Assembly (NCBI GenBank): GCA_963842085.1
Contig: CAWJET010000001.1
Coordinates: forward strand, 1,152,001-1,216,000
Reading direction: 5' to 3'
Length of the DNA stretch: 64,000 bases
Origin: an uncultured delta proteobacterium
GTDB taxonomy: Bacteria; Desulfobacterota; Binatia; Binatales; Binataceae
Shown one piece after another: positions 1 through 64,000 of the stretch. The translations under genes were made by a program, and so were the position numbers. The first letter of the stretch is position 1. Each line of letters opens with the position of its first letter. The notes below the pieces were generated by a model that worked only from the letters and a program-made list of their open reading frames with translations, did not search any database and was not told the origin of the DNA.

Positions 1-58
1 ATAGTATCATCTGTACCGGTTGCTCGAAAACGGCTCGCGAGCAGCAAGTCATAACTAA

Positions 59-857
59 CTAAAACTGTCCCTGTCCCCTTTTGGGGACTCCCCGCAGATT
101 CATTTCCGCTCTAAGCGCGACTTCAGTGAGCGCGCCCCAAGTGTGGGGAATATTTGCCAGCAGGCCGAATGTGATCCTGAAGTGCTGGAACAACGCTTCT
201 ACTTCCGGATCGACCGTCATATAGAACTTACCGATTTCGTAGGCGGCGATGTCTGCAACTTGTAGTGGAGTTACCGGCTGTTCGTGGGTCTCGGCGTCGT
301 CAACCTTATCTTCTGAAGATCGGGTGTTTCCCATACCATTCCTTACAGCGTTGCCAGAATTGTCCGGCATCTTCGTCGCCTTCTTCGAAGACATATTCCA
401 TCGGCAAATAGTCGAGATGACGATTGGCTCGCCATTTGTGCGCGAGGTCTATGCAGGTCAGAGAACAAACGGTAAAAGGCTGTGAGTATTCGTGAAGCTG
501 GTAAATTCGATCCGCAGCTTCATATGTCTCCTGCGACACGCTCGCGCCGATCCAGCATGCGACATGATTCACGATGATCTGCGCAAGCCGCAAAAAGAAT
601 TGTTGCCGACGCTTTTCGTTTCGCTTCCAGCCTTTCGCAAATTGGCCGACGCTGTGCGCAAACTCACTCATACGAAAGTAGGCTAGGTCGTTATCTTCAA
701 GCGCTTGCCGCCATTCAGCATCAAAATCCCTCCAGTCTTGAACAGTAGCAACCGCGCCAGCGACTACGGTGTACCTTTCAGCAAGCGTTCGGCTTGCATC
801 GCAGTAAAGAGTCGGCGGATCTGGGGTAATAATCAGCATCAGGTCATCAGAACCCAA
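59..857 (-). pseudogene. DUF3800-like protein, split by a +1 frameshift near 307
   Basis: The N-terminal ORF (306-857) has a YCDAS acidic motif and ends PIFRR*. The C-terminal PLQVADIAAYE motif typical of DUF3800 is in the next frame (ORF 59-394). The span of 799 nt is 3n+1. Confidence 0.65.
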
Positions 858-873
858 AAAAGCGGCGCTGCCG

Positions 874-2262
874 TCAAGCGTTAGCAGGCAAATCGATCAC
901 GCTCGCACCCGGTCCAGCATGCAAGATGGCTCGCCAACCTTCAGGCGGAGCGCCGGGAGTAACTTTCGCGTAGTATCCGCGATCGATCGATTCGATGACC
1001 GCGGCGGCGCTCGCCAGGTCGCTCAGCGCCACAACCGAGCCGCCGAAACCCGCGCCCGTCAGCCGCGCGCCGAGCGCGCCGCCGCGCCGGGCACATTCCA
1101 CGATCGCGTCGAGCCATTTCGTGCTGCATTCGAAGTCATCGGCGAGACTCTGATGCGACGCATTCATCAGAGTTCCCATTTCCTCGAGACGCCCCGCTTC
1201 GAGTACGTCCGCCGCACGAATCACCCGCTCGGTCTCGCTCAGGACATGGCGCGCGCGTTTCAGAACTTCCAGCGGACGCTTTGAATCCAACACGATTCGC
1301 GTCGAACCCTTCCCAAGCAACTCCGCCTCGAGCGCCGACTGCGAGACGCCCAGGATGCTCGCCGCCGCTTTCAGGTCTGTGCCGAGCCGCGCCGGCGACG
1401 TCGCCGCAAGTTTCTCGACCAGGTCCGCCGCGCGCCATCCGGGGATGGCGCGGACCACGTCGCCGAGGATCGTCATGCCGTCGAGCTTGAGTGCGCCCCC
1501 GAGAATCCGGGCCGCCAACGCGCATTCGACGACGCGCCGATTGTATTCCGCGCGCACCATTCCCGACTTGTCCGCGATTTCGCGGCTGTCTGCCACGACG
1601 AGCGCTGCGTTCGCCGGCATTCTTACCGCGCGGACGCGCAGCGGGTCGAACTCGATAAACAGCGCGTGGTCGCGACGGCCGAGAATCGACGCCGCCTGAT
1701 CCATCCCGCCGGCGCGCGTGCCGACGTACCACTCGCTGCGTGCAACCATCGTCGCCGCTTCGAGCGGGTCGAGTTCGAGCTGGTTGACCGCCATGAATGC
1801 CATCGCGGTCGAAACCGTCAGCGCGGCCGATGACGACAGCCCAGCGGCCGGCGGCACGCGCCCATCGACAACCATCGAAGCGCCGCGCCAGTTGCCGCGC
1901 GCGGAGAAGCGATCGAGCACTCCCTGAATTGCGGCCTTCACGTAGTTCGCCCAATCGCCAGTTTCGTACGGCGGGATCTGGCGTTCGATCGCGAACCGGC
2001 GCGACGGCCATTCGGGGTCGGCGTTCACCAGTTCAATTTCGCCTGTCGTGTCGGCGGCGGCGACGACGATTGTCGATCGATCGATCGCGACCGGCAGCAC
2101 GGGCAGTCCGCTGTAGTCCGTGTGCTCGCCGATTAGATTGACGCGTCCCGGCGCGCGAGCCGCGAAGATTCGCGCACCCGCGCTTGCGCTCGCGCGAACT
2201 TGAGCGGCGAGGCGGGCAGCACGCGCCAACTCTTCGCGGTCCCATCCGTCAGGCAGGTTCAT
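874..2262 (-). CDS. galK: galactokinase / N-acetylgalactosamine kinase (GHMP family)
   Basis: GRVNLIGEHTDY signature, PPAAGLSSSAA, GGMDQ and GARLTGAGFGG motifs. Start moved to the ATG at 2262, which overlaps the upstream stop (ATGA). Confidence 0.88.
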   Translation of the reverse strand: MNLPDGWDREELARAARLAAQVRASASAGARIFAARAPGRVNLIGEHTDYSGLPVLPVAIDRSTIVVAAADTTGEIELVNADPEWPSRRFAIERQIPPYETGDWANYVKAAIQGVLDRFSARGNWRGASMVVDGRVPPAAGLSSSAALTVSTAMAFMAVNQLELDPLEAATMVARSEWYVGTRAGGMDQAASILGRRDHALFIEFDPLRVRAVRMPANAALVVADSREIADKSGMVRAEYNRRVVECALAARILGGALKLDGMTILGDVVRAIPGWRAADLVEKLAATSPARLGTDLKAAASILGVSQSALEAELLGKGSTRIVLDSKRPLEVLKRARHVLSETERVIRAADVLEAGRLEEMGTLMNASHQSLADDFECSTKWLDAIVECARRGGALGARLTGAGFGGSVVALSDLASAAAVIESIDRGYYAKVTPGAPPEGWRAILHAGPGASVIDLPANA

Positions 2263-3017
2263 CGCCGCTTCCTTTTCGGCCTGAACCAGGCGCGCGCCGC
2301 CTCGAGGTCTTCCGGCGTGCCGATGTCGCTCCAGAATCCACGCATGTCGATCGCGCGCACGACGCGGCCGTCGGCGATCATCTGCGCGATTGCGGCCGGC
2401 AACTCGAGCTCGCCGCGCACCGACGGCGCAAGCCGCGCGAGGTACTCGAAAATCACCTGGCCGGTCGCGAAAAGTCCCGCGTTGTTCCACTCGGTCTTCG
2501 CGGTTCCCGGCGCCGGCTTTTCATCGAGCCGCTCGACCATCATGTGCGCGTTCAGGTAGACAGCCGCGCCGCGAAACGGATCCTTGACGCGGTTCACCGC
2601 CAGCATCAAATCGTACTCGTCGTGACGCGCGTGATGGATGAAGCGCGGGTAGTTCGCGCGGTCCATCAGAATGTCGCCCCAGCCGAAGACGAAGCGGTGT
2701 TGGCGGGCAAGCTGCGCCTTAGCCGCGAGCATCGCGCCGCCGGTCCCGTTCAATAGCGGCTGCCTGACCGTTGTGATTTTGATTCCCGGATTTTCTCGCT
2801 CATAGGTTTTCGCCCATCCTTCGATTTGCCCGGACAGGTAGCCCGTCACGACGACGAACTGGGCCAGTCCCGCGCCTGCGAGCGCGTCAACGATGTGCGA
2901 AATCAGCGGCGCACCCGCGATGTCGAGGATTGGCTTCGGCGTATCCGCCGTCAGCGCGCCCAGGCGTTTGCCGCGCCCCGCCACCAGCAGGACCGCAGTG
3001 GTAATTTCTGCCGCCAC
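2259..3017 (-). CDS. sugar-phosphate nucleotidyltransferase (NTP_transferase family)
   Basis: LVAGRGKRLG...PKP, GTGGA, WGD, RGELEL and WSDIGTPEDL motifs. GTG start at 3017 is inferred. Confidence 0.85.
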   Translation of the reverse strand: MAAEITTAVLLVAGRGKRLGALTADTPKPILDIAGAPLISHIVDALAGAGLAQFVVVTGYLSGQIEGWAKTYERENPGIKITTVRQPLLNGTGGAMLAAKAQLARQHRFVFGWGDILMDRANYPRFIHHARHDEYDLMLAVNRVKDPFRGAAVYLNAHMMVERLDEKPAPGTAKTEWNNAGLFATGQVIFEYLARLAPSVRGELELPAAIAQMIADGRVVRAIDMRGFWSDIGTPEDLEAARAWFRPKRKRR

Positions 3018-3102
3018 GTCGCCCAAGATAGCACCCCGCGGGCGTTCAAGTGTGCTTGGCTGGCGGTATATAGTTGAGTAAGAGTTTAGCGAGAGTCGCC
3101 CG

Positions 3103-4275
3103 ATGTTTGGTGAGATAAATCCCCGCAAGAAAGCGCGCGCGCCGTTCATTTCGATCGAAGAAGCGCTGGAGGAAACCCGCCGCGGCCACATGATCATCCT
3201 GATGGATGACGAGCAGCGCGAGAACGAGGGCGACCTGTGCATGGCGGCCGAGAAAGTCACCCCTGAAGCGGTCAACTTCATGGCCAGGTTCGGGCGCGGG
3301 CTCATCTGCCTGCCGATGGCGGCGGAGCGAATCGACCGGCTCGGGCTCAGCATGATGATTGGCGACAACCAGGCGCCGCTTGGCACCGCATTCACGACGG
3401 CGATCACCGCGCGGCGAGCGTCGGGGTCGGGAATCTCGGCGCAGGATCGCTCGACTACGATTCTGCAGGCGGTGCGCGAGGACGCCAGCGGCGCCGAGTT
3501 CATCACCCCCGGCTACGTCTATCCGCTGCGCGCCCGCGACGGTGGGGTGCTGGTGCGCACCGGGCAAACCGAGGGCGCGGTCGATCTGGCGCGGCTGGCG
3601 GGACTAAAGCCGGCGGGCGTCATCTGCGAGATTCTGAAAGAAGACGGCACGATGGCGCGGCGCGACGATCTGGTCGAGTTCGCCAAAGTTCACGGGCTCA
3701 AGATTGTCACGGTCGCGGATATTATCGAGTACCGGCTGCGCAACGAGACGATGGTCCAGCGGATCGCGGAGGCCAGGCTGCCGACCGCGTTCGGCGAGTT
3801 CAGCGCGATCGTTTATCGCAACCTGGTCGATTACACGGAGCACCTGGTGCTGGTGATGGGCAAGGTCGATCCGAAAAAGCCGATCCTCGTGCGGGCGCAT
3901 CGCGAGTACCTGCCGGGCGACGTGTTCGGCTACTCGCTCCGCAACACCCGCAGCTTGCTGCGTTCCGCGATGGAACGGATCTCGGCGGCGGGCGAAGGCG
4001 TCTTGCTGTATCTCAAGCGCGAGTCCAACGCGCTGGCCGCGGATTTCGACGGCGGGCGTCCGGCGCGCCGCGCGACCACGCGGGCCAACACGCCCGAGGC
4101 CGATTTCCGCGATTACGGAATCGGCGCGCAGATTTTGCGTGACGTGGGCGTGCGCAAGATGATTATCATGTCGGACGCGACGCCGCGGCTGGCCAATCTG
4201 CCCGGCTACGGATTGGAGATCGTGGACTCGGTTCCGCTTTCGGCCAACGGCAAGCAGACCGGCGCCGCCAAGTAG
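3103..4275 (+). CDS. ribB: 3,4-dihydroxy-2-butanone-4-phosphate synthase fused to a degenerate GTP cyclohydrolase II domain (RibBX-like)
   Basis: DDEQRENEGD, GLICL and GVICEI motifs. The C-terminal RibA-like domain lacks the zinc-binding cysteines. Confidence 0.85.
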   Translation: MFGEINPRKKARAPFISIEEALEETRRGHMIILMDDEQRENEGDLCMAAEKVTPEAVNFMARFGRGLICLPMAAERIDRLGLSMMIGDNQAPLGTAFTTAITARRASGSGISAQDRSTTILQAVREDASGAEFITPGYVYPLRARDGGVLVRTGQTEGAVDLARLAGLKPAGVICEILKEDGTMARRDDLVEFAKVHGLKIVTVADIIEYRLRNETMVQRIAEARLPTAFGEFSAIVYRNLVDYTEHLVLVMGKVDPKKPILVRAHREYLPGDVFGYSLRNTRSLLRSAMERISAAGEGVLLYLKRESNALAADFDGGRPARRATTRANTPEADFRDYGIGAQILRDVGVRKMIIMSDATPRLANLPGYGLEIVDSVPLSANGKQTGAAK

Positions 4276-4332
4276 ATGCGGACTGCGATGGAACCGGGGC
4301 GCTGGCCCGTGTGGTTTAGTTTCCGGTAAACC

Positions 4333-6126
4333 ATGACGCGCAATTTCCGAATATTTGCACACGCCTCGCTGCTGGCTGGAGTTTTCTTCGCCGTAACTTT
4401 GCTTGCGGCGCCGCCCGCTCACGCCATCAAGGCGGACGAACTCGTAAAAATCACCTCCGCCACGATCGATCCTCCGCTAAAAGCGGGCGGCGCCAGCACG
4501 CTCAAGGTCGCCGCCCAGGTGATCGAGGGATGGCATATCAATTCGGACAAGCCGCTCAGCGAGGATTACATCGCGACCAGGCTCGAGGTCAGCGGCCCGG
4601 CCGGCGTGACGGCTGGCGCAGTCAAGTATCCGCCGGCTGAGACGATGAAGCTCGACGCCGCGGCGGGCGGCGACAAGATTTCGGTGTTCGGCGGCAATCT
4701 CAAGTTTGAAGTGCCGCTGAAGGCAGCGGCCGACTTCGCGCCAAAGCCGGGCGACGCGCTGACGGTCAAGATCGATTACCAGGGCTGCAATAACACCGAA
4801 TGCTTGCGGCCTGCGTCCGTGAGTAAGACGGTCGCGCTGGCGGCTCCAGGAGCGGCGGCGGGCGCAATCGAGGGTATCGGTGGTGGAAGCGCGATCGGCG
4901 GCGGCGGTAATGGCAGCGGCGATGATTCCGGCGGCGCAATCGCGCGCATCTTCGCCAATCACGGATGGATCCTCGGCTTCCTCGCGGTATTTCTCGGCGG
5001 CCTCGCGCTGAATCTGACGCCGTGCGTCTATCCGCTGATCGGCGTGACGATCGCGTACTTCGGCAACCAGGGCGGCGGGCCTCGGCGCGTGATGTACCTG
5101 GCGATCCTGTTCGTGCTCGGCATCGCGCTGATGTTCTCGTCGGTGGGAGTCGCCGTCGCCCTGTCGGGCGGATTGTTCGGCGCTGCGTTGCAGAACCCGG
5201 TCGTGCTGGTCGTGCTGTCGATGATACTGCTGACGCTCGCCGCGTCGAGCTTCGGATTGTTCGTGCTGCAGCCGCCGAACTGGATGCTGCAGCGCGCGGG
5301 CACCGCTCATCCCGGATACGCGGGCGCGTTGCTGATGGGGCTGGGGATGGGCGTGGTCGCGGCGCCATGCATCGGGCCGATCGTGCTGGGCTTGCTGCTG
5401 ATGGTGGAGCGAAGCGGCAGCGCGCTTTTCGGCTTCGCGCTGTTCTTCACGCTGGCGCTGGGACTGGGCGTGCCGTACGTCGGGCTCGCGATGGCGGCCG
5501 GACATATTCGCCACCTGCCGCGGTCGGGCGAATGGCTCAGATGGGTCGAGCATCTTTTCGGGTTCGTGCTGGTGGGCCTGGCGCTTTACTTTCTCGATCC
5601 GGTCCTACCGAACAACCTGATGACGCGAATCATCCCGTACTACGCGGCCGGCGTGGGTATTTATCTCGGCTTCATTTCGCGCGAGGGCCGAAGCTGGCGT
5701 CCGTTCCTGGTGCTCAGATCGGCGATCGGAGTGGCCGCGGTGGCGGCGCTCGCGATCATGCTCTATCCGCGGCGGGCGCCGGAGAGGCTTCGCTTCGAGC
5801 CGTTCAACCCCCAGCTGCTGGCGTCGGCAGCCGAGGAGCGCAAGCCCGTGCTGATCGATTTCAGCGCCGACTGGTGCATCCCATGCCGCGAGATGGAGCA
5901 TTCGACTTTTGTCGATCCGTCAGTGGTCAGCGAGGCCAGGCGCTTCGTCCGAATGAAGGCGAACCTGACGGCGCAAGACAAGAAAACAGAAGAGCTTACC
6001 AGCAAGTTCGATATCCAAGGCGTCCCGACCACGATGCTGATAAATTCGGCGGGCAAGGTGGCGCAGCGCAAAGTCGGCTACATCGGGCCGCAAGAAATGC
6101 TGGCGGATCTAAGGCAGGTCGATTAA
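4333..6126 (+). CDS. dsbD: thiol:disulfide interchange protein DsbD
   Basis: Signal peptide, N-domain Cys pair (GCNNTEC), transmembrane PCVYP and PCIGP, C-terminal thioredoxin WCIPC. Confidence 0.9.
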   Translation: MTRNFRIFAHASLLAGVFFAVTLLAAPPAHAIKADELVKITSATIDPPLKAGGASTLKVAAQVIEGWHINSDKPLSEDYIATRLEVSGPAGVTAGAVKYPPAETMKLDAAAGGDKISVFGGNLKFEVPLKAAADFAPKPGDALTVKIDYQGCNNTECLRPASVSKTVALAAPGAAAGAIEGIGGGSAIGGGGNGSGDDSGGAIARIFANHGWILGFLAVFLGGLALNLTPCVYPLIGVTIAYFGNQGGGPRRVMYLAILFVLGIALMFSSVGVAVALSGGLFGAALQNPVVLVVLSMILLTLAASSFGLFVLQPPNWMLQRAGTAHPGYAGALLMGLGMGVVAAPCIGPIVLGLLLMVERSGSALFGFALFFTLALGLGVPYVGLAMAAGHIRHLPRSGEWLRWVEHLFGFVLVGLALYFLDPVLPNNLMTRIIPYYAAGVGIYLGFISREGRSWRPFLVLRSAIGVAAVAALAIMLYPRRAPERLRFEPFNPQLLASAAEERKPVLIDFSADWCIPCREMEHSTFVDPSVVSEARRFVRMKANLTAQDKKTEELTSKFDIQGVPTTMLINSAGKVAQRKVGYIGPQEMLADLRQVD

Positions 6127-6221
6127 GACGCGGGCCGCTCGCCCCGCATACGATTCTTGCGACGCGCTTCGCTTCACATTACCTGCGCGCTCTCGTACAT
6201 TCGCTTGTGTGAGGTTTAGCC

Positions 6222-6911
6222 ATGGCTGCGAATGATGGATTCGTGCGCGAGATTTTTGCGATGGTCAAGGAACGGCGCTCTTTCGGACGCCATCCGATTT
6301 GGCATCGAATCGCCGACGGCAAAGTCTCGCAGACCGGACTATGCAACTTCGCCACTCAGTTCTTCCTGCAGGTGCGTGAGTTCCCGCGTGCACTGAGCGC
6401 GCTGCATTCACGATGCTTCAACGCCGAGGAGCGCGTGAAGCTCGCGGAGAGCCTGTACGAAGAGGAGACCGGCAAGATTTCCGGCAGCGCACCGCATCCC
6501 GAATTGTTCATCCGGCTGGGACTCGGCCTCGGGCTGAGCCGCGACGACATGATCCATGGCAAGGCACTCCCTTCAACGGCGGCGTTGATCGACTGGTTCG
6601 AGCTCTCGACCAAGGATCGCTCGTTCGCAGAAGGAATCGGCGCAATCAACCTCGCGGCGGAGGGCCAGGTACCGGGTAACTTCGCGCCGTTCGCGCGCGC
6701 ACTCGAAAAGCATTACGGACTTTCGCGGGAGCAAGTCGCGTTTTTCGACGTACATGAAATCGCCGATCGCGATCACAGCGAGGTCGGTGACAACATTCTA
6801 AGTCACACGCCGATGAGCGAAGTCGAGCGCGCAAAAGTATGGGCGGCGGTCGAGCGCTCGCTCGAAATGTGGTGGCAATTCTTCGACGGAATTCAGCGCG
6901 TTTGCGAGTGA
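6222..6911 (+). CDS. heme-oxygenase-like (PqqC/TenA/CADD superfamily) iron-containing redox enzyme
   Basis: EEETG...HPELF, EGQVP and HEIADRDH metal-ligand pattern; 229 aa helical protein. Confidence 0.75.
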   Translation: MAANDGFVREIFAMVKERRSFGRHPIWHRIADGKVSQTGLCNFATQFFLQVREFPRALSALHSRCFNAEERVKLAESLYEEETGKISGSAPHPELFIRLGLGLGLSRDDMIHGKALPSTAALIDWFELSTKDRSFAEGIGAINLAAEGQVPGNFAPFARALEKHYGLSREQVAFFDVHEIADRDHSEVGDNILSHTPMSEVERAKVWAAVERSLEMWWQFFDGIQRVCE

Positions 6912-7121
6912 AATTTTGGGATGATTTTCGGCCGTTTGGAGAGTCATTCTGGGCTCATCCGATTTCGCAAAATGATGTTCTGTTACGGGCGCTGTGTGGT
7001 TTTGTTGAAAGCCTATAGCGGCGTAGCGTCTATAAGGCGGAAAATGCCCGCTTAACGGTTACTTTTCTGTCCACAGGCGTCAGATTCAAATAGCGTTTGG
7101 TCAGCCCATTCTTACGATTAG

Positions 7122-9623
<2,502 letters not shown>

Positions 9624-9664
9624 CGAGCCGCGCACGAGGTTGATGCGCGAGCCTGACGCATCGC

Positions 9665-9907
9665 ATGTCATCGAGGGAGTCCTTGCACGAAGAAATCCGC
9701 CTGATGGCGACCAACTGCGCCGTGTGCGAGCGCGACGCGCGTGACGCGGAGCTGCATCTCGGCGTGTCGCTGAACCTCGAAGGGATCGCGCACCCTGAAG
9801 ATTCGTTCGCGTACGATCTGCTGCCGCATCGCCGCGAATTCCATCGCGACAAACTGCTGCAAAAGATTCGCGACTGGGCGGTGCTTGAACAGGAATGCGG
9901 CCAGTGA
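9665..9907 (+). CDS. small hypothetical protein with CxxC motif between gyrB and gyrA
   Basis: 80-aa ORF with GC-rich third codon positions like its neighbours; fills the gyrB-gyrA gap. Confidence 0.6.
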   Translation: MSSRESLHEEIRLMATNCAVCERDARDAELHLGVSLNLEGIAHPEDSFAYDLLPHRREFHRDKLLQKIRDWAVLEQECGQ

Positions 9908-9955
9908 AAATTTCGAATGCACGATTGCCCGGAACTCGCGGGAGACCTGGATTAA

Positions 9956-12499
9956 ATGGCTGAGACCAACGGCAACGAACCGCATCGCAACGAACCCGCG
10001 CTGCTGAACATTGAAGACGACATGCGCCAGTCCTACCTGGACTACGCGATGTCGGTGAATATCGGGCGCGCGCTGCCGCAGATTCGCGACGGCCTCAAGC
10101 CCGTGCATCGCCGCATCCTGTACGCGATGTTCCGCACGGGACTGCTCTCGAACCGGCGCTACACCAAGTGCGCCGCGGTCGTGGGCGAGGTGCTCGCGCG
10201 TTACCATCCGCACGGTGACATGGCGGTGTACGATTCGCTGGTCCGCATGGCGCAGCCGTTCAGCCTCCGTTATTTGCTGATCGACGGCCAGGGCAATTTC
10301 GGCTCCGTCGACGGCGATCCGCCCGCCGCCTATCGATACACCGAGTGCCGCCTGACGCGGCTGGCCGAGCGGATGCTCGCCGACATCGACAAGGACACCG
10401 TCGATTTCGTCCCGAACTTCGACGGCTCGCACATGGAGCCGGACATCCTGCCCGCGCAATTCCCCAACCTGCTCGTCAACGGCTCCGACGGCATCGCGGT
10501 CGGCATGGCGACCAACATTCCGCCGCACAATCTCGGCGAGGTTTGCGACGCGCTGCTGGCGCTGATCAACAAGCCGGACATCACGCACGAGGAAATCCTC
10601 GACATAATACCCGGCCCCGATTTTCCCACCGGCGGGCAACTGCTCGGGCGCCAGGCAATTCGCCAGGCGTACCTGACCGGGCGCGGCACGCTGACGATGC
10701 GGGCTCTGGCAGCCATCGAAACCGACAAGCGCAGTTCGCGCGCGTCGATCATCATTCGCGAAATCCCCTACCAGGTGAACAAGGCGCGCATGATCGAGCG
10801 GATGGCCGAGCTGGTCAACGACAAGCGGATCGAGGGCATCAGCGACATCCGCGACGAGTCCGACCGCGACGGCATGCGCGTCGTCATCGAGCTCAAGCGC
10901 GACGCCGAGCCGCGCATCGTCCTCAACCAGCTCTACAAGCTCACCCAGATGCAGCAGGGCTACGGCATCATCCTGCTCGGCATCCACGAGGGCCGGCCCA
11001 AGGAGATGAATCTTCTGCAGATGCTCGCCGCGTTCCTCGAGCATCGCAAGATCGTCCTCACGCGGCGCACGCGCTTCGAGTTGAAAGAGGCCGAGGCGCG
11101 CCTCCACATCCTCGACGGTCTGCTGGTCGCGCTCAAGAATCTCGACGCGGTGATCAATCTGATCCGCAAGTCGAAGGACGCCGAGGCCGCGCGCTCCGGC
11201 TTGATGAAGCAATTCGGCCTGTCGCAGTTGCAGGCGCAGGCGATTCTCGATCTTACGCTTCGCCGTCTGACTTCGCTCGAGCGCGAGAAAATCGAAAACG
11301 AGCACAAGGAGACCGTCGCTCTTATCGCGCGCTACAAGAAAATTCTCGCCGACGAGAAAGAATTGTTGAAGCTGATCGCAGGCGAGCTCGACGAAATCAA
11401 GAAGGAATTCGCCGACCCGCGCCGCACCCAGATCATCGAAGCCGAGGGCGAGTTCTCGGTCGAAGATCTGATTGTTGAAGAAGATCAACTCGTCACCGTC
11501 ACGCACGGCGGCTACATCAAGCGCACCCCGCTCTCGCTCTATCGCACGCAAAAGCGCGGCGGCCGCGGCAAGATCGGCGCAACCACCACTGAAGAGGATT
11601 TCGTCGAGCATCTCGAGCGCGTCTCGACGCACGACCGCCTGATGTTCTTCACCAGCGCGGGCAAGGTTTACGAGCTCAAGGCCTACGAACTGCCCGAGGG
11701 CGGCCGCGCAGCCAAGGGACGCTCGATCGCCAACCTGCTGAGCCTCGCCAACGACGAGACGCTGTCGGCGTTTATTCCCGTGCCGCGCGAGACCGCGGGC
11801 AAGTTCGTCTTTTTCTCGACCCGCCGCGGCCGCGTGAAGAAGACTGCGCTCGACGAGTACGAAAATATTCGCTCGACCGGAATCATCGCGCTCAATCTCG
11901 AAGACGGCGATACGCTGGTCGATGTGCGAATCACCGACGGCAATCAGCAAATCGTGCTCTCGACCCGCGAGGGGCAGGCGATCCGCTTCAAGGAAGAAGA
12001 AGCGCGCGCGATGGGCCGCGCGACCGGCGGCGTCGTCGGCATGGAACTCGAGTCGCAGCCGGTCAAGGAAGGCAAGACCGTCGTCCTGGTCGAGGACGAA
12101 GTCGTCTCGATGTCCACCATGCGCGACGACGAAACCCTCCTCACCGTTTCGGAACTCGGCTATGGCAAACGCACGCCCGCCTCCGACTACCGGCTGACGC
12201 ATCGCGGCGGCAAGGGCGTCATCACGATGAACGTGACCGAGAAGACCGGCAAGGTGATCAGCGTCCGGCAGGTCGGCATCGACGACCAGGTGATGCTGAT
12301 CACCGACGGCGGCAAGGTGATTCGATTGGCCGTCAAGGGAGTGCGAATCACCGGCCGCAACGCGCAGGGCGTTCACCTTGTGCGGCTCGAGGGCGATGAA
12401 CGCGTCCGCGCGGTCGCCGGGATGGCGGAACGCGATGAGGACGAAGGCAACGGCAATGGCTCCAACGGCAACGGCGGCGCGGACGATTTGGAAGAATAG
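9956..12499 (+). CDS. gyrA: DNA gyrase subunit A
   Basis: [15 protein letters not shown], catalytic AYRYTE, GyrA-box QKRGGRG, beta-pinwheel CTD and acidic tail. Confidence 0.98.
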
Positions 12500-12500
12500 C

Positions 12501-12550
12501 TAATCGACTGACTATTATTCAATAGTCAGTGGTATATAGTCACTGACTAT
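12501..12550. repeat. inverted-repeat element between convergent gyrA and GST (possible bidirectional terminator)
   Basis: ACTGACTATT-attc-AATAGTCAGT perfect 10-bp stem, followed by the ATAGTCA-c-TGACTAT palindrome. Confidence 0.6.
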
Positions 12551-13158
12551 TATGCCTTCGCGCTCGGGCGCGAAGACACGCTACCGTACCATCGCGCCAG
12601 GTTTGCCTGTTCCGGCTGGATGCGGATATCAACCGACCGCGCGAAATCGATCATGCACAGCGTCGTGATGTCGGCGATTGAAAATTTGTCGCCGGCGATG
12701 AATTCGCGATCCGCAAGCTCCGCCTCGAGCCAGGCGATTCGATCATTCGCCGCGCGCTTCTGAATCTCGCCGAACTCCGCGATGCGGCGCCCGCGTCCCT
12801 TCGCGGCTTCGCTCAGATGCGACCAGACGTGGCCGACCGGTGCGAAGATGTCGAGTTCGATCCTTCGGTTCCACATCTCGACCAACGCCCTCTCGCGCGC
12901 GCCGACACCGAACAGCGGCGGCTCCGGCTGAATCTCCTCGAAGTAACGGCAGATCGCGACGCTCTCCGAAAGACAACTGCCGTCGTCCAGCTCGAGAATC
13001 GGCAGGGAGCCGAGCGGGTTCTTCTGGTAGAATTCCGGCGTGCGATTCGCATTGCGCATGATATCGACTTGCACCAGCTCGACGACGATCCCCTTCTCCG
13101 CGAGGAAGATCCTCACTCGCCGCGGGCTCGGCGCAAGCGTGAAATCGTACATCCTCAC
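12550..13158 (-). CDS. glutathione S-transferase
   Basis: APSPRRV, NPLGSLP, SESVAICRY and FSIADI motifs. Confidence 0.9.
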   Translation of the reverse strand: MRMYDFTLAPSPRRVRIFLAEKGIVVELVQVDIMRNANRTPEFYQKNPLGSLPILELDDGSCLSESVAICRYFEEIQPEPPLFGVGARERALVEMWNRRIELDIFAPVGHVWSHLSEAAKGRGRRIAEFGEIQKRAANDRIAWLEAELADREFIAGDKFSIADITTLCMIDFARSVDIRIQPEQANLARWYGSVSSRPSAKA

Positions 13159-14375
13159 AATGCTTCGGCGGGCGGCTCACCCGCCCCTGTCCCCTCGGCA
13201 CTGTACGCATCGTCGGCAGCGGTCAGCGCCCTGCCCCGCGCAATTTCGAATCCCATCGAGCCGAGAATTTCCTCGAGCGCGTTCAGCGCCAGCATCACAT
13301 TTTCGCGCCGTGAACCTTCACCCATCAGGCCGACGCGCCAGATCTTTCCCTTCAGCGGTCCGAGCCCGGCCGCGATTTCGATATTGAACAGTCGCAGCAA
13401 TTCCGCCCGCACCTTCGCGTCGTCGATTCCCGCCGGCACCGCGATCGTCGTGAGCTGCGGCAAGCGGTATCCTTCCTGCGCCGCGAGCTGCAGACCCATC
13501 GCGCGCACTCCGGCCTGGAACGCCGCCGCGTTGATGCGATGCCGCCGCCATCGCGCTTCCAATCCTTCCTCGACGACTATCCGCAGCGCCTCGTAGAGCG
13601 CGTAGTTCATCGTGATCGGCGCCGTGTGATGGTACAGGCGGTCGGGGCCCCAGTACTGCTCGATCAACCCGACGTCGAAGTACCACGAGCGGCACTTCGT
13701 CTTGCGCTTGCGGATCGACTCCATCGCGCATTCGCTGAACGTCACCGGCGACAGCCCGGGCGGCGCGCCGAGTCCCTTCTGCGTGCAGCTGTAACACGCG
13801 TCGATGCCCCACTTGTCAATCTCGACCGGCACGCACGCGAGCGACGTTACCGCGTCGATCGCCATCATCGCGCCGTGTCGATGCGCCAGCTCGGCGATTT
13901 CCTCGAGCGGCTGATGTATTCCGGTCGAGGTCTCGGCGTGAACGACGGCGACCAGCTTCGGATTCTTCGCCGCCTTCAGCGCCGCCGCGACCTGCGCCGG
14001 CTCGACGATCGTTCCCCAATCGGCCTCGACCTTGTGAACCTTCGCACCTTGGCGCAACGCAACTTCCGCCAGCCGCGTGCCGAACACGCCGTTGACGCCC
14101 ACCACGACCTCGTCGCCGTCTTCGATCAGATTCGCCATCACGGTTTCCATCCCCGCCGAACCGGTGCCGGAGACGGGAAACGTGATTTCGTTTTTCGTGC
14201 GGAAGACAACGCGCAGCAGCTTCTTGATATTCTCCATCACCTTGAGGAAATCGGGATCGAGATGCCCCACGACCGGCGACGCCATCGCTTTCATCACGCG
14301 CGGATTGACGTTGGACGGCCCCGGGCCGAGCAGAATCCGCGCCGCCGGCCTGAGTTCTGGAAATGAATCCGCCAC
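13155..14375 (-). CDS. alanine--glyoxylate / serine--pyruvate aminotransferase (class V PLP)
   Basis: LLGPGPSNV, HAETSTG, DAVTS and SCTQKG (PLP lysine) motifs. GTG start at 14375 follows a GAAGGAG RBS. Confidence 0.92.
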   Translation of the reverse strand: MADSFPELRPAARILLGPGPSNVNPRVMKAMASPVVGHLDPDFLKVMENIKKLLRVVFRTKNEITFPVSGTGSAGMETVMANLIEDGDEVVVGVNGVFGTRLAEVALRQGAKVHKVEADWGTIVEPAQVAAALKAAKNPKLVAVVHAETSTGIHQPLEEIAELAHRHGAMMAIDAVTSLACVPVEIDKWGIDACYSCTQKGLGAPPGLSPVTFSECAMESIRKRKTKCRSWYFDVGLIEQYWGPDRLYHHTAPITMNYALYEALRIVVEEGLEARWRRHRINAAAFQAGVRAMGLQLAAQEGYRLPQLTTIAVPAGIDDAKVRAELLRLFNIEIAAGLGPLKGKIWRVGLMGEGSRRENVMLALNALEEILGSMGFEIARGRALTAADDAYSAEGTGAGEPPAEAL

Positions 14376-14508
14376 CTTTGTTTCTCCTTCCATTCGATCG
14401 ACGGGATTGCTGAAATCGAACCTTGCTATTATGACCACGAAGGATCAACCGCAAAAGCATCGCTCGTGGTAGAGTGCTGCGGGGATTGAACGCGCCGTCG
14501 CAATACGA

Positions 14509-15942
14509 ATGAGTGCCATCGACCGCAAACTTCTCGACGAGCTTCGCGCAATTCTGGGCGACGGCGGTGTCGTCTCGCGCGCAACCGAACTGAAGGTTTA
14601 TGAGTGCGACGGATGGACCATCGAAAAAAGCGTCCCCGACGTGCTGCTGCTGCCGCGCTCGACTGCGCAGTTGAGTGCCATCCTCGCCGCGCTCCATCGC
14701 CGCGGTGTTGCTTTCGTTCCGCGCGGTGCGGGCACCGGCCTTTCCGGCGGATGCCTTCCGCTCAACGCGCCCGCGATGATTTGCACTTCGAAGATGAACC
14801 GGATCGTAGAAATCGATCTCGAAAATCGGCGGGTCGTGGCCGAGAGCGGCGTCGTCAACCTGCACGTTACCAACGCCGTCAAGTCGAAGGGATATTTCTA
14901 CGCGCCCGATCCGTCATCGCAAGTCGCGTGCACGATCGGCGGCAACATTGCCGAGAATTCCGGCGGTCCGCATACCCTGAAATACGGCGTGACCACCAAC
15001 CACGTGCTCGCGCTCGAGCTGGTGCTGCCCGACGGCGAGGTCGTCGAGCTCGGCGGACCGACAGAAGAGCAATGCGGTTACGACCTGGTCGGCGCGGTCG
15101 TCGGCGCGGAGGGCACTGTGGGAATCGTGACCCGCGCAACGCTCAAGCTGATGCGCGAGCCTGAGAATCATCGCACCCTTCTCGCCACCTTTCCCGACGC
15201 CGACACCGCGACGCGCGCCGTCTCGATGATCATCGCGTCGGGAATTGTGCCGGCAGCGCTCGAGATGATGGACCAGCTCATCATCCAAGCCGTCGAAGAA
15301 GCGTTCCATGTTGGGCTCCCTCTCGACGCGGGCGCCGTGCTCATTATCGAGCTCGAAGGTCTCGAGGCAGGGCTCACCGCCTATGCCGATGAAGTTGCCA
15401 AAACTGCGACCTTGGCCGGCGCGTCGAGCGTCCGGCTCGCGCGCGACGAAGATGAGCGCGCGCTGTTGTGGAAGGCGCGCAAACGCGCTTTCGGAGCCGT
15501 CGGCCGCCTCGCCCCGAACTACGCGACCCAGGACGGCGTCGTACCGCGAACCTGCCTGCCGCGGATTCTACGCGTGATCGCGGACGTCAGCCGCCGCTAC
15601 GACTTGCGCATCGGCAATGTGTTTCACGCCGGCGACGGCAATTTGCATCCGATCGTTCTCTACGACGAGCGCGAACCCGATCAGGTCCGCCGCGCAATCG
15701 ACGCCGGGCGCGAAATTCTCAAGGCCTGCATCGAGATGGGCGGCAGCCTCACCGGCGAGCATGGGATCGGCGTCGAGAAAATTGGCGAGATGCCGCTGAT
15801 GTTCTCGCCCGACGATCTTCGCGTCATGACCGAGTTGCGCCACGCGTTCGATCCATTCGAGCGATCAAATCCCGGCAAAGTGATCCCGCAACCCGGCGCA
15901 TGCGTCGAGGTTGCCGCGCCGCGCCGACAAGTACCGATCTAG
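14509..15942 (+). CDS. glcD: glycolate oxidase FAD-linked subunit GlcD
   Basis: PRGAGTGLSGG, PDPSS, HAGDGNLHP and GEHGIG motifs. Confidence 0.88.
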   Translation: MSAIDRKLLDELRAILGDGGVVSRATELKVYECDGWTIEKSVPDVLLLPRSTAQLSAILAALHRRGVAFVPRGAGTGLSGGCLPLNAPAMICTSKMNRIVEIDLENRRVVAESGVVNLHVTNAVKSKGYFYAPDPSSQVACTIGGNIAENSGGPHTLKYGVTTNHVLALELVLPDGEVVELGGPTEEQCGYDLVGAVVGAEGTVGIVTRATLKLMREPENHRTLLATFPDADTATRAVSMIIASGIVPAALEMMDQLIIQAVEEAFHVGLPLDAGAVLIIELEGLEAGLTAYADEVAKTATLAGASSVRLARDEDERALLWKARKRAFGAVGRLAPNYATQDGVVPRTCLPRILRVIADVSRRYDLRIGNVFHAGDGNLHPIVLYDEREPDQVRRAIDAGREILKACIEMGGSLTGEHGIGVEKIGEMPLMFSPDDLRVMTELRHAFDPFERSNPGKVIPQPGACVEVAAPRRQVPI

Positions 15943-15959
15943 CCGCCACAGCGAACATC

Positions 15960-17231
15960 GTGGCTGCCACTACATCCTCAAATCTGGCGAATCGGCTCGA
16001 GTCGATCGTCGGCGCCGGTCGTGTTCGCGGGCCAACCAATACTGAGGCGCGCGCCGCGGATACGATCGTCGAACCCGCTTCGGTCGAGGAAATTTGCGAG
16101 ATCGTCCGCATGTGCGAGGCGGACCGCATTACGCTGGCTCCTGTTGGCGCAGCACGCTCGCTCGCGGGGATTCGGCGCTCGCCCGTCGCGCTAGGCATCT
16201 CGATGGCGCGCCTCGCGCGAGTCGTCGCCCATGAACCCGACGACATGACGGTCGTCGCCGAGTCGGGAATCACGGTCGGCGAGCTGAATGCCGCGATGGC
16301 GTCCGCTCGGCAGCGGCTGCCCGTCGATCCGTGCAACCCCGGCATCACTACTCTCGGCTCGTTGATCTGTGCCGCGCATTCGGGACCGCTACGCCTCTCC
16401 GAGGGGACATCGCGCGACCTGCTGATCGGAGTTCGCTTCGTCGGTCACAGCGGCAAGCTGGTTCACAGCGGCGGTCGCGTGGTCAAAAACGTCGCCGGCT
16501 ATGATTTGATGAAGCTGATGGGCGGCTCGTTCGGTACACTTGGAATAGTAACTGAGGCGACGTTCAAGGTGCGCCCTATTCCATCTGACTACGGTCTCGC
16601 GATCGTTCCCTACCCGCGCGCAGCAGAGGCGTTCGCCGCCGCCAACATACTCAATGATGCACTCCCACTGAGTAATCTCGATATACTCAGTCCTGCCCTC
16701 GCAACGCGCTTCAATTCCGCCAGTGAGTTTCTGCTTCTGGCCGGTTTCTCTGGAAGTCCGCTCGAGATCGGCTACCAGGCCGAGCGCATTCGCGACTTGG
16801 TCGCCGCTCGCGGTGAAATCCTCGCCGGCGGTGCCGCGCTCAGGAGTTACGAGTCGTTGCGCGATGTGGATTTTCATTCGGCCTCGCTAGCCGCGCAAAT
16901 CGCGGTTCCATCCGCCTTTCTCGCACGGGCGCTGGAGACCTGCGGCAGCGAAATTGAATTCCGCGCGCACGCCGGCTCCGGCGTTGCTCAAATGATCCTC
17001 GCCGGCCAACCGTCAGCCGGCGCCGCGGCCACGAGCGTTGCGCGATGGCGTGAAGTTGCGCACTCGGCGCGCGGCACTCTTCGGCTGCTTGCCGCCGCGC
17101 CCGCAATTCGTGACTCGCTGGAATTCTTCGACACTCCCAACGATGGAGCGCTCGCGCTGATGCGTCGGATCAAGGCGGCTTTCGATCCGGCCGCGATCTT
17201 CAACCCCGGATGCTTCGTCGGAGGAATCTGA
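15960..17231 (+). CDS. glcE: glycolate oxidase FAD-binding subunit GlcE
   Basis: GGRVVKNVAGYDL, GSFGTLG and FDPAAIFNPG motifs. GTG start is inferred. Confidence 0.82.
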   Translation: MAATTSSNLANRLESIVGAGRVRGPTNTEARAADTIVEPASVEEICEIVRMCEADRITLAPVGAARSLAGIRRSPVALGISMARLARVVAHEPDDMTVVAESGITVGELNAAMASARQRLPVDPCNPGITTLGSLICAAHSGPLRLSEGTSRDLLIGVRFVGHSGKLVHSGGRVVKNVAGYDLMKLMGGSFGTLGIVTEATFKVRPIPSDYGLAIVPYPRAAEAFAAANILNDALPLSNLDILSPALATRFNSASEFLLLAGFSGSPLEIGYQAERIRDLVAARGEILAGGAALRSYESLRDVDFHSASLAAQIAVPSAFLARALETCGSEIEFRAHAGSGVAQMILAGQPSAGAAATSVARWREVAHSARGTLRLLAAAPAIRDSLEFFDTPNDGALALMRRIKAAFDPAAIFNPGCFVGGI

Positions 17232-18508
17232 TGGCCGAGCCGGGCGTCAGATTATCGAACCCGGTTCGCGACGTCTGCGATTACGACCTGCTGTTCGACT
17301 GCGTCCATTGCGGGCTCTGCGCGGAGGCTTGTCCAACTTACATTGTAACGCGATGCGAGATGGATTCGCCGCGCGGCCGCATCTATCTGATGAAGTCGCT
17401 CGCCGAAGGACGCATCGACCTCGACGACGACGCCGCGCGCCACCTTGATTTGTGCCTCGGATGCCGCGGCTGTGAAACCGCCTGCCCGTCCGGCGTTCAT
17501 TACGGCCGCTTGATCGAAGGCGCGCGTTCATTCGTCGAGCGCAATCATCGTCGCGGTCCGCTTGATCGACTTAAGCGTCGCGCCGTCAGCGCGATTTTCC
17601 CATACCCTGAGCGTCTGCGGCGGCTGCTCGCGCCACTGATGCTCGTCGAGCGCCTGGGCCTGAGACCCGCTCTTGGAGCCATTATGCCGCGCGCAATTCG
17701 CAACTGGCTCGACCTCCTGCCACCGCTCGGAGCCGATATGCGCCGCCTCGCCGACGGAGCACTCATCGCGCCGACGACGAACGCGCCAACGGTTGTTGTG
17801 CATCACGGATGTGTCTCGCAGGTCCTCGCGAATTCGGAAAACTTGAACAGTGAGCGGCTGCTCGCGGCCGCTGGTTATCGCGTCGTTCAACTAGCACCGA
17901 CTTCATGCTGCGGAGCACTCGATCTGCATTCGGGTGACGCCGCGCGAGCCCGCGATTTTGCCCGCGCCAACGTTCGCGCGCTGACGAACTCCGGCGCCGA
18001 CGCAATCGTATCGGCCGCGTCGGGATGCTCGGTCGCGATCGCCGAATACGGCGACCTGCTCAGAGACGAGCCGGAATTCGCCGAAGACGCGCGCGCGCTT
18101 TCCTCGAAGGTTCGTGACCTGAGTTCCTTGCTGCTCGACGCGCCTGCAAGTCCGAAGCGCGAATTTCCTTGCCGCGTCACCTTTCATGACGCTTGTCACC
18201 TCGCGCACGGACTCGGCGTGCGCGCAGCACCGCGCAAATTGCTCGCCTCGATTCCGGGCGTGACGCTCGTCGAGATGACGGAGTCCGATCTCTGTTGCGG
18301 TTCGGCCGGATCATACAATCTGACCGAGCCCGCGATGGCGCGCGCCCTGGCTCGGCGCAAAGCCGACAACGTCGTTGCGACCGGCGCCGACTACGTCGTG
18401 CTGGCGAATCCCGGATGCGAGTTTCAGATCGCCGCCGAACTTCGCCGCCGCCGCTCAAAAATCAAGGTCGTCCACCTGGCCGACTTCCTCGCGATGACGT
18501 CTCGGTGA
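17231..18508 (+). CDS. glcF: glycolate oxidase iron-sulfur subunit GlcF
   Basis: Two CxxCxxCxxxCP ferredoxin motifs and two CCG domains; start overlaps the glcE stop. Confidence 0.88.
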   Translation: MAEPGVRLSNPVRDVCDYDLLFDCVHCGLCAEACPTYIVTRCEMDSPRGRIYLMKSLAEGRIDLDDDAARHLDLCLGCRGCETACPSGVHYGRLIEGARSFVERNHRRGPLDRLKRRAVSAIFPYPERLRRLLAPLMLVERLGLRPALGAIMPRAIRNWLDLLPPLGADMRRLADGALIAPTTNAPTVVVHHGCVSQVLANSENLNSERLLAAAGYRVVQLAPTSCCGALDLHSGDAARARDFARANVRALTNSGADAIVSAASGCSVAIAEYGDLLRDEPEFAEDARALSSKVRDLSSLLLDAPASPKREFPCRVTFHDACHLAHGLGVRAAPRKLLASIPGVTLVEMTESDLCCGSAGSYNLTEPAMARALARRKADNVVATGADYVVLANPGCEFQIAAELRRRRSKIKVVHLADFLAMTSR

Positions 18509-19104
18509 ACCTTCACGAAATCAAACTCTACTTCGCATACACGAGTCCGTACTCCTACCTTGCGATGCAGCCGGCCTACGACCTCGAGCGGACTCACCGC
18601 GTGCGCGTGCGCTTCATTCCGTACGGGGTGAACATCCGAAAAGTTTACGGCCTGCTCGATCGCGCGGACGCCGACCGCCGCAAGGTCAGGTATCTGTATA
18701 TCGACGCGCGCCGAATCGCGAAGGAGCGCGGGCTCATCATCTACCCGCCAAAAAAGATTTTCAGCGCGCGCCTGGCGTTCTATGGCGGTCTCTACGCCGC
18801 GAGCAATCGGCAGTTCCGGCCGTACTCGAATCGCGTGTTCGATCGATTCTGGAAACAGGAACTCGACGTGGAGAGCCGCGACGCGATTTCAGCGATCGTC
18901 GCTGAAGTCGGGCTCGATCCCGCGGAATTTCTCCGCTATGCCGACACCGACGCGCGCGCCGACCTGGATGCATGCTTCGTAGAGGCCGATCGCGACGAAG
19001 TCTTCGGCGTGCCGACCTTCATCGTGGACGGCGAGCCGTTCTGGGGCGAGGACCGAGTCGAGTGGGTGATCCGCAAGCTCGACGCGATGGGCCTTCGCCG
19101 CTGA
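18505..19104 (+). CDS. 2-hydroxychromene-2-carboxylate isomerase / GST-kappa / DsbA-family protein
   Basis: YTSPYSYL and FGVPTFIV...FWGEDR motifs; GTGA overlap with glcF. Confidence 0.85.
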   Translation: MNLHEIKLYFAYTSPYSYLAMQPAYDLERTHRVRVRFIPYGVNIRKVYGLLDRADADRRKVRYLYIDARRIAKERGLIIYPPKKIFSARLAFYGGLYAASNRQFRPYSNRVFDRFWKQELDVESRDAISAIVAEVGLDPAEFLRYADTDARADLDACFVEADRDEVFGVPTFIVDGEPFWGEDRVEWVIRKLDAMGLRR

Positions 19105-19118
19105 CCTTCCCGCTCTCC

Positions 19119-19724
19119 TCAGCTTTGAGTGATCGGAATGTGCCGCGGCTGCGATTTCACGCGCTCGAGCCACGCGCGAATCGCCGGGAAGTTCGTTAGG
19201 TCGAATCCGCCTTCATCGGCGACATGGGTGTAGGCATAGAGCGCGATATCGGCGACCGAGTAACGCTCGCCGGCAAACCATTCGCGCGACTTCAAATGCG
19301 CTTCCATCACGCCCAGCGCGTCGTATCCGCGCTGGCGCATCATATCGAGAATCGAGCGGCGAAGATCCTGCACGTCGGGGTGCATCACCAGGTACCGAAC
19401 GCTCGCGAGGTACGGTTCGTGGCTGTACTGCTCGAAAAAGAGCCACTGTAGAAGCTGCGCGCGTTGGAAGCGATCGGATGGAACGAACGGCGTGCCCTGC
19501 GCAAAGTACAAGATGATCGCGTTGGACTCGAACAGCAGCTTGCCGTCGTCGAATTCGACGGCGGGAATTCTGCCATTCGGAAATTTGCGGAGAAATTCCG
19601 GCGTGCGCGTCTCGCCCTTGATGATGTCGAGTTCGACCCGCTCGAACGGAACTCCAAGCTGCGTCAGCAGCAGGCGCACCTTGTAGCCGTTGCCCGATGG
19701 CAGATAGTCGTACAGGCGAATCAT
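19119..19724 (-). CDS. glutathione S-transferase
   Basis: PSGNGYKV, PNGRIP, ESNAI and SVADIALY motifs; GAGGAGG RBS before the ATG at 19724. Confidence 0.9.
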   Translation of the reverse strand: MIRLYDYLPSGNGYKVRLLLTQLGVPFERVELDIIKGETRTPEFLRKFPNGRIPAVEFDDGKLLFESNAIILYFAQGTPFVPSDRFQRAQLLQWLFFEQYSHEPYLASVRYLVMHPDVQDLRRSILDMMRQRGYDALGVMEAHLKSREWFAGERYSVADIALYAYTHVADEGGFDLTNFPAIRAWLERVKSQPRHIPITQS

Positions 19725-19753
19725 CGTCGCCTCCTCGCGCAGGAACCCAGCGA

Positions 19754-21199
19754 TCAAAGTTCAGGGCTCGAGGGCAGGAAAGTCTCGCCCATCAGGTACG
19801 CGTCGACCGCGCGCGCGGCTTCGCGCCCCTCCCAGATCGCCCATACCACCAGCGATTGCCCGCGACGTGCGTCGCCCGCGGCGAAAACTCCCGGCACGCT
19901 CGACATGTAGTTCTCGCACTGCACGTTGCTGCGCGGGTCGAGCTTTAGGCCGAGCTCGGAGATTATGCCGTCGGGCTCGGGACCGAGAAATCCGAGCGCG
20001 AGCAGCACAAGGTCGCACTCGAGCTCGAAGTCGGTGCCCGGAATTTGCTCCATCACCATGCGCCCGTTGTCACGCTTCCAGTTGAGCCGCACGCCGTGGA
20101 GCTTTTTCACCACCCCGTTTTCGCCGGAGAACCGGCTGGTGTTCACGCTCCAGTCGCGTTGCACGCCCTCTTCGTGCGAACTCGAGGTGCGCATGATCAT
20201 CGGCCAATCGGGCCACGGCATTTCGGCGGTGCGTTTTTCAGGCGGCATCGGCAGCAGCTCGAACTGATGCACGACGATCGCGCCCTGGCGGTTCGAAGTG
20301 CCGAGACAGTCGGAACCCGTATCGCCGCCGCCGAGAATTACCACGCGCTTTCCGTTCGCGGTGATCTCGGCTGAAGGATCGAGCGCGTCGCCGAAGTTGC
20401 GCTTGTTTTGTTGCGGCAGGAATTCCATGGCGAAATGGATTCCCTTGAGCTCGCGTCCCGGGATCGGCAGGTCGCGCGGCTTGGTCGCGCCCATCGTGAG
20501 CACGATTGCGTCATACTTCGAGCGCATCTCGTCGGCATGGATATCGAAGCCCACGCGGCAGTTGGTGACAATCTCGAGGCCCTCGGCCTTCATCTGCTCG
20601 ACGCGGCGGTTGACGATCCATTTTTCCAGCTTGAAGTCCGGAATGCCGTAGGTGAGCAATCCGCCGACCCGATCCGACCGCTCGTAGAGCGTCACAGAAT
20701 GACCGGCCCGCGTGAGTTGCTGCGCGCACGCCAGCCCCGACGGTCCCGAGCCTACGACCGCGACGCGCTTACCCGATTTGCGGGCCGGCGGCAGTGGCGC
20801 GATCCACTTTTCACCCCACGCGTGATCGATAATATTCTTCTCGATCAGTTTGATCGTGACGGGATCGTTGTTGATGTTCAGGACGCAGGCCTCTTCGCAC
20901 GGCGCCGGGCAAATCCGGCCGGTAAACTCCGGAAAGTTGTTGGTCGCGTGCAGCCGATCGATCGCCTCGCGCCATCTGCCGCGGTAGATGAGATCGTTCC
21001 AGTCGGGGATGATATTACCGAGCGGGCAACCCTTGTGGCAGAAGGGAATCCCGCAATCCATGCAGCGGGCGCCCTGCGCGCGCAGCTTGTCTTCGGGCAT
21101 CTTGAGATCGAATTCGCGCCAATCCTTCAGGCGTTCGCCGACCGGACGCCGCGAAGGAGTCTCGCGCTTGATCTCCATGAAGCCCGTGATCTTTCCCAT
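19754..21199 (-). CDS. gltD: glutamate synthase small subunit
   Basis: [32 protein letters not shown] and GQSLVVWAI motifs. Confidence 0.97.
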
Positions 21200-21259
21200 T
21201 ACAGACGCGATCTCTCCCAGTCAGGTCAATTCTGATTAGTCAGTCGATTACTCACTCGG

Positions 21260-24200
21260 CTAAACTGCGGCCAGCCGCGCGAGATCGGAATCCATGTTGA
21301 GATGCTGCCGTTCGAGCACCATTCGATACTCAGTGGGCAATACTTTTACGAACTTCTTAGTATCGTCGTCCCACTTGTCGAGGATTCGCCGCGCGACCGT
21401 GCTCTGCGTGTACTGCTGGTGCCGCACGATCAGCGCGTGCAACTGCTTGAGTTCGTCCTGGTTGCCGATTGGCCCCAACTCGACCATTCCGGTGTTGCAG
21501 CGCGAGGCGAACGAGCCGTCTTCGTCGAGCACATAAGCCACGCCGCCACTCATGCCGGCCGCGAAGTTGCGACCGGTCTTGCCCAGCACCACGACCAGTC
21601 CGCGCGTCATGTACTCGCATCCGTGGTCGCCGACGCCCTCGACAACGGTGTGCGCACCGCTGTTGCGGACCGCGAACCGTTCGCCGGCGACGCCGCGGAA
21701 GAACGCCTCGCCGCCGGTCGCGCCGTAGAGCGCGACGTTGCCGATGATGATGTTGTTCTCGGCCTTGAAGGTCGCTTCTTTTGGGGGACGCACCGAGACA
21801 AATCCGCCCGACAGTCCCTTGGCGCAGTAGTCGTTCGCGTCGCCTTCGAGATAGAGCGCGACTCCCGGCGCGAGCCACGCGCCGAAGCTCTGGCCGGCCG
21901 AACCTTTCAGATGAATCTGAACTGTGTAGGGCGGCAGTCCCTCCGCGCCAAAACGCCGCGACACCTCCGCCGACAGCATGGTGCCGACGGTGCGATTGAC
22001 GTTGCGGATCGGAAGATGAATTTCGACGGCCTCGCGATGTTCGAGCGCCTCCATGGCAAGCTCGATGATCCGGTTGTCGAGCGCGGCGTCGAGGCCGTGA
22101 TCCTGCAGCTCTACGCAATGCAACGGCTCGTCGGGGCCGACATCGGGACGGCGAAGAATATTGGCCAGGTCGACGTTGCGCGCCTTCCAATGCGCGATCG
22201 CTTCGTTGGCGTCCAGGCATTCGACGTGGCCGACCATTTCGGCGACGGTGCGGAAGCCCAACTGCGCCATGTATTCGCGCAGCTCGTCCGCGATGAACAT
22301 CATGAAGTTCACGACGTGCTCGGGCTTGCCGGTGAACTTTTCGCGGAGCACCGGATCCTGCGTCGCGATGCCGACCGGGCAGGTGTTCAGGTGGCAGACG
22401 CGCATCATGATGCATCCCGAGGCGACCAGCGCGGCGCTCGCGAAACCGAATTCCTCGGCGCCGAGCATCGCCGCGATGGCGACGTCGCGGCCGGTCTTGA
22501 GCTGGCCGTCGGTCTCGACGTGAATGCGTCCGCGCAGGCCGTTCATCACCAGGGTCTGCTGGGTCTCGGCCAGTCCCATCTCCCACGGAATTCCCGCGTG
22601 CTTGATCGACTGCAGCGGAGACGCGCCGGTGCCGCCGTCGTAACCGCTGATCAACACCACGTCGGCTTTGGCCTTTGCGACTCCGGCCGCGATGGTGCCG
22701 ACGCCGACCTCGGCCACCAGCTTGACGCTGATGCGCGCGCGGTTGTTGGAATTTTTGAGATCGTGGATCAGCTGCGCGAGATCTTCGATCGAATAGATGT
22801 CGTGATGCGGCGGCGGAGAGATCAATCCCACGCCGGGCGTTGAATAGCGAATCTTGGCGATGAAATCGTCGACCTTGTGGCCGGGAAGCTGGCCGCCCTC
22901 GCCCGGCTTGGCGCCCTGCGCCATTTTGATCTGGAGTTCGTCGGCGTTGACCAGGTAATGACTGGTGACGCCGAAGCGCGCCGACGCCACTTGCTTGATC
23001 GCGCTGCGGCGCCAATCGCCGTTGGCATCGCGGACGAAGCGCGCGGGATCCTCGCCGCCCTCGCCGGTGTTGCTCTTGCCGCCGATCCGGTTCATGGCGA
23101 TGGCGAGATTTTCGTGGGCCTCCTTGCTGATCGAGCCGAACGACATCGCGCCGGTTTTGAAACGCTTGACGATCTCGGCCGCCGGCTCGACTTCCTCGAG
23201 CGGCACCGGCCGCCGATTGGAATTGAACTTGAGCAGCGAGCGCAGCGTGGCGAGCGAGCGGCTCTGCTCGTCAACCGCCCGGGTGTATTCCTTGAACAGC
23301 CGGTAACTTCCCGAGCGCACGGAATGCTGCAGCCGCGCGATCGTGTTCGGGTTGTACATGTGGAACTCGCCGGCGCGGCGCCACTGGTACTGGCCGCCGA
23401 CGTCGAGATCGCCGTCGAGGTTCGCCGCCACCTTGAACGCGTAGGTGTGACGCGCGGCGGTCTCGCGCGCGATCGCGTCGAGGCCGATACCGGCCACGCG
23501 CGACGGCGTCCATGTGAAGTACTTGTCGATCACGTCCTTGGCCAATCCGATCGCCTCGAAGATCTGCGCGCCGCGGTAACTCTGCGTCGTCGAGATGCCC
23601 ATCTTGGACGCGACTTTCGTAATGCTCTTGCCGACGGCCTTGATGAAGTTGTGGACGGCGTTGTCTTCGTCGATGTCGCGGAGCTGGCCGCTGCGAATCA
23701 TCCCGGCCATCGTCGCGTACGCGAGGTACGGATTGACGGCGCCGGCGCCGTAGCCGACCAACAGGCAGAAATGCATCGCCTCGCGCGGTTCACCAGCCTC
23801 GACCACGATGCCGGCCCGGGTGCGCGTGCCTTCGCGAATCAGATGATGATGCACGGCCCCGGTCGCAAGCAGAGCCGGGATGGCGGCGTAGTCCGCGTTC
23901 ACTCCGCGATCTGAAAGCACGATTATGGTGTAGCCGGATTCGATCGCGCCGGAAGCACCGCGGCAGAGCGCGTCGAGCGCGGCGCGCAGCCCCGCTTCAC
24001 CGTCATCGACGCGATACAGCGTGGGAAGCGTGATGGTGCGCAGACCCTCAACGTCCAGCCGTTTGATCCTTTCGAGTTCTTCGTTGGTAAGAATTGGTTG
24101 CTTGAGTCGAAGCTGGCGGCAATGATGCGGCGATTCTTCGAACAGGTTGTCTTCGGCGCCGATCGTCGTTTCGGTCGAGGTCACCAGTTCCTCGCGAATC

Positions 24201-25819
24201 GGATCGATCGGCGGATTCGTCACCTGCGCGAACAACTGTTTGAAGTAGTTGTAAAGCGGCTGGGGTCTGTTCGAGAGGACGGCGAGCGGCGTGTCAGTGC
24301 CCATCGAGCCGACCGGCTCCTGCCCGTTGGTCGCCATCGGCGCGAGGAGCATCTTGAGATCCTCGATCGTATAGCCAAATGACTGCTGCTGCTTGAGCAA
24401 CTCGCCATCTTCGAAGCTGTCAACCTCGGGCGCGCCGTTCGCCTCGGGAAGCGACTCGAGCGTGACCAGGCTGCTGTCGAGCCAGGCGCGATACGGCTGT
24501 CGCGCCGCCATCGACTGCTTGATCTCTTCGTCCTGCACGATTCGACCGAGCGACGTATCGATGAGAAACATACGGCCGGGCTGCAGCCGCCCTTTGAGTG
24601 CGACATTCTCCGGCGCGATGTCGAGCACGCCGGTCTCGGACGCCATCACGACCAGCCCGTCCTTGGTCACGGTGTAGCGCGACGGACGAAGGCCGTTGCG
24701 ATCGAGCACCGCGCCGATCCTGATACCGTCGGTAAACGCGATTGACGCGGGGCCGTCCCACGGTTCCATCATGCACGAGTGAAAATGGTAGAAAGCGCGC
24801 TTGGCGTCGCTCATCTGCGCGTCGTTCTGCCACGCCTCCGGAATCATCATCATCACGGCATGCGGCAGTGAACGTCCGGTGCGCACCAACAGCTCGAGAC
24901 AGTTGTCGAAGGTTGCGGAGTCGCTGCCGTTGGGCTCGACTATGGGCAGCAGCTTCTTGATGTCGTCGCCGAACAGCGGCGAAGAAAAAAGCTTCTCGCG
25001 CGCGTGCATCCAGTTGATATTGCCGCGCAGCGTGTTGATCTCGCCGTTGTGCGACATGAAGCGGTACGGATGCGCGCGGTCCCAGCTTGGGAACGTGTTG
25101 GTCGAGAAGCGCTGATGGACCATCGCGAGCGCGGTCGTGACGGCGCCGTTGCGCAAGTCGGGGAAGAACTGGGGAATTTGCGTCGAGATCAACTGGCCCT
25201 TGTAAACTACGGTCAGGGCCGAGAGGCTGCAGAAATAAAATAATTCCGGATCGAAGAGCCCCAGCTTTTCCGCCTCGGACGTAGCCCGCTTGCGGATTAC
25301 GTACAGCTTGCGCTCGAGCGCTTCGCCGTCGGCCAGGCCGGGGCCGCGCGCGATGAAGACCTGGCGGATTGCGGGCATCCCGCGCCGCGCGATATCGCCG
25401 CAGGCGGATTCGACCACCGGCACGTCGCGCCATCCGAGCAGCTGTTGCCCTTCCTCGTTGACGATTCGCTCGAACGCGTCCTCGCATTCCTTGCGCTTGA
25501 TCGTGTCGAGCGGCAGGAAAACCTGGCCGACGCCGTATTCGCCGGGTGCGGGCAATTCAAAGCCGAGCCGGGCCGCTTCGTGCGAGAAAAAGTCGTGCGG
25601 GATCTGCAGCAGGATTCCGGCGCCGTCGCCGGTGCGCGGATCGCATCCGCACGCACCGCGATGGGTCAGGTTGTCGAGCACCTGCAGCGCCTTGACGACA
25701 ATGTCATGCGAGCGTTCGCCCTTGATGTTGACGACGAAGCCGACGCCGCACGCGTCGTGCTCGTAGGCGGGATCGTAGAGGCCCTGTGCTTCTGGAATGC
25801 TTCGGTGGTTATGCATCAT
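21260..25819 (-). CDS. gltB: glutamate synthase large subunit
   Basis: HDACGVG Ntn cysteine, [32 protein letters not shown] and GXGXG C-terminal repeats. ATG at 25819 overlaps the Lrp stop. Confidence 0.97.
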
Positions 25820-26379
25820 GACACCCGTCTCGGATCCGGCGGCGCGGATTTCGCGGAGCCGTGGCGATGGCGTCTGCCGTTGGCGGGCTCGTGCGAGTCG
25901 CCGTTGGCATGCACCGAAATCAAACCACGCTCGGTATGCGTCGACAGCACCACCATCGTCTCCGTCCGCGCCACTCCCTCGATCGAGCGGATCGCACTGA
26001 TGAGCCGCTCGAGCGACGAAGTGTTTTCGGTTTTGACTTTCAGCAAGAGCGTGTGCTGACCGGTGACGTGATGACATTCGAGCACGTCGTCGAGCAGCGC
26101 GACGGATTCCTCGAACAGCGAAATTGTTTTCGGGTGCGAAACCGACACACCGATAAACGCGGTGACGTCCTTGCCCAGGCGCGTCGCGTCGACGGCGGCG
26201 TGGTAGCCGGTGATGACTCCGCTGTCTTCGAGCTTTTTTACGCGCTCATTGACGGAAGGCGCCGAAAGCCCGACTTGTTCGCCGAGTTTGACGAGCGGAA
26301 TCCTGCCGTGTTCCTGCAGGATACCGATAATCTGCAGGTCGATGGCATCGAGTTCGGGGGAATCTCCGCCGAATTTCAT
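25816..26379 (-). CDS. Lrp/AsnC family transcriptional regulator
   Basis: LDAIDLQII...[19 protein letters not shown] and ECHHVTG RAM domain. Confidence 0.93.
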
Positions 26380-26405
26380 AAGGTTATCCTCGTCGAGTGG
26401 CGATG

Positions 26406-26434
26406 AACATAGAAGGAAACCAAAATTGTGTCAA
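26406..26434 (-). promoter_or_regulatory. sigma70-type promoter of the lrp-gltB-gltD operon
   Basis: TTGACA-17 nt-TATGTT on the minus strand within an AT-rich upstream region. Confidence 0.65.
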
Positions 26435-26610
26435 GTGTTTATAAGGCTTTGAAAGAATAAAACATAGGTTTGTTCAGGTCAATGCGACGCGCGCCGACGA
26501 AATGTAGGCGGGAGACGGCGATTGCCGATCACCTATATTGAGATTGGCGGATGCAGGCGCGATCGCTCAGGCCTCCCGCCGTTTGCGCCGAAGCCGATTT
26601 TTCGCGTGCG

Positions 26611-27417
26611 CTACTCGCCCTTGAAGTTCGCCGCGCGTTTTTCGACGAAAGATTTCGCGCCCTCGAGATGATCCTGCGACGTGAGCATAAGGTGCTGCCC
26701 GTGGCGCTGGTAATCGAAAAAGTACGGCAGATTTAGATTCAACCCGACGCGCAAAGTCTCCTTCGCCAGGCGCTGCGCGAGCGGTGCCTGCGCCGCGATT
26801 TTTCTCGCGAACGCGGCGGTCGCTTCGCCGAGTTGCGCGTGCGGGACGACCTTGTTCACCATCCCGATTCGCTCGGCCTCGGCGGCGTCGATAATGTCGC
26901 CGCTCAGGATGAGTTCGTAGGCGCGCGCGAGTCCGACCAGGCGGGGCAGCACGAGCAATCCGCCCGCCTCGGGAATCAAGCCGCGCCGGATGAACACCTC
27001 GCCGAAGCGCGCCTGGTCGGAGCACACGCGCATGTCGCACATCAACGCGATGTCGCATCCATAGCCGACGGCCGCGCCGTTGACGGACGCGATAGTCGGC
27101 TTGGGATAGCTGACGAGCAAATCGAGCGCCACGGGACGATGCTCGCGCCATTCCTCGACCAGAGTGCGTTGGGCAGGTTTGGCGTCGCGGAACTCGGGAT
27201 TGAGAAAAATTTCCTTGACGTCGTCACCCGCGCAAAACGCGCGCCCGGCGCCGGTCAGCACGACGACACGCACCCTGTCGTCCGCCTCGGCGTCGCGCAA
27301 CGCGTCGAGCATCTCGTCGTAAGTTTTGATCGTGCAGGCGTTCATCACCTGCGGGCGATTGATCGTGATCGTCGCGACGGCGTCGCGCTTGTCGTAGAGA
27401 ATGTCGCTGTATGGCAT
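26611..27417 (-). CDS. enoyl-CoA hydratase/isomerase family protein
   Basis: INRPQVMNA, AFCAGDD, VNGAAVGYG and PEAGG crotonase motifs. Confidence 0.9.
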   Translation of the reverse strand: MPYSDILYDKRDAVATITINRPQVMNACTIKTYDEMLDALRDAEADDRVRVVVLTGAGRAFCAGDDVKEIFLNPEFRDAKPAQRTLVEEWREHRPVALDLLVSYPKPTIASVNGAAVGYGCDIALMCDMRVCSDQARFGEVFIRRGLIPEAGGLLVLPRLVGLARAYELILSGDIIDAAEAERIGMVNKVVPHAQLGEATAAFARKIAAQAPLAQRLAKETLRVGLNLNLPYFFDYQRHGQHLMLTSQDHLEGAKSFVEKRAANFKGE

Positions 27418-27501
27418 GGCGATAGCTCCTCAAGCGATTGCAGATATGTGAGCTATTTCAAATCGCGGAAATTTTGGCAATGCGGCGCGGCCAGCCACCA
27501 A

Positions 27502-28941
27502 CTACGAATGCGGATAGGCGTCGCTTCCCATCTCGAGCGCATCGAGCCCCGACCATTCCACTTCCACCAGCACGCGGTTGCCGACCGTGCGCTCGACGAT
27601 CTTGAAGAACACGATCGCAAGCCCGAATACCACGATGAGATTGACGGTAACGCCGATCAACTGGGCGAAAAATTGGCCCGCGTCGCCGTAAAGCAGGCCG
27701 CGCACAGGTCCCGCGACACCGTTCCATCCGTCGCCGTAGGTGCCGTCGGCAAACAGACCGAGCGCCAGCGCGCCCCACAATCCGCACGCGCCGTGCACGG
27801 CGACCGCGCCGACGGGATCGTCGATTCGAAAGCGGCGCTCCAGCTCAAGCACGGCCCAGACGACCAGCAGTCCCGCGACGGTGCCGATGAGAACGGCCGC
27901 CGCCGGCGTTACGAATGCGCATGGCGCGGTGATCGCGACGAGTCCGCCCAGCAGGCCATTGCAGGCTATCGCGATGTCGGGTTTGTTGTAGCGATGCCAT
28001 AGAAAGAGCAGTGCCGCGAGCGCGCCGGCCGCCGAGGAGAGCATCGTGTTCACCCCGATAATCGCGATGCGGGAATCTGTGGCGGCGAGCGATGAGCCGC
28101 AATTGAAGCCGAACCATCCGAACGCGAGAATCAACGTTCCGCTCACGGCCATCGGCAGGTTATGTCCGGGTAACGCGCCGATAGCGCCGTCGCGCCGGAA
28201 CTTTCCGATGCGCGGACCCAACATGTAAGCGCCGGCGAGCCCGGCTATTCCGCCCGTCATGTGCACCACCGACGAACCCGCGAAATCCAGATGGCCGTGG
28301 CCGAGGCCCAGGTTCACGCCGAGCTGCGAGAGCCATCCTCCGCCCCATACCCAGTTGCCATACAACGGATACAGGAACATCGAGATGAACAATCCATAGA
28401 TGAAGAACGCCTTGAACTTCCATCGTTCCGCCATCGCGCCGGTCGGAATGGTCGCGGCGGTGTCCATGAAGACGACCGAGAACAAAAACATGCCGAGGCT
28501 GGCGGGATCGCGGCTGACGTTGAGCAGTGCGAACTTGCTGAACCCGAGGATGCCGTAGGAATGCGCGCCGATCGTGATCGACAGCTCGCGATGGCCGATT
28601 GCGGCCATGCCGAGCGAGGGCCAGTGCGCGACCCCGCCCATCATGAACGCATAGCCGGTGAGCCAGAACCCGATGATGCCGATCGGGTAGATGATCAAGT
28701 TCATCGCCATCGTGTTGACCGCGTTCTTGGAGCGGGTGAACCCCGTCTCCACCATCGCGAATCCGAGCTGCATGAACATCACGAGGAACCCGGCCACCAG
28801 CAGCCACGCGAGGTTCAGCGAATTGTCCAGCGGCGGCGACGACGCCAAGGTCTGCGCGCGCGCCACTGACGAGAACGAAAGTAACGCCAGCGCAGCAACA
28901 ATGGCGGCGGTCAATCCGAGTTGCGATCGTCTCGGCATCAT
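27502..28941 (-). CDS. amt: ammonium transporter (Amt family)
   Basis: FMQLGFAMVETG, GAMAER, DFAGSSVVH, GWFGFN, IDDPVGAVAVHG and C-terminal GLD..AY motifs; signal peptide. ATG at 28941 overlaps the kinase stop. Confidence 0.95.
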   Translation of the reverse strand: MMPRRSQLGLTAAIVAALALLSFSSVARAQTLASSPPLDNSLNLAWLLVAGFLVMFMQLGFAMVETGFTRSKNAVNTMAMNLIIYPIGIIGFWLTGYAFMMGGVAHWPSLGMAAIGHRELSITIGAHSYGILGFSKFALLNVSRDPASLGMFLFSVVFMDTAATIPTGAMAERWKFKAFFIYGLFISMFLYPLYGNWVWGGGWLSQLGVNLGLGHGHLDFAGSSVVHMTGGIAGLAGAYMLGPRIGKFRRDGAIGALPGHNLPMAVSGTLILAFGWFGFNCGSSLAATDSRIAIIGVNTMLSSAAGALAALLFLWHRYNKPDIAIACNGLLGGLVAITAPCAFVTPAAAVLIGTVAGLLVVWAVLELERRFRIDDPVGAVAVHGACGLWGALALGLFADGTYGDGWNGVAGPVRGLLYGDAGQFFAQLIGVTVNLIVVFGLAIVFFKIVERTVGNRVLVEVEWSGLDALEMGSDAYPHS

Positions 28942-29954
28942 CTCACCTGCCCTCGATATGACCGGCGCGGTGCAGTCGGCGCGGCCGGGTAACGGTTTGC
29001 CAGCCAAATCAGAAATACAAAGATCCCGATGAGCGAGGTGAAGAACGCCACGTACCCAAGCGTACGGCGCATCCGCTGCATCGCGAGGCTGCGCGGATGG
29101 AGGCGCTGCGCGCGGCCCTTGGGAACGACGCGCGACGGATCGCGCAGGTCCTCGAGCATCGCAGCCGCGGTCGCGTAGCGATCGCGCGGATTGCGCTCGA
29201 TCGCGTGCAGGACGATCTCCTCGAGATGCTGATCGAGATCGGGCTTGAACGCGGTCGGCGGCTGCGGATCTTCGGCGGTCTTCGAGCGCATCACGGTGTA
29301 GACGTTGGGACCCGAGTACGGCAGGTGGCCGGTCAGCATCTCGTACAGAATCACGCCCAACGAATAGATGTCGGTGCGGACGTCGCCGCGCCGGCCGCTG
29401 ACCTGTTCGGGCGCCATGTAGTCGGGCGTGCCGATGGTCGACGACAGGCCGGACCACGTCAGCCGCCGCGCGGATTCGTCGAGTGCGATGCCAAAGTCCA
29501 TGATTTTAGTCTTGCCCGCGGCGGTCACCAGGACGTTTTCCGGCTTCAGATCGCGATGCACCACGCCTTCGCCGTGCATATACACCAGCGTCTCCGCCAA
29601 CTGGCGCGCGAGACCGAGCGCCTTCTCCACCGGCAGCCCGCCATCGCTTCGCATGATGGCGCGCAGCGACTCGCCCTCGACGTACTCCATCGCGATGTAC
29701 ATCCGGCTTTTGCGCCTGGGGGTGAGGACCTTGATGATGCCGGGATGGTTGAGGCGGCGCCCGACTTCTTCTTCGCGCTGAAAGCGGCCGTAGAAGACCA
29801 CGTCGCTCTCGAACTGCATGTAGGGCACTTTGATCGCGACGGTCGCGCCGCCGATCTGATCGATGGCTTTGAAGATCGACGCCATCCCGCTGCGCGCGAT
29901 CACCTCGATCAATTTGTACTGATCGAGGTTTTCACCAACGCTGACCTCGCGCAT
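28938..29954 (-). CDS. Hanks-type Ser/Thr protein kinase with C-terminal membrane anchor
   Basis: VAIK, HRDLKPEN, DFG, GTPDYMAPE and DIYSLG motifs; one hydrophobic helix near the C-terminus. Confidence 0.95.
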   Translation of the reverse strand: MREVSVGENLDQYKLIEVIARSGMASIFKAIDQIGGATVAIKVPYMQFESDVVFYGRFQREEEVGRRLNHPGIIKVLTPRRKSRMYIAMEYVEGESLRAIMRSDGGLPVEKALGLARQLAETLVYMHGEGVVHRDLKPENVLVTAAGKTKIMDFGIALDESARRLTWSGLSSTIGTPDYMAPEQVSGRRGDVRTDIYSLGVILYEMLTGHLPYSGPNVYTVMRSKTAEDPQPPTAFKPDLDQHLEEIVLHAIERNPRDRYATAAAMLEDLRDPSRVVPKGRAQRLHPRSLAMQRMRRTLGYVAFFTSLIGIFVFLIWLANRYPAAPTAPRRSYRGQVR

Positions 29955-30041
29955 CTTTCGGACCGTCTGGGGAAAAGGCGGTCAGCGGACGTTAACACCC
30001 GGCACGCCGGCAATGGAAGGGGACGGCGGCGTCCGGATGAC

Positions 30042-30869
30042 TCATCGCCCGAACAATCCTCGAATTCGATCGCGCCATCCGCCGGTGCTCGCCGTATGCC
30101 CCGTATGCGACGTCATTCTGAAGACCGCACAGGTCAGATTGTCAGCGGTACCGCGCTGGTTGGCCGTATCGATCAGGCTCCGGCAGGCCGTCTCGGCGTC
30201 AACCTCGCGTGTCAGCGATTCGAGTTCCTCCGCGTCGAGCACGTTGTAGAGTCCGTCGCTGCACAATATCAGGCGGTCGTGCTCCAGCAGCGGCAGCGTG
30301 ATCCGATCGATCGACGCTATCAACTCGCGCCCGAGGCTGCGCAGCAGCATCCCACGCTCAGGATGAGTCTTTGCGCGCGCCGCCGTCATCATGCCCATCC
30401 TGACCTTGTCGGCGACCATCGTGTGATCCTTGGTGACAACTGAGATTTGGCTGTGACGAATCAGATGCAGCCGGCAATCTCCGATGTGCACCGCCGACAA
30501 TATCCCCTTCTCCACCGCAACCGCGGTCATCGTGGTCGCCATGCGGCCCAGTTCCGGCACCGTCAGCGCCTTGTCGTGAATCCCGATGTTGGCCCGCGTG
30601 ATCGCGCGATAGAGCCGCTTGGCGGCGCCCCACTCCGGCGGGCTCTCGCGGTAAGCTTCGAGCGTTATGTCGATCGCCATGCGGCTGGCGATTTCGCCGC
30701 CTTCGTAGCCGCCGACGCCGTCGGCAACCGCAAACACCACGCTGTCGGGACTCTCGATGAAATGCCCGCACGAATCTTCATTGTCGGGGCGCGTTGTACC
30801 TACGTCGGACAGCAGCGCCAACTCGAAAGCCTGCTCCACGGCTGGGGGAGCGGACGGCGGCGAATCCAT
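30042..30869 (-). CDS. PP2C/PPM-family Ser/Thr phosphatase
   Basis: RPDNED, VADGVGG, HIGDCR, LCSDGL and DNLT motifs. Confidence 0.95.
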   Translation of the reverse strand: MDSPPSAPPAVEQAFELALLSDVGTTRPDNEDSCGHFIESPDSVVFAVADGVGGYEGGEIASRMAIDITLEAYRESPPEWGAAKRLYRAITRANIGIHDKALTVPELGRMATTMTAVAVEKGILSAVHIGDCRLHLIRHSQISVVTKDHTMVADKVRMGMMTAARAKTHPERGMLLRSLGRELIASIDRITLPLLEHDRLILCSDGLYNVLDAEELESLTREVDAETACRSLIDTANQRGTADNLTCAVFRMTSHTGHTASTGGWRDRIRGLFGR

Positions 30870-30992
30870 TTGCAGTGCGTTACCCAGAACTAACTTGGCC
30901 TTGAAGTGAAAGTTGTTTCAAACGGCCAAGGGGCGAGCCGCGATCGCTCGCGGCTCGCCCCACGGATTTATTCGCCAAGCCAACTGTTGGGA

Positions 30993-32651
30993 TTAGGCCG
31001 GCTTGGTTACGAGAATCGTCTCCTTGCCCTTCTTCTTCGAGTTACGTACGAAGTAAATCCATCCGTAGATTCCCCAAACGATCGACAGCACCACCGCGAT
31101 GATCGGCTCCTTCCAACTACCGAGCCCTTCGATTGGCCCGATGATATAGAACGCCATGCAGGCGAAGTTCGCGAGCGCGCCGAATACCGGCACCACCATG
31201 TGCTTGAAGCCGTTGAACTCGTCATGCTCGCGGAAGGCTACGATGCAGATGACGTTAGTCAGACCGTAGAGCCCGAACGTTCCGAAGTTGGAAATCAGCG
31301 TCACCAGCGAGAGCCCGTTTGGGAGCGAGGCCAAGGTCGCGTTCGAGCCGATGCCCAGCGCATACCAGACGGTGTGCGGCAGCGCAGCGATGGTCTTGTC
31401 GTCGGGAGCTGCGGGCCCGCAGAAGAAGAACAGCGCGGCGAACGCGCCCAGGATTGCCGAGATCGTCGCGAGCGTCCAAATCGCGCGATGCGGCGTCAGG
31501 TTCTCGCCGTGCAGCATGCCGAAGTGTTCCGGCACTTCTTCGTCGCGGCCCATCGCGTAGGTCACGCGCGCCCCGGTGTTGATGCAGCTCAGGGTAGTGC
31601 CGATCAGCGCCAGGAACACTGTCAGCGCTTCGAGCAGCATGAACGCTTGGCCGTGTCCGCTGAGCAGGGTGTTTCCGATGATGACCATCATATCGCCGAT
31701 TGGCGCGGCCGAGCCTTTCGCGTCGGCCAGGCTGTAGGCGCTGTTCATGAAGTAATTCGCGGCGAAGTATTCGATCAGGTACATGAACAGGCACTGGATC
31801 GTGATCGACAGCAACACGCCACGCGGAATATCCTTCTTGGGGTTTATGGCCTCCTCTCCGAGCGAAGTGATCGACTCGAAGCCGACCAGCAGCAGGATTG
31901 CGATCGTCGCTTGCAGCATCAGCCAGTTGAAATTGTGCGGCAGGATCACCGAGAGCGCGCCTGGATGCGCCGGCGCGTCGCCGCTGAACGTGTAATGCAG
32001 CACCTTGCTGGTGCCATCGAGAGCCATGCCGGTGGACCCATCGGGGTGTCCAAACCGGTAAGCAATCGCAAGCGCCGAGAAAAAAAGCAGCGCGACAATC
32101 TGGATCGCGTTGATCGCAATATTGACATTCGTGGACCCGACCACGCCCCGGTATGCGATCCAGGCCACAAAGTACGCGAAAATTATCGCAATCAGTGCCA
32201 TGAAAACCGGGCCCGGGATCGCCGCATTCATATAGTTGGGAGCTATGCTGCCGACGATATAGCCGATCATGATGCCCATCGTCGCCACCATCACGCCGGG
32301 GTAAACCCAATAGTAAAGGTGCGATGACCAGCCAGTGACGAACTTCGCGATTCGGGCGAACCTGTACGCATGTGTGGTATTGAGAAACGCCTTCTCCGCG
32401 AAAAGGTACGAGCTACCCGCCCCTGGATAGAGCTTGGCGAGCTCCGCGTAGGAGATCGCGGTCGCGTAGGCAAGTACTATGGCGAAGAAGATTCCTGCCC
32501 ACATCGCCATGCCGGACGGGTACGCGTAACCGGCTTGGACTACGAACGTGATCCACAGGAACGCGCCCGGCGCGATCAACGCCATCGCGTTCACCGTCAC
32601 CCCGGTCAATCCCAGGGTCGGTTTCATCTTGGGTTCTGTTGCTTCGGCCAT
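30993..32651 (-). CDS. APC-family amino acid/amine permease
   Basis: About 12 hydrophobic segments; YAELA..YPGAGSSY, VGFES..LGEEA.NPKKDIP and GARVTYAMGRD motifs. Confidence 0.92.
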   Translation of the reverse strand: MAEATEPKMKPTLGLTGVTVNAMALIAPGAFLWITFVVQAGYAYPSGMAMWAGIFFAIVLAYATAISYAELAKLYPGAGSSYLFAEKAFLNTTHAYRFARIAKFVTGWSSHLYYWVYPGVMVATMGIMIGYIVGSIAPNYMNAAIPGPVFMALIAIIFAYFVAWIAYRGVVGSTNVNIAINAIQIVALLFFSALAIAYRFGHPDGSTGMALDGTSKVLHYTFSGDAPAHPGALSVILPHNFNWLMLQATIAILLLVGFESITSLGEEAINPKKDIPRGVLLSITIQCLFMYLIEYFAANYFMNSAYSLADAKGSAAPIGDMMVIIGNTLLSGHGQAFMLLEALTVFLALIGTTLSCINTGARVTYAMGRDEEVPEHFGMLHGENLTPHRAIWTLATISAILGAFAALFFFCGPAAPDDKTIAALPHTVWYALGIGSNATLASLPNGLSLVTLISNFGTFGLYGLTNVICIVAFREHDEFNGFKHMVVPVFGALANFACMAFYIIGPIEGLGSWKEPIIAVVLSIVWGIYGWIYFVRNSKKKGKETILVTKPA

Positions 32652-32740
32652 CTTGCCTCCTTCAATTCATTCGGCGCAGCGGTTGTCCGCCGCATCCGCG
32701 TGCGGCGCTCCTGTTACGGGCAGGAGCGAACGATGCAGAA

Positions 32741-32756
32741 AGCACGAAAAGTGCCA
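32741..32756 (-). promoter_or_regulatory. sigma54 (-24/-12) promoter of the permease-phosphatase-kinase-amt cluster
   Basis: Minus strand reads TGGCAC-TTTTC-GTGCT (exact GG-N10-GC), about 90 nt upstream of the permease start. Confidence 0.75.
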
Positions 32757-32797
32757 TTTCAAAATCGAGTGAGTATTGATGAAAAATGCAATGCGCC

Positions 32798-32833
32798 TGC
32801 CCAAACGATAGGCATTCGCCTATCGGTCGGTCA
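32798..32833. promoter_or_regulatory. candidate NtrC-like enhancer pair, or terminator hairpin of the upstream gene
   Basis: TGCCCAAACGATAGGCA (TGC-N11-GCA) plus an inverted related copy CGCCTATCGGTCGGTCA. Confidence 0.45.
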
Positions 32834-34342
32834 TCAGTGCGCGCTAGCAGGAATTCCGACCGCCACCATCAATAGGGGACTCTTCCCCGCCGCGTGCGGC
32901 TCGAAGAATTTGGTCGTGTCGTCGTCGTAAAAAGTGAGTCCGGTCGCGCCGCGGCCGAGCGAATATGCCGCGAGATAGGCCCGGCCACCGAGAATTCCGG
33001 CCTCGAGATGCGCGTCGCCGTAGCCGCGATTTCCCAAGGCGCGCAGCACGCGCTCGAGCTCGGCCATGTACACCACTAGGGCAGAACAATCCATTCCGAG
33101 CGGCTGCTCGAGGCACAAATACCCGGCCTCACCGCGGAAGTTGCCTGCCTTCAGCAACTCGAACACGCGCGCATCCCGGTCGTAATAGTATGCTCCGGGT
33201 TCCAGCCCTTCCGCTGCGTTGACGATCAGGTAAGTGTCGGTCAACCGCGGAAAGTCGGCCTGCGGATGTTCGCTTGAGGCGGCCATGATCGTCGCGAGTT
33301 CTTCGGCGGTAATCGCGTCCTGGGCGAATGCCCGCGACGATCCTCGGCGGATGATCGTCTCGCCGAGTCCCCTGGAATCTTCCGCGGCTATCGTTTCGAA
33401 ACGTAGCGCACTCGTGCTCGACGACGGCGGAGCCGAATCCAGTTGCGCAGCCGAAAGCGTAGCGACCGCATCGGTCGTGAGCAGCCGCGATTCGCTATGC
33501 ATCTTGACGAGGTCCGGGTACGCGACCTCCTTCGACGAAAGCGGAATCGACTCGAGCGTCAACGGCCCGATCTCAGGCGATGGTCCAGCGGGTTCATCGG
33601 TGCGCCCGAGCGCGACCAGCGCGATCATGCCCTCGCGCTCGCCGTCGATTCCGAGCAACGCCTCGAGCGCCGGATCCTCGAACGCGGTGATCACTTCGGC
33701 GGAAATTTCCTCGGCCGCGGCAGCCGCGAGCAGATTCGCAAGCAGCGTTCCCGCGTCCCAATAGCAATAGCGGTACGCGCGCGCGCGATATTTCCACTCG
33801 CTGCGCCAGTAAATCGCCGACAATGCGAGCACGGCTCTCGCGCGCCTAATCGACGGGCGCCTCGCAGCCGCGTCCGCAATGTAACCACGCCAATCGCCGC
33901 GCCGCAGCCCGGCCATCCGCAAATCCGCGGGTGAAAAGTGGTAAAGGCCCGCCTCGAGGCCCTCAACGTTGCCGGCAGCCGCATAAATCTCGATCGGATA
34001 CAGGGCGCCCGCAGACGGCGCGGCGCGGAAATGATAGTCGTCGGCGCCCACCCGCTTGTGCCGGGTCAGGCCGTTGGCACAGAACAAGATTCGCGTCAGC
34101 GCCGCCGTATCAATCGATGCGGAAAAATCCGCCGGCACGTGCGACGAAAGCGCCGACAGCGTCGGCGTCGCGGAAAGGTTCAGATCGCGCGGCAAAGCGA
34201 CCGACGCGGCTCCGGGATAAATCTTGTAGGGGAGCGGCTTGATGTCCCAATCGAGAAAATGCGGCGACGAACGCACGCTGGTGTACGAATGCTTGGTGAT
34301 TTCGTGAAAAACGCGCGCCGCTTCGATGTAATCGTTGCCCAA
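32834..34342 (-). CDS. SagB/ThcOx-like tandem nitroreductase-domain FMN dehydrogenase
   Basis: RAAPSAGALYP, YRARAYRY..DAG and a second RRGSSRAF repeat; TTG start with RBS. Confidence 0.85.
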   Translation of the reverse strand: MGNDYIEAARVFHEITKHSYTSVRSSPHFLDWDIKPLPYKIYPGAASVALPRDLNLSATPTLSALSSHVPADFSASIDTAALTRILFCANGLTRHKRVGADDYHFRAAPSAGALYPIEIYAAAGNVEGLEAGLYHFSPADLRMAGLRRGDWRGYIADAAARRPSIRRARAVLALSAIYWRSEWKYRARAYRYCYWDAGTLLANLLAAAAAEEISAEVITAFEDPALEALLGIDGEREGMIALVALGRTDEPAGPSPEIGPLTLESIPLSSKEVAYPDLVKMHSESRLLTTDAVATLSAAQLDSAPPSSSTSALRFETIAAEDSRGLGETIIRRGSSRAFAQDAITAEELATIMAASSEHPQADFPRLTDTYLIVNAAEGLEPGAYYYDRDARVFELLKAGNFRGEAGYLCLEQPLGMDCSALVVYMAELERVLRALGNRGYGDAHLEAGILGGRAYLAAYSLGRGATGLTFYDDDTTKFFEPHAAGKSPLLMVAVGIPASAH

Positions 34343-34446
34343 TTCTCACTCCCGCGAATCCATACCGATCGTTCAAATTGACAGGCCCGCCGCCGCGCGT
34401 GCTATACGGGGTTTTCCACGCAACCTGTCCTGCGGGAGAGATTATC

Positions 34447-35373
34447 ATGGCGGATAAGCTTACGCCTTCGGACGTGAAAGGATTGTTCGAGAAGCTCAGC
34501 AATTGGGGGCGCTGGGGTAAGGATGACCAGCGCGGCGCCCTGAACTTTATCACCAATCAAAAACGGGCGGCCGCAGCGCGCCTGGTGCAAACCGGCGAGA
34601 GCGTATCGATGGCGCTGCCGCTCGCCACGATCCCCGCGCCCGACAACCCTTTGCCGGTCACTCACCTGATGGTGCAAGCGGGCCACGACTCGCAGGAGCA
34701 GGCTCTGCCCCATGTCGGCGACTATTTCGCGATCGCGCCGCATGGTTATTCCAATACTCACCTCGACGCTCTTTGCCACGTGTTCTGGCAAAACAAAATG
34801 TATAACGGCTTCGACGCAAGCGAAGTCGGCTCGCATGGCGCAAAAAAGTGCGCGATCGACGTGACCCGCGCGGGCATCGTCAGTCGCGGCGTCCTGCTGG
34901 ATATTCCACGCCTCAAAAAAATCGAATGGATGGAACCGGGCGAAAAGATCCTGCCTGAAGATCTCGACGCCGCCGAGAAAGCGCAGCACGTTCACGTCGA
35001 AGAAGGCGACGTGCTGATGATTCGCACGGGCCGCGCGGCGATGCGCAAGGTCAAAGGCGGATGGGATCCTTACAGGGTCGGACTGCCCGGCCTCGACGCC
35101 GCCTGCCTGCCATGGCTCCACGAGCGGCGCGTAGCAGTTCTCGGCAGCGACGCGGTCAGCGACGTGTTCCCGAGCGGTTACGACGGGGTCCCGCTGCCGA
35201 TTCACGTCGGCACGCTGGTCGCGATGGGCATCCACCTGATCGACAACGCCGACCTCGACGCGGTCTCGTCAGCCTGCGCCGGACTCGGGCGCAACGAGTT
35301 CATGTTCTCGATGGCGCCGCTGATCCTCGAGCGCGGCACCGCGTCGCCGGTCAATCCACTCGCGATCTTTTGA
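34447..35373 (+). CDS. cyclase family metal-dependent hydrolase (kynurenine formamidase-like)
   Basis: SNWGRWG..DQRGALN, HGYSNTHLDALCH, RGVLLD and GTASPVNP motifs. Confidence 0.88.
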   Translation: MADKLTPSDVKGLFEKLSNWGRWGKDDQRGALNFITNQKRAAAARLVQTGESVSMALPLATIPAPDNPLPVTHLMVQAGHDSQEQALPHVGDYFAIAPHGYSNTHLDALCHVFWQNKMYNGFDASEVGSHGAKKCAIDVTRAGIVSRGVLLDIPRLKKIEWMEPGEKILPEDLDAAEKAQHVHVEEGDVLMIRTGRAAMRKVKGGWDPYRVGLPGLDAACLPWLHERRVAVLGSDAVSDVFPSGYDGVPLPIHVGTLVAMGIHLIDNADLDAVSSACAGLGRNEFMFSMAPLILERGTASPVNPLAIF

Positions 35374-35411
35374 TTAGTCAGTGACTACTGGCTACTGCGG
35401 GAGTTGATACT

Positions 35412-36611
35412 ATGAAGACCGAAGATTTGGTTATTGATTGCGACGGACATATCCTCGAACCGCCCGATCTCTGGGAGAAGTATATCGACCCCAGGTATCG
35501 GGAGCGCGCGATGCGCATCCGCGTCGGCGACGACGGCTTCGAGTATCTCGAGATCGATCGCAAACACGCCCAGATGACCCGGCCCGGCCTGCTCGGCTCG
35601 CTCGGCGGGATGGGCAAGAAGGTCGAGGACGCCAGGAAGTTGCGTGAGACCGCGACGCGCGGCGAGGTCAAGCCCGAGCAGGTGCGGATGCTCGCGCCGA
35701 AACCCGAGGACACTTACCTGAAGGGCGCGGCCTTCGGCACCATGGTCATGAAGGAACGGCTCGAGCTGCTCAACCGGGAAGGGATGGCGAAAACGATTCT
35801 CTATCCGACGATCGGGCTGCTCTGGGAAGCCGAACTCTTCGACGCCGAGCTCTCGGCCGCATACTGCCGCGCCTACAACCGCTGGATCGCGGACTTCTGC
35901 CGCGACTCGGGCGGACGCTTGATCCCGATTGCGCATCTTTCGCTCGGCGACCCCGCCGAAGCCGCACGCGAGCTCGAGCGCGCGGTGAAGGACGGATGCA
36001 AGGGCGCATTTGTCTGCCCCTTCACCATCACCCGCGTTCCCCACGGCGACCCGCGTCACGACGCCGTCTTCGCCGCGGCGCAGGCGCTCGGCGTCCCGCT
36101 CGCGATTCATCCGACCTTCGAGCCCCCGAGCTTCGGCATCCACCACCGCTACGACAACTTCGGCTGGGCCGCGTGGTATTTCGATCTGTTCGCCGGCCAG
36201 GGCGTACAGCACGCGTTCGGCACGTTCTTCCAGTTGGGCGTATTCGACCGCTTCCCGAAATTGCGCGTTGTAGTGCTCGAGTCGCAGGCGGGATGGATCG
36301 GCTATTTCCTCGATCGCGGCGACGCCATCTTCAACGGCACTACGCTCGGCGCGACGGTCCGGCTCAAAGAGAAGCCGTCGTACTACTTCAAACGCCAGTG
36401 CTACATCTCGGCGGATCCGGACGAACGTACGATCGCGGCGATGATGGAGATTGTCGGCGAGGACAAGTTTTTCTGGGCGACCGACTATCCGCATCCCGAT
36501 CACCCCGGAAATTATCTCGAGGAACTGAAGGGGATGATCGCGCCGATGAAGGAGTCCGGACGCCGCGCGATCCTCGGCGAAAACGTCGCGCGCGCTTACC
36601 AACTCAACTGA
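35412..36611 (+). CDS. amidohydrolase family 2 protein
   Basis: IDCDGHILEP, RAYNRW, IHP and WATDYPHPD motifs. Confidence 0.9.
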   Translation: MKTEDLVIDCDGHILEPPDLWEKYIDPRYRERAMRIRVGDDGFEYLEIDRKHAQMTRPGLLGSLGGMGKKVEDARKLRETATRGEVKPEQVRMLAPKPEDTYLKGAAFGTMVMKERLELLNREGMAKTILYPTIGLLWEAELFDAELSAAYCRAYNRWIADFCRDSGGRLIPIAHLSLGDPAEAARELERAVKDGCKGAFVCPFTITRVPHGDPRHDAVFAAAQALGVPLAIHPTFEPPSFGIHHRYDNFGWAAWYFDLFAGQGVQHAFGTFFQLGVFDRFPKLRVVVLESQAGWIGYFLDRGDAIFNGTTLGATVRLKEKPSYYFKRQCYISADPDERTIAAMMEIVGEDKFFWATDYPHPDHPGNYLEELKGMIAPMKESGRRAILGENVARAYQLN

Positions 36612-36640
36612 CAGACGCGGGGCTGCGCGCTCCGCACCCG

Positions 36641-36668
36641 CGGCAGGGGTGACCCCTGCACCCAGTGA
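36641..36668 (+). repeat. REP-like palindrome GCAGGGGTGACCCCTGC, copy 1 of 3
   Basis: Near-identical to the reverse complement of 40677-40705 and to 45567-45588. Confidence 0.75.
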
Positions 36669-36739
36669 TAACGATACGGCTCTGCTGTGCTGCGCCGCAG
36701 CTCAGTCTATACTCGACCATCCATCCGCTGGAGGAATCT

Positions 36740-37288
36740 ATGCCCCGTCCGAGGCTCCACCGCCGCTCACTGACTTCACCCGCCGCCGTTGTATCGCTGG
36801 CGATGCTGCTCGCGTGCGTGACTTCCTCCTGCAACTCGCAGTCGTTCCAACCGTCTTCGGGACCATCGATGCCCGTGCCTCCGCCCGCTCCGGTGCAGCC
36901 GCCCCCGCCGCCGATGAACGTCGCGCGGCTGCTCAATGGAAACTGGATGGCGACCTATCCGGGCGGTCCGCTGCGCGTGGTGATCGGTCTCGACCCGATG
37001 CTGCGTGGGCGCAACTACGTCGCGACCCTGGTTGACGGCAACAAGAATATCCCGCCGGGCCAGACCGTGTGGAAGGGAACACTCGATCAAAACGTGCCGG
37101 GTATCGTGCAGGCCGACCAGATTTGCGCCGAGCATGGATTCCTGCAGGCGCGATGGGTGAAAGCGCGAATAATCGTCAGCGACGCGAGCAACTTCCGCGT
37201 AGAACTCGTCAATCCAAATGATTGCGCCGGATTCCCGGTAAAGTTCACCCGCGTCGGACCCGCACCGACGGCACCGGTCAAGGATTGA
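36740..37288 (+). CDS. hypothetical exported protein or lipoprotein with Pro-rich linker
   Basis: GGAGG RBS, hydrophobic N-terminus ending in Cys, PPPAPVQPPPPP linker, then a globular domain. Confidence 0.65.
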   Translation: MPRPRLHRRSLTSPAAVVSLAMLLACVTSSCNSQSFQPSSGPSMPVPPPAPVQPPPPPMNVARLLNGNWMATYPGGPLRVVIGLDPMLRGRNYVATLVDGNKNIPPGQTVWKGTLDQNVPGIVQADQICAEHGFLQARWVKARIIVSDASNFRVELVNPNDCAGFPVKFTRVGPAPTAPVKD

Positions 37289-37292
37289 GACG

Positions 37293-37440
37293 GTCATTCT
37301 GAAGCCGCAACGCGGCGTTGAATCCCGGTCGTCTGTCATCCCGACGCCGCGACCACGCACGTCGTCATTCTGACGACCCGAGCAACGCGCTTCCTCAGTC
37401 ATTCTGACGACCCGAGCAACGCGAGGGGAGGAAGAACCTC
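37293..37440 (+). repeat. cluster of four GTCATTCTGA-type REP-like units
   Basis: GTCAT(T/C)C(T/C)GA starts at 37293, 37335, 37364 and 37398; exact 26-nt duplication at 37364-37389 and 37398-37423. Confidence 0.75.
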
Positions 37441-37514
37441 GGACAGCTTCGCGCCACGCGAAGCCGGTACCGGTCTCTTAAATCGCGCGCTGCGCGCGCT
37501 CCGCTGCCGCGCAA

Positions 37515-38708
37515 CTATACGAGCATCCCGGCCTGCACCACGGTCGGACCGTCGCTCTTGGGGATTTTCGGCTCGGGCTTGCGCTTCATCGCCTTCTCGA
37601 GAATCGGTGCGATTTGCTCGGCCTTCTGCCGCGCGCGCTTCTGTTCGCGCTCCTTGAACTCGGGCATCACCTTCTCCGCGAACAGGTTGAGCGACGAGCA
37701 GATGTCCTCGTGCTTGTTGTTGCCCGCCTGCGAGATGAACACGACCTGGTCGACGCCGGCTTCCTCAAACTCGCGCAGCCGCGTGCGAATCTGGTCCGGC
37801 GATCCGACGCACGAGTTCGAGCCGTCCATCCCCGGCAGACTGATCGGGCTGGTTTTGAAATTGTTCCAGATGTTGGTCTTGCCTGGCTCATGCCGCCCGA
37901 ACGCATAATGATGGCCCAGCGCGTACGAAAAAAACTTGAGCCCCTCTTCGCCCATCTTGTGCGCCAGCTCCGCGTCGTTGTCGCACATGAAGCCGGTGAC
38001 GATCGCGATGTTCGCGTTGATCGCGTATCCGATCGGCTCGCACTCATTCTCGAGCGTCGTGTAGTAGTCGTTGACCCATTGCCGCGCCTCTTCCGGCGAC
38101 ACGAACGCGAACGTCAACGCGCCGATTCCCAGCTTGGCCGCCAGGTGAATCGTCTCGCGCCGCGAGCACGCCACCCACAGCGGCGGATGCGGTTTCTGCA
38201 CCGGCTTCGGCACCACGTTGCGCACCGGCATCTTGAAGTACTTGCCCTCATGCCCGAGAAACGGTTCCTCGACGAACATCCGCGCGATCGCGCCCAGCGA
38301 CTTCTGCCACATCTCGCGCTTGTCCGCGCGTGGGATGAGAAAGCCGCCGAGCTCGAGCTCGGCCGACGATTCGCCCGTGCCGAACTCGACGCGCCCGCCG
38401 CTCACCAGGTCAAGCGTCGCGATCCGCTCCGCCACGCGCGCCGGATGATTGTAGGCCGGCGGCAGCAGCACGATGCCGTGACCGAGCCGAATCTGCTTGG
38501 TCCGCTGGCTCGCAGCCGCCAGAAAAATCTCGGGCGCGGACGAATGCGCGTACTCCTCGAGAAAGTGATGCTCCACTTCCCACATATGATCGATGCCGAG
38601 CTTGTCCGCGAGTTCGACCTGGTCGAGCGCGTCCTGGAACAGCTTCAGCTCCGCACCCTCCTTCCATGGCCGTGGCAGCTGATGCTCATAAAAAGTTCCC
38701 AACTTCAT
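37515..38708 (-). CDS. LLM-class (luciferase-like) flavin-dependent oxidoreductase
   Basis: WEVEHHF, IRLGHG, HPARVAERIATLD and PKPVQKPHPP motifs. Confidence 0.92.
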   Translation of the reverse strand: MKLGTFYEHQLPRPWKEGAELKLFQDALDQVELADKLGIDHMWEVEHHFLEEYAHSSAPEIFLAAASQRTKQIRLGHGIVLLPPAYNHPARVAERIATLDLVSGGRVEFGTGESSAELELGGFLIPRADKREMWQKSLGAIARMFVEEPFLGHEGKYFKMPVRNVVPKPVQKPHPPLWVACSRRETIHLAAKLGIGALTFAFVSPEEARQWVNDYYTTLENECEPIGYAINANIAIVTGFMCDNDAELAHKMGEEGLKFFSYALGHHYAFGRHEPGKTNIWNNFKTSPISLPGMDGSNSCVGSPDQIRTRLREFEEAGVDQVVFISQAGNNKHEDICSSLNLFAEKVMPEFKEREQKRARQKAEQIAPILEKAMKRKPEPKIPKSDGPTVVQAGMLV

Positions 38709-38780
38709 AAACGCAATTCTCTCCTTGTTTTCAAAAACTTTGGATAATCCGGCTCGCCCTTCTTCCCTCTGTATCCTTGT

Positions 38781-38807
38781 GTCATTCAGAGCGAAGCGAA
38801 GAATCCC
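38781..38807 (+). repeat. REP-like unit GTCATTCAGAGCGAAGCGAAGAATCCC
   Basis: Shares the GTCATTC..GA head and GAA(T/C)C tail with the 37.3-kb cluster. Confidence 0.6.
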
Positions 38808-38843
38808 GATCCTTTCTTCTTCTCGCCCAGAAGTTTTCAGGAT

Positions 38844-39536
38844 CTATTGGCGCAAGGCTGTCGGCGTTTCCGTATCCGCCGTGAACAGCGTGCGCTCGAC
38901 CATGTCGATCACTTCGCGCTTGCGCCGCTCGATCATCGCCGGCTCGAGCAGGTTCATGCTCCACAGCCGCCGGACCATCGCCGCCGTCGTAAAGTAGCCG
39001 ATCGTGATCGAGTTCAGGCTCCACATGAAATGCAGCGGATCGACTTCGGTGCGGAACTCGCCGTCGCGCTGTCCGCGGAAAATAAAATTCACCGCGATCG
39101 AAAACAGCGGCGGCAGGCGCCGTTTGAGCACCTGCCGGCCGACGCCGCTTTCGTCGGCCATCTCCTTCCACATGATTCGCACGAAATCCGGGTGGCTCGC
39201 GATAAAATCGATCGCGTCCGCGACCGCCTTTCGCATCCGCTCCTGCGGCCTTTCGCGCCCCCACGCGATCGCGTTGGCCGCGTCCTCCTGGCTCTCGAAC
39301 ATCTTGTCGAGCACCGCGAGGTAGAGCTGCTGCTTGGACGGGAAATGATGTAACAGCGACGGCGCCTTGATCCCGATTCTCTTTGCGATGTCGCGCAGAC
39401 TGGTGCCGCGGTACCCGCGCTCGGCGAACAGCGCCCGCGCCACCTGCAGCACCCGATCGCGCGTATCGGCAGGCCGCCGCAGATCGACGACCTTCGCACC
39501 GGCACGCACACCTGAATTTTTCGAAATACTTCTCAC
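38844..39536 (-). CDS. TetR/AcrR family transcriptional regulator
   Basis: ARALFAERGYRGTSLRDIAKRIGIKAPSLLHHFPSK HTH; start position uncertain. Confidence 0.92.
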   Translation of the reverse strand: MRSISKNSGVRAGAKVVDLRRPADTRDRVLQVARALFAERGYRGTSLRDIAKRIGIKAPSLLHHFPSKQQLYLAVLDKMFESQEDAANAIAWGRERPQERMRKAVADAIDFIASHPDFVRIMWKEMADESGVGRQVLKRRLPPLFSIAVNFIFRGQRDGEFRTEVDPLHFMWSLNSITIGYFTTAAMVRRLWSMNLLEPAMIERRKREVIDMVERTLFTADTETPTALRQ

Positions 39537-39549
39537 AGACTCGCCAAAA

Positions 39550-39578
39550 AAACTATCTAACGTCCGTTAGGGTGTCAA
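39550..39578 (-). promoter_or_regulatory. sigma70 promoter with a palindromic (likely TetR) operator in the spacer
   Basis: TTGACA-17 nt-TAGTTT; the spacer contains the CTAACG-GA-CGTTAG palindrome (39557-39570). Confidence 0.75.
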
Positions 39579-39579
39579 A

Positions 39580-39849
39580 TTACGCACTTTTGAGCAGGTC
39601 TTCCCGCACCGCCTTCACTTCCTTGCGCACTGCTTGCCGCACCACAGTTTCGAGCCGGGCGCCCCTAATGTATTCGCGCAACGCATCATTGATTAGGGTC
39701 TGATAGTTGCCGCCGCCGGCGCGATCCACTTTCTCAAGGAAATGCTCGATGATCTCATTATCCAAACGTATCGTGACTCGGGTCTTCCCCGGTGTCGGCG
39801 GTACTACCGGGCCTCGGCAAGCCTTGCGGAAATCGTATTCTTTCTTCAT
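39580..39849 (-). CDS. brnA: BrnA-family antitoxin
   Basis: MKKEYDF, KTRVTIRLD and YQTLINDALREY motifs. Confidence 0.88.
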   Translation of the reverse strand: MKKEYDFRKACRGPVVPPTPGKTRVTIRLDNEIIEHFLEKVDRAGGGNYQTLINDALREYIRGARLETVVRQAVRKEVKAVREDLLKSA

Positions 39850-40117
39850 CTATTTCTTCTCTCGTACTCAGCCCGCTCATTTCGCGTGGCCTTGCGGGCG
39901 GAAATGATTCTGATCCGATCGGCGCGATTGGTGTAAACAACGACGAGGACTCTTCCGAGGGAGCTTAAACCGAGCGCGACAAATCGTTCTTCGTCCGGCT
40001 CGTCGTCCGGCATCATCAGCATCGCTTTGTCTTCGAACACGGTCACCGCTTCGGCGAAGCGTACCCGATGCTTTCGCAGGTTGCTCGTGCCTTGTTCGGA
40101 TCCCACTCAAATTGCAC
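39846..40117 (-). pseudogene. brnT: BrnT-family toxin, frameshifted (1-nt deletion near 40086)
   Basis: GTG at 40117 with RBS gives VQFEWDPNKAR. The rest (SNLRKH..F.EA..VF...EERF...RIISARKA) is in another frame. The span of 272 nt is 3n-1. Confidence 0.8.
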
Positions 40118-40676
40118 CACCTCCCCCTTGTGCATATTTGTACACGAATGACGGATCGGCGTCCACCAACGCCGGCTTAGCCCTTATCGTCCACAATCTG
40201 CTATCATGAGCGCAGTGAACCACACCACCTGTGAACAGCCATCCCTGCCCAAAATAACGCCCGCGCCCCAGTCGCCCCAGCCGTGACCACTGCGCCGGCC
40301 GACGCCCGCTTTCGAAATCTAAAATTTGACGGAACGAACCCACCGATAGTGGTCCGCCATCCTTGCGCCCCAATAGGTAGTATGAAGTGCCTCCTGTCGA
40401 CGCTTTCCTGGTTCCGCAAAGCATCCTCAGCTCGCGCAAATGGAACACGAAGCCCCATCGCCGGACAGCTCGCCGACACCCTTTTGCACTCCGAGCACCA
40501 GCATCGATCGGCCTTCACCAGGCACCCCAGCTCTCCGTCACCGCTTCGCTTTCTAACTGCGACCCCATCGTAGTAAGTTTTGTCCGAAGGAACAGGGTAG
40601 AAATTCACGGAAGCGCGGCTCCTCTCATAAACCCTTCGCGAAAGCCGCGCTTCGCGGATTTCGCGTCTTTCACTTT

Positions 40677-40705
40677 TCACTGGGTGCAGGGGTCACCCCC
40701 TGCCG
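40677..40705 (-). repeat. REP-like palindrome, copy 2 of 3
   Basis: Reverse complement is CGGCAGGGGGTGACCCCTGCACCCAGTGA, one extra G relative to copy 1. Confidence 0.75.
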
Positions 40706-40723
40706 CCCACCGCGCAGGTGATT

Positions 40724-42142
40724 ATGTCCGCCATGAACGAACTGTATTGGAAGCCGGCGTATGAACTCGCCGCGATGATTCGCAAGCGCGAACTCAAGCC
40801 CAGCGAATTGATGTACGTGACCATCCGGCGAATCGAGCAGACCAACCCCAAGCTCAACGCCTTTGTTGCGCTGCGCGCCGACGCCGCGATGGCTGAGGCG
40901 CGCGCGCTCGACGAGAAGATCGCGCACGGCGAGAAGGTCGGCGCGCTCGCCGGATTGCCGCTCGGGGTCAAAGACCTCGAGGACACCGTCGGTCTCGTGA
41001 ACAGCCATGGGTCGAAGCCGTTCAAGGACAACGTGTCCACGACGGATTCGATCCAGGTGGCACGGCTCAAAACTGCTGGAGCCATAGTTATTGGAAAAAC
41101 CAACGCGCCCGAGTTCGGATACACCGCGTTCACCAAGAACCTGCTGTTCGGCCTCACCCGCAATCCGTGGAACCTCGAGCGCACGCCCGGCGGCTCGTCA
41201 GGCGGCACTTCGGCTGCGATCGCGGCCGGCGTCGTGCCGATTTCGACCGGCTCCGACGGGGGAGGCTCGGTCCGAATCCCGGCGTGTTACACGGGATGCT
41301 ACGGGTTGAAGCCGACCTACGGCAGGATTCCGAACGACCCGACGCTCGGGATGCAGCAATGGAACGACACCTCCGTGCATGGCCCGATCACGCGCACCGT
41401 GCGCGACGCCGCGCTCTTTATGGACGCGGTCGTCGGCTATCACCCGGCCGATCCTGACTCGCTGCCCCATCCGGGAATTTCTTACAGCACGATCCTCGAG
41501 CGCATCCCGAACAAACTTCGCATCGCGTTTCATCCCGACTTCGGCCACCTCGTGCAGACCGACGTGGCGCGCGAAATCGCAAAAGCCGCCGCCGTGTTCA
41601 AGGACCTCGGCCACGACCTGACGACGATCGACGATCCCGTGCCCGACACCGGGCGCGCGTGGATGCAGGTCGGCGCGGGACAGGGGTACGCGATGCTGCA
41701 CGAATGGCTCGACAAATATCGCGGCGAGTTCGGCCGCGCGTTCGCCACCGGCACCGAAGCCGCGGTTCGCGTAACGTGGAAGCACATGGGCGAGGCGTAT
41801 CGCCGCCGTCGCGAGTTCAACGACTGGTGCCAGCGCGTGTTCGAGCGCTTCGACCTGCTGCTATGCCCGGTGTTGCCGACCGAGGCGTTTCCCGCCAAGG
41901 GTCCGATGCCGACCGAGATCAACGGCCAGCCGCTCAAACATCCGCTTGACGCCATCGTCTTCACCTATCCGTTCAACATGAGCGGCCATCCCGGCGCGTC
42001 GGCGCGCGCGGGCCTCACCGATTCCGGCCTGCCATGCGGATTGCAAATCGTCGCCGAGCGTCATCGCGAAGACCTCGTCCTGCAAGCGTCGTACGCCTAC
42101 GAGCAAGCGCGCCCGTGGAACAACAAATGGCCCGAGATTTAA
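40724..42142 (+). CDS. amidase signature family protein
   Basis: GVKD, GKTNAPEF, PGGSSGG and GSDGGGSVRIPA Ser-cisSer-Lys motifs. Confidence 0.93.
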   Translation: MSAMNELYWKPAYELAAMIRKRELKPSELMYVTIRRIEQTNPKLNAFVALRADAAMAEARALDEKIAHGEKVGALAGLPLGVKDLEDTVGLVNSHGSKPFKDNVSTTDSIQVARLKTAGAIVIGKTNAPEFGYTAFTKNLLFGLTRNPWNLERTPGGSSGGTSAAIAAGVVPISTGSDGGGSVRIPACYTGCYGLKPTYGRIPNDPTLGMQQWNDTSVHGPITRTVRDAALFMDAVVGYHPADPDSLPHPGISYSTILERIPNKLRIAFHPDFGHLVQTDVAREIAKAAAVFKDLGHDLTTIDDPVPDTGRAWMQVGAGQGYAMLHEWLDKYRGEFGRAFATGTEAAVRVTWKHMGEAYRRRREFNDWCQRVFERFDLLLCPVLPTEAFPAKGPMPTEINGQPLKHPLDAIVFTYPFNMSGHPGASARAGLTDSGLPCGLQIVAERHREDLVLQASYAYEQARPWNNKWPEI

Positions 42143-42146
42143 ATTC

Positions 42147-42707
42147 TCACTTCGCGCCGGTCAGGGTGTTGTGTTCCGCGCGACTTCCAACCCGCGTCGC
42201 CCGCTTTGAGCGGAACTTCGCGAGTGCGACGCCACTGAGCTTGTAGTTTGGCTCGCCGAATTCCTGATCCACTGCGCCGGTTGGCTCGAAGCCGAGACTC
42301 TTGTACAGCGCCGCGGCCTTGGTGTTGGTGCGAAAGCAGGTTAGCTGCACGGCGCGGCATCGCGGATAGCGCGCGGCGATCATTTTGAGCGCCGCGGCCA
42401 TTGCGGCGCGGCCGTAGCCTTTGCCCTGATGCGATGCGTCTATCATGATGTCGTCGATCCAGTAATTCTCCGCACTGTTCGGATCGCACGCGGTCGTCAC
42501 GTAGCCGACAATTTCGTCGCCGGCGCGAATCAGGTGCGGCAGATGCTCGAAGCTGTCGCCGAAGAGCCGCACGTAGCATCGCGCGAGCGTCCACCGTGGC
42601 GGCGTGACGAAGACGGCCTGCTCGGGTCGCAGCTGCATCAGGAACAGCTTGCGGTAGTTGCTCCGATCGACCGGCTCGAGCACAACGTGGAGGTCGGTTC
42701 GCTTCAT
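42147..42707 (-). CDS. GNAT family N-acetyltransferase (SpeG/BltD-like)
   Basis: QLRPEQAVFV, IMIDASHQGKGYG and N..AAALYKSLGF motifs; ATGA overlap with the VWA gene. Confidence 0.88.
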   Translation of the reverse strand: MKRTDLHVVLEPVDRSNYRKLFLMQLRPEQAVFVTPPRWTLARCYVRLFGDSFEHLPHLIRAGDEIVGYVTTACDPNSAENYWIDDIMIDASHQGKGYGRAAMAAALKMIAARYPRCRAVQLTCFRTNTKAAALYKSLGFEPTGAVDQEFGEPNYKLSGVALAKFRSKRATRVGSRAEHNTLTGAK

Positions 42708-44314
42708 GATTGCACGTGCAGAAAGATGTCGCGGGCGTGTTCGTCGCTGATGCGCTTGACCGACGTGATGCGATCGGCAAACTGCGCCAGCGACGAGGTC
42801 TCGGCCGAGCCCACGTCAACCAGCACCGCGAAAATCGAAAAGTCCAGCTCGGCTTTGCGCTCGCGCAGCCGCGCCAGCCATTGCGGGCTGACCTGCGATT
42901 CGCCGTCGGTGATGATCACGATGTCGCCGCGCTTGAGTTTCTTTTCGCCGAGCAGCTCGACCGCCGCGTCGATTGGAGCCTCGAAGTCGGTGCCGCCGCC
43001 GGGGAAGTACTCGGCCATCTCGACGACCTTGTTCAGGTCGGGCTGGTAACGCCGCTCGCGATTCAGGTCGAGCACCTTCAGGCTCACGTCGCCCGAGGAA
43101 AACATGACCGCACGGAACAGCCGGCGCTGGCGCCGCGCGATATCCATCAGCGTCAGCGCGACCGCCTTCGACCACATCTCCTTGTCGCCCTGCATCGAGG
43201 AGCTCACGTCGATACACACCACCATCGGGCCTTTGCCCTTCTGCTCGTCGTCGCGCAGGCGGTACTGAAGGACGGTGCCTTCGAGCACGCGGCGATGGAA
43301 GTCGCGCTTGAGCACGGGATGATGCATCGCGAGCAGCTCGGCGGGGATCAGGCGTCCGAGCTCGGCGCCGAGCTCGATGTCATAGGCTTCGGCGACGCCG
43401 CGCTCCAGCGTCTTGCGCTTGAGCGCACGCGCGTCCTGCTTGAACCGCCCGACCATCCGCGCCAGCTCGCCGAGCTTTTTGTTGCGCGCGAGGCGCCGCC
43501 CGAGCTCGAGTCGCGCGCCGGCTGCGACGCGTCCGCCCTGCCCGAATTCGCGGCTGAAGTCGTGACTGTCCTCGGCGGCTTGATCGATCTCCCCGGCCAG
43601 CTCGGCGGTCTTGAGCTGCATGCGCTTGAGCGCGCTGTGATCCGCGCCCTTGAGTTGAGTTTCGAACTGCCGCGACTTCTGATTGAGCCGCGCCTCGGAA
43701 ACCTTGGCCGCGCGCTCGGCCGCATCGGCCATTTCCGCGAGCTCTTTTTTCGTTGCTTGATCTTTTTTCTCTTCGCCAGGAGCGGATTCGCCTTCTTCCT
43801 TTTCCTGGATTTCGTTGACCGCCTTCACCGCCTCGGCGCGCGCTTCGAGGTCCTGCTCCTGGCGCGCGAAGTCCCACAGGTCGAGCATCTCGCTGCGATT
43901 GATGAGCTTCTCGGATTTCATCATCTCGAGCGCATGCTCGCTCATCACGATCGCAGCGATCGCGGCCTTGTCTTCTTCCAGCGCGGTGCGCGAGCGCAGC
44001 GCCTGGAACGGCGCCGACGGCACGATTTGCTCGAGGATGGTGCGGTTGAGCGCGGCCGCGAGACGCACGTCGCCGGATTTGCGGAACACCGGGTTCATCT
44101 TGAACAGCGCGAAAAAGAGATCCTGTATCAGCGCGCCGAAGTGAGGGACCAGCCGCTCGCCGGTTTCAGCGAGCTCGGCGATCGACGGCGCGTCGGCGAC
44201 GATTTCATTCCACGTGCGCCGGTCGTAGCTGTCGCTCTCGAACCACGACGCATTGGCGGGCACGACCGGGACATACAACCGTCGCGGCTTCATGATTTTG
44301 GCTTTGCGCGCCAT
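42704..44314 (-). CDS. VWA-domain protein, ViaA-like
   Basis: ELGRLIPAEL, KGPMVVCIDVSSSM (MIDAS), GGGTDF and IVIITDG motifs. Confidence 0.85.
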   Translation of the reverse strand: MARKAKIMKPRRLYVPVVPANASWFESDSYDRRTWNEIVADAPSIAELAETGERLVPHFGALIQDLFFALFKMNPVFRKSGDVRLAAALNRTILEQIVPSAPFQALRSRTALEEDKAAIAAIVMSEHALEMMKSEKLINRSEMLDLWDFARQEQDLEARAEAVKAVNEIQEKEEGESAPGEEKKDQATKKELAEMADAAERAAKVSEARLNQKSRQFETQLKGADHSALKRMQLKTAELAGEIDQAAEDSHDFSREFGQGGRVAAGARLELGRRLARNKKLGELARMVGRFKQDARALKRKTLERGVAEAYDIELGAELGRLIPAELLAMHHPVLKRDFHRRVLEGTVLQYRLRDDEQKGKGPMVVCIDVSSSMQGDKEMWSKAVALTLMDIARRQRRLFRAVMFSSGDVSLKVLDLNRERRYQPDLNKVVEMAEYFPGGGTDFEAPIDAAVELLGEKKLKRGDIVIITDGESQVSPQWLARLRERKAELDFSIFAVLVDVGSAETSSLAQFADRITSVKRISDEHARDIFLHVQS

Positions 44315-44474
44315 CTGGATCGATCCTACGTCAGCGAAAACCGCCTCGCCACGTCTCAAATCGATGCCATTGCGTTACGAGGGCGCTTGAATGTATCGCT
44401 GGATGCGTAACACAATTGAAACAGCGGCCCACGCGACGCTTTAGAAGCGAACTTCGCGCGGCGGCGCCAATGAG

Positions 44475-45521
44475 ATGACCCAGGAATCCTCAGGCAACAC
44501 GCTTTCGAACCGGCAGCACGCGCTGATCCTGGCGGCGGTGCAGGAGTTTATCGCGACCGCCGAGCCGGTCGGCTCCGCGCAGATCGTCGCGCGCCATCAG
44601 CTCGGCGTGCGCGCCGCGATGGTGCGCAACATGATGGCCGAGCTCGAAGACTGCGGTTACCTGCGTCAGCCGCATACTTCGGCGGGCCGGGTGCCGACCG
44701 AGAAGGCGTTTCGCTATTACGTGGATCACCTCGCCGCGGCAACGACGATCGGCTTCGAGGACCGTGCGCAAATCGAGCTCCATTACTCGAGCGCCGCCCG
44801 CAACCTGGGCGAAGTGCTGCGCGACACGCCGCGCCTGCTCTCTCTTCTCACGGGCCAGGCCGCGCTGGTGATGGCGCCGCGGCTGGAGGCCTCGATCCTC
44901 GACCGCGTCAACTTCGTCCGCCTGCGCGACAACCAGGTGCTGGCGGTTTTCGTCGCCGTCAAAGGCGCGACGCAGAACCGTATCGTCGATACCGAGCGCG
45001 ACCATTCGCAGGACGAGCTGGATCGCATGGCGCGCTACCTCAACCAGTCGCTCGAAGGACGCACGCTCGACGAGGCGCGCCGCTGGATCGAAGAACAACT
45101 GCACCAGGAACGGGCCAACTACGATCGCTTCATGCACGACGCGCTGGCGCTAGGCGAGGCAATTGCGGATTACGTCGGGCGTCCGGAGCTGTACGTCGAG
45201 GGCAGCCTGCAGGCGCTCGAGCAGCCCGAGTTTTCCGATCGCGACAAGATGCGCGAGCTGTTGCGCGCGCTCGACGACAAAACCGCGCTGCTCGAATTGC
45301 TCGAGCGTAGCCTGACCCACGCCGGGCTGACGGTGTCGATCGGCTCGGAGAACTATGACCCGCGCCTGTCGTCGTTGAGCGTGGTGGCGGCGTCGTACGC
45401 CAGCGGTCCGAGCGCGCTCGGCAGCCTGGCAGTAGTGGGCCCGGTCCGAATGGACTACGACCGGGTGATACCGCTGGTCGAGTACACGGCGCGCGCCCTG
45501 TCGCGCCTGATCGAGTACTGA
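44475..45521 (+). CDS. hrcA: heat-inducible transcription repressor HrcA
   Basis: AEPVGS, QPHTSAGRVPT and VVGPVRMDY motifs; upstream of grpE-dnaK-dnaJ. Confidence 0.96.
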   Translation: MTQESSGNTLSNRQHALILAAVQEFIATAEPVGSAQIVARHQLGVRAAMVRNMMAELEDCGYLRQPHTSAGRVPTEKAFRYYVDHLAAATTIGFEDRAQIELHYSSAARNLGEVLRDTPRLLSLLTGQAALVMAPRLEASILDRVNFVRLRDNQVLAVFVAVKGATQNRIVDTERDHSQDELDRMARYLNQSLEGRTLDEARRWIEEQLHQERANYDRFMHDALALGEAIADYVGRPELYVEGSLQALEQPEFSDRDKMRELLRALDDKTALLELLERSLTHAGLTVSIGSENYDPRLSSLSVVAASYASGPSALGSLAVVGPVRMDYDRVIPLVEYTARALSRLIEY

Positions 45522-45536
45522 AGAACTTAATCGCAA

Positions 45537-45588
45537 TGAAACCCGCGGTGGGTTTCAAACTTCCTTCGGCAGGGGTAACCCCTGCACC
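45537..45588 (+). repeat. hairpin plus REP-like palindrome, copy 3 of 3
   Basis: TGAAACCC-gcggt-GGGTTTCA followed by CGGCAGGGGTAACCCCTGCACC. Confidence 0.7.
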
Positions 45589-45720
45589 TTAGTATCAAGA
45601 TGAACAGAAGACGGCCCGACCCGGCCTGAATCTAGGCAAAATCCAACGGATCCCGCCGTCGCCGGCAGTGGCGCGAGCGTGAATCATGCTTACGTTTAAA
45701 GCCGATTCGGTCCCATAAAA

Positions 45721-46356
45721 ATGACCAAGCGACACAAGCACCCGCAGGACGGAAATCCAGGCATGGACGGGGAATTCGATCAGGCCGATGCCGGCGCTGA
45801 GTCTGCGCACAGCGAGGGCGCCAGCGATCTGGACACTTTGCGCGCGCAGCTTGCCGAAAAAGACAAGGAAATCGCCGAGCTGAAGGACAAGTACCTTCGC
45901 ACGCTCGCCGACTCCGAGAATACTCGCAAGCGAATCCGCCAGCAGAGCGAGGAATCGGTCCGCATCCAGCGCGAGGCTATTCTCGGCGACCTGCTGCCGA
46001 TCATCGACAACCTCGAGCGCGCGCTCGCGGCCGCCCGCAGCGGCACCGACGCCAGGACGATCGTCGATGGCGTCGAGATGACGGTGCGGGCGCTGATCGA
46101 TTTCCTGCGCGCCCAGGGCGTGACACCGTTGCAGTCGGTCGGCCAAGCCTTTGACCCCAATCGGCATGAGGCCGTCGATCACGTGGCGTCCGAGGCTCAT
46201 CCGCCGAACACGGTCGTCGACGAATTCCATCGCGGCTACCTGATCGGCGACCGGACTCTGCGTCCGGCGCGCGTGTCGGTTGCCAAGGAGACCGGCAGCG
46301 ATTCCACAAAGCGAAGCGGAGGCGAAACCGATGCCTCCGACATTGAAAATAACTGA
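45721..46356 (+). CDS. grpE: nucleotide exchange factor GrpE
   Basis: LRTLADSENTRKR, LLPIIDNLERAL, FDPNRHEA and GY..GDRTLRPARV motifs. Confidence 0.96.
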   Translation: MTKRHKHPQDGNPGMDGEFDQADAGAESAHSEGASDLDTLRAQLAEKDKEIAELKDKYLRTLADSENTRKRIRQQSEESVRIQREAILGDLLPIIDNLERALAAARSGTDARTIVDGVEMTVRALIDFLRAQGVTPLQSVGQAFDPNRHEAVDHVASEAHPPNTVVDEFHRGYLIGDRTLRPARVSVAKETGSDSTKRSGGETDASDIENN

Positions 46357-46405
46357 AACGTGATTATTTCTCTCTTAAGTTCTATATCAGGGGACCTTTA
46401 GGAAA

Positions 46406-48349
46406 ATGGCAAAAGTTATCGGTATCGACTTGGGCACGACGAACAGCTGCGTCGCGATAATGGAGGGCGGCGACCCCGTGGTTATCGCCAACTCCGAAGG
46501 CAGCCGCACGACGCCGTCCGTGGTCGCGTTTACGGAAGCAGGCGAGCGGCTGGTTGGTCAGATCGCCAGGCGCCAAGCGATCACCAATCCGACCAACACG
46601 GTATTTGCAATCAAACGCCTGATGGGCCGGCGTTTCGAGGACACCGAAGTCCAGAAGGCGATCAAGGTGTTGCCGTACAAAGTCGTGAAGAACGACGACG
46701 GCGCGGCGTGGGTCGAGATCCGCGGCAAGAAATACAGTCCGCCGGAGATTTCGGCCTTCATCCTGCAAAAGATGAAGCAGACCGCCGAGGACTACCTTGG
46801 CGAGAAAGTCACCGAGGCGGTTATCACCGTGCCCGCGTACTTCAACGACAGCCAGCGCCAGGCTACCAAGGACGCGGGCCGTATCGCGGGCCTCAACGTG
46901 CTGCGGATCATCAACGAGCCGACGGCGGCGTCGCTGGCCTACGGTCTCGACAAGAAGAAGGACGAGAAGATCGCCGTGTTCGATCTCGGCGGCGGCACCT
47001 TCGATATTTCAATTCTCGAACTGGGCGAGGGCGTCTTCGAGGTCAAGGCGACCAACGGCGACACCTTCCTGGGCGGCGAGGATTTCGATCAGCGGGTAAT
47101 GGATTACCTGGCCGACGAGTTCCGCAAGGACCAGGGAATCGACCTGCGCAAAGATCGGATGGCGCTGCAGCGGCTGAAGGAAGCCGCCGAGAAAGCCAAG
47201 ACCGAGCTGTCCACCGTGACGGAGACCGACATCAATCTGCCCTTCATCACTGCGGATCAGTCGGGCCCCAAGCATCTCAATATCAAGCTGACGCGCGCGA
47301 AGCTCGAGGCGCTGTGCGCCGACCTGCTCGACCGGCTCGAGGCGCCGTGCGTGACCGCGCTGCGCGACGCCGGCCTCAAGGCGAGCGACATCAACGAGAT
47401 CGTGCTGGTCGGCGGCATGACCCGGATGCCCGCGGTGCAGGAACGGGTGAAGCGCCTGTTCGGCAAGGAAGGTCACAAGGGCGTCAACCCCGACGAGGTG
47501 GTCGCGATCGGCGCCGCAATCCAGGCGGGCGTGCTCAAGGGCGAAGTCAAAGACGTCCTGCTGCTCGACGTGACTCCGCTGTCGCTCGGAATCGAAACGC
47601 TCGGCGGCGTGTTCACCAAGCTAATTGAGAAGAACACGACCATTCCCACGCGCAAGAGCCAGGTGTTCTCGACCGCGCAGGACAATCAGACCGCGGTCAC
47701 GATTCGCGTCTTCCAGGGCGAACGCGAGATGGCGTCGGACAACAAGCTGCTCGGCCAGTTCGACCTGATCGGAATTCCACCGGCGCCGCGCGGGATGCCG
47801 CAGGTCGAGGTCACGTTCGACATCGACGCGAACGGAATCGTCAACGTGCATGCCAAGGACCTCGGCACCAACAAGGAGCAGTCGATCAGGATTACCGCGT
47901 CGTCGGGACTCAATGAAGAAGAGATCAAGAAGATGGTGCGCGAGGCCGAGGCGCATGCCGCCGACGACCATGCTCGCCGCCAGCAAGCCGAGGCGCGCAA
48001 CAAGCTCGACAACCTGATCTACACCACCGAGAAGACGCTCAAGGATCATGGCGCCGAAGTCGACGAGGCGGGACGCAAGCAGGTCGAGGACGCGCTCGCG
48101 GAAGCCAGGACCAAGCTCGAGTCCAAGGACACCGACGAGATCAATCGCGCCGCCGAAGCCCTCGCCAACGCGTCGCACAAGCTGGCCGAGGCTATGTACA
48201 GCAAGACCAAGGCAGGTGCAGGACCGCAAGCCGGGGCCGGCCCCCAGGACGGCGCCAGCGGGCAAAGTGGCTCCCAGGGCGGAAACGGCGAAAAAGGCGC
48301 GAAAGAAGATGTGGTCGATGCCGACTACAAGGAAGTTAAGGATCAATAA
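46406..48349 (+). CDS. dnaK: molecular chaperone DnaK
   Basis: [18 protein letters not shown] and NPDEVVA motifs. Confidence 0.99.
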
Positions 48350-48354
48350 CCGCA

Positions 48355-48380
48355 AGCGGGGCCGCGCATGCGGCCCCGCT
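48355..48380 (+). terminator. GC-rich hairpin between dnaK and dnaJ (attenuator or mRNA stabiliser; no U-tract)
   Basis: AGCGGGGCCGC-gcat-GCGGCCCCGCT, an 11-bp perfect stem. Confidence 0.6.
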
Positions 48381-48434
48381 CGTAGCCGGCTGACAATGGC
48401 GTCGCCTCGGATGTTCGCATAGAATCTTTGCGCG

Positions 48435-49571
48435 ATGCCGCCAGCACACAAACGCGACTACTATGAAATCCTCGGCGTCCATCGCGGCGCCAGCGAAGCC
48501 GAATTAAAGAAGGCTTACCGCGGTCTCGCAATTCAGTTTCATCCCGATCGCAATCCCGGCAACAAGGAAGCCGAGGAGCGCTTCAAAGAACTCAACGAGG
48601 CCTACCAGGTTCTCTCCGATCCGGAGCGGCGCGCGCAATACGATCGCTTTGGTCACGCCGCTTTCCAGGGCGCGCAGGGTGGCCCGGGCGGATTCGGCGG
48701 TTTCGACTTCAGCCAGGGCTTCGAGGAAGTTTTCTCGGACATCTTCGGCGATTTCTTCGGCACCGGCCGCGGACGCTCGCGTTCGCGCACCCGGCGCGGC
48801 GACGACCTGCGCTACGATCTCGAAATCGAATTCGAAGAAGCGGCGCGCGGCGTCGAGCGAGTCGTAAAGTTCCAGCGCCTGACTCAGTGCGACGCCTGCA
48901 ACGGCACTCGCGCCCGCGGCGGCTCCAGCGGCGCTCGCCAGTGCCCCAATTGCCGCGGCAGCGGCCAGGTGCGCACCCAGCAGGGATTCTTTTCGATCTC
49001 GACCACCTGCGGGCAATGCCGCGGCGAGGGCATGATCATCTCCGACCCGTGCCCCAAGTGCCAGGGACAGGGGCGAATCCGCAAGCACGAATCGCTCGCC
49101 GTGAAAATTCCGCCGGGCGTCGACAACGGCTCGCGCCTCAAGCTGCGCGGCGAGGGCGAGGCCGGCTACGGCGGCGGACCGCAAGGCGATCTCTACGTCG
49201 TCATTCACGTCAAAGAGCACGCGATGTTCGTGCGCCAGGACAACGACGTGATAATCGAGGCGCCGATCAGCTTCCCGCAGGCGGCGGTCGGCACCGAGAT
49301 CGAAGTGCCGACGCTCGAAGGCAAGGTGAAGCTCAAGATTCCGCCGGGCACGCAATCGGGAAAAATCCTGCGCCTCAAGGGCAAGGGTATCGTCGACCTC
49401 CACGGCTACGGACGCGGCGATCAGCTCATCAAGATTATCGTCGAAACGCCGCGCAGTCTGACCGCGCGCCAGCGCGAACTGCTCGAGGAGTTCGCCAAGC
49501 TCGACGGCAAGGCCGTCAACCATCCGCTGTCCAAGGGCTTCGTGGACAAGCTCAAGGAGATGTTCGGCTAG
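48435..49571 (+). CDS. dnaJ: molecular chaperone DnaJ
   Basis: HPD J-domain, G/F region and four CxxCxGxG repeats. Confidence 0.98.
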
Positions 49572-49610
49572 CCTGTGTGCAAGCGCCGTCCGGCGAAGGA
49601 GTTGAAGCTA

Positions 49611-49820
49611 ATGGCCTGCAATTCGTGCGAGAGCAGCGGAAGATTTCGAGCGAGCTATTGCGATGACTGCGAGCGCTGGACTTTCAATGTCGACAAGCGC
49701 GACCTTCTGATCGCGGCGGGACTCGTGGCAGTCGCCGCGGTGATCGTCCTGCAACCGGAGCTGCTCGTAGCGCCCGCCGGCATCATGTTCGCGCGGCGCG
49801 TAGGCGGCGCGCTCGCGTAG
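49611..49820 (+). CDS. small hypothetical protein with two CxxC motifs and a C-terminal transmembrane helix
   Basis: GAAGGAG RBS; MACNSC...YCDDC...LLIAAGLVAVAAVIVL. Confidence 0.6.
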   Translation: MACNSCESSGRFRASYCDDCERWTFNVDKRDLLIAAGLVAVAAVIVLQPELLVAPAGIMFARRVGGALA

Positions 49821-49834
49821 GTAATTCCGCGCGC

Positions 49835-50244
49835 TCAGCGCGGGACGTGCACCAGTTCCAGCTTCAGCCCGTCGGGATCGGTGAAGAACACCGCGTAGTA
49901 TCCCGGGAGATAGTCGTATTCTTTCGGCGGATCGGTGACCTTGCCGCCGTTGGCTGAAATTTTTGCCGCTAGATCGTCGATCTGCCGGCGGCTCTCGGCG
50001 GCAAACGCGATCTCGCATAGTCCGACGCGATGCCGATGGAACTTGTCGGCGCGGAACTCGGGGTAGACGGCCGGATCCAGAGCGAGCCGTGGTCGCCGAA
50101 ATAGCCGGCGGTGACGTCGGTCTGCGGCTGATCGTAGGACATCGCTTTCGGATAGCCGATCTGCGGCATCAGCCATGCGTAAAACTTCTTCGCTGCCGCA
50201 TAGTCGTTGACGTTGACGATGATATGGTCGACTCCCGCACGCAT
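49835..50244 (-). pseudogene. VOC/glyoxalase family protein, frameshifted (1-nt deletion near 50065)
   Basis: N-half (VDHIIVNV.D...KFY) and C-half (EIAFAAESR..ID...YYAVFFTDPDGLKLE) are in different frames. The span of 410 nt is 3n-1. Confidence 0.8.
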
Positions 50245-50376
50245 AACGACACCTCCGGTAAAGCCCTTGACGATTAGAATCTACTTTTGCCTGCCCGTCG
50301 CCCCTTGACGTTCGACGGAGAGGAATTATTTTTTAGTCGAGTAGCGGTTCCAACTCTCATTCATTAGGAGGCTCTT

Positions 50377-50823
50377 ATGGCACTGCTAAGATATTCCCCC
50401 GATTTGGATCCAGTTAACAACCTGCTCGCCTTGCAGAGCGACTTGGAGCGCTTCCTGCGGAACCCCGCGTACGGGCTCGGCGTCTCCGGCTCCGGCGGTT
50501 TTCCACCGGTCAACATTTTCGACACCGGCGACGGAGTAGCGGTGATAGCCGAGATACCGGGAATCGATCCTAAGAGCATCAGCGTGTCCGGCCAGGGTCA
50601 TACGCTCACGATCAAGGGCGAGCGCCGGCGTGAAACGTCCACCGAGGCCACCGGCTATCACCGGCGCGAGCGAGCGTTCGGTGAGTTTTCGCGTTCGATC
50701 CAGTTGCCGGAGCAGCTCGATCTCGACAAAGCCGCCGCCACTTACGACGCCGGAATGCTGACCGTGAAAGTTCCCAAGGCGGAAGCCGCAAAGCCGCGTC
50801 AGATCACGGTAACCCCGGCATGA
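50377..50823 (+). CDS. Hsp20/alpha-crystallin small heat-shock protein
   Basis: PPVNIFD, AEIPGID, RRER..GEFSRS and GMLTVKVPK motifs. Confidence 0.94.
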   Translation: MALLRYSPDLDPVNNLLALQSDLERFLRNPAYGLGVSGSGGFPPVNIFDTGDGVAVIAEIPGIDPKSISVSGQGHTLTIKGERRRETSTEATGYHRRERAFGEFSRSIQLPEQLDLDKAAATYDAGMLTVKVPKAEAAKPRQITVTPA

Positions 50824-50868
50824 GGTATCAGCCCCAAGCAGCCGAAACTCTCAAAGGAGGAACCGAAA

Positions 50869-51267
50869 ATGACTGAGCAGGAAATCGCCACCAAGGAGAA
50901 GCAGCAAATACAGGGCCAGGAGAAAACGCGCGCGGGCCGTTTCTTTCTGCCCGAGGTCGATATCGAGGAGTTAAACGATTCCTTGAGACTGTGGGCCGAC
51001 ATGCCCGGTGTGAAACAGAGCGACGTCGAGGTAACCCTCAATGGCGGCATCCTCACTATAGTTGGGACCGTCTCGACCGAGCGTTACCACAAACTCGCGC
51101 CGCTCTACACTGAGTATAACGTCGGGAACTATTTCAGGCAGTTCGAGTTGAACGAGGATATCGACGACCAGCAAATCAAGGCCTCGATGCGGGACGGCGT
51201 GCTGGAGCTTACGTTGCCGAAGAGCGAGCGCGCGCGACCCCGGCGCATCGAAGTCAACGTGCGCTGA
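50869..51267 (+). CDS. Hsp20/alpha-crystallin small heat-shock protein
   Basis: PEVDI, ADMPGV and DGVLELTLPK...PRRIEV motifs. Confidence 0.94.
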   Translation: MTEQEIATKEKQQIQGQEKTRAGRFFLPEVDIEELNDSLRLWADMPGVKQSDVEVTLNGGILTIVGTVSTERYHKLAPLYTEYNVGNYFRQFELNEDIDDQQIKASMRDGVLELTLPKSERARPRRIEVNVR

Positions 51268-52126
51268 GCTCTCGGCCCAGCGCGTTGAACAGAGCTGCGC
51301 GCATCACGCCGGCCGGCGGCGCAACTCGATTGAACAGCTTGAACGCGAGCTCACCCTGGTTCACCAGCATCCCGGCGCCATCGCACGCGCGCCGGCCGGC
51401 GGCGAGTGCGGGCTTCAGGAACTCGGTCGGCTCGCCGGAATAAATCAGATCGTAGAACAGGCAATCTGTCGCGGTTGAGTCGTAGTCGAGACGCGCGAAC
51501 CGCCCCGTCGTCAGACCCATCGAGGTCGCATTGACGATCAATCGCGCGTCGGCCATCAGCTCCGAGTCCATCAGCGCGTCCAGCCCGCGCGGCTCGCCCG
51601 CCGCGCGCGCTCCCCGGGCCGAAAAACGGCGCGCGAGTGTTGCCGCACGCGCCGGCGTGCGATTGGCGATCACGACACGATTCGCGCCGAGCCGGATGCA
51701 TGCGAGGACCGCTGACGCCGCGCCGCCGCCCGCGCCAATCACGATCGCAAGCCGCCCGCGCAGCTCGCATCCGAGATCGCGCAAGTCGCGCTCGAGGCCG
51801 CGCGCATCGGTGTTGTCGCCGCGAAGCGCGCCGCGCCGATTGACGACGCAATTGACCGCGCCGAGCAGGCGCGCCTCTCCGCTCAGATCCTTGATGAGTC
51901 GGGCCGCAGCCTGTTTGTGCGGCACCGTCAGATTTACGCCGATGATTCCGAGTGGATGAATCGCGCGAAGTGCCGGCGCAAGATTGCCGGCGGTCACGCA
52001 AAATGCCGCGTAGGTCCGGCTCATGCCGAGCGCCGCGTAGGCAGCGTTGTGCATTGCGGGCGATTTGGAATGTTCTATAGGATCGCCAAAAATCGCCGCG
52101 ACCGCAGTGTCGCTATGTATTGCCAA
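51254..52126 (-). CDS. aroE: shikimate dehydrogenase
   Basis: HSKSPAMHN, NLTVPHK, GDNTD, GAGGGA, ANRT and NATSMG motifs. Confidence 0.93.
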   Translation of the reverse strand: MAIHSDTAVAAIFGDPIEHSKSPAMHNAAYAALGMSRTYAAFCVTAGNLAPALRAIHPLGIIGVNLTVPHKQAAARLIKDLSGEARLLGAVNCVVNRRGALRGDNTDARGLERDLRDLGCELRGRLAIVIGAGGGAASAVLACIRLGANRVVIANRTPARAATLARRFSARGARAAGEPRGLDALMDSELMADARLIVNATSMGLTTGRFARLDYDSTATDCLFYDLIYSGEPTEFLKPALAAGRRACDGAGMLVNQGELAFKLFNRVAPPAGVMRAALFNALGRELSAR

Positions 52127-52132
52127 GCGAAA

Positions 52133-52705
52133 TCATCCGGCGACGAGATGAGCGGCACGCTCGGCGCGCACCTCTTCCGCGGTGAAGACCCAGCTATACT
52201 TCAGGCCCGCACCCTCGAACGCTTCGACCGCGCCCTCGCCGCGCTCCACCAGCGCGATTGCCGCGATCACGTTGGCGCCCGCCTCGCGCATCGCGGCCAC
52301 CGCCTGCAGGCTCGACCCATCCGTCGTGATCGTATCGTCGATCACGGCCGTCCGCAGGCCCGGCTTGAACGCGCCTTCGATAATCTGTTGCAGCCCGTGC
52401 TGCTTGGTTTCCTTGCGCACGAAGAAGCCGCGAAGATTGACGCCGGCGCGATACGCCGCTGCCATCACCGCGTCAGTCACCGGCAACGCGCCAGCCGCCA
52501 TGCCGCCGATTTGCTCGACGCCCGCCGCCGTCGCGAGTTCAAGCACGAGTTCTCCGGCGAGGTAAGCGCCACGTGGCAGGTACAACGTGCGTTTGCAATC
52601 GACGTAGTAATTGGACGCGCGCCCGGACGAGAGTGTGAGTTGTCGCTCGAAATACGACTCCCGGGCAAGCATCGCCAGCAGTTCGCGGCGCTGTTCGGAG
52701 TTCAT
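52133..52705 (-). CDS. pyrE: orotate phosphoribosyltransferase
   Basis: LSSGRASNYYVD, VRKETKQHG and VIDDTITT PRPP motif; start inferred at 52705. Confidence 0.9.
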   Translation of the reverse strand: MNSEQRRELLAMLARESYFERQLTLSSGRASNYYVDCKRTLYLPRGAYLAGELVLELATAAGVEQIGGMAAGALPVTDAVMAAAYRAGVNLRGFFVRKETKQHGLQQIIEGAFKPGLRTAVIDDTITTDGSSLQAVAAMREAGANVIAAIALVERGEGAVEAFEGAGLKYSWVFTAEEVRAERAAHLVAG

Positions 52706-52882
52706 AAGCGAAGGTGATCTTAACGGATGCAGCGCAGGGCACAAGAGCGATATAATTTCGATGGCGCTGGTGATAGCCTCAAACAAGCCCGCAAGGAACA
52801 ATGCATCGTGCAGTCCGCCGGGCAGCGAAGGAGAAACAGCGACGTCGCCGCGAGTAGCGCAACTCGAGCGTCGCTTCGATAA

Positions 52883-53950
52883 GTGATTAGCAACGATTCG
52901 CCCCGTGTGATCGGAACCGGCACTGCCTTACCCGCCAACTACGTCGATCAGGAACAACTGAGTTCACGCCTGCGCGAGTTATGGGAGCGGCGCTATTCGG
53001 ATTTGCGCCGCTTCGACAAAATCCAGGGCGCGCTCGGAATCACCGGGCGCCATCTTGCCCTGCCGATCGAGGAGTACATCCCGCTCGACACCTTCGCCAA
53101 GACCAACGACGCGTGGCTGCGCGCTGCACCCGAGGTCGGCAAGGCAGCGGCGGAAGTAGCGCTCGAACGAGCCGGGCTGAAGCCTCGCGACGTCGATCAT
53201 CTGTTCTTCGTCACCGTCACCGGTATCGCCGTTCCGAGCATCGACACGCGCATAATCAGCGCACTCGGGATGCGCAAGGAAATCAAGCGCACTCCGATCT
53301 TCGGGCTCGGATGCGTCGCAGGAGCGGCCGGCACGGCGCGCGCCGCCGACTACATCCGCGCCTATCCGTCGGAAGTCGCGATGCTGCTGTCGGTCGAGTT
53401 GTGCTCGCTCACGCTGCAGCGCGAGGATCTTTCGATCGCCAATATCATCGCGTCGGGCCTCTTCGGTGACGGTGCGGCCGCGATGCTGATCGGCGGCAAT
53501 GCGCCGGCGGCGGCCGGTCCACAGGTGATCGCGACGCGCTCGCTCGTTTTCCCGAACACCGAAGAAATTCTCGGCTGGGAAATAGTCGACAGCGGCTTCA
53601 AGATCGTCTTGTCATCGAAACTCACCGACCTCGTCCGCGCCAATATCCTCGACGAAGTTGATTCTTTCCTGGCGACGCAACAAATCGGCCGCGCGCACAT
53701 CAAGCACTGGATCGCGCACGCCGGCGGCCCCAAGGTGCTCGAGACCCTCGAAGGCGCGCTCGTTCTCCCCGAGGCCGCGCTGGCGCGTTCGTGGCGCTCG
53801 CTGCAATCGGTCGGAAACCTCTCGTCCGCGTCCGTGATGTTTATCCTCGACGAACTGCTCGAGGATAACGAAGCCGCGCCCGGCGACTACGGCCTGATCA
53901 TCGGCATGGGTCCCGGGTTCTCCGTCGAGCTGGTACTTCTTAAGTGGTGA
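52883..53950 (+). CDS. type III polyketide synthase (chalcone synthase-like)
   Basis: Cys-His-Asn triad: GLGCVAG, HAGGPKV and GNLSSAS; also LFGDGAAA and GPGF. Confidence 0.93.
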   Translation: MISNDSPRVIGTGTALPANYVDQEQLSSRLRELWERRYSDLRRFDKIQGALGITGRHLALPIEEYIPLDTFAKTNDAWLRAAPEVGKAAAEVALERAGLKPRDVDHLFFVTVTGIAVPSIDTRIISALGMRKEIKRTPIFGLGCVAGAAGTARAADYIRAYPSEVAMLLSVELCSLTLQREDLSIANIIASGLFGDGAAAMLIGGNAPAAAGPQVIATRSLVFPNTEEILGWEIVDSGFKIVLSSKLTDLVRANILDEVDSFLATQQIGRAHIKHWIAHAGGPKVLETLEGALVLPEAALARSWRSLQSVGNLSSASVMFILDELLEDNEAAPGDYGLIIGMGPGFSVELVLLKW

Positions 53951-53960
53951 CCGGGCTTAC

Positions 53961-54533
53961 GTGGTGATCTCGCTCCGCACCTATCTGCTCATCCTTGCGA
54001 TCCTGGTCATCGAGCGGATGTTCGAGCTTGATCGCGCTCGTCGCAATGCGCGCCGGGCGTTCCGGCACGGAGCGGTCGAAGTCGGGCAGGCGCACTACCG
54101 CGTGATGGTCGCATTTCACGCGCTGTTCATCGTGTCATGCGCGGTCGAGGCCACCTTGTTCCCGCACGCGTTTGCGCCGGTCGTCGCATGGCTCGCGCTA
54201 TGCGCTGAAATTGCCGCACAAGCGCTTCGCTACTGGGCGGTCGCGACGCTCGGCGATCGATGGAGCACGCGAATCATCGTGAGTCCCGACCGCGCGCCCG
54301 CGACCAACGGCCCCTATCGCTTCATGCGCCATCCCAACTATCTCGCCGTCGTCATCGAGATCGCGGCCGTGCCGATGATCGGCGGCGCACTCTTCACGGC
54401 GATCGCATTCTCCATCGGCAACGCCCTGATTCTCGCCGTGCGAATTCCGGCCGAGGAGCGCGCGATGGGAGGGCGCTACGCCGACGCACTCGGCTCGCGC
54501 CGCCGTTTCTTCCCCAGCTTGCGCCACGGCTAA
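53961..54533 (+). CDS. isoprenylcysteine carboxyl methyltransferase family protein (BpsB/SrsB-like)
   Basis: GAVEVG..HY, GPYRFMRHPNY and RIPAEE motifs; adjacent to the type III PKS. Confidence 0.9.
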   Translation: MVISLRTYLLILAILVIERMFELDRARRNARRAFRHGAVEVGQAHYRVMVAFHALFIVSCAVEATLFPHAFAPVVAWLALCAEIAAQALRYWAVATLGDRWSTRIIVSPDRAPATNGPYRFMRHPNYLAVVIEIAAVPMIGGALFTAIAFSIGNALILAVRIPAEERAMGGRYADALGSRRRFFPSLRHG

Positions 54534-54542
54534 GATAGTCCG

Positions 54543-55220
54543 GTGTTTTTCGCGCCGTTCCTCGCCTTCTACGCGATCGTCTTCTTCTTCGTTCTGGCGT
54601 TTTTTTTCGTCCTGCTGGAAATCCACGTCATCACCTACGCTTTTGTTACAATCGGCCTTCCGCCCGAGCTGGCCTTCACCGCCCTGCTCGTGAGTCTAAT
54701 CGGCAGCTACATCAATATTCCCATCATGCGCGTTGCCGGCGGCCAGCCGCACCCCGACGCCGTGGTTCGCAGTTTCGGTGTTAGCTATAGGGTGCCGGTT
54801 CGTTACGCCACCGACTCGACGATTGTCGCCATAAATGTCGGCGGTGCGATCGTTCCCGTCCTGATCTCGGCGTACTTGCTGATGCAAATGCCCGCGATAA
54901 TCGTGCCGGCGTTGCTAGGAATCGCGATCGTTACGGTTATCGTCCATGGTTTCGCGAGGCCGGTGCCCGGGTTGGGAATCGCGACGCCGATGCTGATTCC
55001 GCCGATCGTCGCCGCCGCCTGCGGCTACTTTCTCGGCTCTTCGCAGCATCATCGCGACGCCGTCGCATTCATCAGCGGCGTGATCGGCACTCTCATCGGC
55101 GCCGATTTGCTCAACCTGCACAAGTTGCGAGATCTGGGTGCACCGGTCGCCTCGATCGGCGGTGCCGGCACCTTCGACGGAATCTTCCTGACCGGAATCG
55201 TCGCGGTGCTGCTGGCGTGA
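54543..55220 (+). CDS. DUF1614-family membrane protein
   Basis: GSYINIP, AINVGGAIVP, GTLIGADLLNL and SIGGAGTFDGIFLTG motifs. Confidence 0.85.
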   Translation: MFFAPFLAFYAIVFFFVLAFFFVLLEIHVITYAFVTIGLPPELAFTALLVSLIGSYINIPIMRVAGGQPHPDAVVRSFGVSYRVPVRYATDSTIVAINVGGAIVPVLISAYLLMQMPAIIVPALLGIAIVTVIVHGFARPVPGLGIATPMLIPPIVAAACGYFLGSSQHHRDAVAFISGVIGTLIGADLLNLHKLRDLGAPVASIGGAGTFDGIFLTGIVAVLLA

Positions 55221-55271
55221 GCGGCCGAATCTACTCCAATCCGGGCTGTCCATTGCCACAATATCGCGTTA

Positions 55272-55296
55272 CAATGGTTCCAAAATGGAACCATTG
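55272..55296. promoter_or_regulatory. perfect inverted repeat, likely antitoxin operator
   Basis: CAATGGTTCCA-aaa-TGGAACCATTG directly upstream of the TA pair. Confidence 0.7.
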
Positions 55297-55313
55297 CCGG
55301 AGAGTCTCGGGCT

Positions 55314-55547
55314 ATGACTGTAACTCTCTCGATTAAAAAAGTTCCTGAAAAGCTGGTCAAACGACTCAGGCGCAAGGCCGCGATTCATCGGCGTTCGCTC
55401 CAGGGTGAGTTGATGGCCGTTCTGGAAGAGGCGGCTTCGCCAACCCATCTGACGGTTGATGAACTGCGACAAGCGGTCCGGCGGTTCGGGCCCCCCGTTT
55501 CCGGGAACAGCACGGAAATGATTCGCGAAGATCGCGATGCCCGATAA
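55314..55547 (+). CDS. ribbon-helix-helix antitoxin (FitA/Arc-like)
   Basis: TLSIKKVP...LRRKA..HRRSLQGE...IREDRD. Confidence 0.85.
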   Translation: MTVTLSIKKVPEKLVKRLRRKAAIHRRSLQGELMAVLEEAASPTHLTVDELRQAVRRFGPPVSGNSTEMIREDRDAR

Positions 55548-55920
55548 GGTAGTTGATGCCTCCGTGATCGCAGCGCTGGCGTTCCAGGAATCGCGGGCAG
55601 AAGAAGCCCGGAATTTGCTTGGTAACGCGAGTCTCTTCGCGCCTGAAATACTTCCATATGAATTGGCAAGCGTGGCCTTGAAAAAAACCAGGCTCCTGCC
55701 ATCGCGACGACTCGATATCGCATCGCGGCTGCGCGCCGCGCTTTCACTGGAAGTCGAGCTGGTTCCGATGGCGCCGCTTGAACTGCTCAAACTCGCGCTT
55801 GAAACCGAGCTCACGGTCTATGACGCTGCCTATCTTCAAACCGCGCGACGACTCGGATGCACTCTCGTGACGTTCGACACAGAGCTTGCACGTCACGCTC
55901 GGCGCATCACGCCGGCTTGA
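55537..55920 (+). CDS. vapC: VapC-family PIN toxin
   Basis: VVDASV, LTVYDAAYL and LVTFD motifs; overlaps the antitoxin. Confidence 0.9.
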   Translation: MPDKVVDASVIAALAFQESRAEEARNLLGNASLFAPEILPYELASVALKKTRLLPSRRLDIASRLRAALSLEVELVPMAPLELLKLALETELTVYDAAYLQTARRLGCTLVTFDTELARHARRITPA

Positions 55921-56308
55921 ACTTCACCAGCGTGCACTCAGGCGTCACGTCGTCGAAGAAAACCTGAACCGGCATCTCGACGCGTATTTGCTCCGGCGGT
56001 GCGACGATATTGCTCGTCATGCGCGGGCCCTCGGCCAGCTCGACGATCGCCAGCACGTAGGGCGCGTCCGCAAACGCCCGGCTCGACGCCCGCCGCACTA
56101 CGGTGTAGCTGTACACCTTGCCGCGCCCGCTCACGCGCTCCCACGCCAGCTTGTCCGAGAAACATTTCGGGCATCGATCGCGCGGATAGTAGATGTACGC
56201 GCGGCATGCGCCGCATCGTTGAAGCGTCAACTCGTGGCGCCGCGCGGCTTCCCAGAACGGACGGCTCGTTGGTGACGGCTTCGGAAGCGGTTTGTAGTAC
56301 TCGCTCAT
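55907..56308 (-). CDS. Zn-ribbon OB-fold protein (DUF35/ChsH2-like)
   Basis: QRCGAC...YYPR..CPKC, G.VYSYTV and ELAEGPRM motifs. Confidence 0.9.
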   Translation of the reverse strand: MSEYYKPLPKPSPTSRPFWEAARRHELTLQRCGACRAYIYYPRDRCPKCFSDKLAWERVSGRGKVYSYTVVRRASSRAFADAPYVLAIVELAEGPRMTSNIVAPPEQIRVEMPVQVFFDDVTPECTLVKFKPA

Positions 56309-57462
56309 GATCTGCGCTCCAGCACGAGACTCACCTGCTCGCTCATGATACCGCCGTTGCCGTTGACGTAGCCGAGCGCCGCGCCCTTGACCTGGCGCTC
56401 GCCGCCGCGCCCCATCAATTGTCTTATCGCTTCCGTCGCGTGACTCATGCCGCCCGCCAGCCCCGGCTGGCCGAACGACAACTGCCCGCCATGCGTATTA
56501 CACGGAAAGTCGCCCGCATACGTCAGGTCGTGCTCCATGACGAACGGCCCGCCCTGCCCCTTCTTGCAAAAGCCCGCGTCCTCGAGCGTGACGATCACGG
56601 TGATCGTGTAGCAGTCGTACGGACACACCAGGTCCATGTCCTTCGGCTGCAGCCCCGCCATCTTGAATGCGTTCTCTGCCGCCGGCTTGATCGGCGACTC
56701 CGTGATCGACGGCGCATAGGTGATCGTCGAGTGATTGGCGTACTCGCCGGCGCCGAGCAACCATATCGGCGGATTCTTCGCCCGCTTCGCCACTTCGGGT
56801 GAGGCGACGATTATCGCGGCGCCGCCGCTCACCGGGCTCACGATTTCATATAGATGAAGCGGATCGACAATCATCCGTGAATTCAGCACCTCGTCGATCG
56901 TAAGCGCTTTGTCATTGAACGTCGCGAGCGGATTCTTGAGCGCGCTGGTCCGCTGATCGACCGCGACTTTCGCCATCTGCCGCGCCGTAGTGCCGTACTC
57001 ATGCATATGGCGATGCGCGATCATCGCATAGCCGCAATTCGCGCCGATGTTTCCATACGGCGCCTCGAACTCGCGCTGCACCGATACCACCGGCGGGCGC
57101 TGGTCTCCGGCTTTGTTCAAATCCGCGACGATGCACAGCACCGCGCTGCACATCCCCGCATCGATTGCTGCCGCCGCGCGCCAGATCATCCCGGCCGGAC
57201 TCGCGCCGCCGATATCGACCTGGTTCAGCATCCGCACGTTGAGCCCGAGCACCTCGGCTGCGCTCGCCGGGTAAATCATCCCGGGGTCCGAAAACGGCAC
57301 GCCGACCAGGAAGCCGTCGATATCTTTTTTCTCCAGCCCGGCGTCCGCGATCGCCTCGGCCGCTACCCGCGCCATCAGCCCGAGCGCGGTCAGGTCGCCG
57401 GGCTCCTTGAGCGGTTTGAGTTCGCCAATTCCGATCGCCGCGGCTTTTCCCTTCAAGCTCAT
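56305..57462 (-). CDS. thiolase-like protein (SCP2/Ltp2-type)
   Basis: YDCYTITV, NTHGGQLS and EAIRQL motifs; partner DUF35 gene coupled downstream. Confidence 0.88.
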   Translation of the reverse strand: MSLKGKAAAIGIGELKPLKEPGDLTALGLMARVAAEAIADAGLEKKDIDGFLVGVPFSDPGMIYPASAAEVLGLNVRMLNQVDIGGASPAGMIWRAAAAIDAGMCSAVLCIVADLNKAGDQRPPVVSVQREFEAPYGNIGANCGYAMIAHRHMHEYGTTARQMAKVAVDQRTSALKNPLATFNDKALTIDEVLNSRMIVDPLHLYEIVSPVSGGAAIIVASPEVAKRAKNPPIWLLGAGEYANHSTITYAPSITESPIKPAAENAFKMAGLQPKDMDLVCPYDCYTITVIVTLEDAGFCKKGQGGPFVMEHDLTYAGDFPCNTHGGQLSFGQPGLAGGMSHATEAIRQLMGRGGERQVKGAALGYVNGNGGIMSEQVSLVLERRS

Positions 57463-57599
57463 TGCATCGACTCCCGCGTTTTCGTTTCCCGCATCACGCT
57501 TACGACTACCACAAATCGCGTCTCGCGAGTTCGCCGCCGCGCGGTTCAATTCGGTGAAAAAATCTTATAGCTTTGTTCGTTCGAGGTGCTTTTAGCGAA

Positions 57600-57779
57600 A
57601 TGGCATTTATCATCTGTGACGATCACAACGTTGATGTCGAAGCCGACGGAATCGACAACGCAGTCGCGAAGCAGCTGATGCTGACCGACGAAAAACCCGG
57701 CGCGACCCCGCGCGAAAAAGAGATCATCGAGTTCGGCATCAAGCATCGCAACTGCAACGTCCGCATTCTCGCCGGCTAG
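57600..57779 (+). CDS. small hypothetical protein (59 aa)
   Basis: GAGG upstream, GC-rich third codon positions, C..H and H..C possible metal ligands. Confidence 0.55.
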   Translation: MAFIICDDHNVDVEADGIDNAVAKQLMLTDEKPGATPREKEIIEFGIKHRNCNVRILAG

Positions 57780-57905
57780 TTGAGATTCGATCCGGGTCGG
57801 CGATGCGCTCGCCGACCAGGTGCCCCGATCGCCGCTTTCACACGCCCGCGCGCATTTTACGCATCCGATGTTGACCGGCTGACCAACCGGCGGATACACT
57901 GCCGA

Positions 57906-57982
57906 GGCGGGGTGGAGCAGTCTGGTAGCTCGCCGGGCTCATAACCCGGAGGTCGAAGGTTCAAATCCTTCCCCCGCAACCA
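57906..57982 (+). tRNA. tRNA-fMet (CAT), initiator
   Basis: GGCGGGGTGGAGCAG...CCGGG-CTCATAA-CCCGG...GGTTCAAATCC...CCCCGCAACCA; three G-C anticodon-stem pairs, 1:72 mismatch, encoded CCA. Confidence 0.96.
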
Positions 57983-58852
57983 CGAATTCCACAATTCTGA
58001 TCGGCACTTACGAGAAGCGCGTAAGTGCAGACAGTCGCCGCCGCTATCGCCGGTGCCGGTTCTGGTGCCGGTTCCAAATCAGCGAATACCAGGAAGTATA
58101 TGGCCCGTAGCAGCCATCGCATAATTGAACCTTGATGACAGTCCAGAGCCGATTGACCGCGTGATAGATGTTGCGAATGCTGCTCGGCTTGCCGTATCGA
58201 GCGCATTTATGCGGCGCTTTTCTGGTTCGCGGCGGCCTCAAGCAATTCCTCGACTGACCGTAGCCCCCGATTCGCCACGCCAGCGGCTATAGCGGCGCAC
58301 AGCCGTTGATGGCAGGTTTTCATCCGTATCGCTCTATATCACCTCATACGCATGTAGTCATTGTGCGCGAAGGGGTTCTCGTATTTTGGAAGGCACGACT
58401 TGTTGCCACCCAGTGATATCAAATGTGACCGAGGGTCCCCACAAAATCCCCCACAGTCGCATTCCGACCTCACGTCCAGCTAAGTCTGTAATGTGGAATG
58501 CCTCGCGCGAACGCTCTTGAGCGCCAATCCGTGGGCACAAACAGAGTTCTCCGGGCGCTTACGAGCTGATCCTCGGCTGCCCTCAATGAGGTTTGAATGA
58601 CGATGCTCTCGATCGGGGTCGCGGAACCGCGAAACTCGCGGCGGCATGGTTTCTCAATCATGGCGGTTTTTGACCCTTGCTCTCGGATGTGATTCCGCTC
58701 TTTTTTCATCAAACTGACGGTCGGGCATTGCACGGCGCCGATTTGCCGGCAGCAACGCCCTATGCTTTACAATTGAGTGCCTGTCTTCGAGGAATAAAAG
58801 ACGACACACGTTAACCTGCGGCGGTTGGCGGAACCGAACGGAGATGCCGATA

Positions 58853-59089
58853 ATGGGAAGCACTGTGCGCGCACGAGTCCACAAAGGCCGACTGGAGTTG
58901 ATCGACAAAGTTGATCTTCCGGAAGGCGCAGAAATCGCAGTGACGATCACTGAATCCGCTCCCGTGAGGGACTTTGACGCATTTCGCCGATCCGCAGGTT
59001 CATGGCGCGGCTTGGTGGACGCGGACAAACTGATTCGCAATATCTACCGTGACCGCTTGATTTCCCCCCGAAAGAAGCCGCGCCTATGA
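58853..59089 (+). CDS. antitoxin (DUF104/AF2212-like)
   Basis: TVRARVHKGRLELIDKVDLPEGAEI...AGSWRG; ATGA overlap with the PIN toxin. Confidence 0.75.
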   Translation: MGSTVRARVHKGRLELIDKVDLPEGAEIAVTITESAPVRDFDAFRRSAGSWRGLVDADKLIRNIYRDRLISPRKKPRL

Positions 59090-59436
59090 GCGTACGTTTC
59101 TTGGTAGACACCGATTGGGTGATTCATTGGTTGAACGGGCACGAGAAAATTCGTCGCCGCCTCGACGAGGTGAAAGAGCAAGGACTCGCCCTCTCGGTGA
59201 TATCGTTGGCGGAACTTTACGAAGGCATCTACTACGGCCAAAGCCGGAAGGCCGCCGAGCAAGGATTGAGGGACTTCCTGACTGGAGCGGATCTGCTCTC
59301 AATTGACCATGCGACCGCTGAGATCTTTGGCCGGGAGCGCGGTCGTTTGCGCGCCGCACGAAAAATCATTGGCGACTTCGACCTGATGATTGCCGCAACC
59401 GCACTCCACCACGGACTCACGCTACCGACTGAGTGA
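59086..59436 (+). pseudogene. vapC: VapC PIN toxin, C-terminally truncated
   Basis: FLVDTD, SLAELYEG and DLMIAATAL..GLTL, then stop before the expected T.N..HF segment. Confidence 0.75.
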
Positions 59437-60026
59437 GAGTGATCGTGATTCGGTCGCCCACCTGAACGCCTCGAAGTGTTGCTGGATTCGTCACGTGGAT
59501 GTTTTCTGTCGAACCATCGGGATCCTGCAGCGTGATGCGCTGATCGGCCTGGTCGATCGCCGATACAACGACGACGAGTTGGGTCTCCCGCGCAGCGGCA
59601 GCGCCGGGAACCTCACCGGGTTTCGCAGTCCATAGCCCGGCGGCCAAAGTGGCGACCGGTGGCTTATCGCTCGGCCCCTTGCCGACGATGCTTACAGATT
59701 CCGTAAATTGCGCTACGTAACGGTCACCAGCCTTCAGAGACTGCGGGTTGTATGGATTGTTGACAGTAAGGGTCACGTCCTTGCCACCCGGCCCCTGCAA
59801 TGTAACCTGCTTGCTAGCGGAATCGACGGTGACAATCTTGCCGTGGACGGTTATGACGGTCTCCGCCGCAATTCCAGTCGCGGGTGTCGCGCTCGGCGGC
59901 GCGGCAGTCTTTGATGGAACGCTTGACTGCGGCGAACTCTGCGTGTTGGCGCATCCAGCCAAACTTAGCACTAACCGTTACCAATACTGAGAGTCCAACC
60001 TTGGCGAGGTTGCTCATATTTTTCAT
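59417..60026 (-). pseudogene. lipoprotein with two beta-strand repeats; frameshifted signal peptide and probable 3' truncation
   Basis: MKNMSNLAKVGLSVLVT and LVLSLAGC are in different frames (extra base near 59975). Repeats IVTVD...VTLQGP and VSAID...ITLQDP. Ends abruptly at TQSVA*. Confidence 0.6.
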
Positions 60027-60238
60027 CAATCTACATGATAGTCTTCAGCCGGGATTTCCTTTGATGTCAACACGTTTCGGTGAACTCCGCGGCAAGTTGT
60101 TGCCCGTCGTTCGCAGCCGACCGTTTGCTCTGGGTCTAGACTGGCGTCAGGCGAAGGATGTGTCGACGACCTAGCCGTCTCCTTTCCCCGTGTATGCCAT
60201 CTCCAAAACAACCTTCAGACTGTCACCTTTCGCGAACT

Positions 60239-60556
60239 CTATTGCTTCATCACCATGACGCTGCCCTCTTTATCCAGATAGAGGCAATCGACCTGCTCCC
60301 CCGAATAGAATGCCCCGCAAATCGACTTATCAACGCCTGGGCATTTGTAAAGATTGGGCGCCGTCTGTTGGCATTGCGTGAGGTCGAAATGCAGTTTGGT
60401 CTGCAATTTGTTCTCAGACGCCTGCGACGGCGAAAATATGTAGCAGCCCGCCAACGTGATCGTCGCCGCCAAGATCATGATCGCGGCTACTCTGACCGAG
60501 AGCGCCCTGCGGCTGGTTACTTTTCCCTTCCCTTCACCAATCTGTTCGCCTAACAT
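60239..60556 (-). CDS. Cys-rich lipoprotein-like ORF, possibly chimeric
   Basis: Internal lipobox LAGC preceded by a 21-aa hydrophilic leader; four further cysteines. Confidence 0.5.
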   Translation of the reverse strand: MLGEQIGEGKGKVTSRRALSVRVAAIMILAATITLAGCYIFSPSQASENKLQTKLHFDLTQCQQTAPNLYKCPGVDKSICGAFYSGEQVDCLYLDKEGSVMVMKQ

Positions 60557-60705
60557 CGCTTTTTCCTTTTAGGGCGCTCTGAAGCCCTATTCGACGATAT
60601 CTTTCTTGAGGCTCTGGACGAAGGCGACTACATCGCGCTGTTTCGCGCTTCGACAGCCGCTCGCTCGCGGCCAACTCGAAACTTCGCACGCGAAGGAACT
60701 CCCGG

Positions 60706-61005
60706 CTAGTAGCGGGAGTCCACTCCCATTTCGTCGTCGTCGCTACGCGCCGACCCAACCCCGGTCGCGCGAAACAATAGCTTGGCGGCGAAAAGCTTTT
60801 CGCTGATGCGTCCCTGGGATTGGAGTTGGCCGCCATGCCGTTTGCAGTGCGGACATACCGTCGAACCGCTGAGAAGACTTGCGTTCTCGGGCGTTATTCT
60901 GAGATCAAACTTGAACCCGCAGCCGGGGTTCCGACAAACCGTGCGGTACACGATTCCATGGTTACCGGTTGTTCTGGACTCACGTCTGTTAACCGCTGTT
61001 TGCAT
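60706..61005 (-). CDS. small zinc-ribbon hypothetical protein
   Basis: AGGAGG RBS; CRNPGC...CPHC. Confidence 0.7.
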   Translation of the reverse strand: MQTAVNRRESRTTGNHGIVYRTVCRNPGCGFKFDLRITPENASLLSGSTVCPHCKRHGGQLQSQGRISEKLFAAKLLFRATGVGSARSDDDEMGVDSRY

Positions 61006-61077
61006 TTTAAATCCTCCTGCATCGCCTTACTCGGCGAGAAAGTCGCGGACGAAAATACTTTTCCCGACACCTTAGCT

Positions 61078-61093
61078 TGCAATTCGTTGACCG
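61078..61093 (-). promoter_or_regulatory. sigma54 (-24/-12) promoter candidate
   Basis: Minus strand reads CGGTCAACGAATTGCA (GG-N10-GC with TTGCA), about 70 nt upstream of the zinc-ribbon gene. Confidence 0.55.
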
Positions 61094-61160
61094 TAGTCCT
61101 CGTGCACTGTTAATGAATCGCGCCGTACTGCGGGCGCACGCAGCGGCATTGCACACAGTT

Positions 61161-61233
61161 TGCGCCACCGTTCCTAACTGGCGCAATTGGACCTTGGTCC
61201 ATTGGACCAAGGGGCATTGGACCTTTGTCCAAT
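61161..61233. repeat. operator-like array: TGCGCCA-N11-TGGCGCA plus three tandem 15-bp ATTGGACC repeats
   Basis: ATTGGACCTTGGTCC, ATTGGACCAAGGGGC and ATTGGACCTTTGTCC start at 61186, 61201 and 61216. Confidence 0.8.
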
Positions 61234-61619
61234 AGAACTAGATGTTCGATTTGGCTTACCTTCGAGGCGATCGTCGTCGGATCCAATTGACCGACCGGGA
61301 GAAGCTTCCACGCCGGCATCATTTCCTCAAATCACCCTTCGAACCCACCAGGAGAGACGACTACTATCATGCGCGCTCTGCCCGCGCCTTCATTGGAAAA
61401 AGAGTGGACCCGTCAACGAGCGCACCGGTTGGCGACCGCTCCTGGCCGTATCCGAAGGTGAGCCAGGGGTTCCGCCACCGAGTCTAGATGACCGATCTCT
61501 CGAGCTTGAGTCATGCCGGGCCGCATTACCCGCACACACCAACTCTCTAGTCTTTCGCCGCGTTTCGGCGTTTTCGGTAGCGATAACTATGATTCGCGCT
61601 CCATGTTGGAGGAACGGCG

Positions 61620-62726
61620 TTGAATAAAGTCATCTGCATTTTAGCAGGGGTGATGTGCGTCGCCCTCGTGGGCCCGGCCTATTCGCAGTACGCCAGTACC
61701 TCGGCTACTTCCGTACAAAAGAGCTCGAAGCTTCGGATGGCTGTGTGCGTCGCGCCCCCCAGTGTCATGGAGCAAAACGGCTCGCTGACCGGGTTCAGCA
61801 TCGATCTTTGGAATGCAATTGCCGCGCAGTTGAAGGCGAGGGCCACGTATCAGATCGAACCGGATGTGCCGGCTCTTGAAGAGGCGATGCTTTCGAAAAA
61901 GGCCGACCTCGCGTTGGACGTCTTCATAACGTCGGCGCGCACTACGGCATTCGACTTTTCGATACCGATAATGGAGGCAGGGCTGCAAATTGTTGTGCGA
62001 AGGACCGGTGGGAAGGCTCATCCGGAAAGCCTGCTATCGGACATGTTGCGCCTGACGTTCTCGACCACGACCCTGGAGTGGCTCGGTCTGGCATTGCTCC
62101 TCATCCTGATCCCTGCCCACCTGGTCTGGTTCTTCGAACGAAGGACAGACGACGGTATTGTTTCGAACCCAAACTACTTCCCTGGAATTTTCGAGGCAGC
62201 CTTTTGGGCGTTATCGACGCTGACGCAACAGGCGGAAGCCATGCCTCGTCAATGGATTGGGCGGATGGTCGCAATCTTCTGGCTGTTCGTGGGGGTGGTT
62301 TTCGTAGCGTTCTACACCGCCCAGTTGACGACTGCCATGACCGTCGATCAGATCAGCGGCGGCATTGATGGTCCCGGCGATCTACCCGGCAGGGAGGTTG
62401 CGACACTGGCCGGCTCGAACGCCGTTGAATATCTGACGAAGCATCACGCACGGGTGCAGGAATTTCCGACCACCGAGCAAATGTTCGAGGCGCTGCTCAA
62501 CAAGAAGGTGGATGCGGTGGTTTCGGCCGCACCGATGCTGCTTTACTTTGCGAGGCATGAGGGGAAGGGACGGGTAAAGGTGGTCGGCCTCAATTTTGAC
62601 ACCGCGCCGGTTGCCATCATGTTTCAGCTCGGCAGTCCGCTCCGCAGAAACGTAGATACTGCGTTGGCCGCGCTTCGTGAGAACGGCACCTATCAGCAGA
62701 TTTACGACGAATGGTTCGGCCCCTAG
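61620..62726 (+). CDS. prokaryotic glutamate-receptor-like ligand-gated ion channel (S1-M1-P-M3-S2)
   Basis: Signal peptide; PBP family 3 lobes (GFSIDLW, ITSAR..FDFS, LRENGTYQQIYDEWFG) interrupted by two transmembrane helices and a pore loop; FYTAQLT gate-like motif. Confidence 0.85.
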   Translation: MNKVICILAGVMCVALVGPAYSQYASTSATSVQKSSKLRMAVCVAPPSVMEQNGSLTGFSIDLWNAIAAQLKARATYQIEPDVPALEEAMLSKKADLALDVFITSARTTAFDFSIPIMEAGLQIVVRRTGGKAHPESLLSDMLRLTFSTTTLEWLGLALLLILIPAHLVWFFERRTDDGIVSNPNYFPGIFEAAFWALSTLTQQAEAMPRQWIGRMVAIFWLFVGVVFVAFYTAQLTTAMTVDQISGGIDGPGDLPGREVATLAGSNAVEYLTKHHARVQEFPTTEQMFEALLNKKVDAVVSAAPMLLYFARHEGKGRVKVVGLNFDTAPVAIMFQLGSPLRRNVDTALAALRENGTYQQIYDEWFGP

Positions 62727-62899
62727 AAACACGAGATCAGAGGTCGCTTCTCAGCTGGTAGAAAATTCATGGGGCAGACTTCTGAACAGGATGTTGTTAT
62801 TTCGGTCCATTTAGGGAAAATTCCGGCTGAGCAGCCAAGAGCGGTCGCGCTTGCATAGCCTGCCCATTTTGAACGATGAGAAGCGAATCGAGGGGCAAA

Positions 62900-63787
62900 A
62901 TGGAAAGTCGGCCTGAGACGGATTTGCGAGCTTCGCTGCTCGCAATCCGGACGCTGATACTGGCGGCGCTGCTGAGCATGCATGCTTCGATCGGTTACGC
63001 GCAACAGGCATCAAGGTACCTCAGTCGGGATGAAGAGGAACCGCTTGTCGAACAGCTAACTGATCCGCTCGCGCACCTGACGCAGATACAAATCAAAGAC
63101 ATATATACTCCGGCCGAATACGGGACCAACGCGCAGCCTAACGCTATAGAGTTAAGGGCGGTCCTCGCGATTCATCCGTTGTGGTTCATACCCGTCGAAC
63201 AGCTTCTGCGGCCGACCATTCGGATCGTGACCATTCCCAACGGAAAAGGAGCGTCGACCGCCACGACTTACGACGACATGCAGCTGCTCGACCTGTTCCA
63301 GATGCCGTGGCCGAAGACCCAAGAGATAGGTTTTCGCTGGGGACTAGGGCCCTACTTCGTGTTTCCGACCTCCGCGAGCGATCGCGTCGGAAAGGGGGCC
63401 TGGCAAATGGGACCAGCCTGGGCATTTTCATATCGCGGAATTCCGCATCTCAATATCGCGGCACTTTTCCAACAACCGACATCCTTCGCGTACACTTCGT
63501 CGAGGTCGAAGTCCACCGCCTCGCTGACGTTCCAACCGATTCTCAACTATCAGCTCGGGGGTGGATGGTACCTGAAATCGAGCGACGCGACCTGGGTCAT
63601 CGACTTGCGCCACAAGTCCTCGACCGCGATCCCGCTGAGCGCAGGAATCGGCCGGGTCTGGAAGCTCTCCCCGCACTTCGCGATCGGCACTTCGGTTGGA
63701 GTCCAGGAGAATGTTTATCGACAGTTCGCCGATCAGACCGAACAATTCACGATCGATTTCTCGGTCAGGCTCCTGTTCCCCGATTGA
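62900..63787 (+). CDS. hypothetical exported, probable outer-membrane beta-barrel protein
   Basis: Signal peptide, QLTDPLA, WGLGP..VFPT, GKGAWQMGP, QPILNY and C-terminal VRLLFP. Confidence 0.7.
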   Translation: MESRPETDLRASLLAIRTLILAALLSMHASIGYAQQASRYLSRDEEEPLVEQLTDPLAHLTQIQIKDIYTPAEYGTNAQPNAIELRAVLAIHPLWFIPVEQLLRPTIRIVTIPNGKGASTATTYDDMQLLDLFQMPWPKTQEIGFRWGLGPYFVFPTSASDRVGKGAWQMGPAWAFSYRGIPHLNIAALFQQPTSFAYTSSRSKSTASLTFQPILNYQLGGGWYLKSSDATWVIDLRHKSSTAIPLSAGIGRVWKLSPHFAIGTSVGVQENVYRQFADQTEQFTIDFSVRLLFPD

Positions 63788-63967
63788 GAAAGAGAGGCCA
63801 GGTCAAGGAGCGTGTGGGCTTGAGCATGCCGTCGACGCTATTGGTGGTCTGCCAAAAGCTCCGGTCTTTTCACCACTTCGTAGTTTTTTGATAGCTGCAG
63901 GCTACGCGGCTAGTTCGTCGAGCAGCGCGCATTACTCGATCCCAGGAACAAAAGAAGGAGTGACCGT

Positions 63968-64000
63968 ATGAAATGGATGAGGCTTTTGCTGTTCGTCGGA
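63968..64000 (+). CDS. 5' fragment of an exported protein running off the window
   Basis: GAAGGAG RBS, then MKWMRLLLFVG. Confidence 0.5.
   Translation, partial: MKWMRLLLFVG

Follow-up and report, generated by a model that had tools for sequence, protein, structure and literature searches.

A conserved nitrogen-transporter and phospho-signalling gene module in Binataceae and other bacteria

Standard teaching holds that GlnK, a PII protein, gates ammonium uptake in bacteria, and that Ser/Thr phosphorylation of Amt/Mep tails is a eukaryotic invention. What is the role, in a soil bacterium of the Binataceae, of an ammonium transporter gene that directly follows genes for an APC-superfamily permease, a PP2C phosphatase and a Hanks-type Ser/Thr kinase? 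The locus lies in a 64,000-nucleotide stretch of DNA (the window, C1:1152001-1216000 of the genome), for which a reading made from the letters only (the sequence-only reading) had proposed a phospho-regulated nitrogen-uptake operon without PII. We find that the four genes represent a conserved nitrogen-transporter and phospho-signalling module with a sigma54-type (nitrogen-controlled) permease gene, and its recurrence in several phyla suggests that nitrogen uptake is controlled or sensed through a so far unstudied phosphorylation of the eukaryote-like kind.

Genes, promoter and hairpin of the locus

The four genes (27502-32651) are co-oriented on the minus strand, as had been claimed, and each product matched its family profile. 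The features of the locus are as follows.

32741-32756, minus strand: sigma54-type -24/-12 promoter element, TGGCACTTTTCGTGCT, 90 nt 5' of the permease ATG
30993-32651, minus strand: APC-superfamily permease, 552 aa (Pfam AA_permease_2, 78.9 bits)
30930-30961, minus strand: GC-rich 14-bp stem-loop directly 3' of the permease stop, terminator/attenuator candidate
30042-30869, minus strand: PP2C (PPM) Ser/Thr phosphatase, cytosolic, 275 aa (Pfam PP2C_2, 59.4 bits)
28938-29954, minus strand: Hanks-type Ser/Thr kinase, 338 aa (Pkinase, 160.4 bits)
27502-28941, minus strand: Amt ammonium transporter, 479 aa (Ammonium_transp PF00909, 372.1 bits)
26611-27417: enoyl-CoA hydratase gene, between amt and the Lrp/AsnC-type regulator gene
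25816-26379, minus strand: Lrp/AsnC-type regulator (Pfam match), downstream context
19754-25800, minus strand: gltB and gltD, for the large and the small subunit of glutamate synthase (gltB starts at approximately 25800)

The kinase and amt genes are translationally coupled, the kinase TGA sharing bases with the amt ATG in the sequence ATGA, which bears out the overlap noted earlier. The downstream nitrogen context is provided by gltBD, which were identified by matches to GATase_2, Glu_syn_central, Glu_synthase and GXGXG, and to Fer4_20 and Pyr_redox_2. Membership of the permease in the APC superfamily follows from a PF13520 match spanning residues 13-524 and 11 hydrophobic segments by hydropathy (about 12 are expected for the family). 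None of its NCBIfam matches reached an equivalog cut-off, all being far below, and its nearest solved chain, 6f34, was matched at an E-value of only 8e-7. We regard the permease on these comparisons as a divergent APC subfamily. Across 18 sequences drawn from two groups, 248 of its 552 columns show an identity of 90% or more.

The promoter element reads TGGCAC-N5-GTGCT, with exact GG-N10-GC spacing and one mismatch to TGGCAC-N5-TTGCW. A single sigma54-type site is not significant by itself, because there are three in the window vs. 1.46 expected. Its conservation, however, indicates that the site is real: a GGCA-N7-TGC motif was found within 220 nt upstream of 41/41 Binataceae APC genes, as against 81 of 3464 background windows, and rpoN is present in the same genome (215.7 bits). 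TGCA-rich repeats were also noticed by eye upstream. At the other end of the permease gene, the 126-nt spacer after its stop has a predicted fold of -55 kcal/mol (z -5.4), and a comparable hairpin, changed in sequence, follows the APC gene in 40/42 family loci vs. 19% of 244 control windows. The hairpin at 30930-30961 was not called by a simple terminator scan as its T-run is weak; we read it as terminator-like, either a terminator or an attenuator. Since this conserved hairpin ends the permease gene, the sigma54 promoter may serve mainly the permease, and a single sigma54 operon of all four genes is doubtful. Of the proposed exact sigma54 promoter for four genes, the spacing stands, whereas the match has one mismatch and the operon is in question.

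The phosphatase, the kinase and the linkage of the module

The PP2C protein, one of only two PP2C_2 gene products in the whole genome, scored 202 bits against NCBIfam Stp1_PP2C_phos, under the cut-off of 230, and its metal-binding Asp motifs NED, ADGVGG, CSDGL and ADNLT (xED, DGxGG, SDG and DN) align to those of the solved chain 5iti. A hydropathy scan of the protein found zero hydrophobic segments. The kinase comprises a kinase domain (residues 15-265), a conserved juxtamembrane motif, one C-terminal TM helix (the sole hydrophobic segment, 301-319) and a 19-residue outside tail, close to the single helix and about 18 residues foreseen by the sequence-only reading. In its AF2 model the kinase fold (pLDDT 84.6) is followed by a helix spanning 290-321, and the tail is unstructured. 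The catalytic core is intact, as had been claimed: the catalytic Lys K42 (VAIK), the HRD Asp D135 (HRDLKPEN), the DFG Asp D153 and the activation-loop T166, which together define a Hanks-type kinase, align to PknB and are invariant in 42 orthologues.

Kinase orthologues occur in 139/165 Binataceae genomes, and for 113 of the 114 Amt orthologues one is encoded within a distance of 600 nt. Counted by genome, 113 have both, one has Amt alone and 26 of the 165 have the kinase and no Amt orthologue, some of the latter having broken or cut genes. The ATGA overlap is retained in 34/41 family loci. Of 54 family genomes sampled, 45 have the PP2C-kinase-Amt triad and 40 the complete set of four genes; there are also loci with APC, PP2C and kinase without Amt (L050, L054), with kinase and Amt without PP2C and APC (L011, L025) and with the kinase only (L015, L040). 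Paralogous PP2C-kinase pairs adjoin other Amt paralogues (L044, L058).

The neighborhood search suggested earlier revealed that the synteny extends far beyond close relatives. An orthologous PP2C::kinase fusion with the same module was identified in Nitrospirota, Geobacteraceae, Desulfobacteraceae and Verrucomicrobiota (phylum names being the record labels Nitrospirota, Thermodesulfobacteriota and Verrucomicrobiota), with the same permease upstream in 44/48 of the fused loci and the same Amt class downstream in 41/44. On the module profile the kinase of this locus scored 670 bits and the fused forms 346-408 bits, vs. at most 95 bits for the paralogous kinases of the Binataceae genome studied here, scores by which the kinase is orthologous across phyla. 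Cultured carriers of the module include Geobacter argillaceus ATCC BAA-1139, Geomonas sp. Red32 and Geomesophilobacter sediminis Red875. Our literature search on the kinase/PP2C/APC/Amt module found no paper.

These distributions bear on one further explanation of the locus, that a generic kinase/phosphatase pair has come to lie among nitrogen genes by chance and that the neighbors have no joint function. The kinase-only loci and the 26 genomes with the kinase and no Amt orthologue speak for it, although some of the genes are broken or cut. However, the near-complete adjacency of Amt and kinase, the retained ATGA, the recurrence of the same partners in several phyla even where genes have fused or others have been inserted, and the paralogous pairs beside other Amt paralogues all argue against chance, which we consider highly improbable.

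As to PII, a PF00543 scan of the window had zero matches, so that the earlier description of the locus as lacking PII holds for the window; it does not hold for the genome, which has two PF00543 matches (C1:1270318 and C1:1410897), GlnD and three Amt genes, two besides that of the module. The amtB-glnK adjacency was absent from the 58 family loci examined, with PII directly after the kinase-linked Amt in 0/58, and PII is directly upstream of the permease in 5/54 (L021, L023, L028, L029, L063). In other phyla the gene immediately downstream of the kinase-linked Amt encodes PII in 25/41 loci. As PII is present in the genome and often next to Amt in other phyla, the kinase is not simply a GlnK replacement.

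The frequent proximity of PII raises the alternative that kinase and PP2C modify a soluble nitrogen regulator (PII/GlnK, Lrp or glutamate synthase), the transporters being co-regulated neighbors or mere anchors. The best solved match of the PP2C, 5iti/2j82 (2e-33), which we take to be tPphA, the PII phosphatase of cyanobacteria, would suit this; it barely beats Stp1 (3e-29) and PstP (2e-27), however. Similarly, the PII linked to the second Amt (Amt2) has Ser49, and Lrp (downstream of the module in 32/54 family loci) and gltBD are near at hand, yet four of the six module-linked PII proteins inspected have Ala49, most have Tyr51, as do both PII proteins of this genome, and GlnD is present. A soluble target also leaves unexplained the ATGA coupling and the near-absence of Amt without the kinase, and we judge it unlikely.

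Amt as transporter, possible receptor and candidate target

The Amt protein, whose N-terminus is signal-peptide-like, matches PF00909 over its full length (profile positions 1-399/399) and exceeds the TIGR00836 cut-off (382.5 vs. 343.3 bits). Aligned with E. coli AmtB, it has the pore residues of the family, namely the twin His (H227, H383), the Phe gate (F158, F277/279), the Trp/Ser vestibule (W199, S283) and the conserved Asp (D219), all of which are invariant in 42 orthologues; the sequence-only reading was therefore right that both pore histidines, H227 and H383, are kept. Among solved chains it is closest to 6eu6 (E-value 1e-63) and 8qj3/8qpf (1e-59), with E. coli AmtB ranking lower (1e-49), and the residue numbers of 6eu6 and 8qj3/8qpf match those of Ks-Amt5 and Sd-Amt1 in the available part of PMC11152129. 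The ammonium receptor (AmR) signature given in that part is QX6EX15NX2D[F/T]X54-60TX2[S/T]. Proteins of the AmR class bind ammonium, do not conduct it and drive a transducer. In our Amt, Q58, E65 and N81 have the required spacing (Q58 and E65 invariant, N81 at least 90% conserved), whereas the Asp-[F/T] of the N2 site is replaced by Ile84-Tyr85, and by Val/Ile then Phe/Tyr in kinase-linked Amts of other phyla. The invariant T164-X2-T167 is present, but due to a loop insertion lies 78 residues after position 85 instead of 54-60. Asn328 aligns with the exit-blocking Asn269 of Sd-Amt1, where AmtB has Ser. By alignment, then, Amt is of an AMT1/sensor-like class that has the AmR signature in part only, and in our tree the module Amts fall outside the clade of fused sensor Amts.

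These likenesses suggest the main alternative to Amt being the target, namely that the kinase, having no sensor of its own, uses Amt, and maybe also the permease, as its ligand-binding receptor. Ammonium occupancy would alter the cytoplasmic face of Amt and thereby switch the tethered kinase, which would phosphorylate other proteins until reset by PP2C; the locus would be the unfused counterpart of the Amt-histidine-kinase and Amt-cyclase receptors. The ranking of the receptor structures above AmtB, the shared Q58, E65, N81, T164, T167 and Asn328 (signature and Asn269 as given in the part of PMC11152129 at hand) and the kinase, which lacks an extracellular domain in every phylum examined (tail 5-19 residues), are all consistent with it. 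So are natural fusions of Amt to a kinase (P0131), a SpoIIE phosphatase (P0206) and, in many cases, HK, MCP and GGDEF outputs, and the frequent co-residence of PII, where Amt already has its usual gate. The replaced signature Asp, the Tyr at [F/T] and the long spacing point the other way, as do the wholly intact transport residues, the position of the module Amts in the tree and the P0131 kinase, which is outside the module subfamily (59 bits on the module profile). Nor is a downstream substrate evident: there is no FHA substrate gene near the module, FHA proteins adjoining other kinases only. We consider this receptor reading possible, if somewhat unlikely.

The cytoplasmic tail of Amt is where Binataceae differ. 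Ser464 and Ser473, the serines singled out by the sequence-only reading (EWSGLD, GSDAY), each stand opposite a Glu in the alignment with E. coli AmtB and are indeed kept as Ser/Thr, position 464 in 40/42 orthologues (24 Ser, 16 Thr) and position 473 in 42/42. All other Amts of the class that were examined have Glu/Asp at 464, including the PII-linked Amt2 of the same genome, as do kinase-linked Amts of other phyla in most cases; the Glu at 473 is not retained in these proteins. In the alignments, Ser/Thr at both AmtB-Glu positions is limited to Binataceae. The Amts with this tail are monophyletic (SH-aLRT 99), making the replacement one evolutionary event, so that its joint occurrence with a missing PII neighbor is a sample of one. 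Conservation extends to the basic loop residues R70/K72 and R244/K247/R249/R250. According to the portion of PMC13745463 available, the corresponding loops of plant AMT1;1 hold the C-terminal domain, an attachment that is loosened by the phosphomimic T460D. The plant phospho-Thr itself is absent, as stated earlier, the aligned position being Leu469 (GLDAL).

Our best reading, which we favor tentatively, is that the kinase and PP2C reversibly phosphorylate the Amt tail. The kinase would be translated together with Amt, held beside it in the membrane by the C-terminal helix, and would phosphorylate its cytoplasmic C-terminal region, with PP2C as the eraser. The likely sites in Binataceae would be Ser/Thr464 and Ser/Thr473, where a phosphate would supply or withhold a charge required for docking of the tail on the basic cytoplasmic loops, and the docking switch would in turn switch ammonium uptake; a second target may be the neighboring permease. 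We observed the linkage and coupling of the genes, the intact catalytic residues, the conserved Ser/Thr and the nitrogen context; contact between the proteins, the phosphorylation event and the site and sign of the latter are steps that we infer. Because in other phyla most kinase-linked Amts have Glu/Asp at 464 and an adjacent PII is frequent, the general function of the module cannot depend on these serines.

Several observations are set against the tail reading. The nearest solved relatives are ammonium receptors, and the Amt-signalling fusions (P0131, P0206) suit signalling in the reverse direction. There are modules without Amt (L050, L054) or without PP2C and APC (L011, L025), and the genome retains GlnD and two Tyr51 PII proteins.

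It is feasible, although we are inclined to doubt it, that the two roles of Amt belong to an ancient Ser/Thr-phosphorylation nutrient-transceptor pathway present in at least four to five phyla, in which kinase and PP2C, with Amt and the APC permease as receptors, report external ammonium or amino acids, either without PII or jointly with it. In Binataceae the loop would have closed on the transporter itself: two acidic tail residues would have become phospho-acceptors and the adjacent GlnK gene would have been lost. More generally, a kinase and phosphatase so seldom parted from their Amt, and found in several phyla, would give the abundant Binataceae, Thermodesulfovibrionales and Geobacteraceae of soils and sediments a further layer of nitrogen control or sensing, as yet undescribed. 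This is directly testable, as cultured carriers exist and the Binataceae Amt tail offers two defined candidate sites.

Relation to known systems

As in E. coli amtB-glnK, the amt gene is tightly linked to that of a cytoplasmic regulator, and the tail motif G.RV..E.E..GLD....G..AY and all pore residues of AmtB align. In contrast to E. coli, the linked partner is a membrane-anchored Hanks kinase with a PP2C, PII is encoded elsewhere in the genome, and Amt has E65 for Tyr, N328 for Ser and S464 and S473 for two Glu. In Actinobacteria, PknG-GlnX-GlnH senses amino acids through a sensor-less Ser/Thr kinase with membrane or periplasmic nutrient-binding partners and is coupled to glutamate metabolism. 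Our kinase likewise lacks its own sensor and by analogy may be coupled to nutrient-binding membrane partners, although kinase family and partners are unrelated and the FHA substrate gene has no counterpart near the module. In Pseudomonas, PP2C+kinase fusion genes sit in nitrate-assimilation operons. Their N-terminal PP2C and Hanks kinase correspond to the module form outside Binataceae, whereas in our locus the two are separate genes; the class is termed uncharacterised, with no mention of a link to Amt or an APC permease, in the part of Krupa and Srinivasan (2005, PMC1262709) at hand.

Ks-Amt5 and Sd-Amt1, of the AmR class, are the nearest proteins of solved structure, and as far as the available part of PMC11152129 describes them have Q, E, N, T, T and the exit Asn in common with Amt, unlike which they retain the signature Asp (Ile here) and belong to a clade apart. 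Both types pair a signalling enzyme with an Amt, but in our locus there is no fused transducer, the kinase being separate, encoded upstream and anchored by its tail. In yeast, Mep2 is controlled by Npr1 phosphorylation. The proposed switch would resemble such eukaryotic control in being Ser/Thr phosphorylation of a cytoplasmic C-terminal region, and differs in that the kinase is bacterial, PknB-like and encoded beside the transporter. Plant AMT1 proteins belong to cluster 2, defined by the N1/N2 motif in the accessible part of PMC11152129, and Amt has most of these residues, a likeness by motif. Relative to AMT1;1, as covered in the same portion of PMC13745463, Amt has Leu469 at the Thr460 position and its candidate sites elsewhere, and conserves the basic loop residues that face the tail. 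If the joint transceptor pathway is real, Binataceae would gate ammonium uptake as plants and fungi do.

Gene order and transcription of the module

The sequence-only reading had described four co-oriented genes, and our annotation agrees with it: permease, PP2C, kinase and Amt follow one another in that order on the minus strand, between flanking genes of the same orientation.

32834-34342, minus: two-domain SagB-type (nitroreductase-family) dehydrogenase, located 5' of the permease in the window as in many loci of the family
30993-32651, minus: APC-superfamily permease, 552 aa
30042-30869, minus: PP2C phosphatase, 275 aa
28938-29954, minus: Hanks-type Ser/Thr kinase, 338 aa
27502-28941, minus: Amt ammonium transporter, 479 aa
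3' of the Amt gene, minus: enoyl-CoA hydratase, then an Lrp/AsnC regulator, then gltB and gltD

The stop codon of the kinase and the start codon of amt overlap as ATGA in the window sequence, as had been read. The description of the kinase as sensor-less with one C-terminal helix also holds, its single hydrophobic segment by hydropathy (residues 301-319) being followed by 19 residues; an AlphaFold2 model (pLDDT 84.6) has a kinase fold, the activation loop of which (156-175) is disordered, and a single long helix (290-321). The PP2C phosphatase is without any hydrophobic segment by the same analysis. Elsewhere in the window, a gene at 61593-62723 (plus strand) encodes a GluR0-like prokaryotic glutamate-receptor channel with a periplasmic solute-binding domain (SBP_bac_3) and Lig_chan.

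All four genes had been placed behind one exact sigma54 promoter, a claim that stands in part. The element at 32741-32756 (minus), TGGCACTTTTCGTGCT, has one mismatch to the sigma54 consensus used for scoring, TGGCAC-N5-TTGCW, and the site proves nothing by its count in the window alone (three sigma54-type sites seen vs. 1.46 expected). It is nonetheless credible as an element of the permease gene because the motif is conserved: all 41 family APC genes tabulated have GGCA-N7-TGC in the 220 nt preceding them, and it occurs elsewhere in 81/3464 background windows and upstream of 3/51 PP2C, 1/58 kinase and 4/54 Amt genes. The genome carries rpoN. TGCA-rich repeats, for example TTGCATTTTTCA, were noted by eye just upstream of the element (window 32760-32830, minus) and at the equivalent place in many loci of the family; these could be activator binding sites.

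Directly 3' of the permease stop codon is a 14-bp GC-rich stem-loop, and the 126-nt spacer between permease and PP2C has a folding energy of -55 kcal/mol (z -5.4). Hairpins of -27 kcal/mol or lower follow 40 of 42 family APC genes, compared with 19% of 244 control windows; across the family loci they have diverged in sequence and frequently have a T-run. In the window the T-run is weak and a simple terminator scan missed the hairpin, which we retained because of its folding energy and conservation. With both promoter motif and hairpin conserved, the permease therefore looks like a sigma54 unit of its own with a putative terminator or attenuator, from which read-through into PP2C, kinase and amt is possible. 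Thus, there is a sigma54 element 5' of the permease, but a conserved hairpin separates this gene from the other three.

Conservation and linkage within and beyond Binataceae

Near-identical kinases carry names that assign the organism of the window to Candidatus Binatus / Binataceae. Orthologs of the kinase (E≤1e-70) were identified in 139 of 165 Binataceae genomes (86 of the 96 high-quality ones) and those of the Amt (E≤1e-170) in 114 of the 165, counts that include genomes flagged as unpublished (G415, G416, G497, G553, G559, and G560 for the kinase; G416, G553, G559, and G560 for the Amt). All Amt orthologs except one (113/114) share a contig with the kinase gene and lie no more than 600 nt from it. 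Counted per genome, 113 have both genes, 26 the kinase only, 25 neither, and a single genome (G524, 88% complete) the Amt only. Loci were fetched for 54 family genomes, flagged-unpublished ones being left out, which gave 58 loci including four second copies. Amt adjoins the kinase in 47 of these 54 genomes, PP2C is within 400 nt of the kinase in 46 and within 3.5 kb in 48, APC is within 4.5 kb in 42 (a contig end cuts 4 of the 12 misses), and the complete four-gene set is present in 40. Kinase and amt genes overlap as ATGA in 34 of 41 loci, the others having spacings of -1 to +7 nt with the exception of two outliers. Based on these linkage data, it is very likely that the module genes function jointly.

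Several loci depart from this arrangement. In L034 (3350-4639, plus), L042 and other g275/g2 loci, a gene for an OmpL-like beta-barrel porin (in L034, BBP2 at 221 bits) is inserted between permease and PP2C, and may provide outer-membrane entry for the same substrates. In L012 (genome G418; 4525-6975, minus), kinase and Amt occupy a single 816-aa frame. We do not read this as a true fusion, as the frame shifts just past the kinase helix, the conserved RSYRG tail is missing and a fused protein would have the wrong topology; we put the frame down to a 1-nt indel of the long-read assembly.

A neighborhood check beyond close relatives, which the sequence-only reading had proposed, found the same set of genes in several phyla, with PP2C and kinase fused. 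Of 401 genomes sampled from the phylum, only G286 and G229, from another family, have a relative (~50% identity); there, a single protein of 600 aa combines PP2C and kinase and ends in the same C-terminal helix followed by a tail of 6 residues. A search of species genomes with the PP2C::kinase fusion identified 59 loci, 58 of them true relatives, which by NCBI label belong to Nitrospirota (29), Geobacteraceae (11), Verrucomicrobiota (4), Desulfobacteraceae (3), Planctomycetota (1) and Pseudomonadota (1), the remainder having vague labels. Among these loci, the same permease is directly upstream of the fusion in 44/48 and, where there is enough flank, an Amt is within 6 kb downstream in 41/44. 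A small YnfA/UPF0060 membrane gene lies between fusion and Amt in 38/44 (L066-L124, the loci outside Binataceae); its product (e.g., L060, 7760-8086, plus) has four helices, and the gene is not in the Binataceae module.

Against the profile of the Binataceae module kinase, the fused kinases reach 346-408 bits, with the match running through linker and helix, vs. at most 95 bits for the five other Hanks kinases of the window genome, and we therefore infer a single orthologous module that is either ancient or was transferred intact. The juxtamembrane motif P..V..TGR..RL is kept across phyla, unlike the sequence of the helix. A profile search of 1.84 billion representatives with the kinase alignment was dominated by multi-kinase-domain giants, with few module-like single-stretch matches (~335-353 or ~600 aa), and says nothing on the breadth of the subfamily. 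No description of the APC-PP2C-kinase-Amt module was found in the literature, a mention within the supplementary lists of fused domain types of PMC11152129 being possible; PP2C-kinase fusions were noted as uncharacterized in 2005 (PMC1262709, in excerpt).

The Amt tail and PII as candidate targets

The C-terminal region of the module Amt has the form GNRV..EVEW[S/T]GLD.LEMG[S/T][D/E]AYP. Among 42 orthologs, tail position 464 is Ser (24), Thr (16) or Asn (2) and position 473 is Ser (37) or Thr (5), whereas E. coli AmtB has Glu at both equivalents (rEGLD, GEnAY). In the other Amts of the class examined, a comparison that took in 60 Amts from other-phylum loci beside the window's own, 464 is Glu/Asp, save single I, Q and other outliers among those 60. 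The Ser/Thr change at 464/473 is a single evolutionary event that the other phyla lack. In the module Amt, basic residues on the cytoplasmic loops are conserved. Loops of this kind retain the C-terminal domain in plant AMT1;1, where its attachment is loosened by the phosphomimic T460D (PMC13745463, in excerpt). Given the replacement of the AmtB Glu by Ser/Thr, the conserved loop residues and the AMT1;1 precedent, a charge switch at 464/473 is plausible in Binataceae.

The kinase of Binataceae would, then, phosphorylate the transporter tail. We favor this reading, if tentatively, because the tail residues stand in place of the AmtB Glu, members of the Amt clade are hardly ever found in the absence of the kinase, and the kinase and Amt genes are translationally coupled. 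A complex prediction of the Amt (residues 36-479) with the kinase scored 0.01, the mark being 0.32, an outcome that counts neither for nor against contact between the two.

The module had also been described as without PII. None is encoded at the module locus, but a genome-wide search found two PII genes elsewhere, one of them near a second Amt gene; the genome has three Amt genes and GlnD, and Tyr51 is present in both PII proteins. In some Binataceae genera (L021, L023, L028, L029, and L063) a PII gene immediately precedes the permease, so that PII and amt flank the permease-PP2C-kinase block, and beyond the family PII is directly 3' of the fusion-linked Amt in 25 of 41 loci. Such adjacency would fit kinase and phosphatase acting on a soluble target such as PII, as would the nearest solved match of the PP2C, 5iti/2j82, which we take to be the PII phosphatase tPphA. 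However, most module PIIs have Ala49, and we consider a soluble target improbable. A GarA/OdhI-type output of the module kinase was rejected, FHA proteins being found only beside other kinase clusters.

The module Amt and known ammonium receptors

Tail phosphorylation, our favored reading, has a further rival in which the Amt serves as the receptor of the sensor-less kinase. Consistent with this are the sensor-like class of the Amt, the sensor-less state of the kinase in all phyla, the existence of natural Amt-output fusions and the co-residence of PII with the module elsewhere; overall we judge it somewhat unlikely. The solved proteins Ks-Amt5 and Sd-Amt1 are ammonium receptors, and a receptor signature, QX6EX15NX2D[F/T]X54-60TX2[S/T], has been proposed (PMC11152129, in excerpt). 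Among the longer Amt relatives, P0131 (on two contigs) has a C-terminal kinase that falls outside the module subfamily (59 bits on the module profile), P0206, a 917-aa metagenome protein, joins an Amt with the full signature to a SpoIIE-type PP2C and DUF6272, and many others carry a histidine kinase, chemoreceptor modules or GGDEF/EAL domains. An Amt-phosphatase fusion of SAR11 was proposed in 2025 as a sensor (PMC11796062, in excerpt).

A quick maximum-likelihood tree of 52 Amts sets the fused sensor Amts apart in a clade of their own (SH-aLRT 99). The Binataceae kinase-linked Amts are one clade (SH-aLRT 99), nested in a larger one (SH-aLRT 98) with other module Amts and Amt2, the PII-linked second Amt of the same genome. 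Second, paralogous PP2C-kinase pairs adjoin other Amt paralogs in L044 and L058. This second Amt paralog (~40% identical), also seen next to such pairs in L012 and L013, has a more complete receptor signature (Q, E, D, T, T, S, with Gly in place of the Asn) together with a conserved C-terminal extension.

The pore of the module Amt is intact, as had been read, with all transport residues aligning to AmtB. The solved chains that it matches best are 6eu6 (1e-63) and 8qj3/8qpf (1e-59), the residue numbering of which agrees with Ks-Amt5 and Sd-Amt1, with AmtB behind at 1e-49. Relative to the receptor signature, the window Amt has Q58, E65, N81, T164, and T167, but Ile84-Tyr85 in place of Asp-Phe/Thr and a spacing of 78 residues. 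Its Asn328 corresponds to the exit-blocking Asn269 of Sd-Amt1, where AmtB has Ser, and AmtB differs further in having Tyr at the position of Glu65. The resulting pattern, Q-E-N-[VI]-[FY]-T-T-N, is common to the kinase-linked Amts of other phyla and Amt2, and thus the module Amt would belong to the ammonium receptor class only in part.
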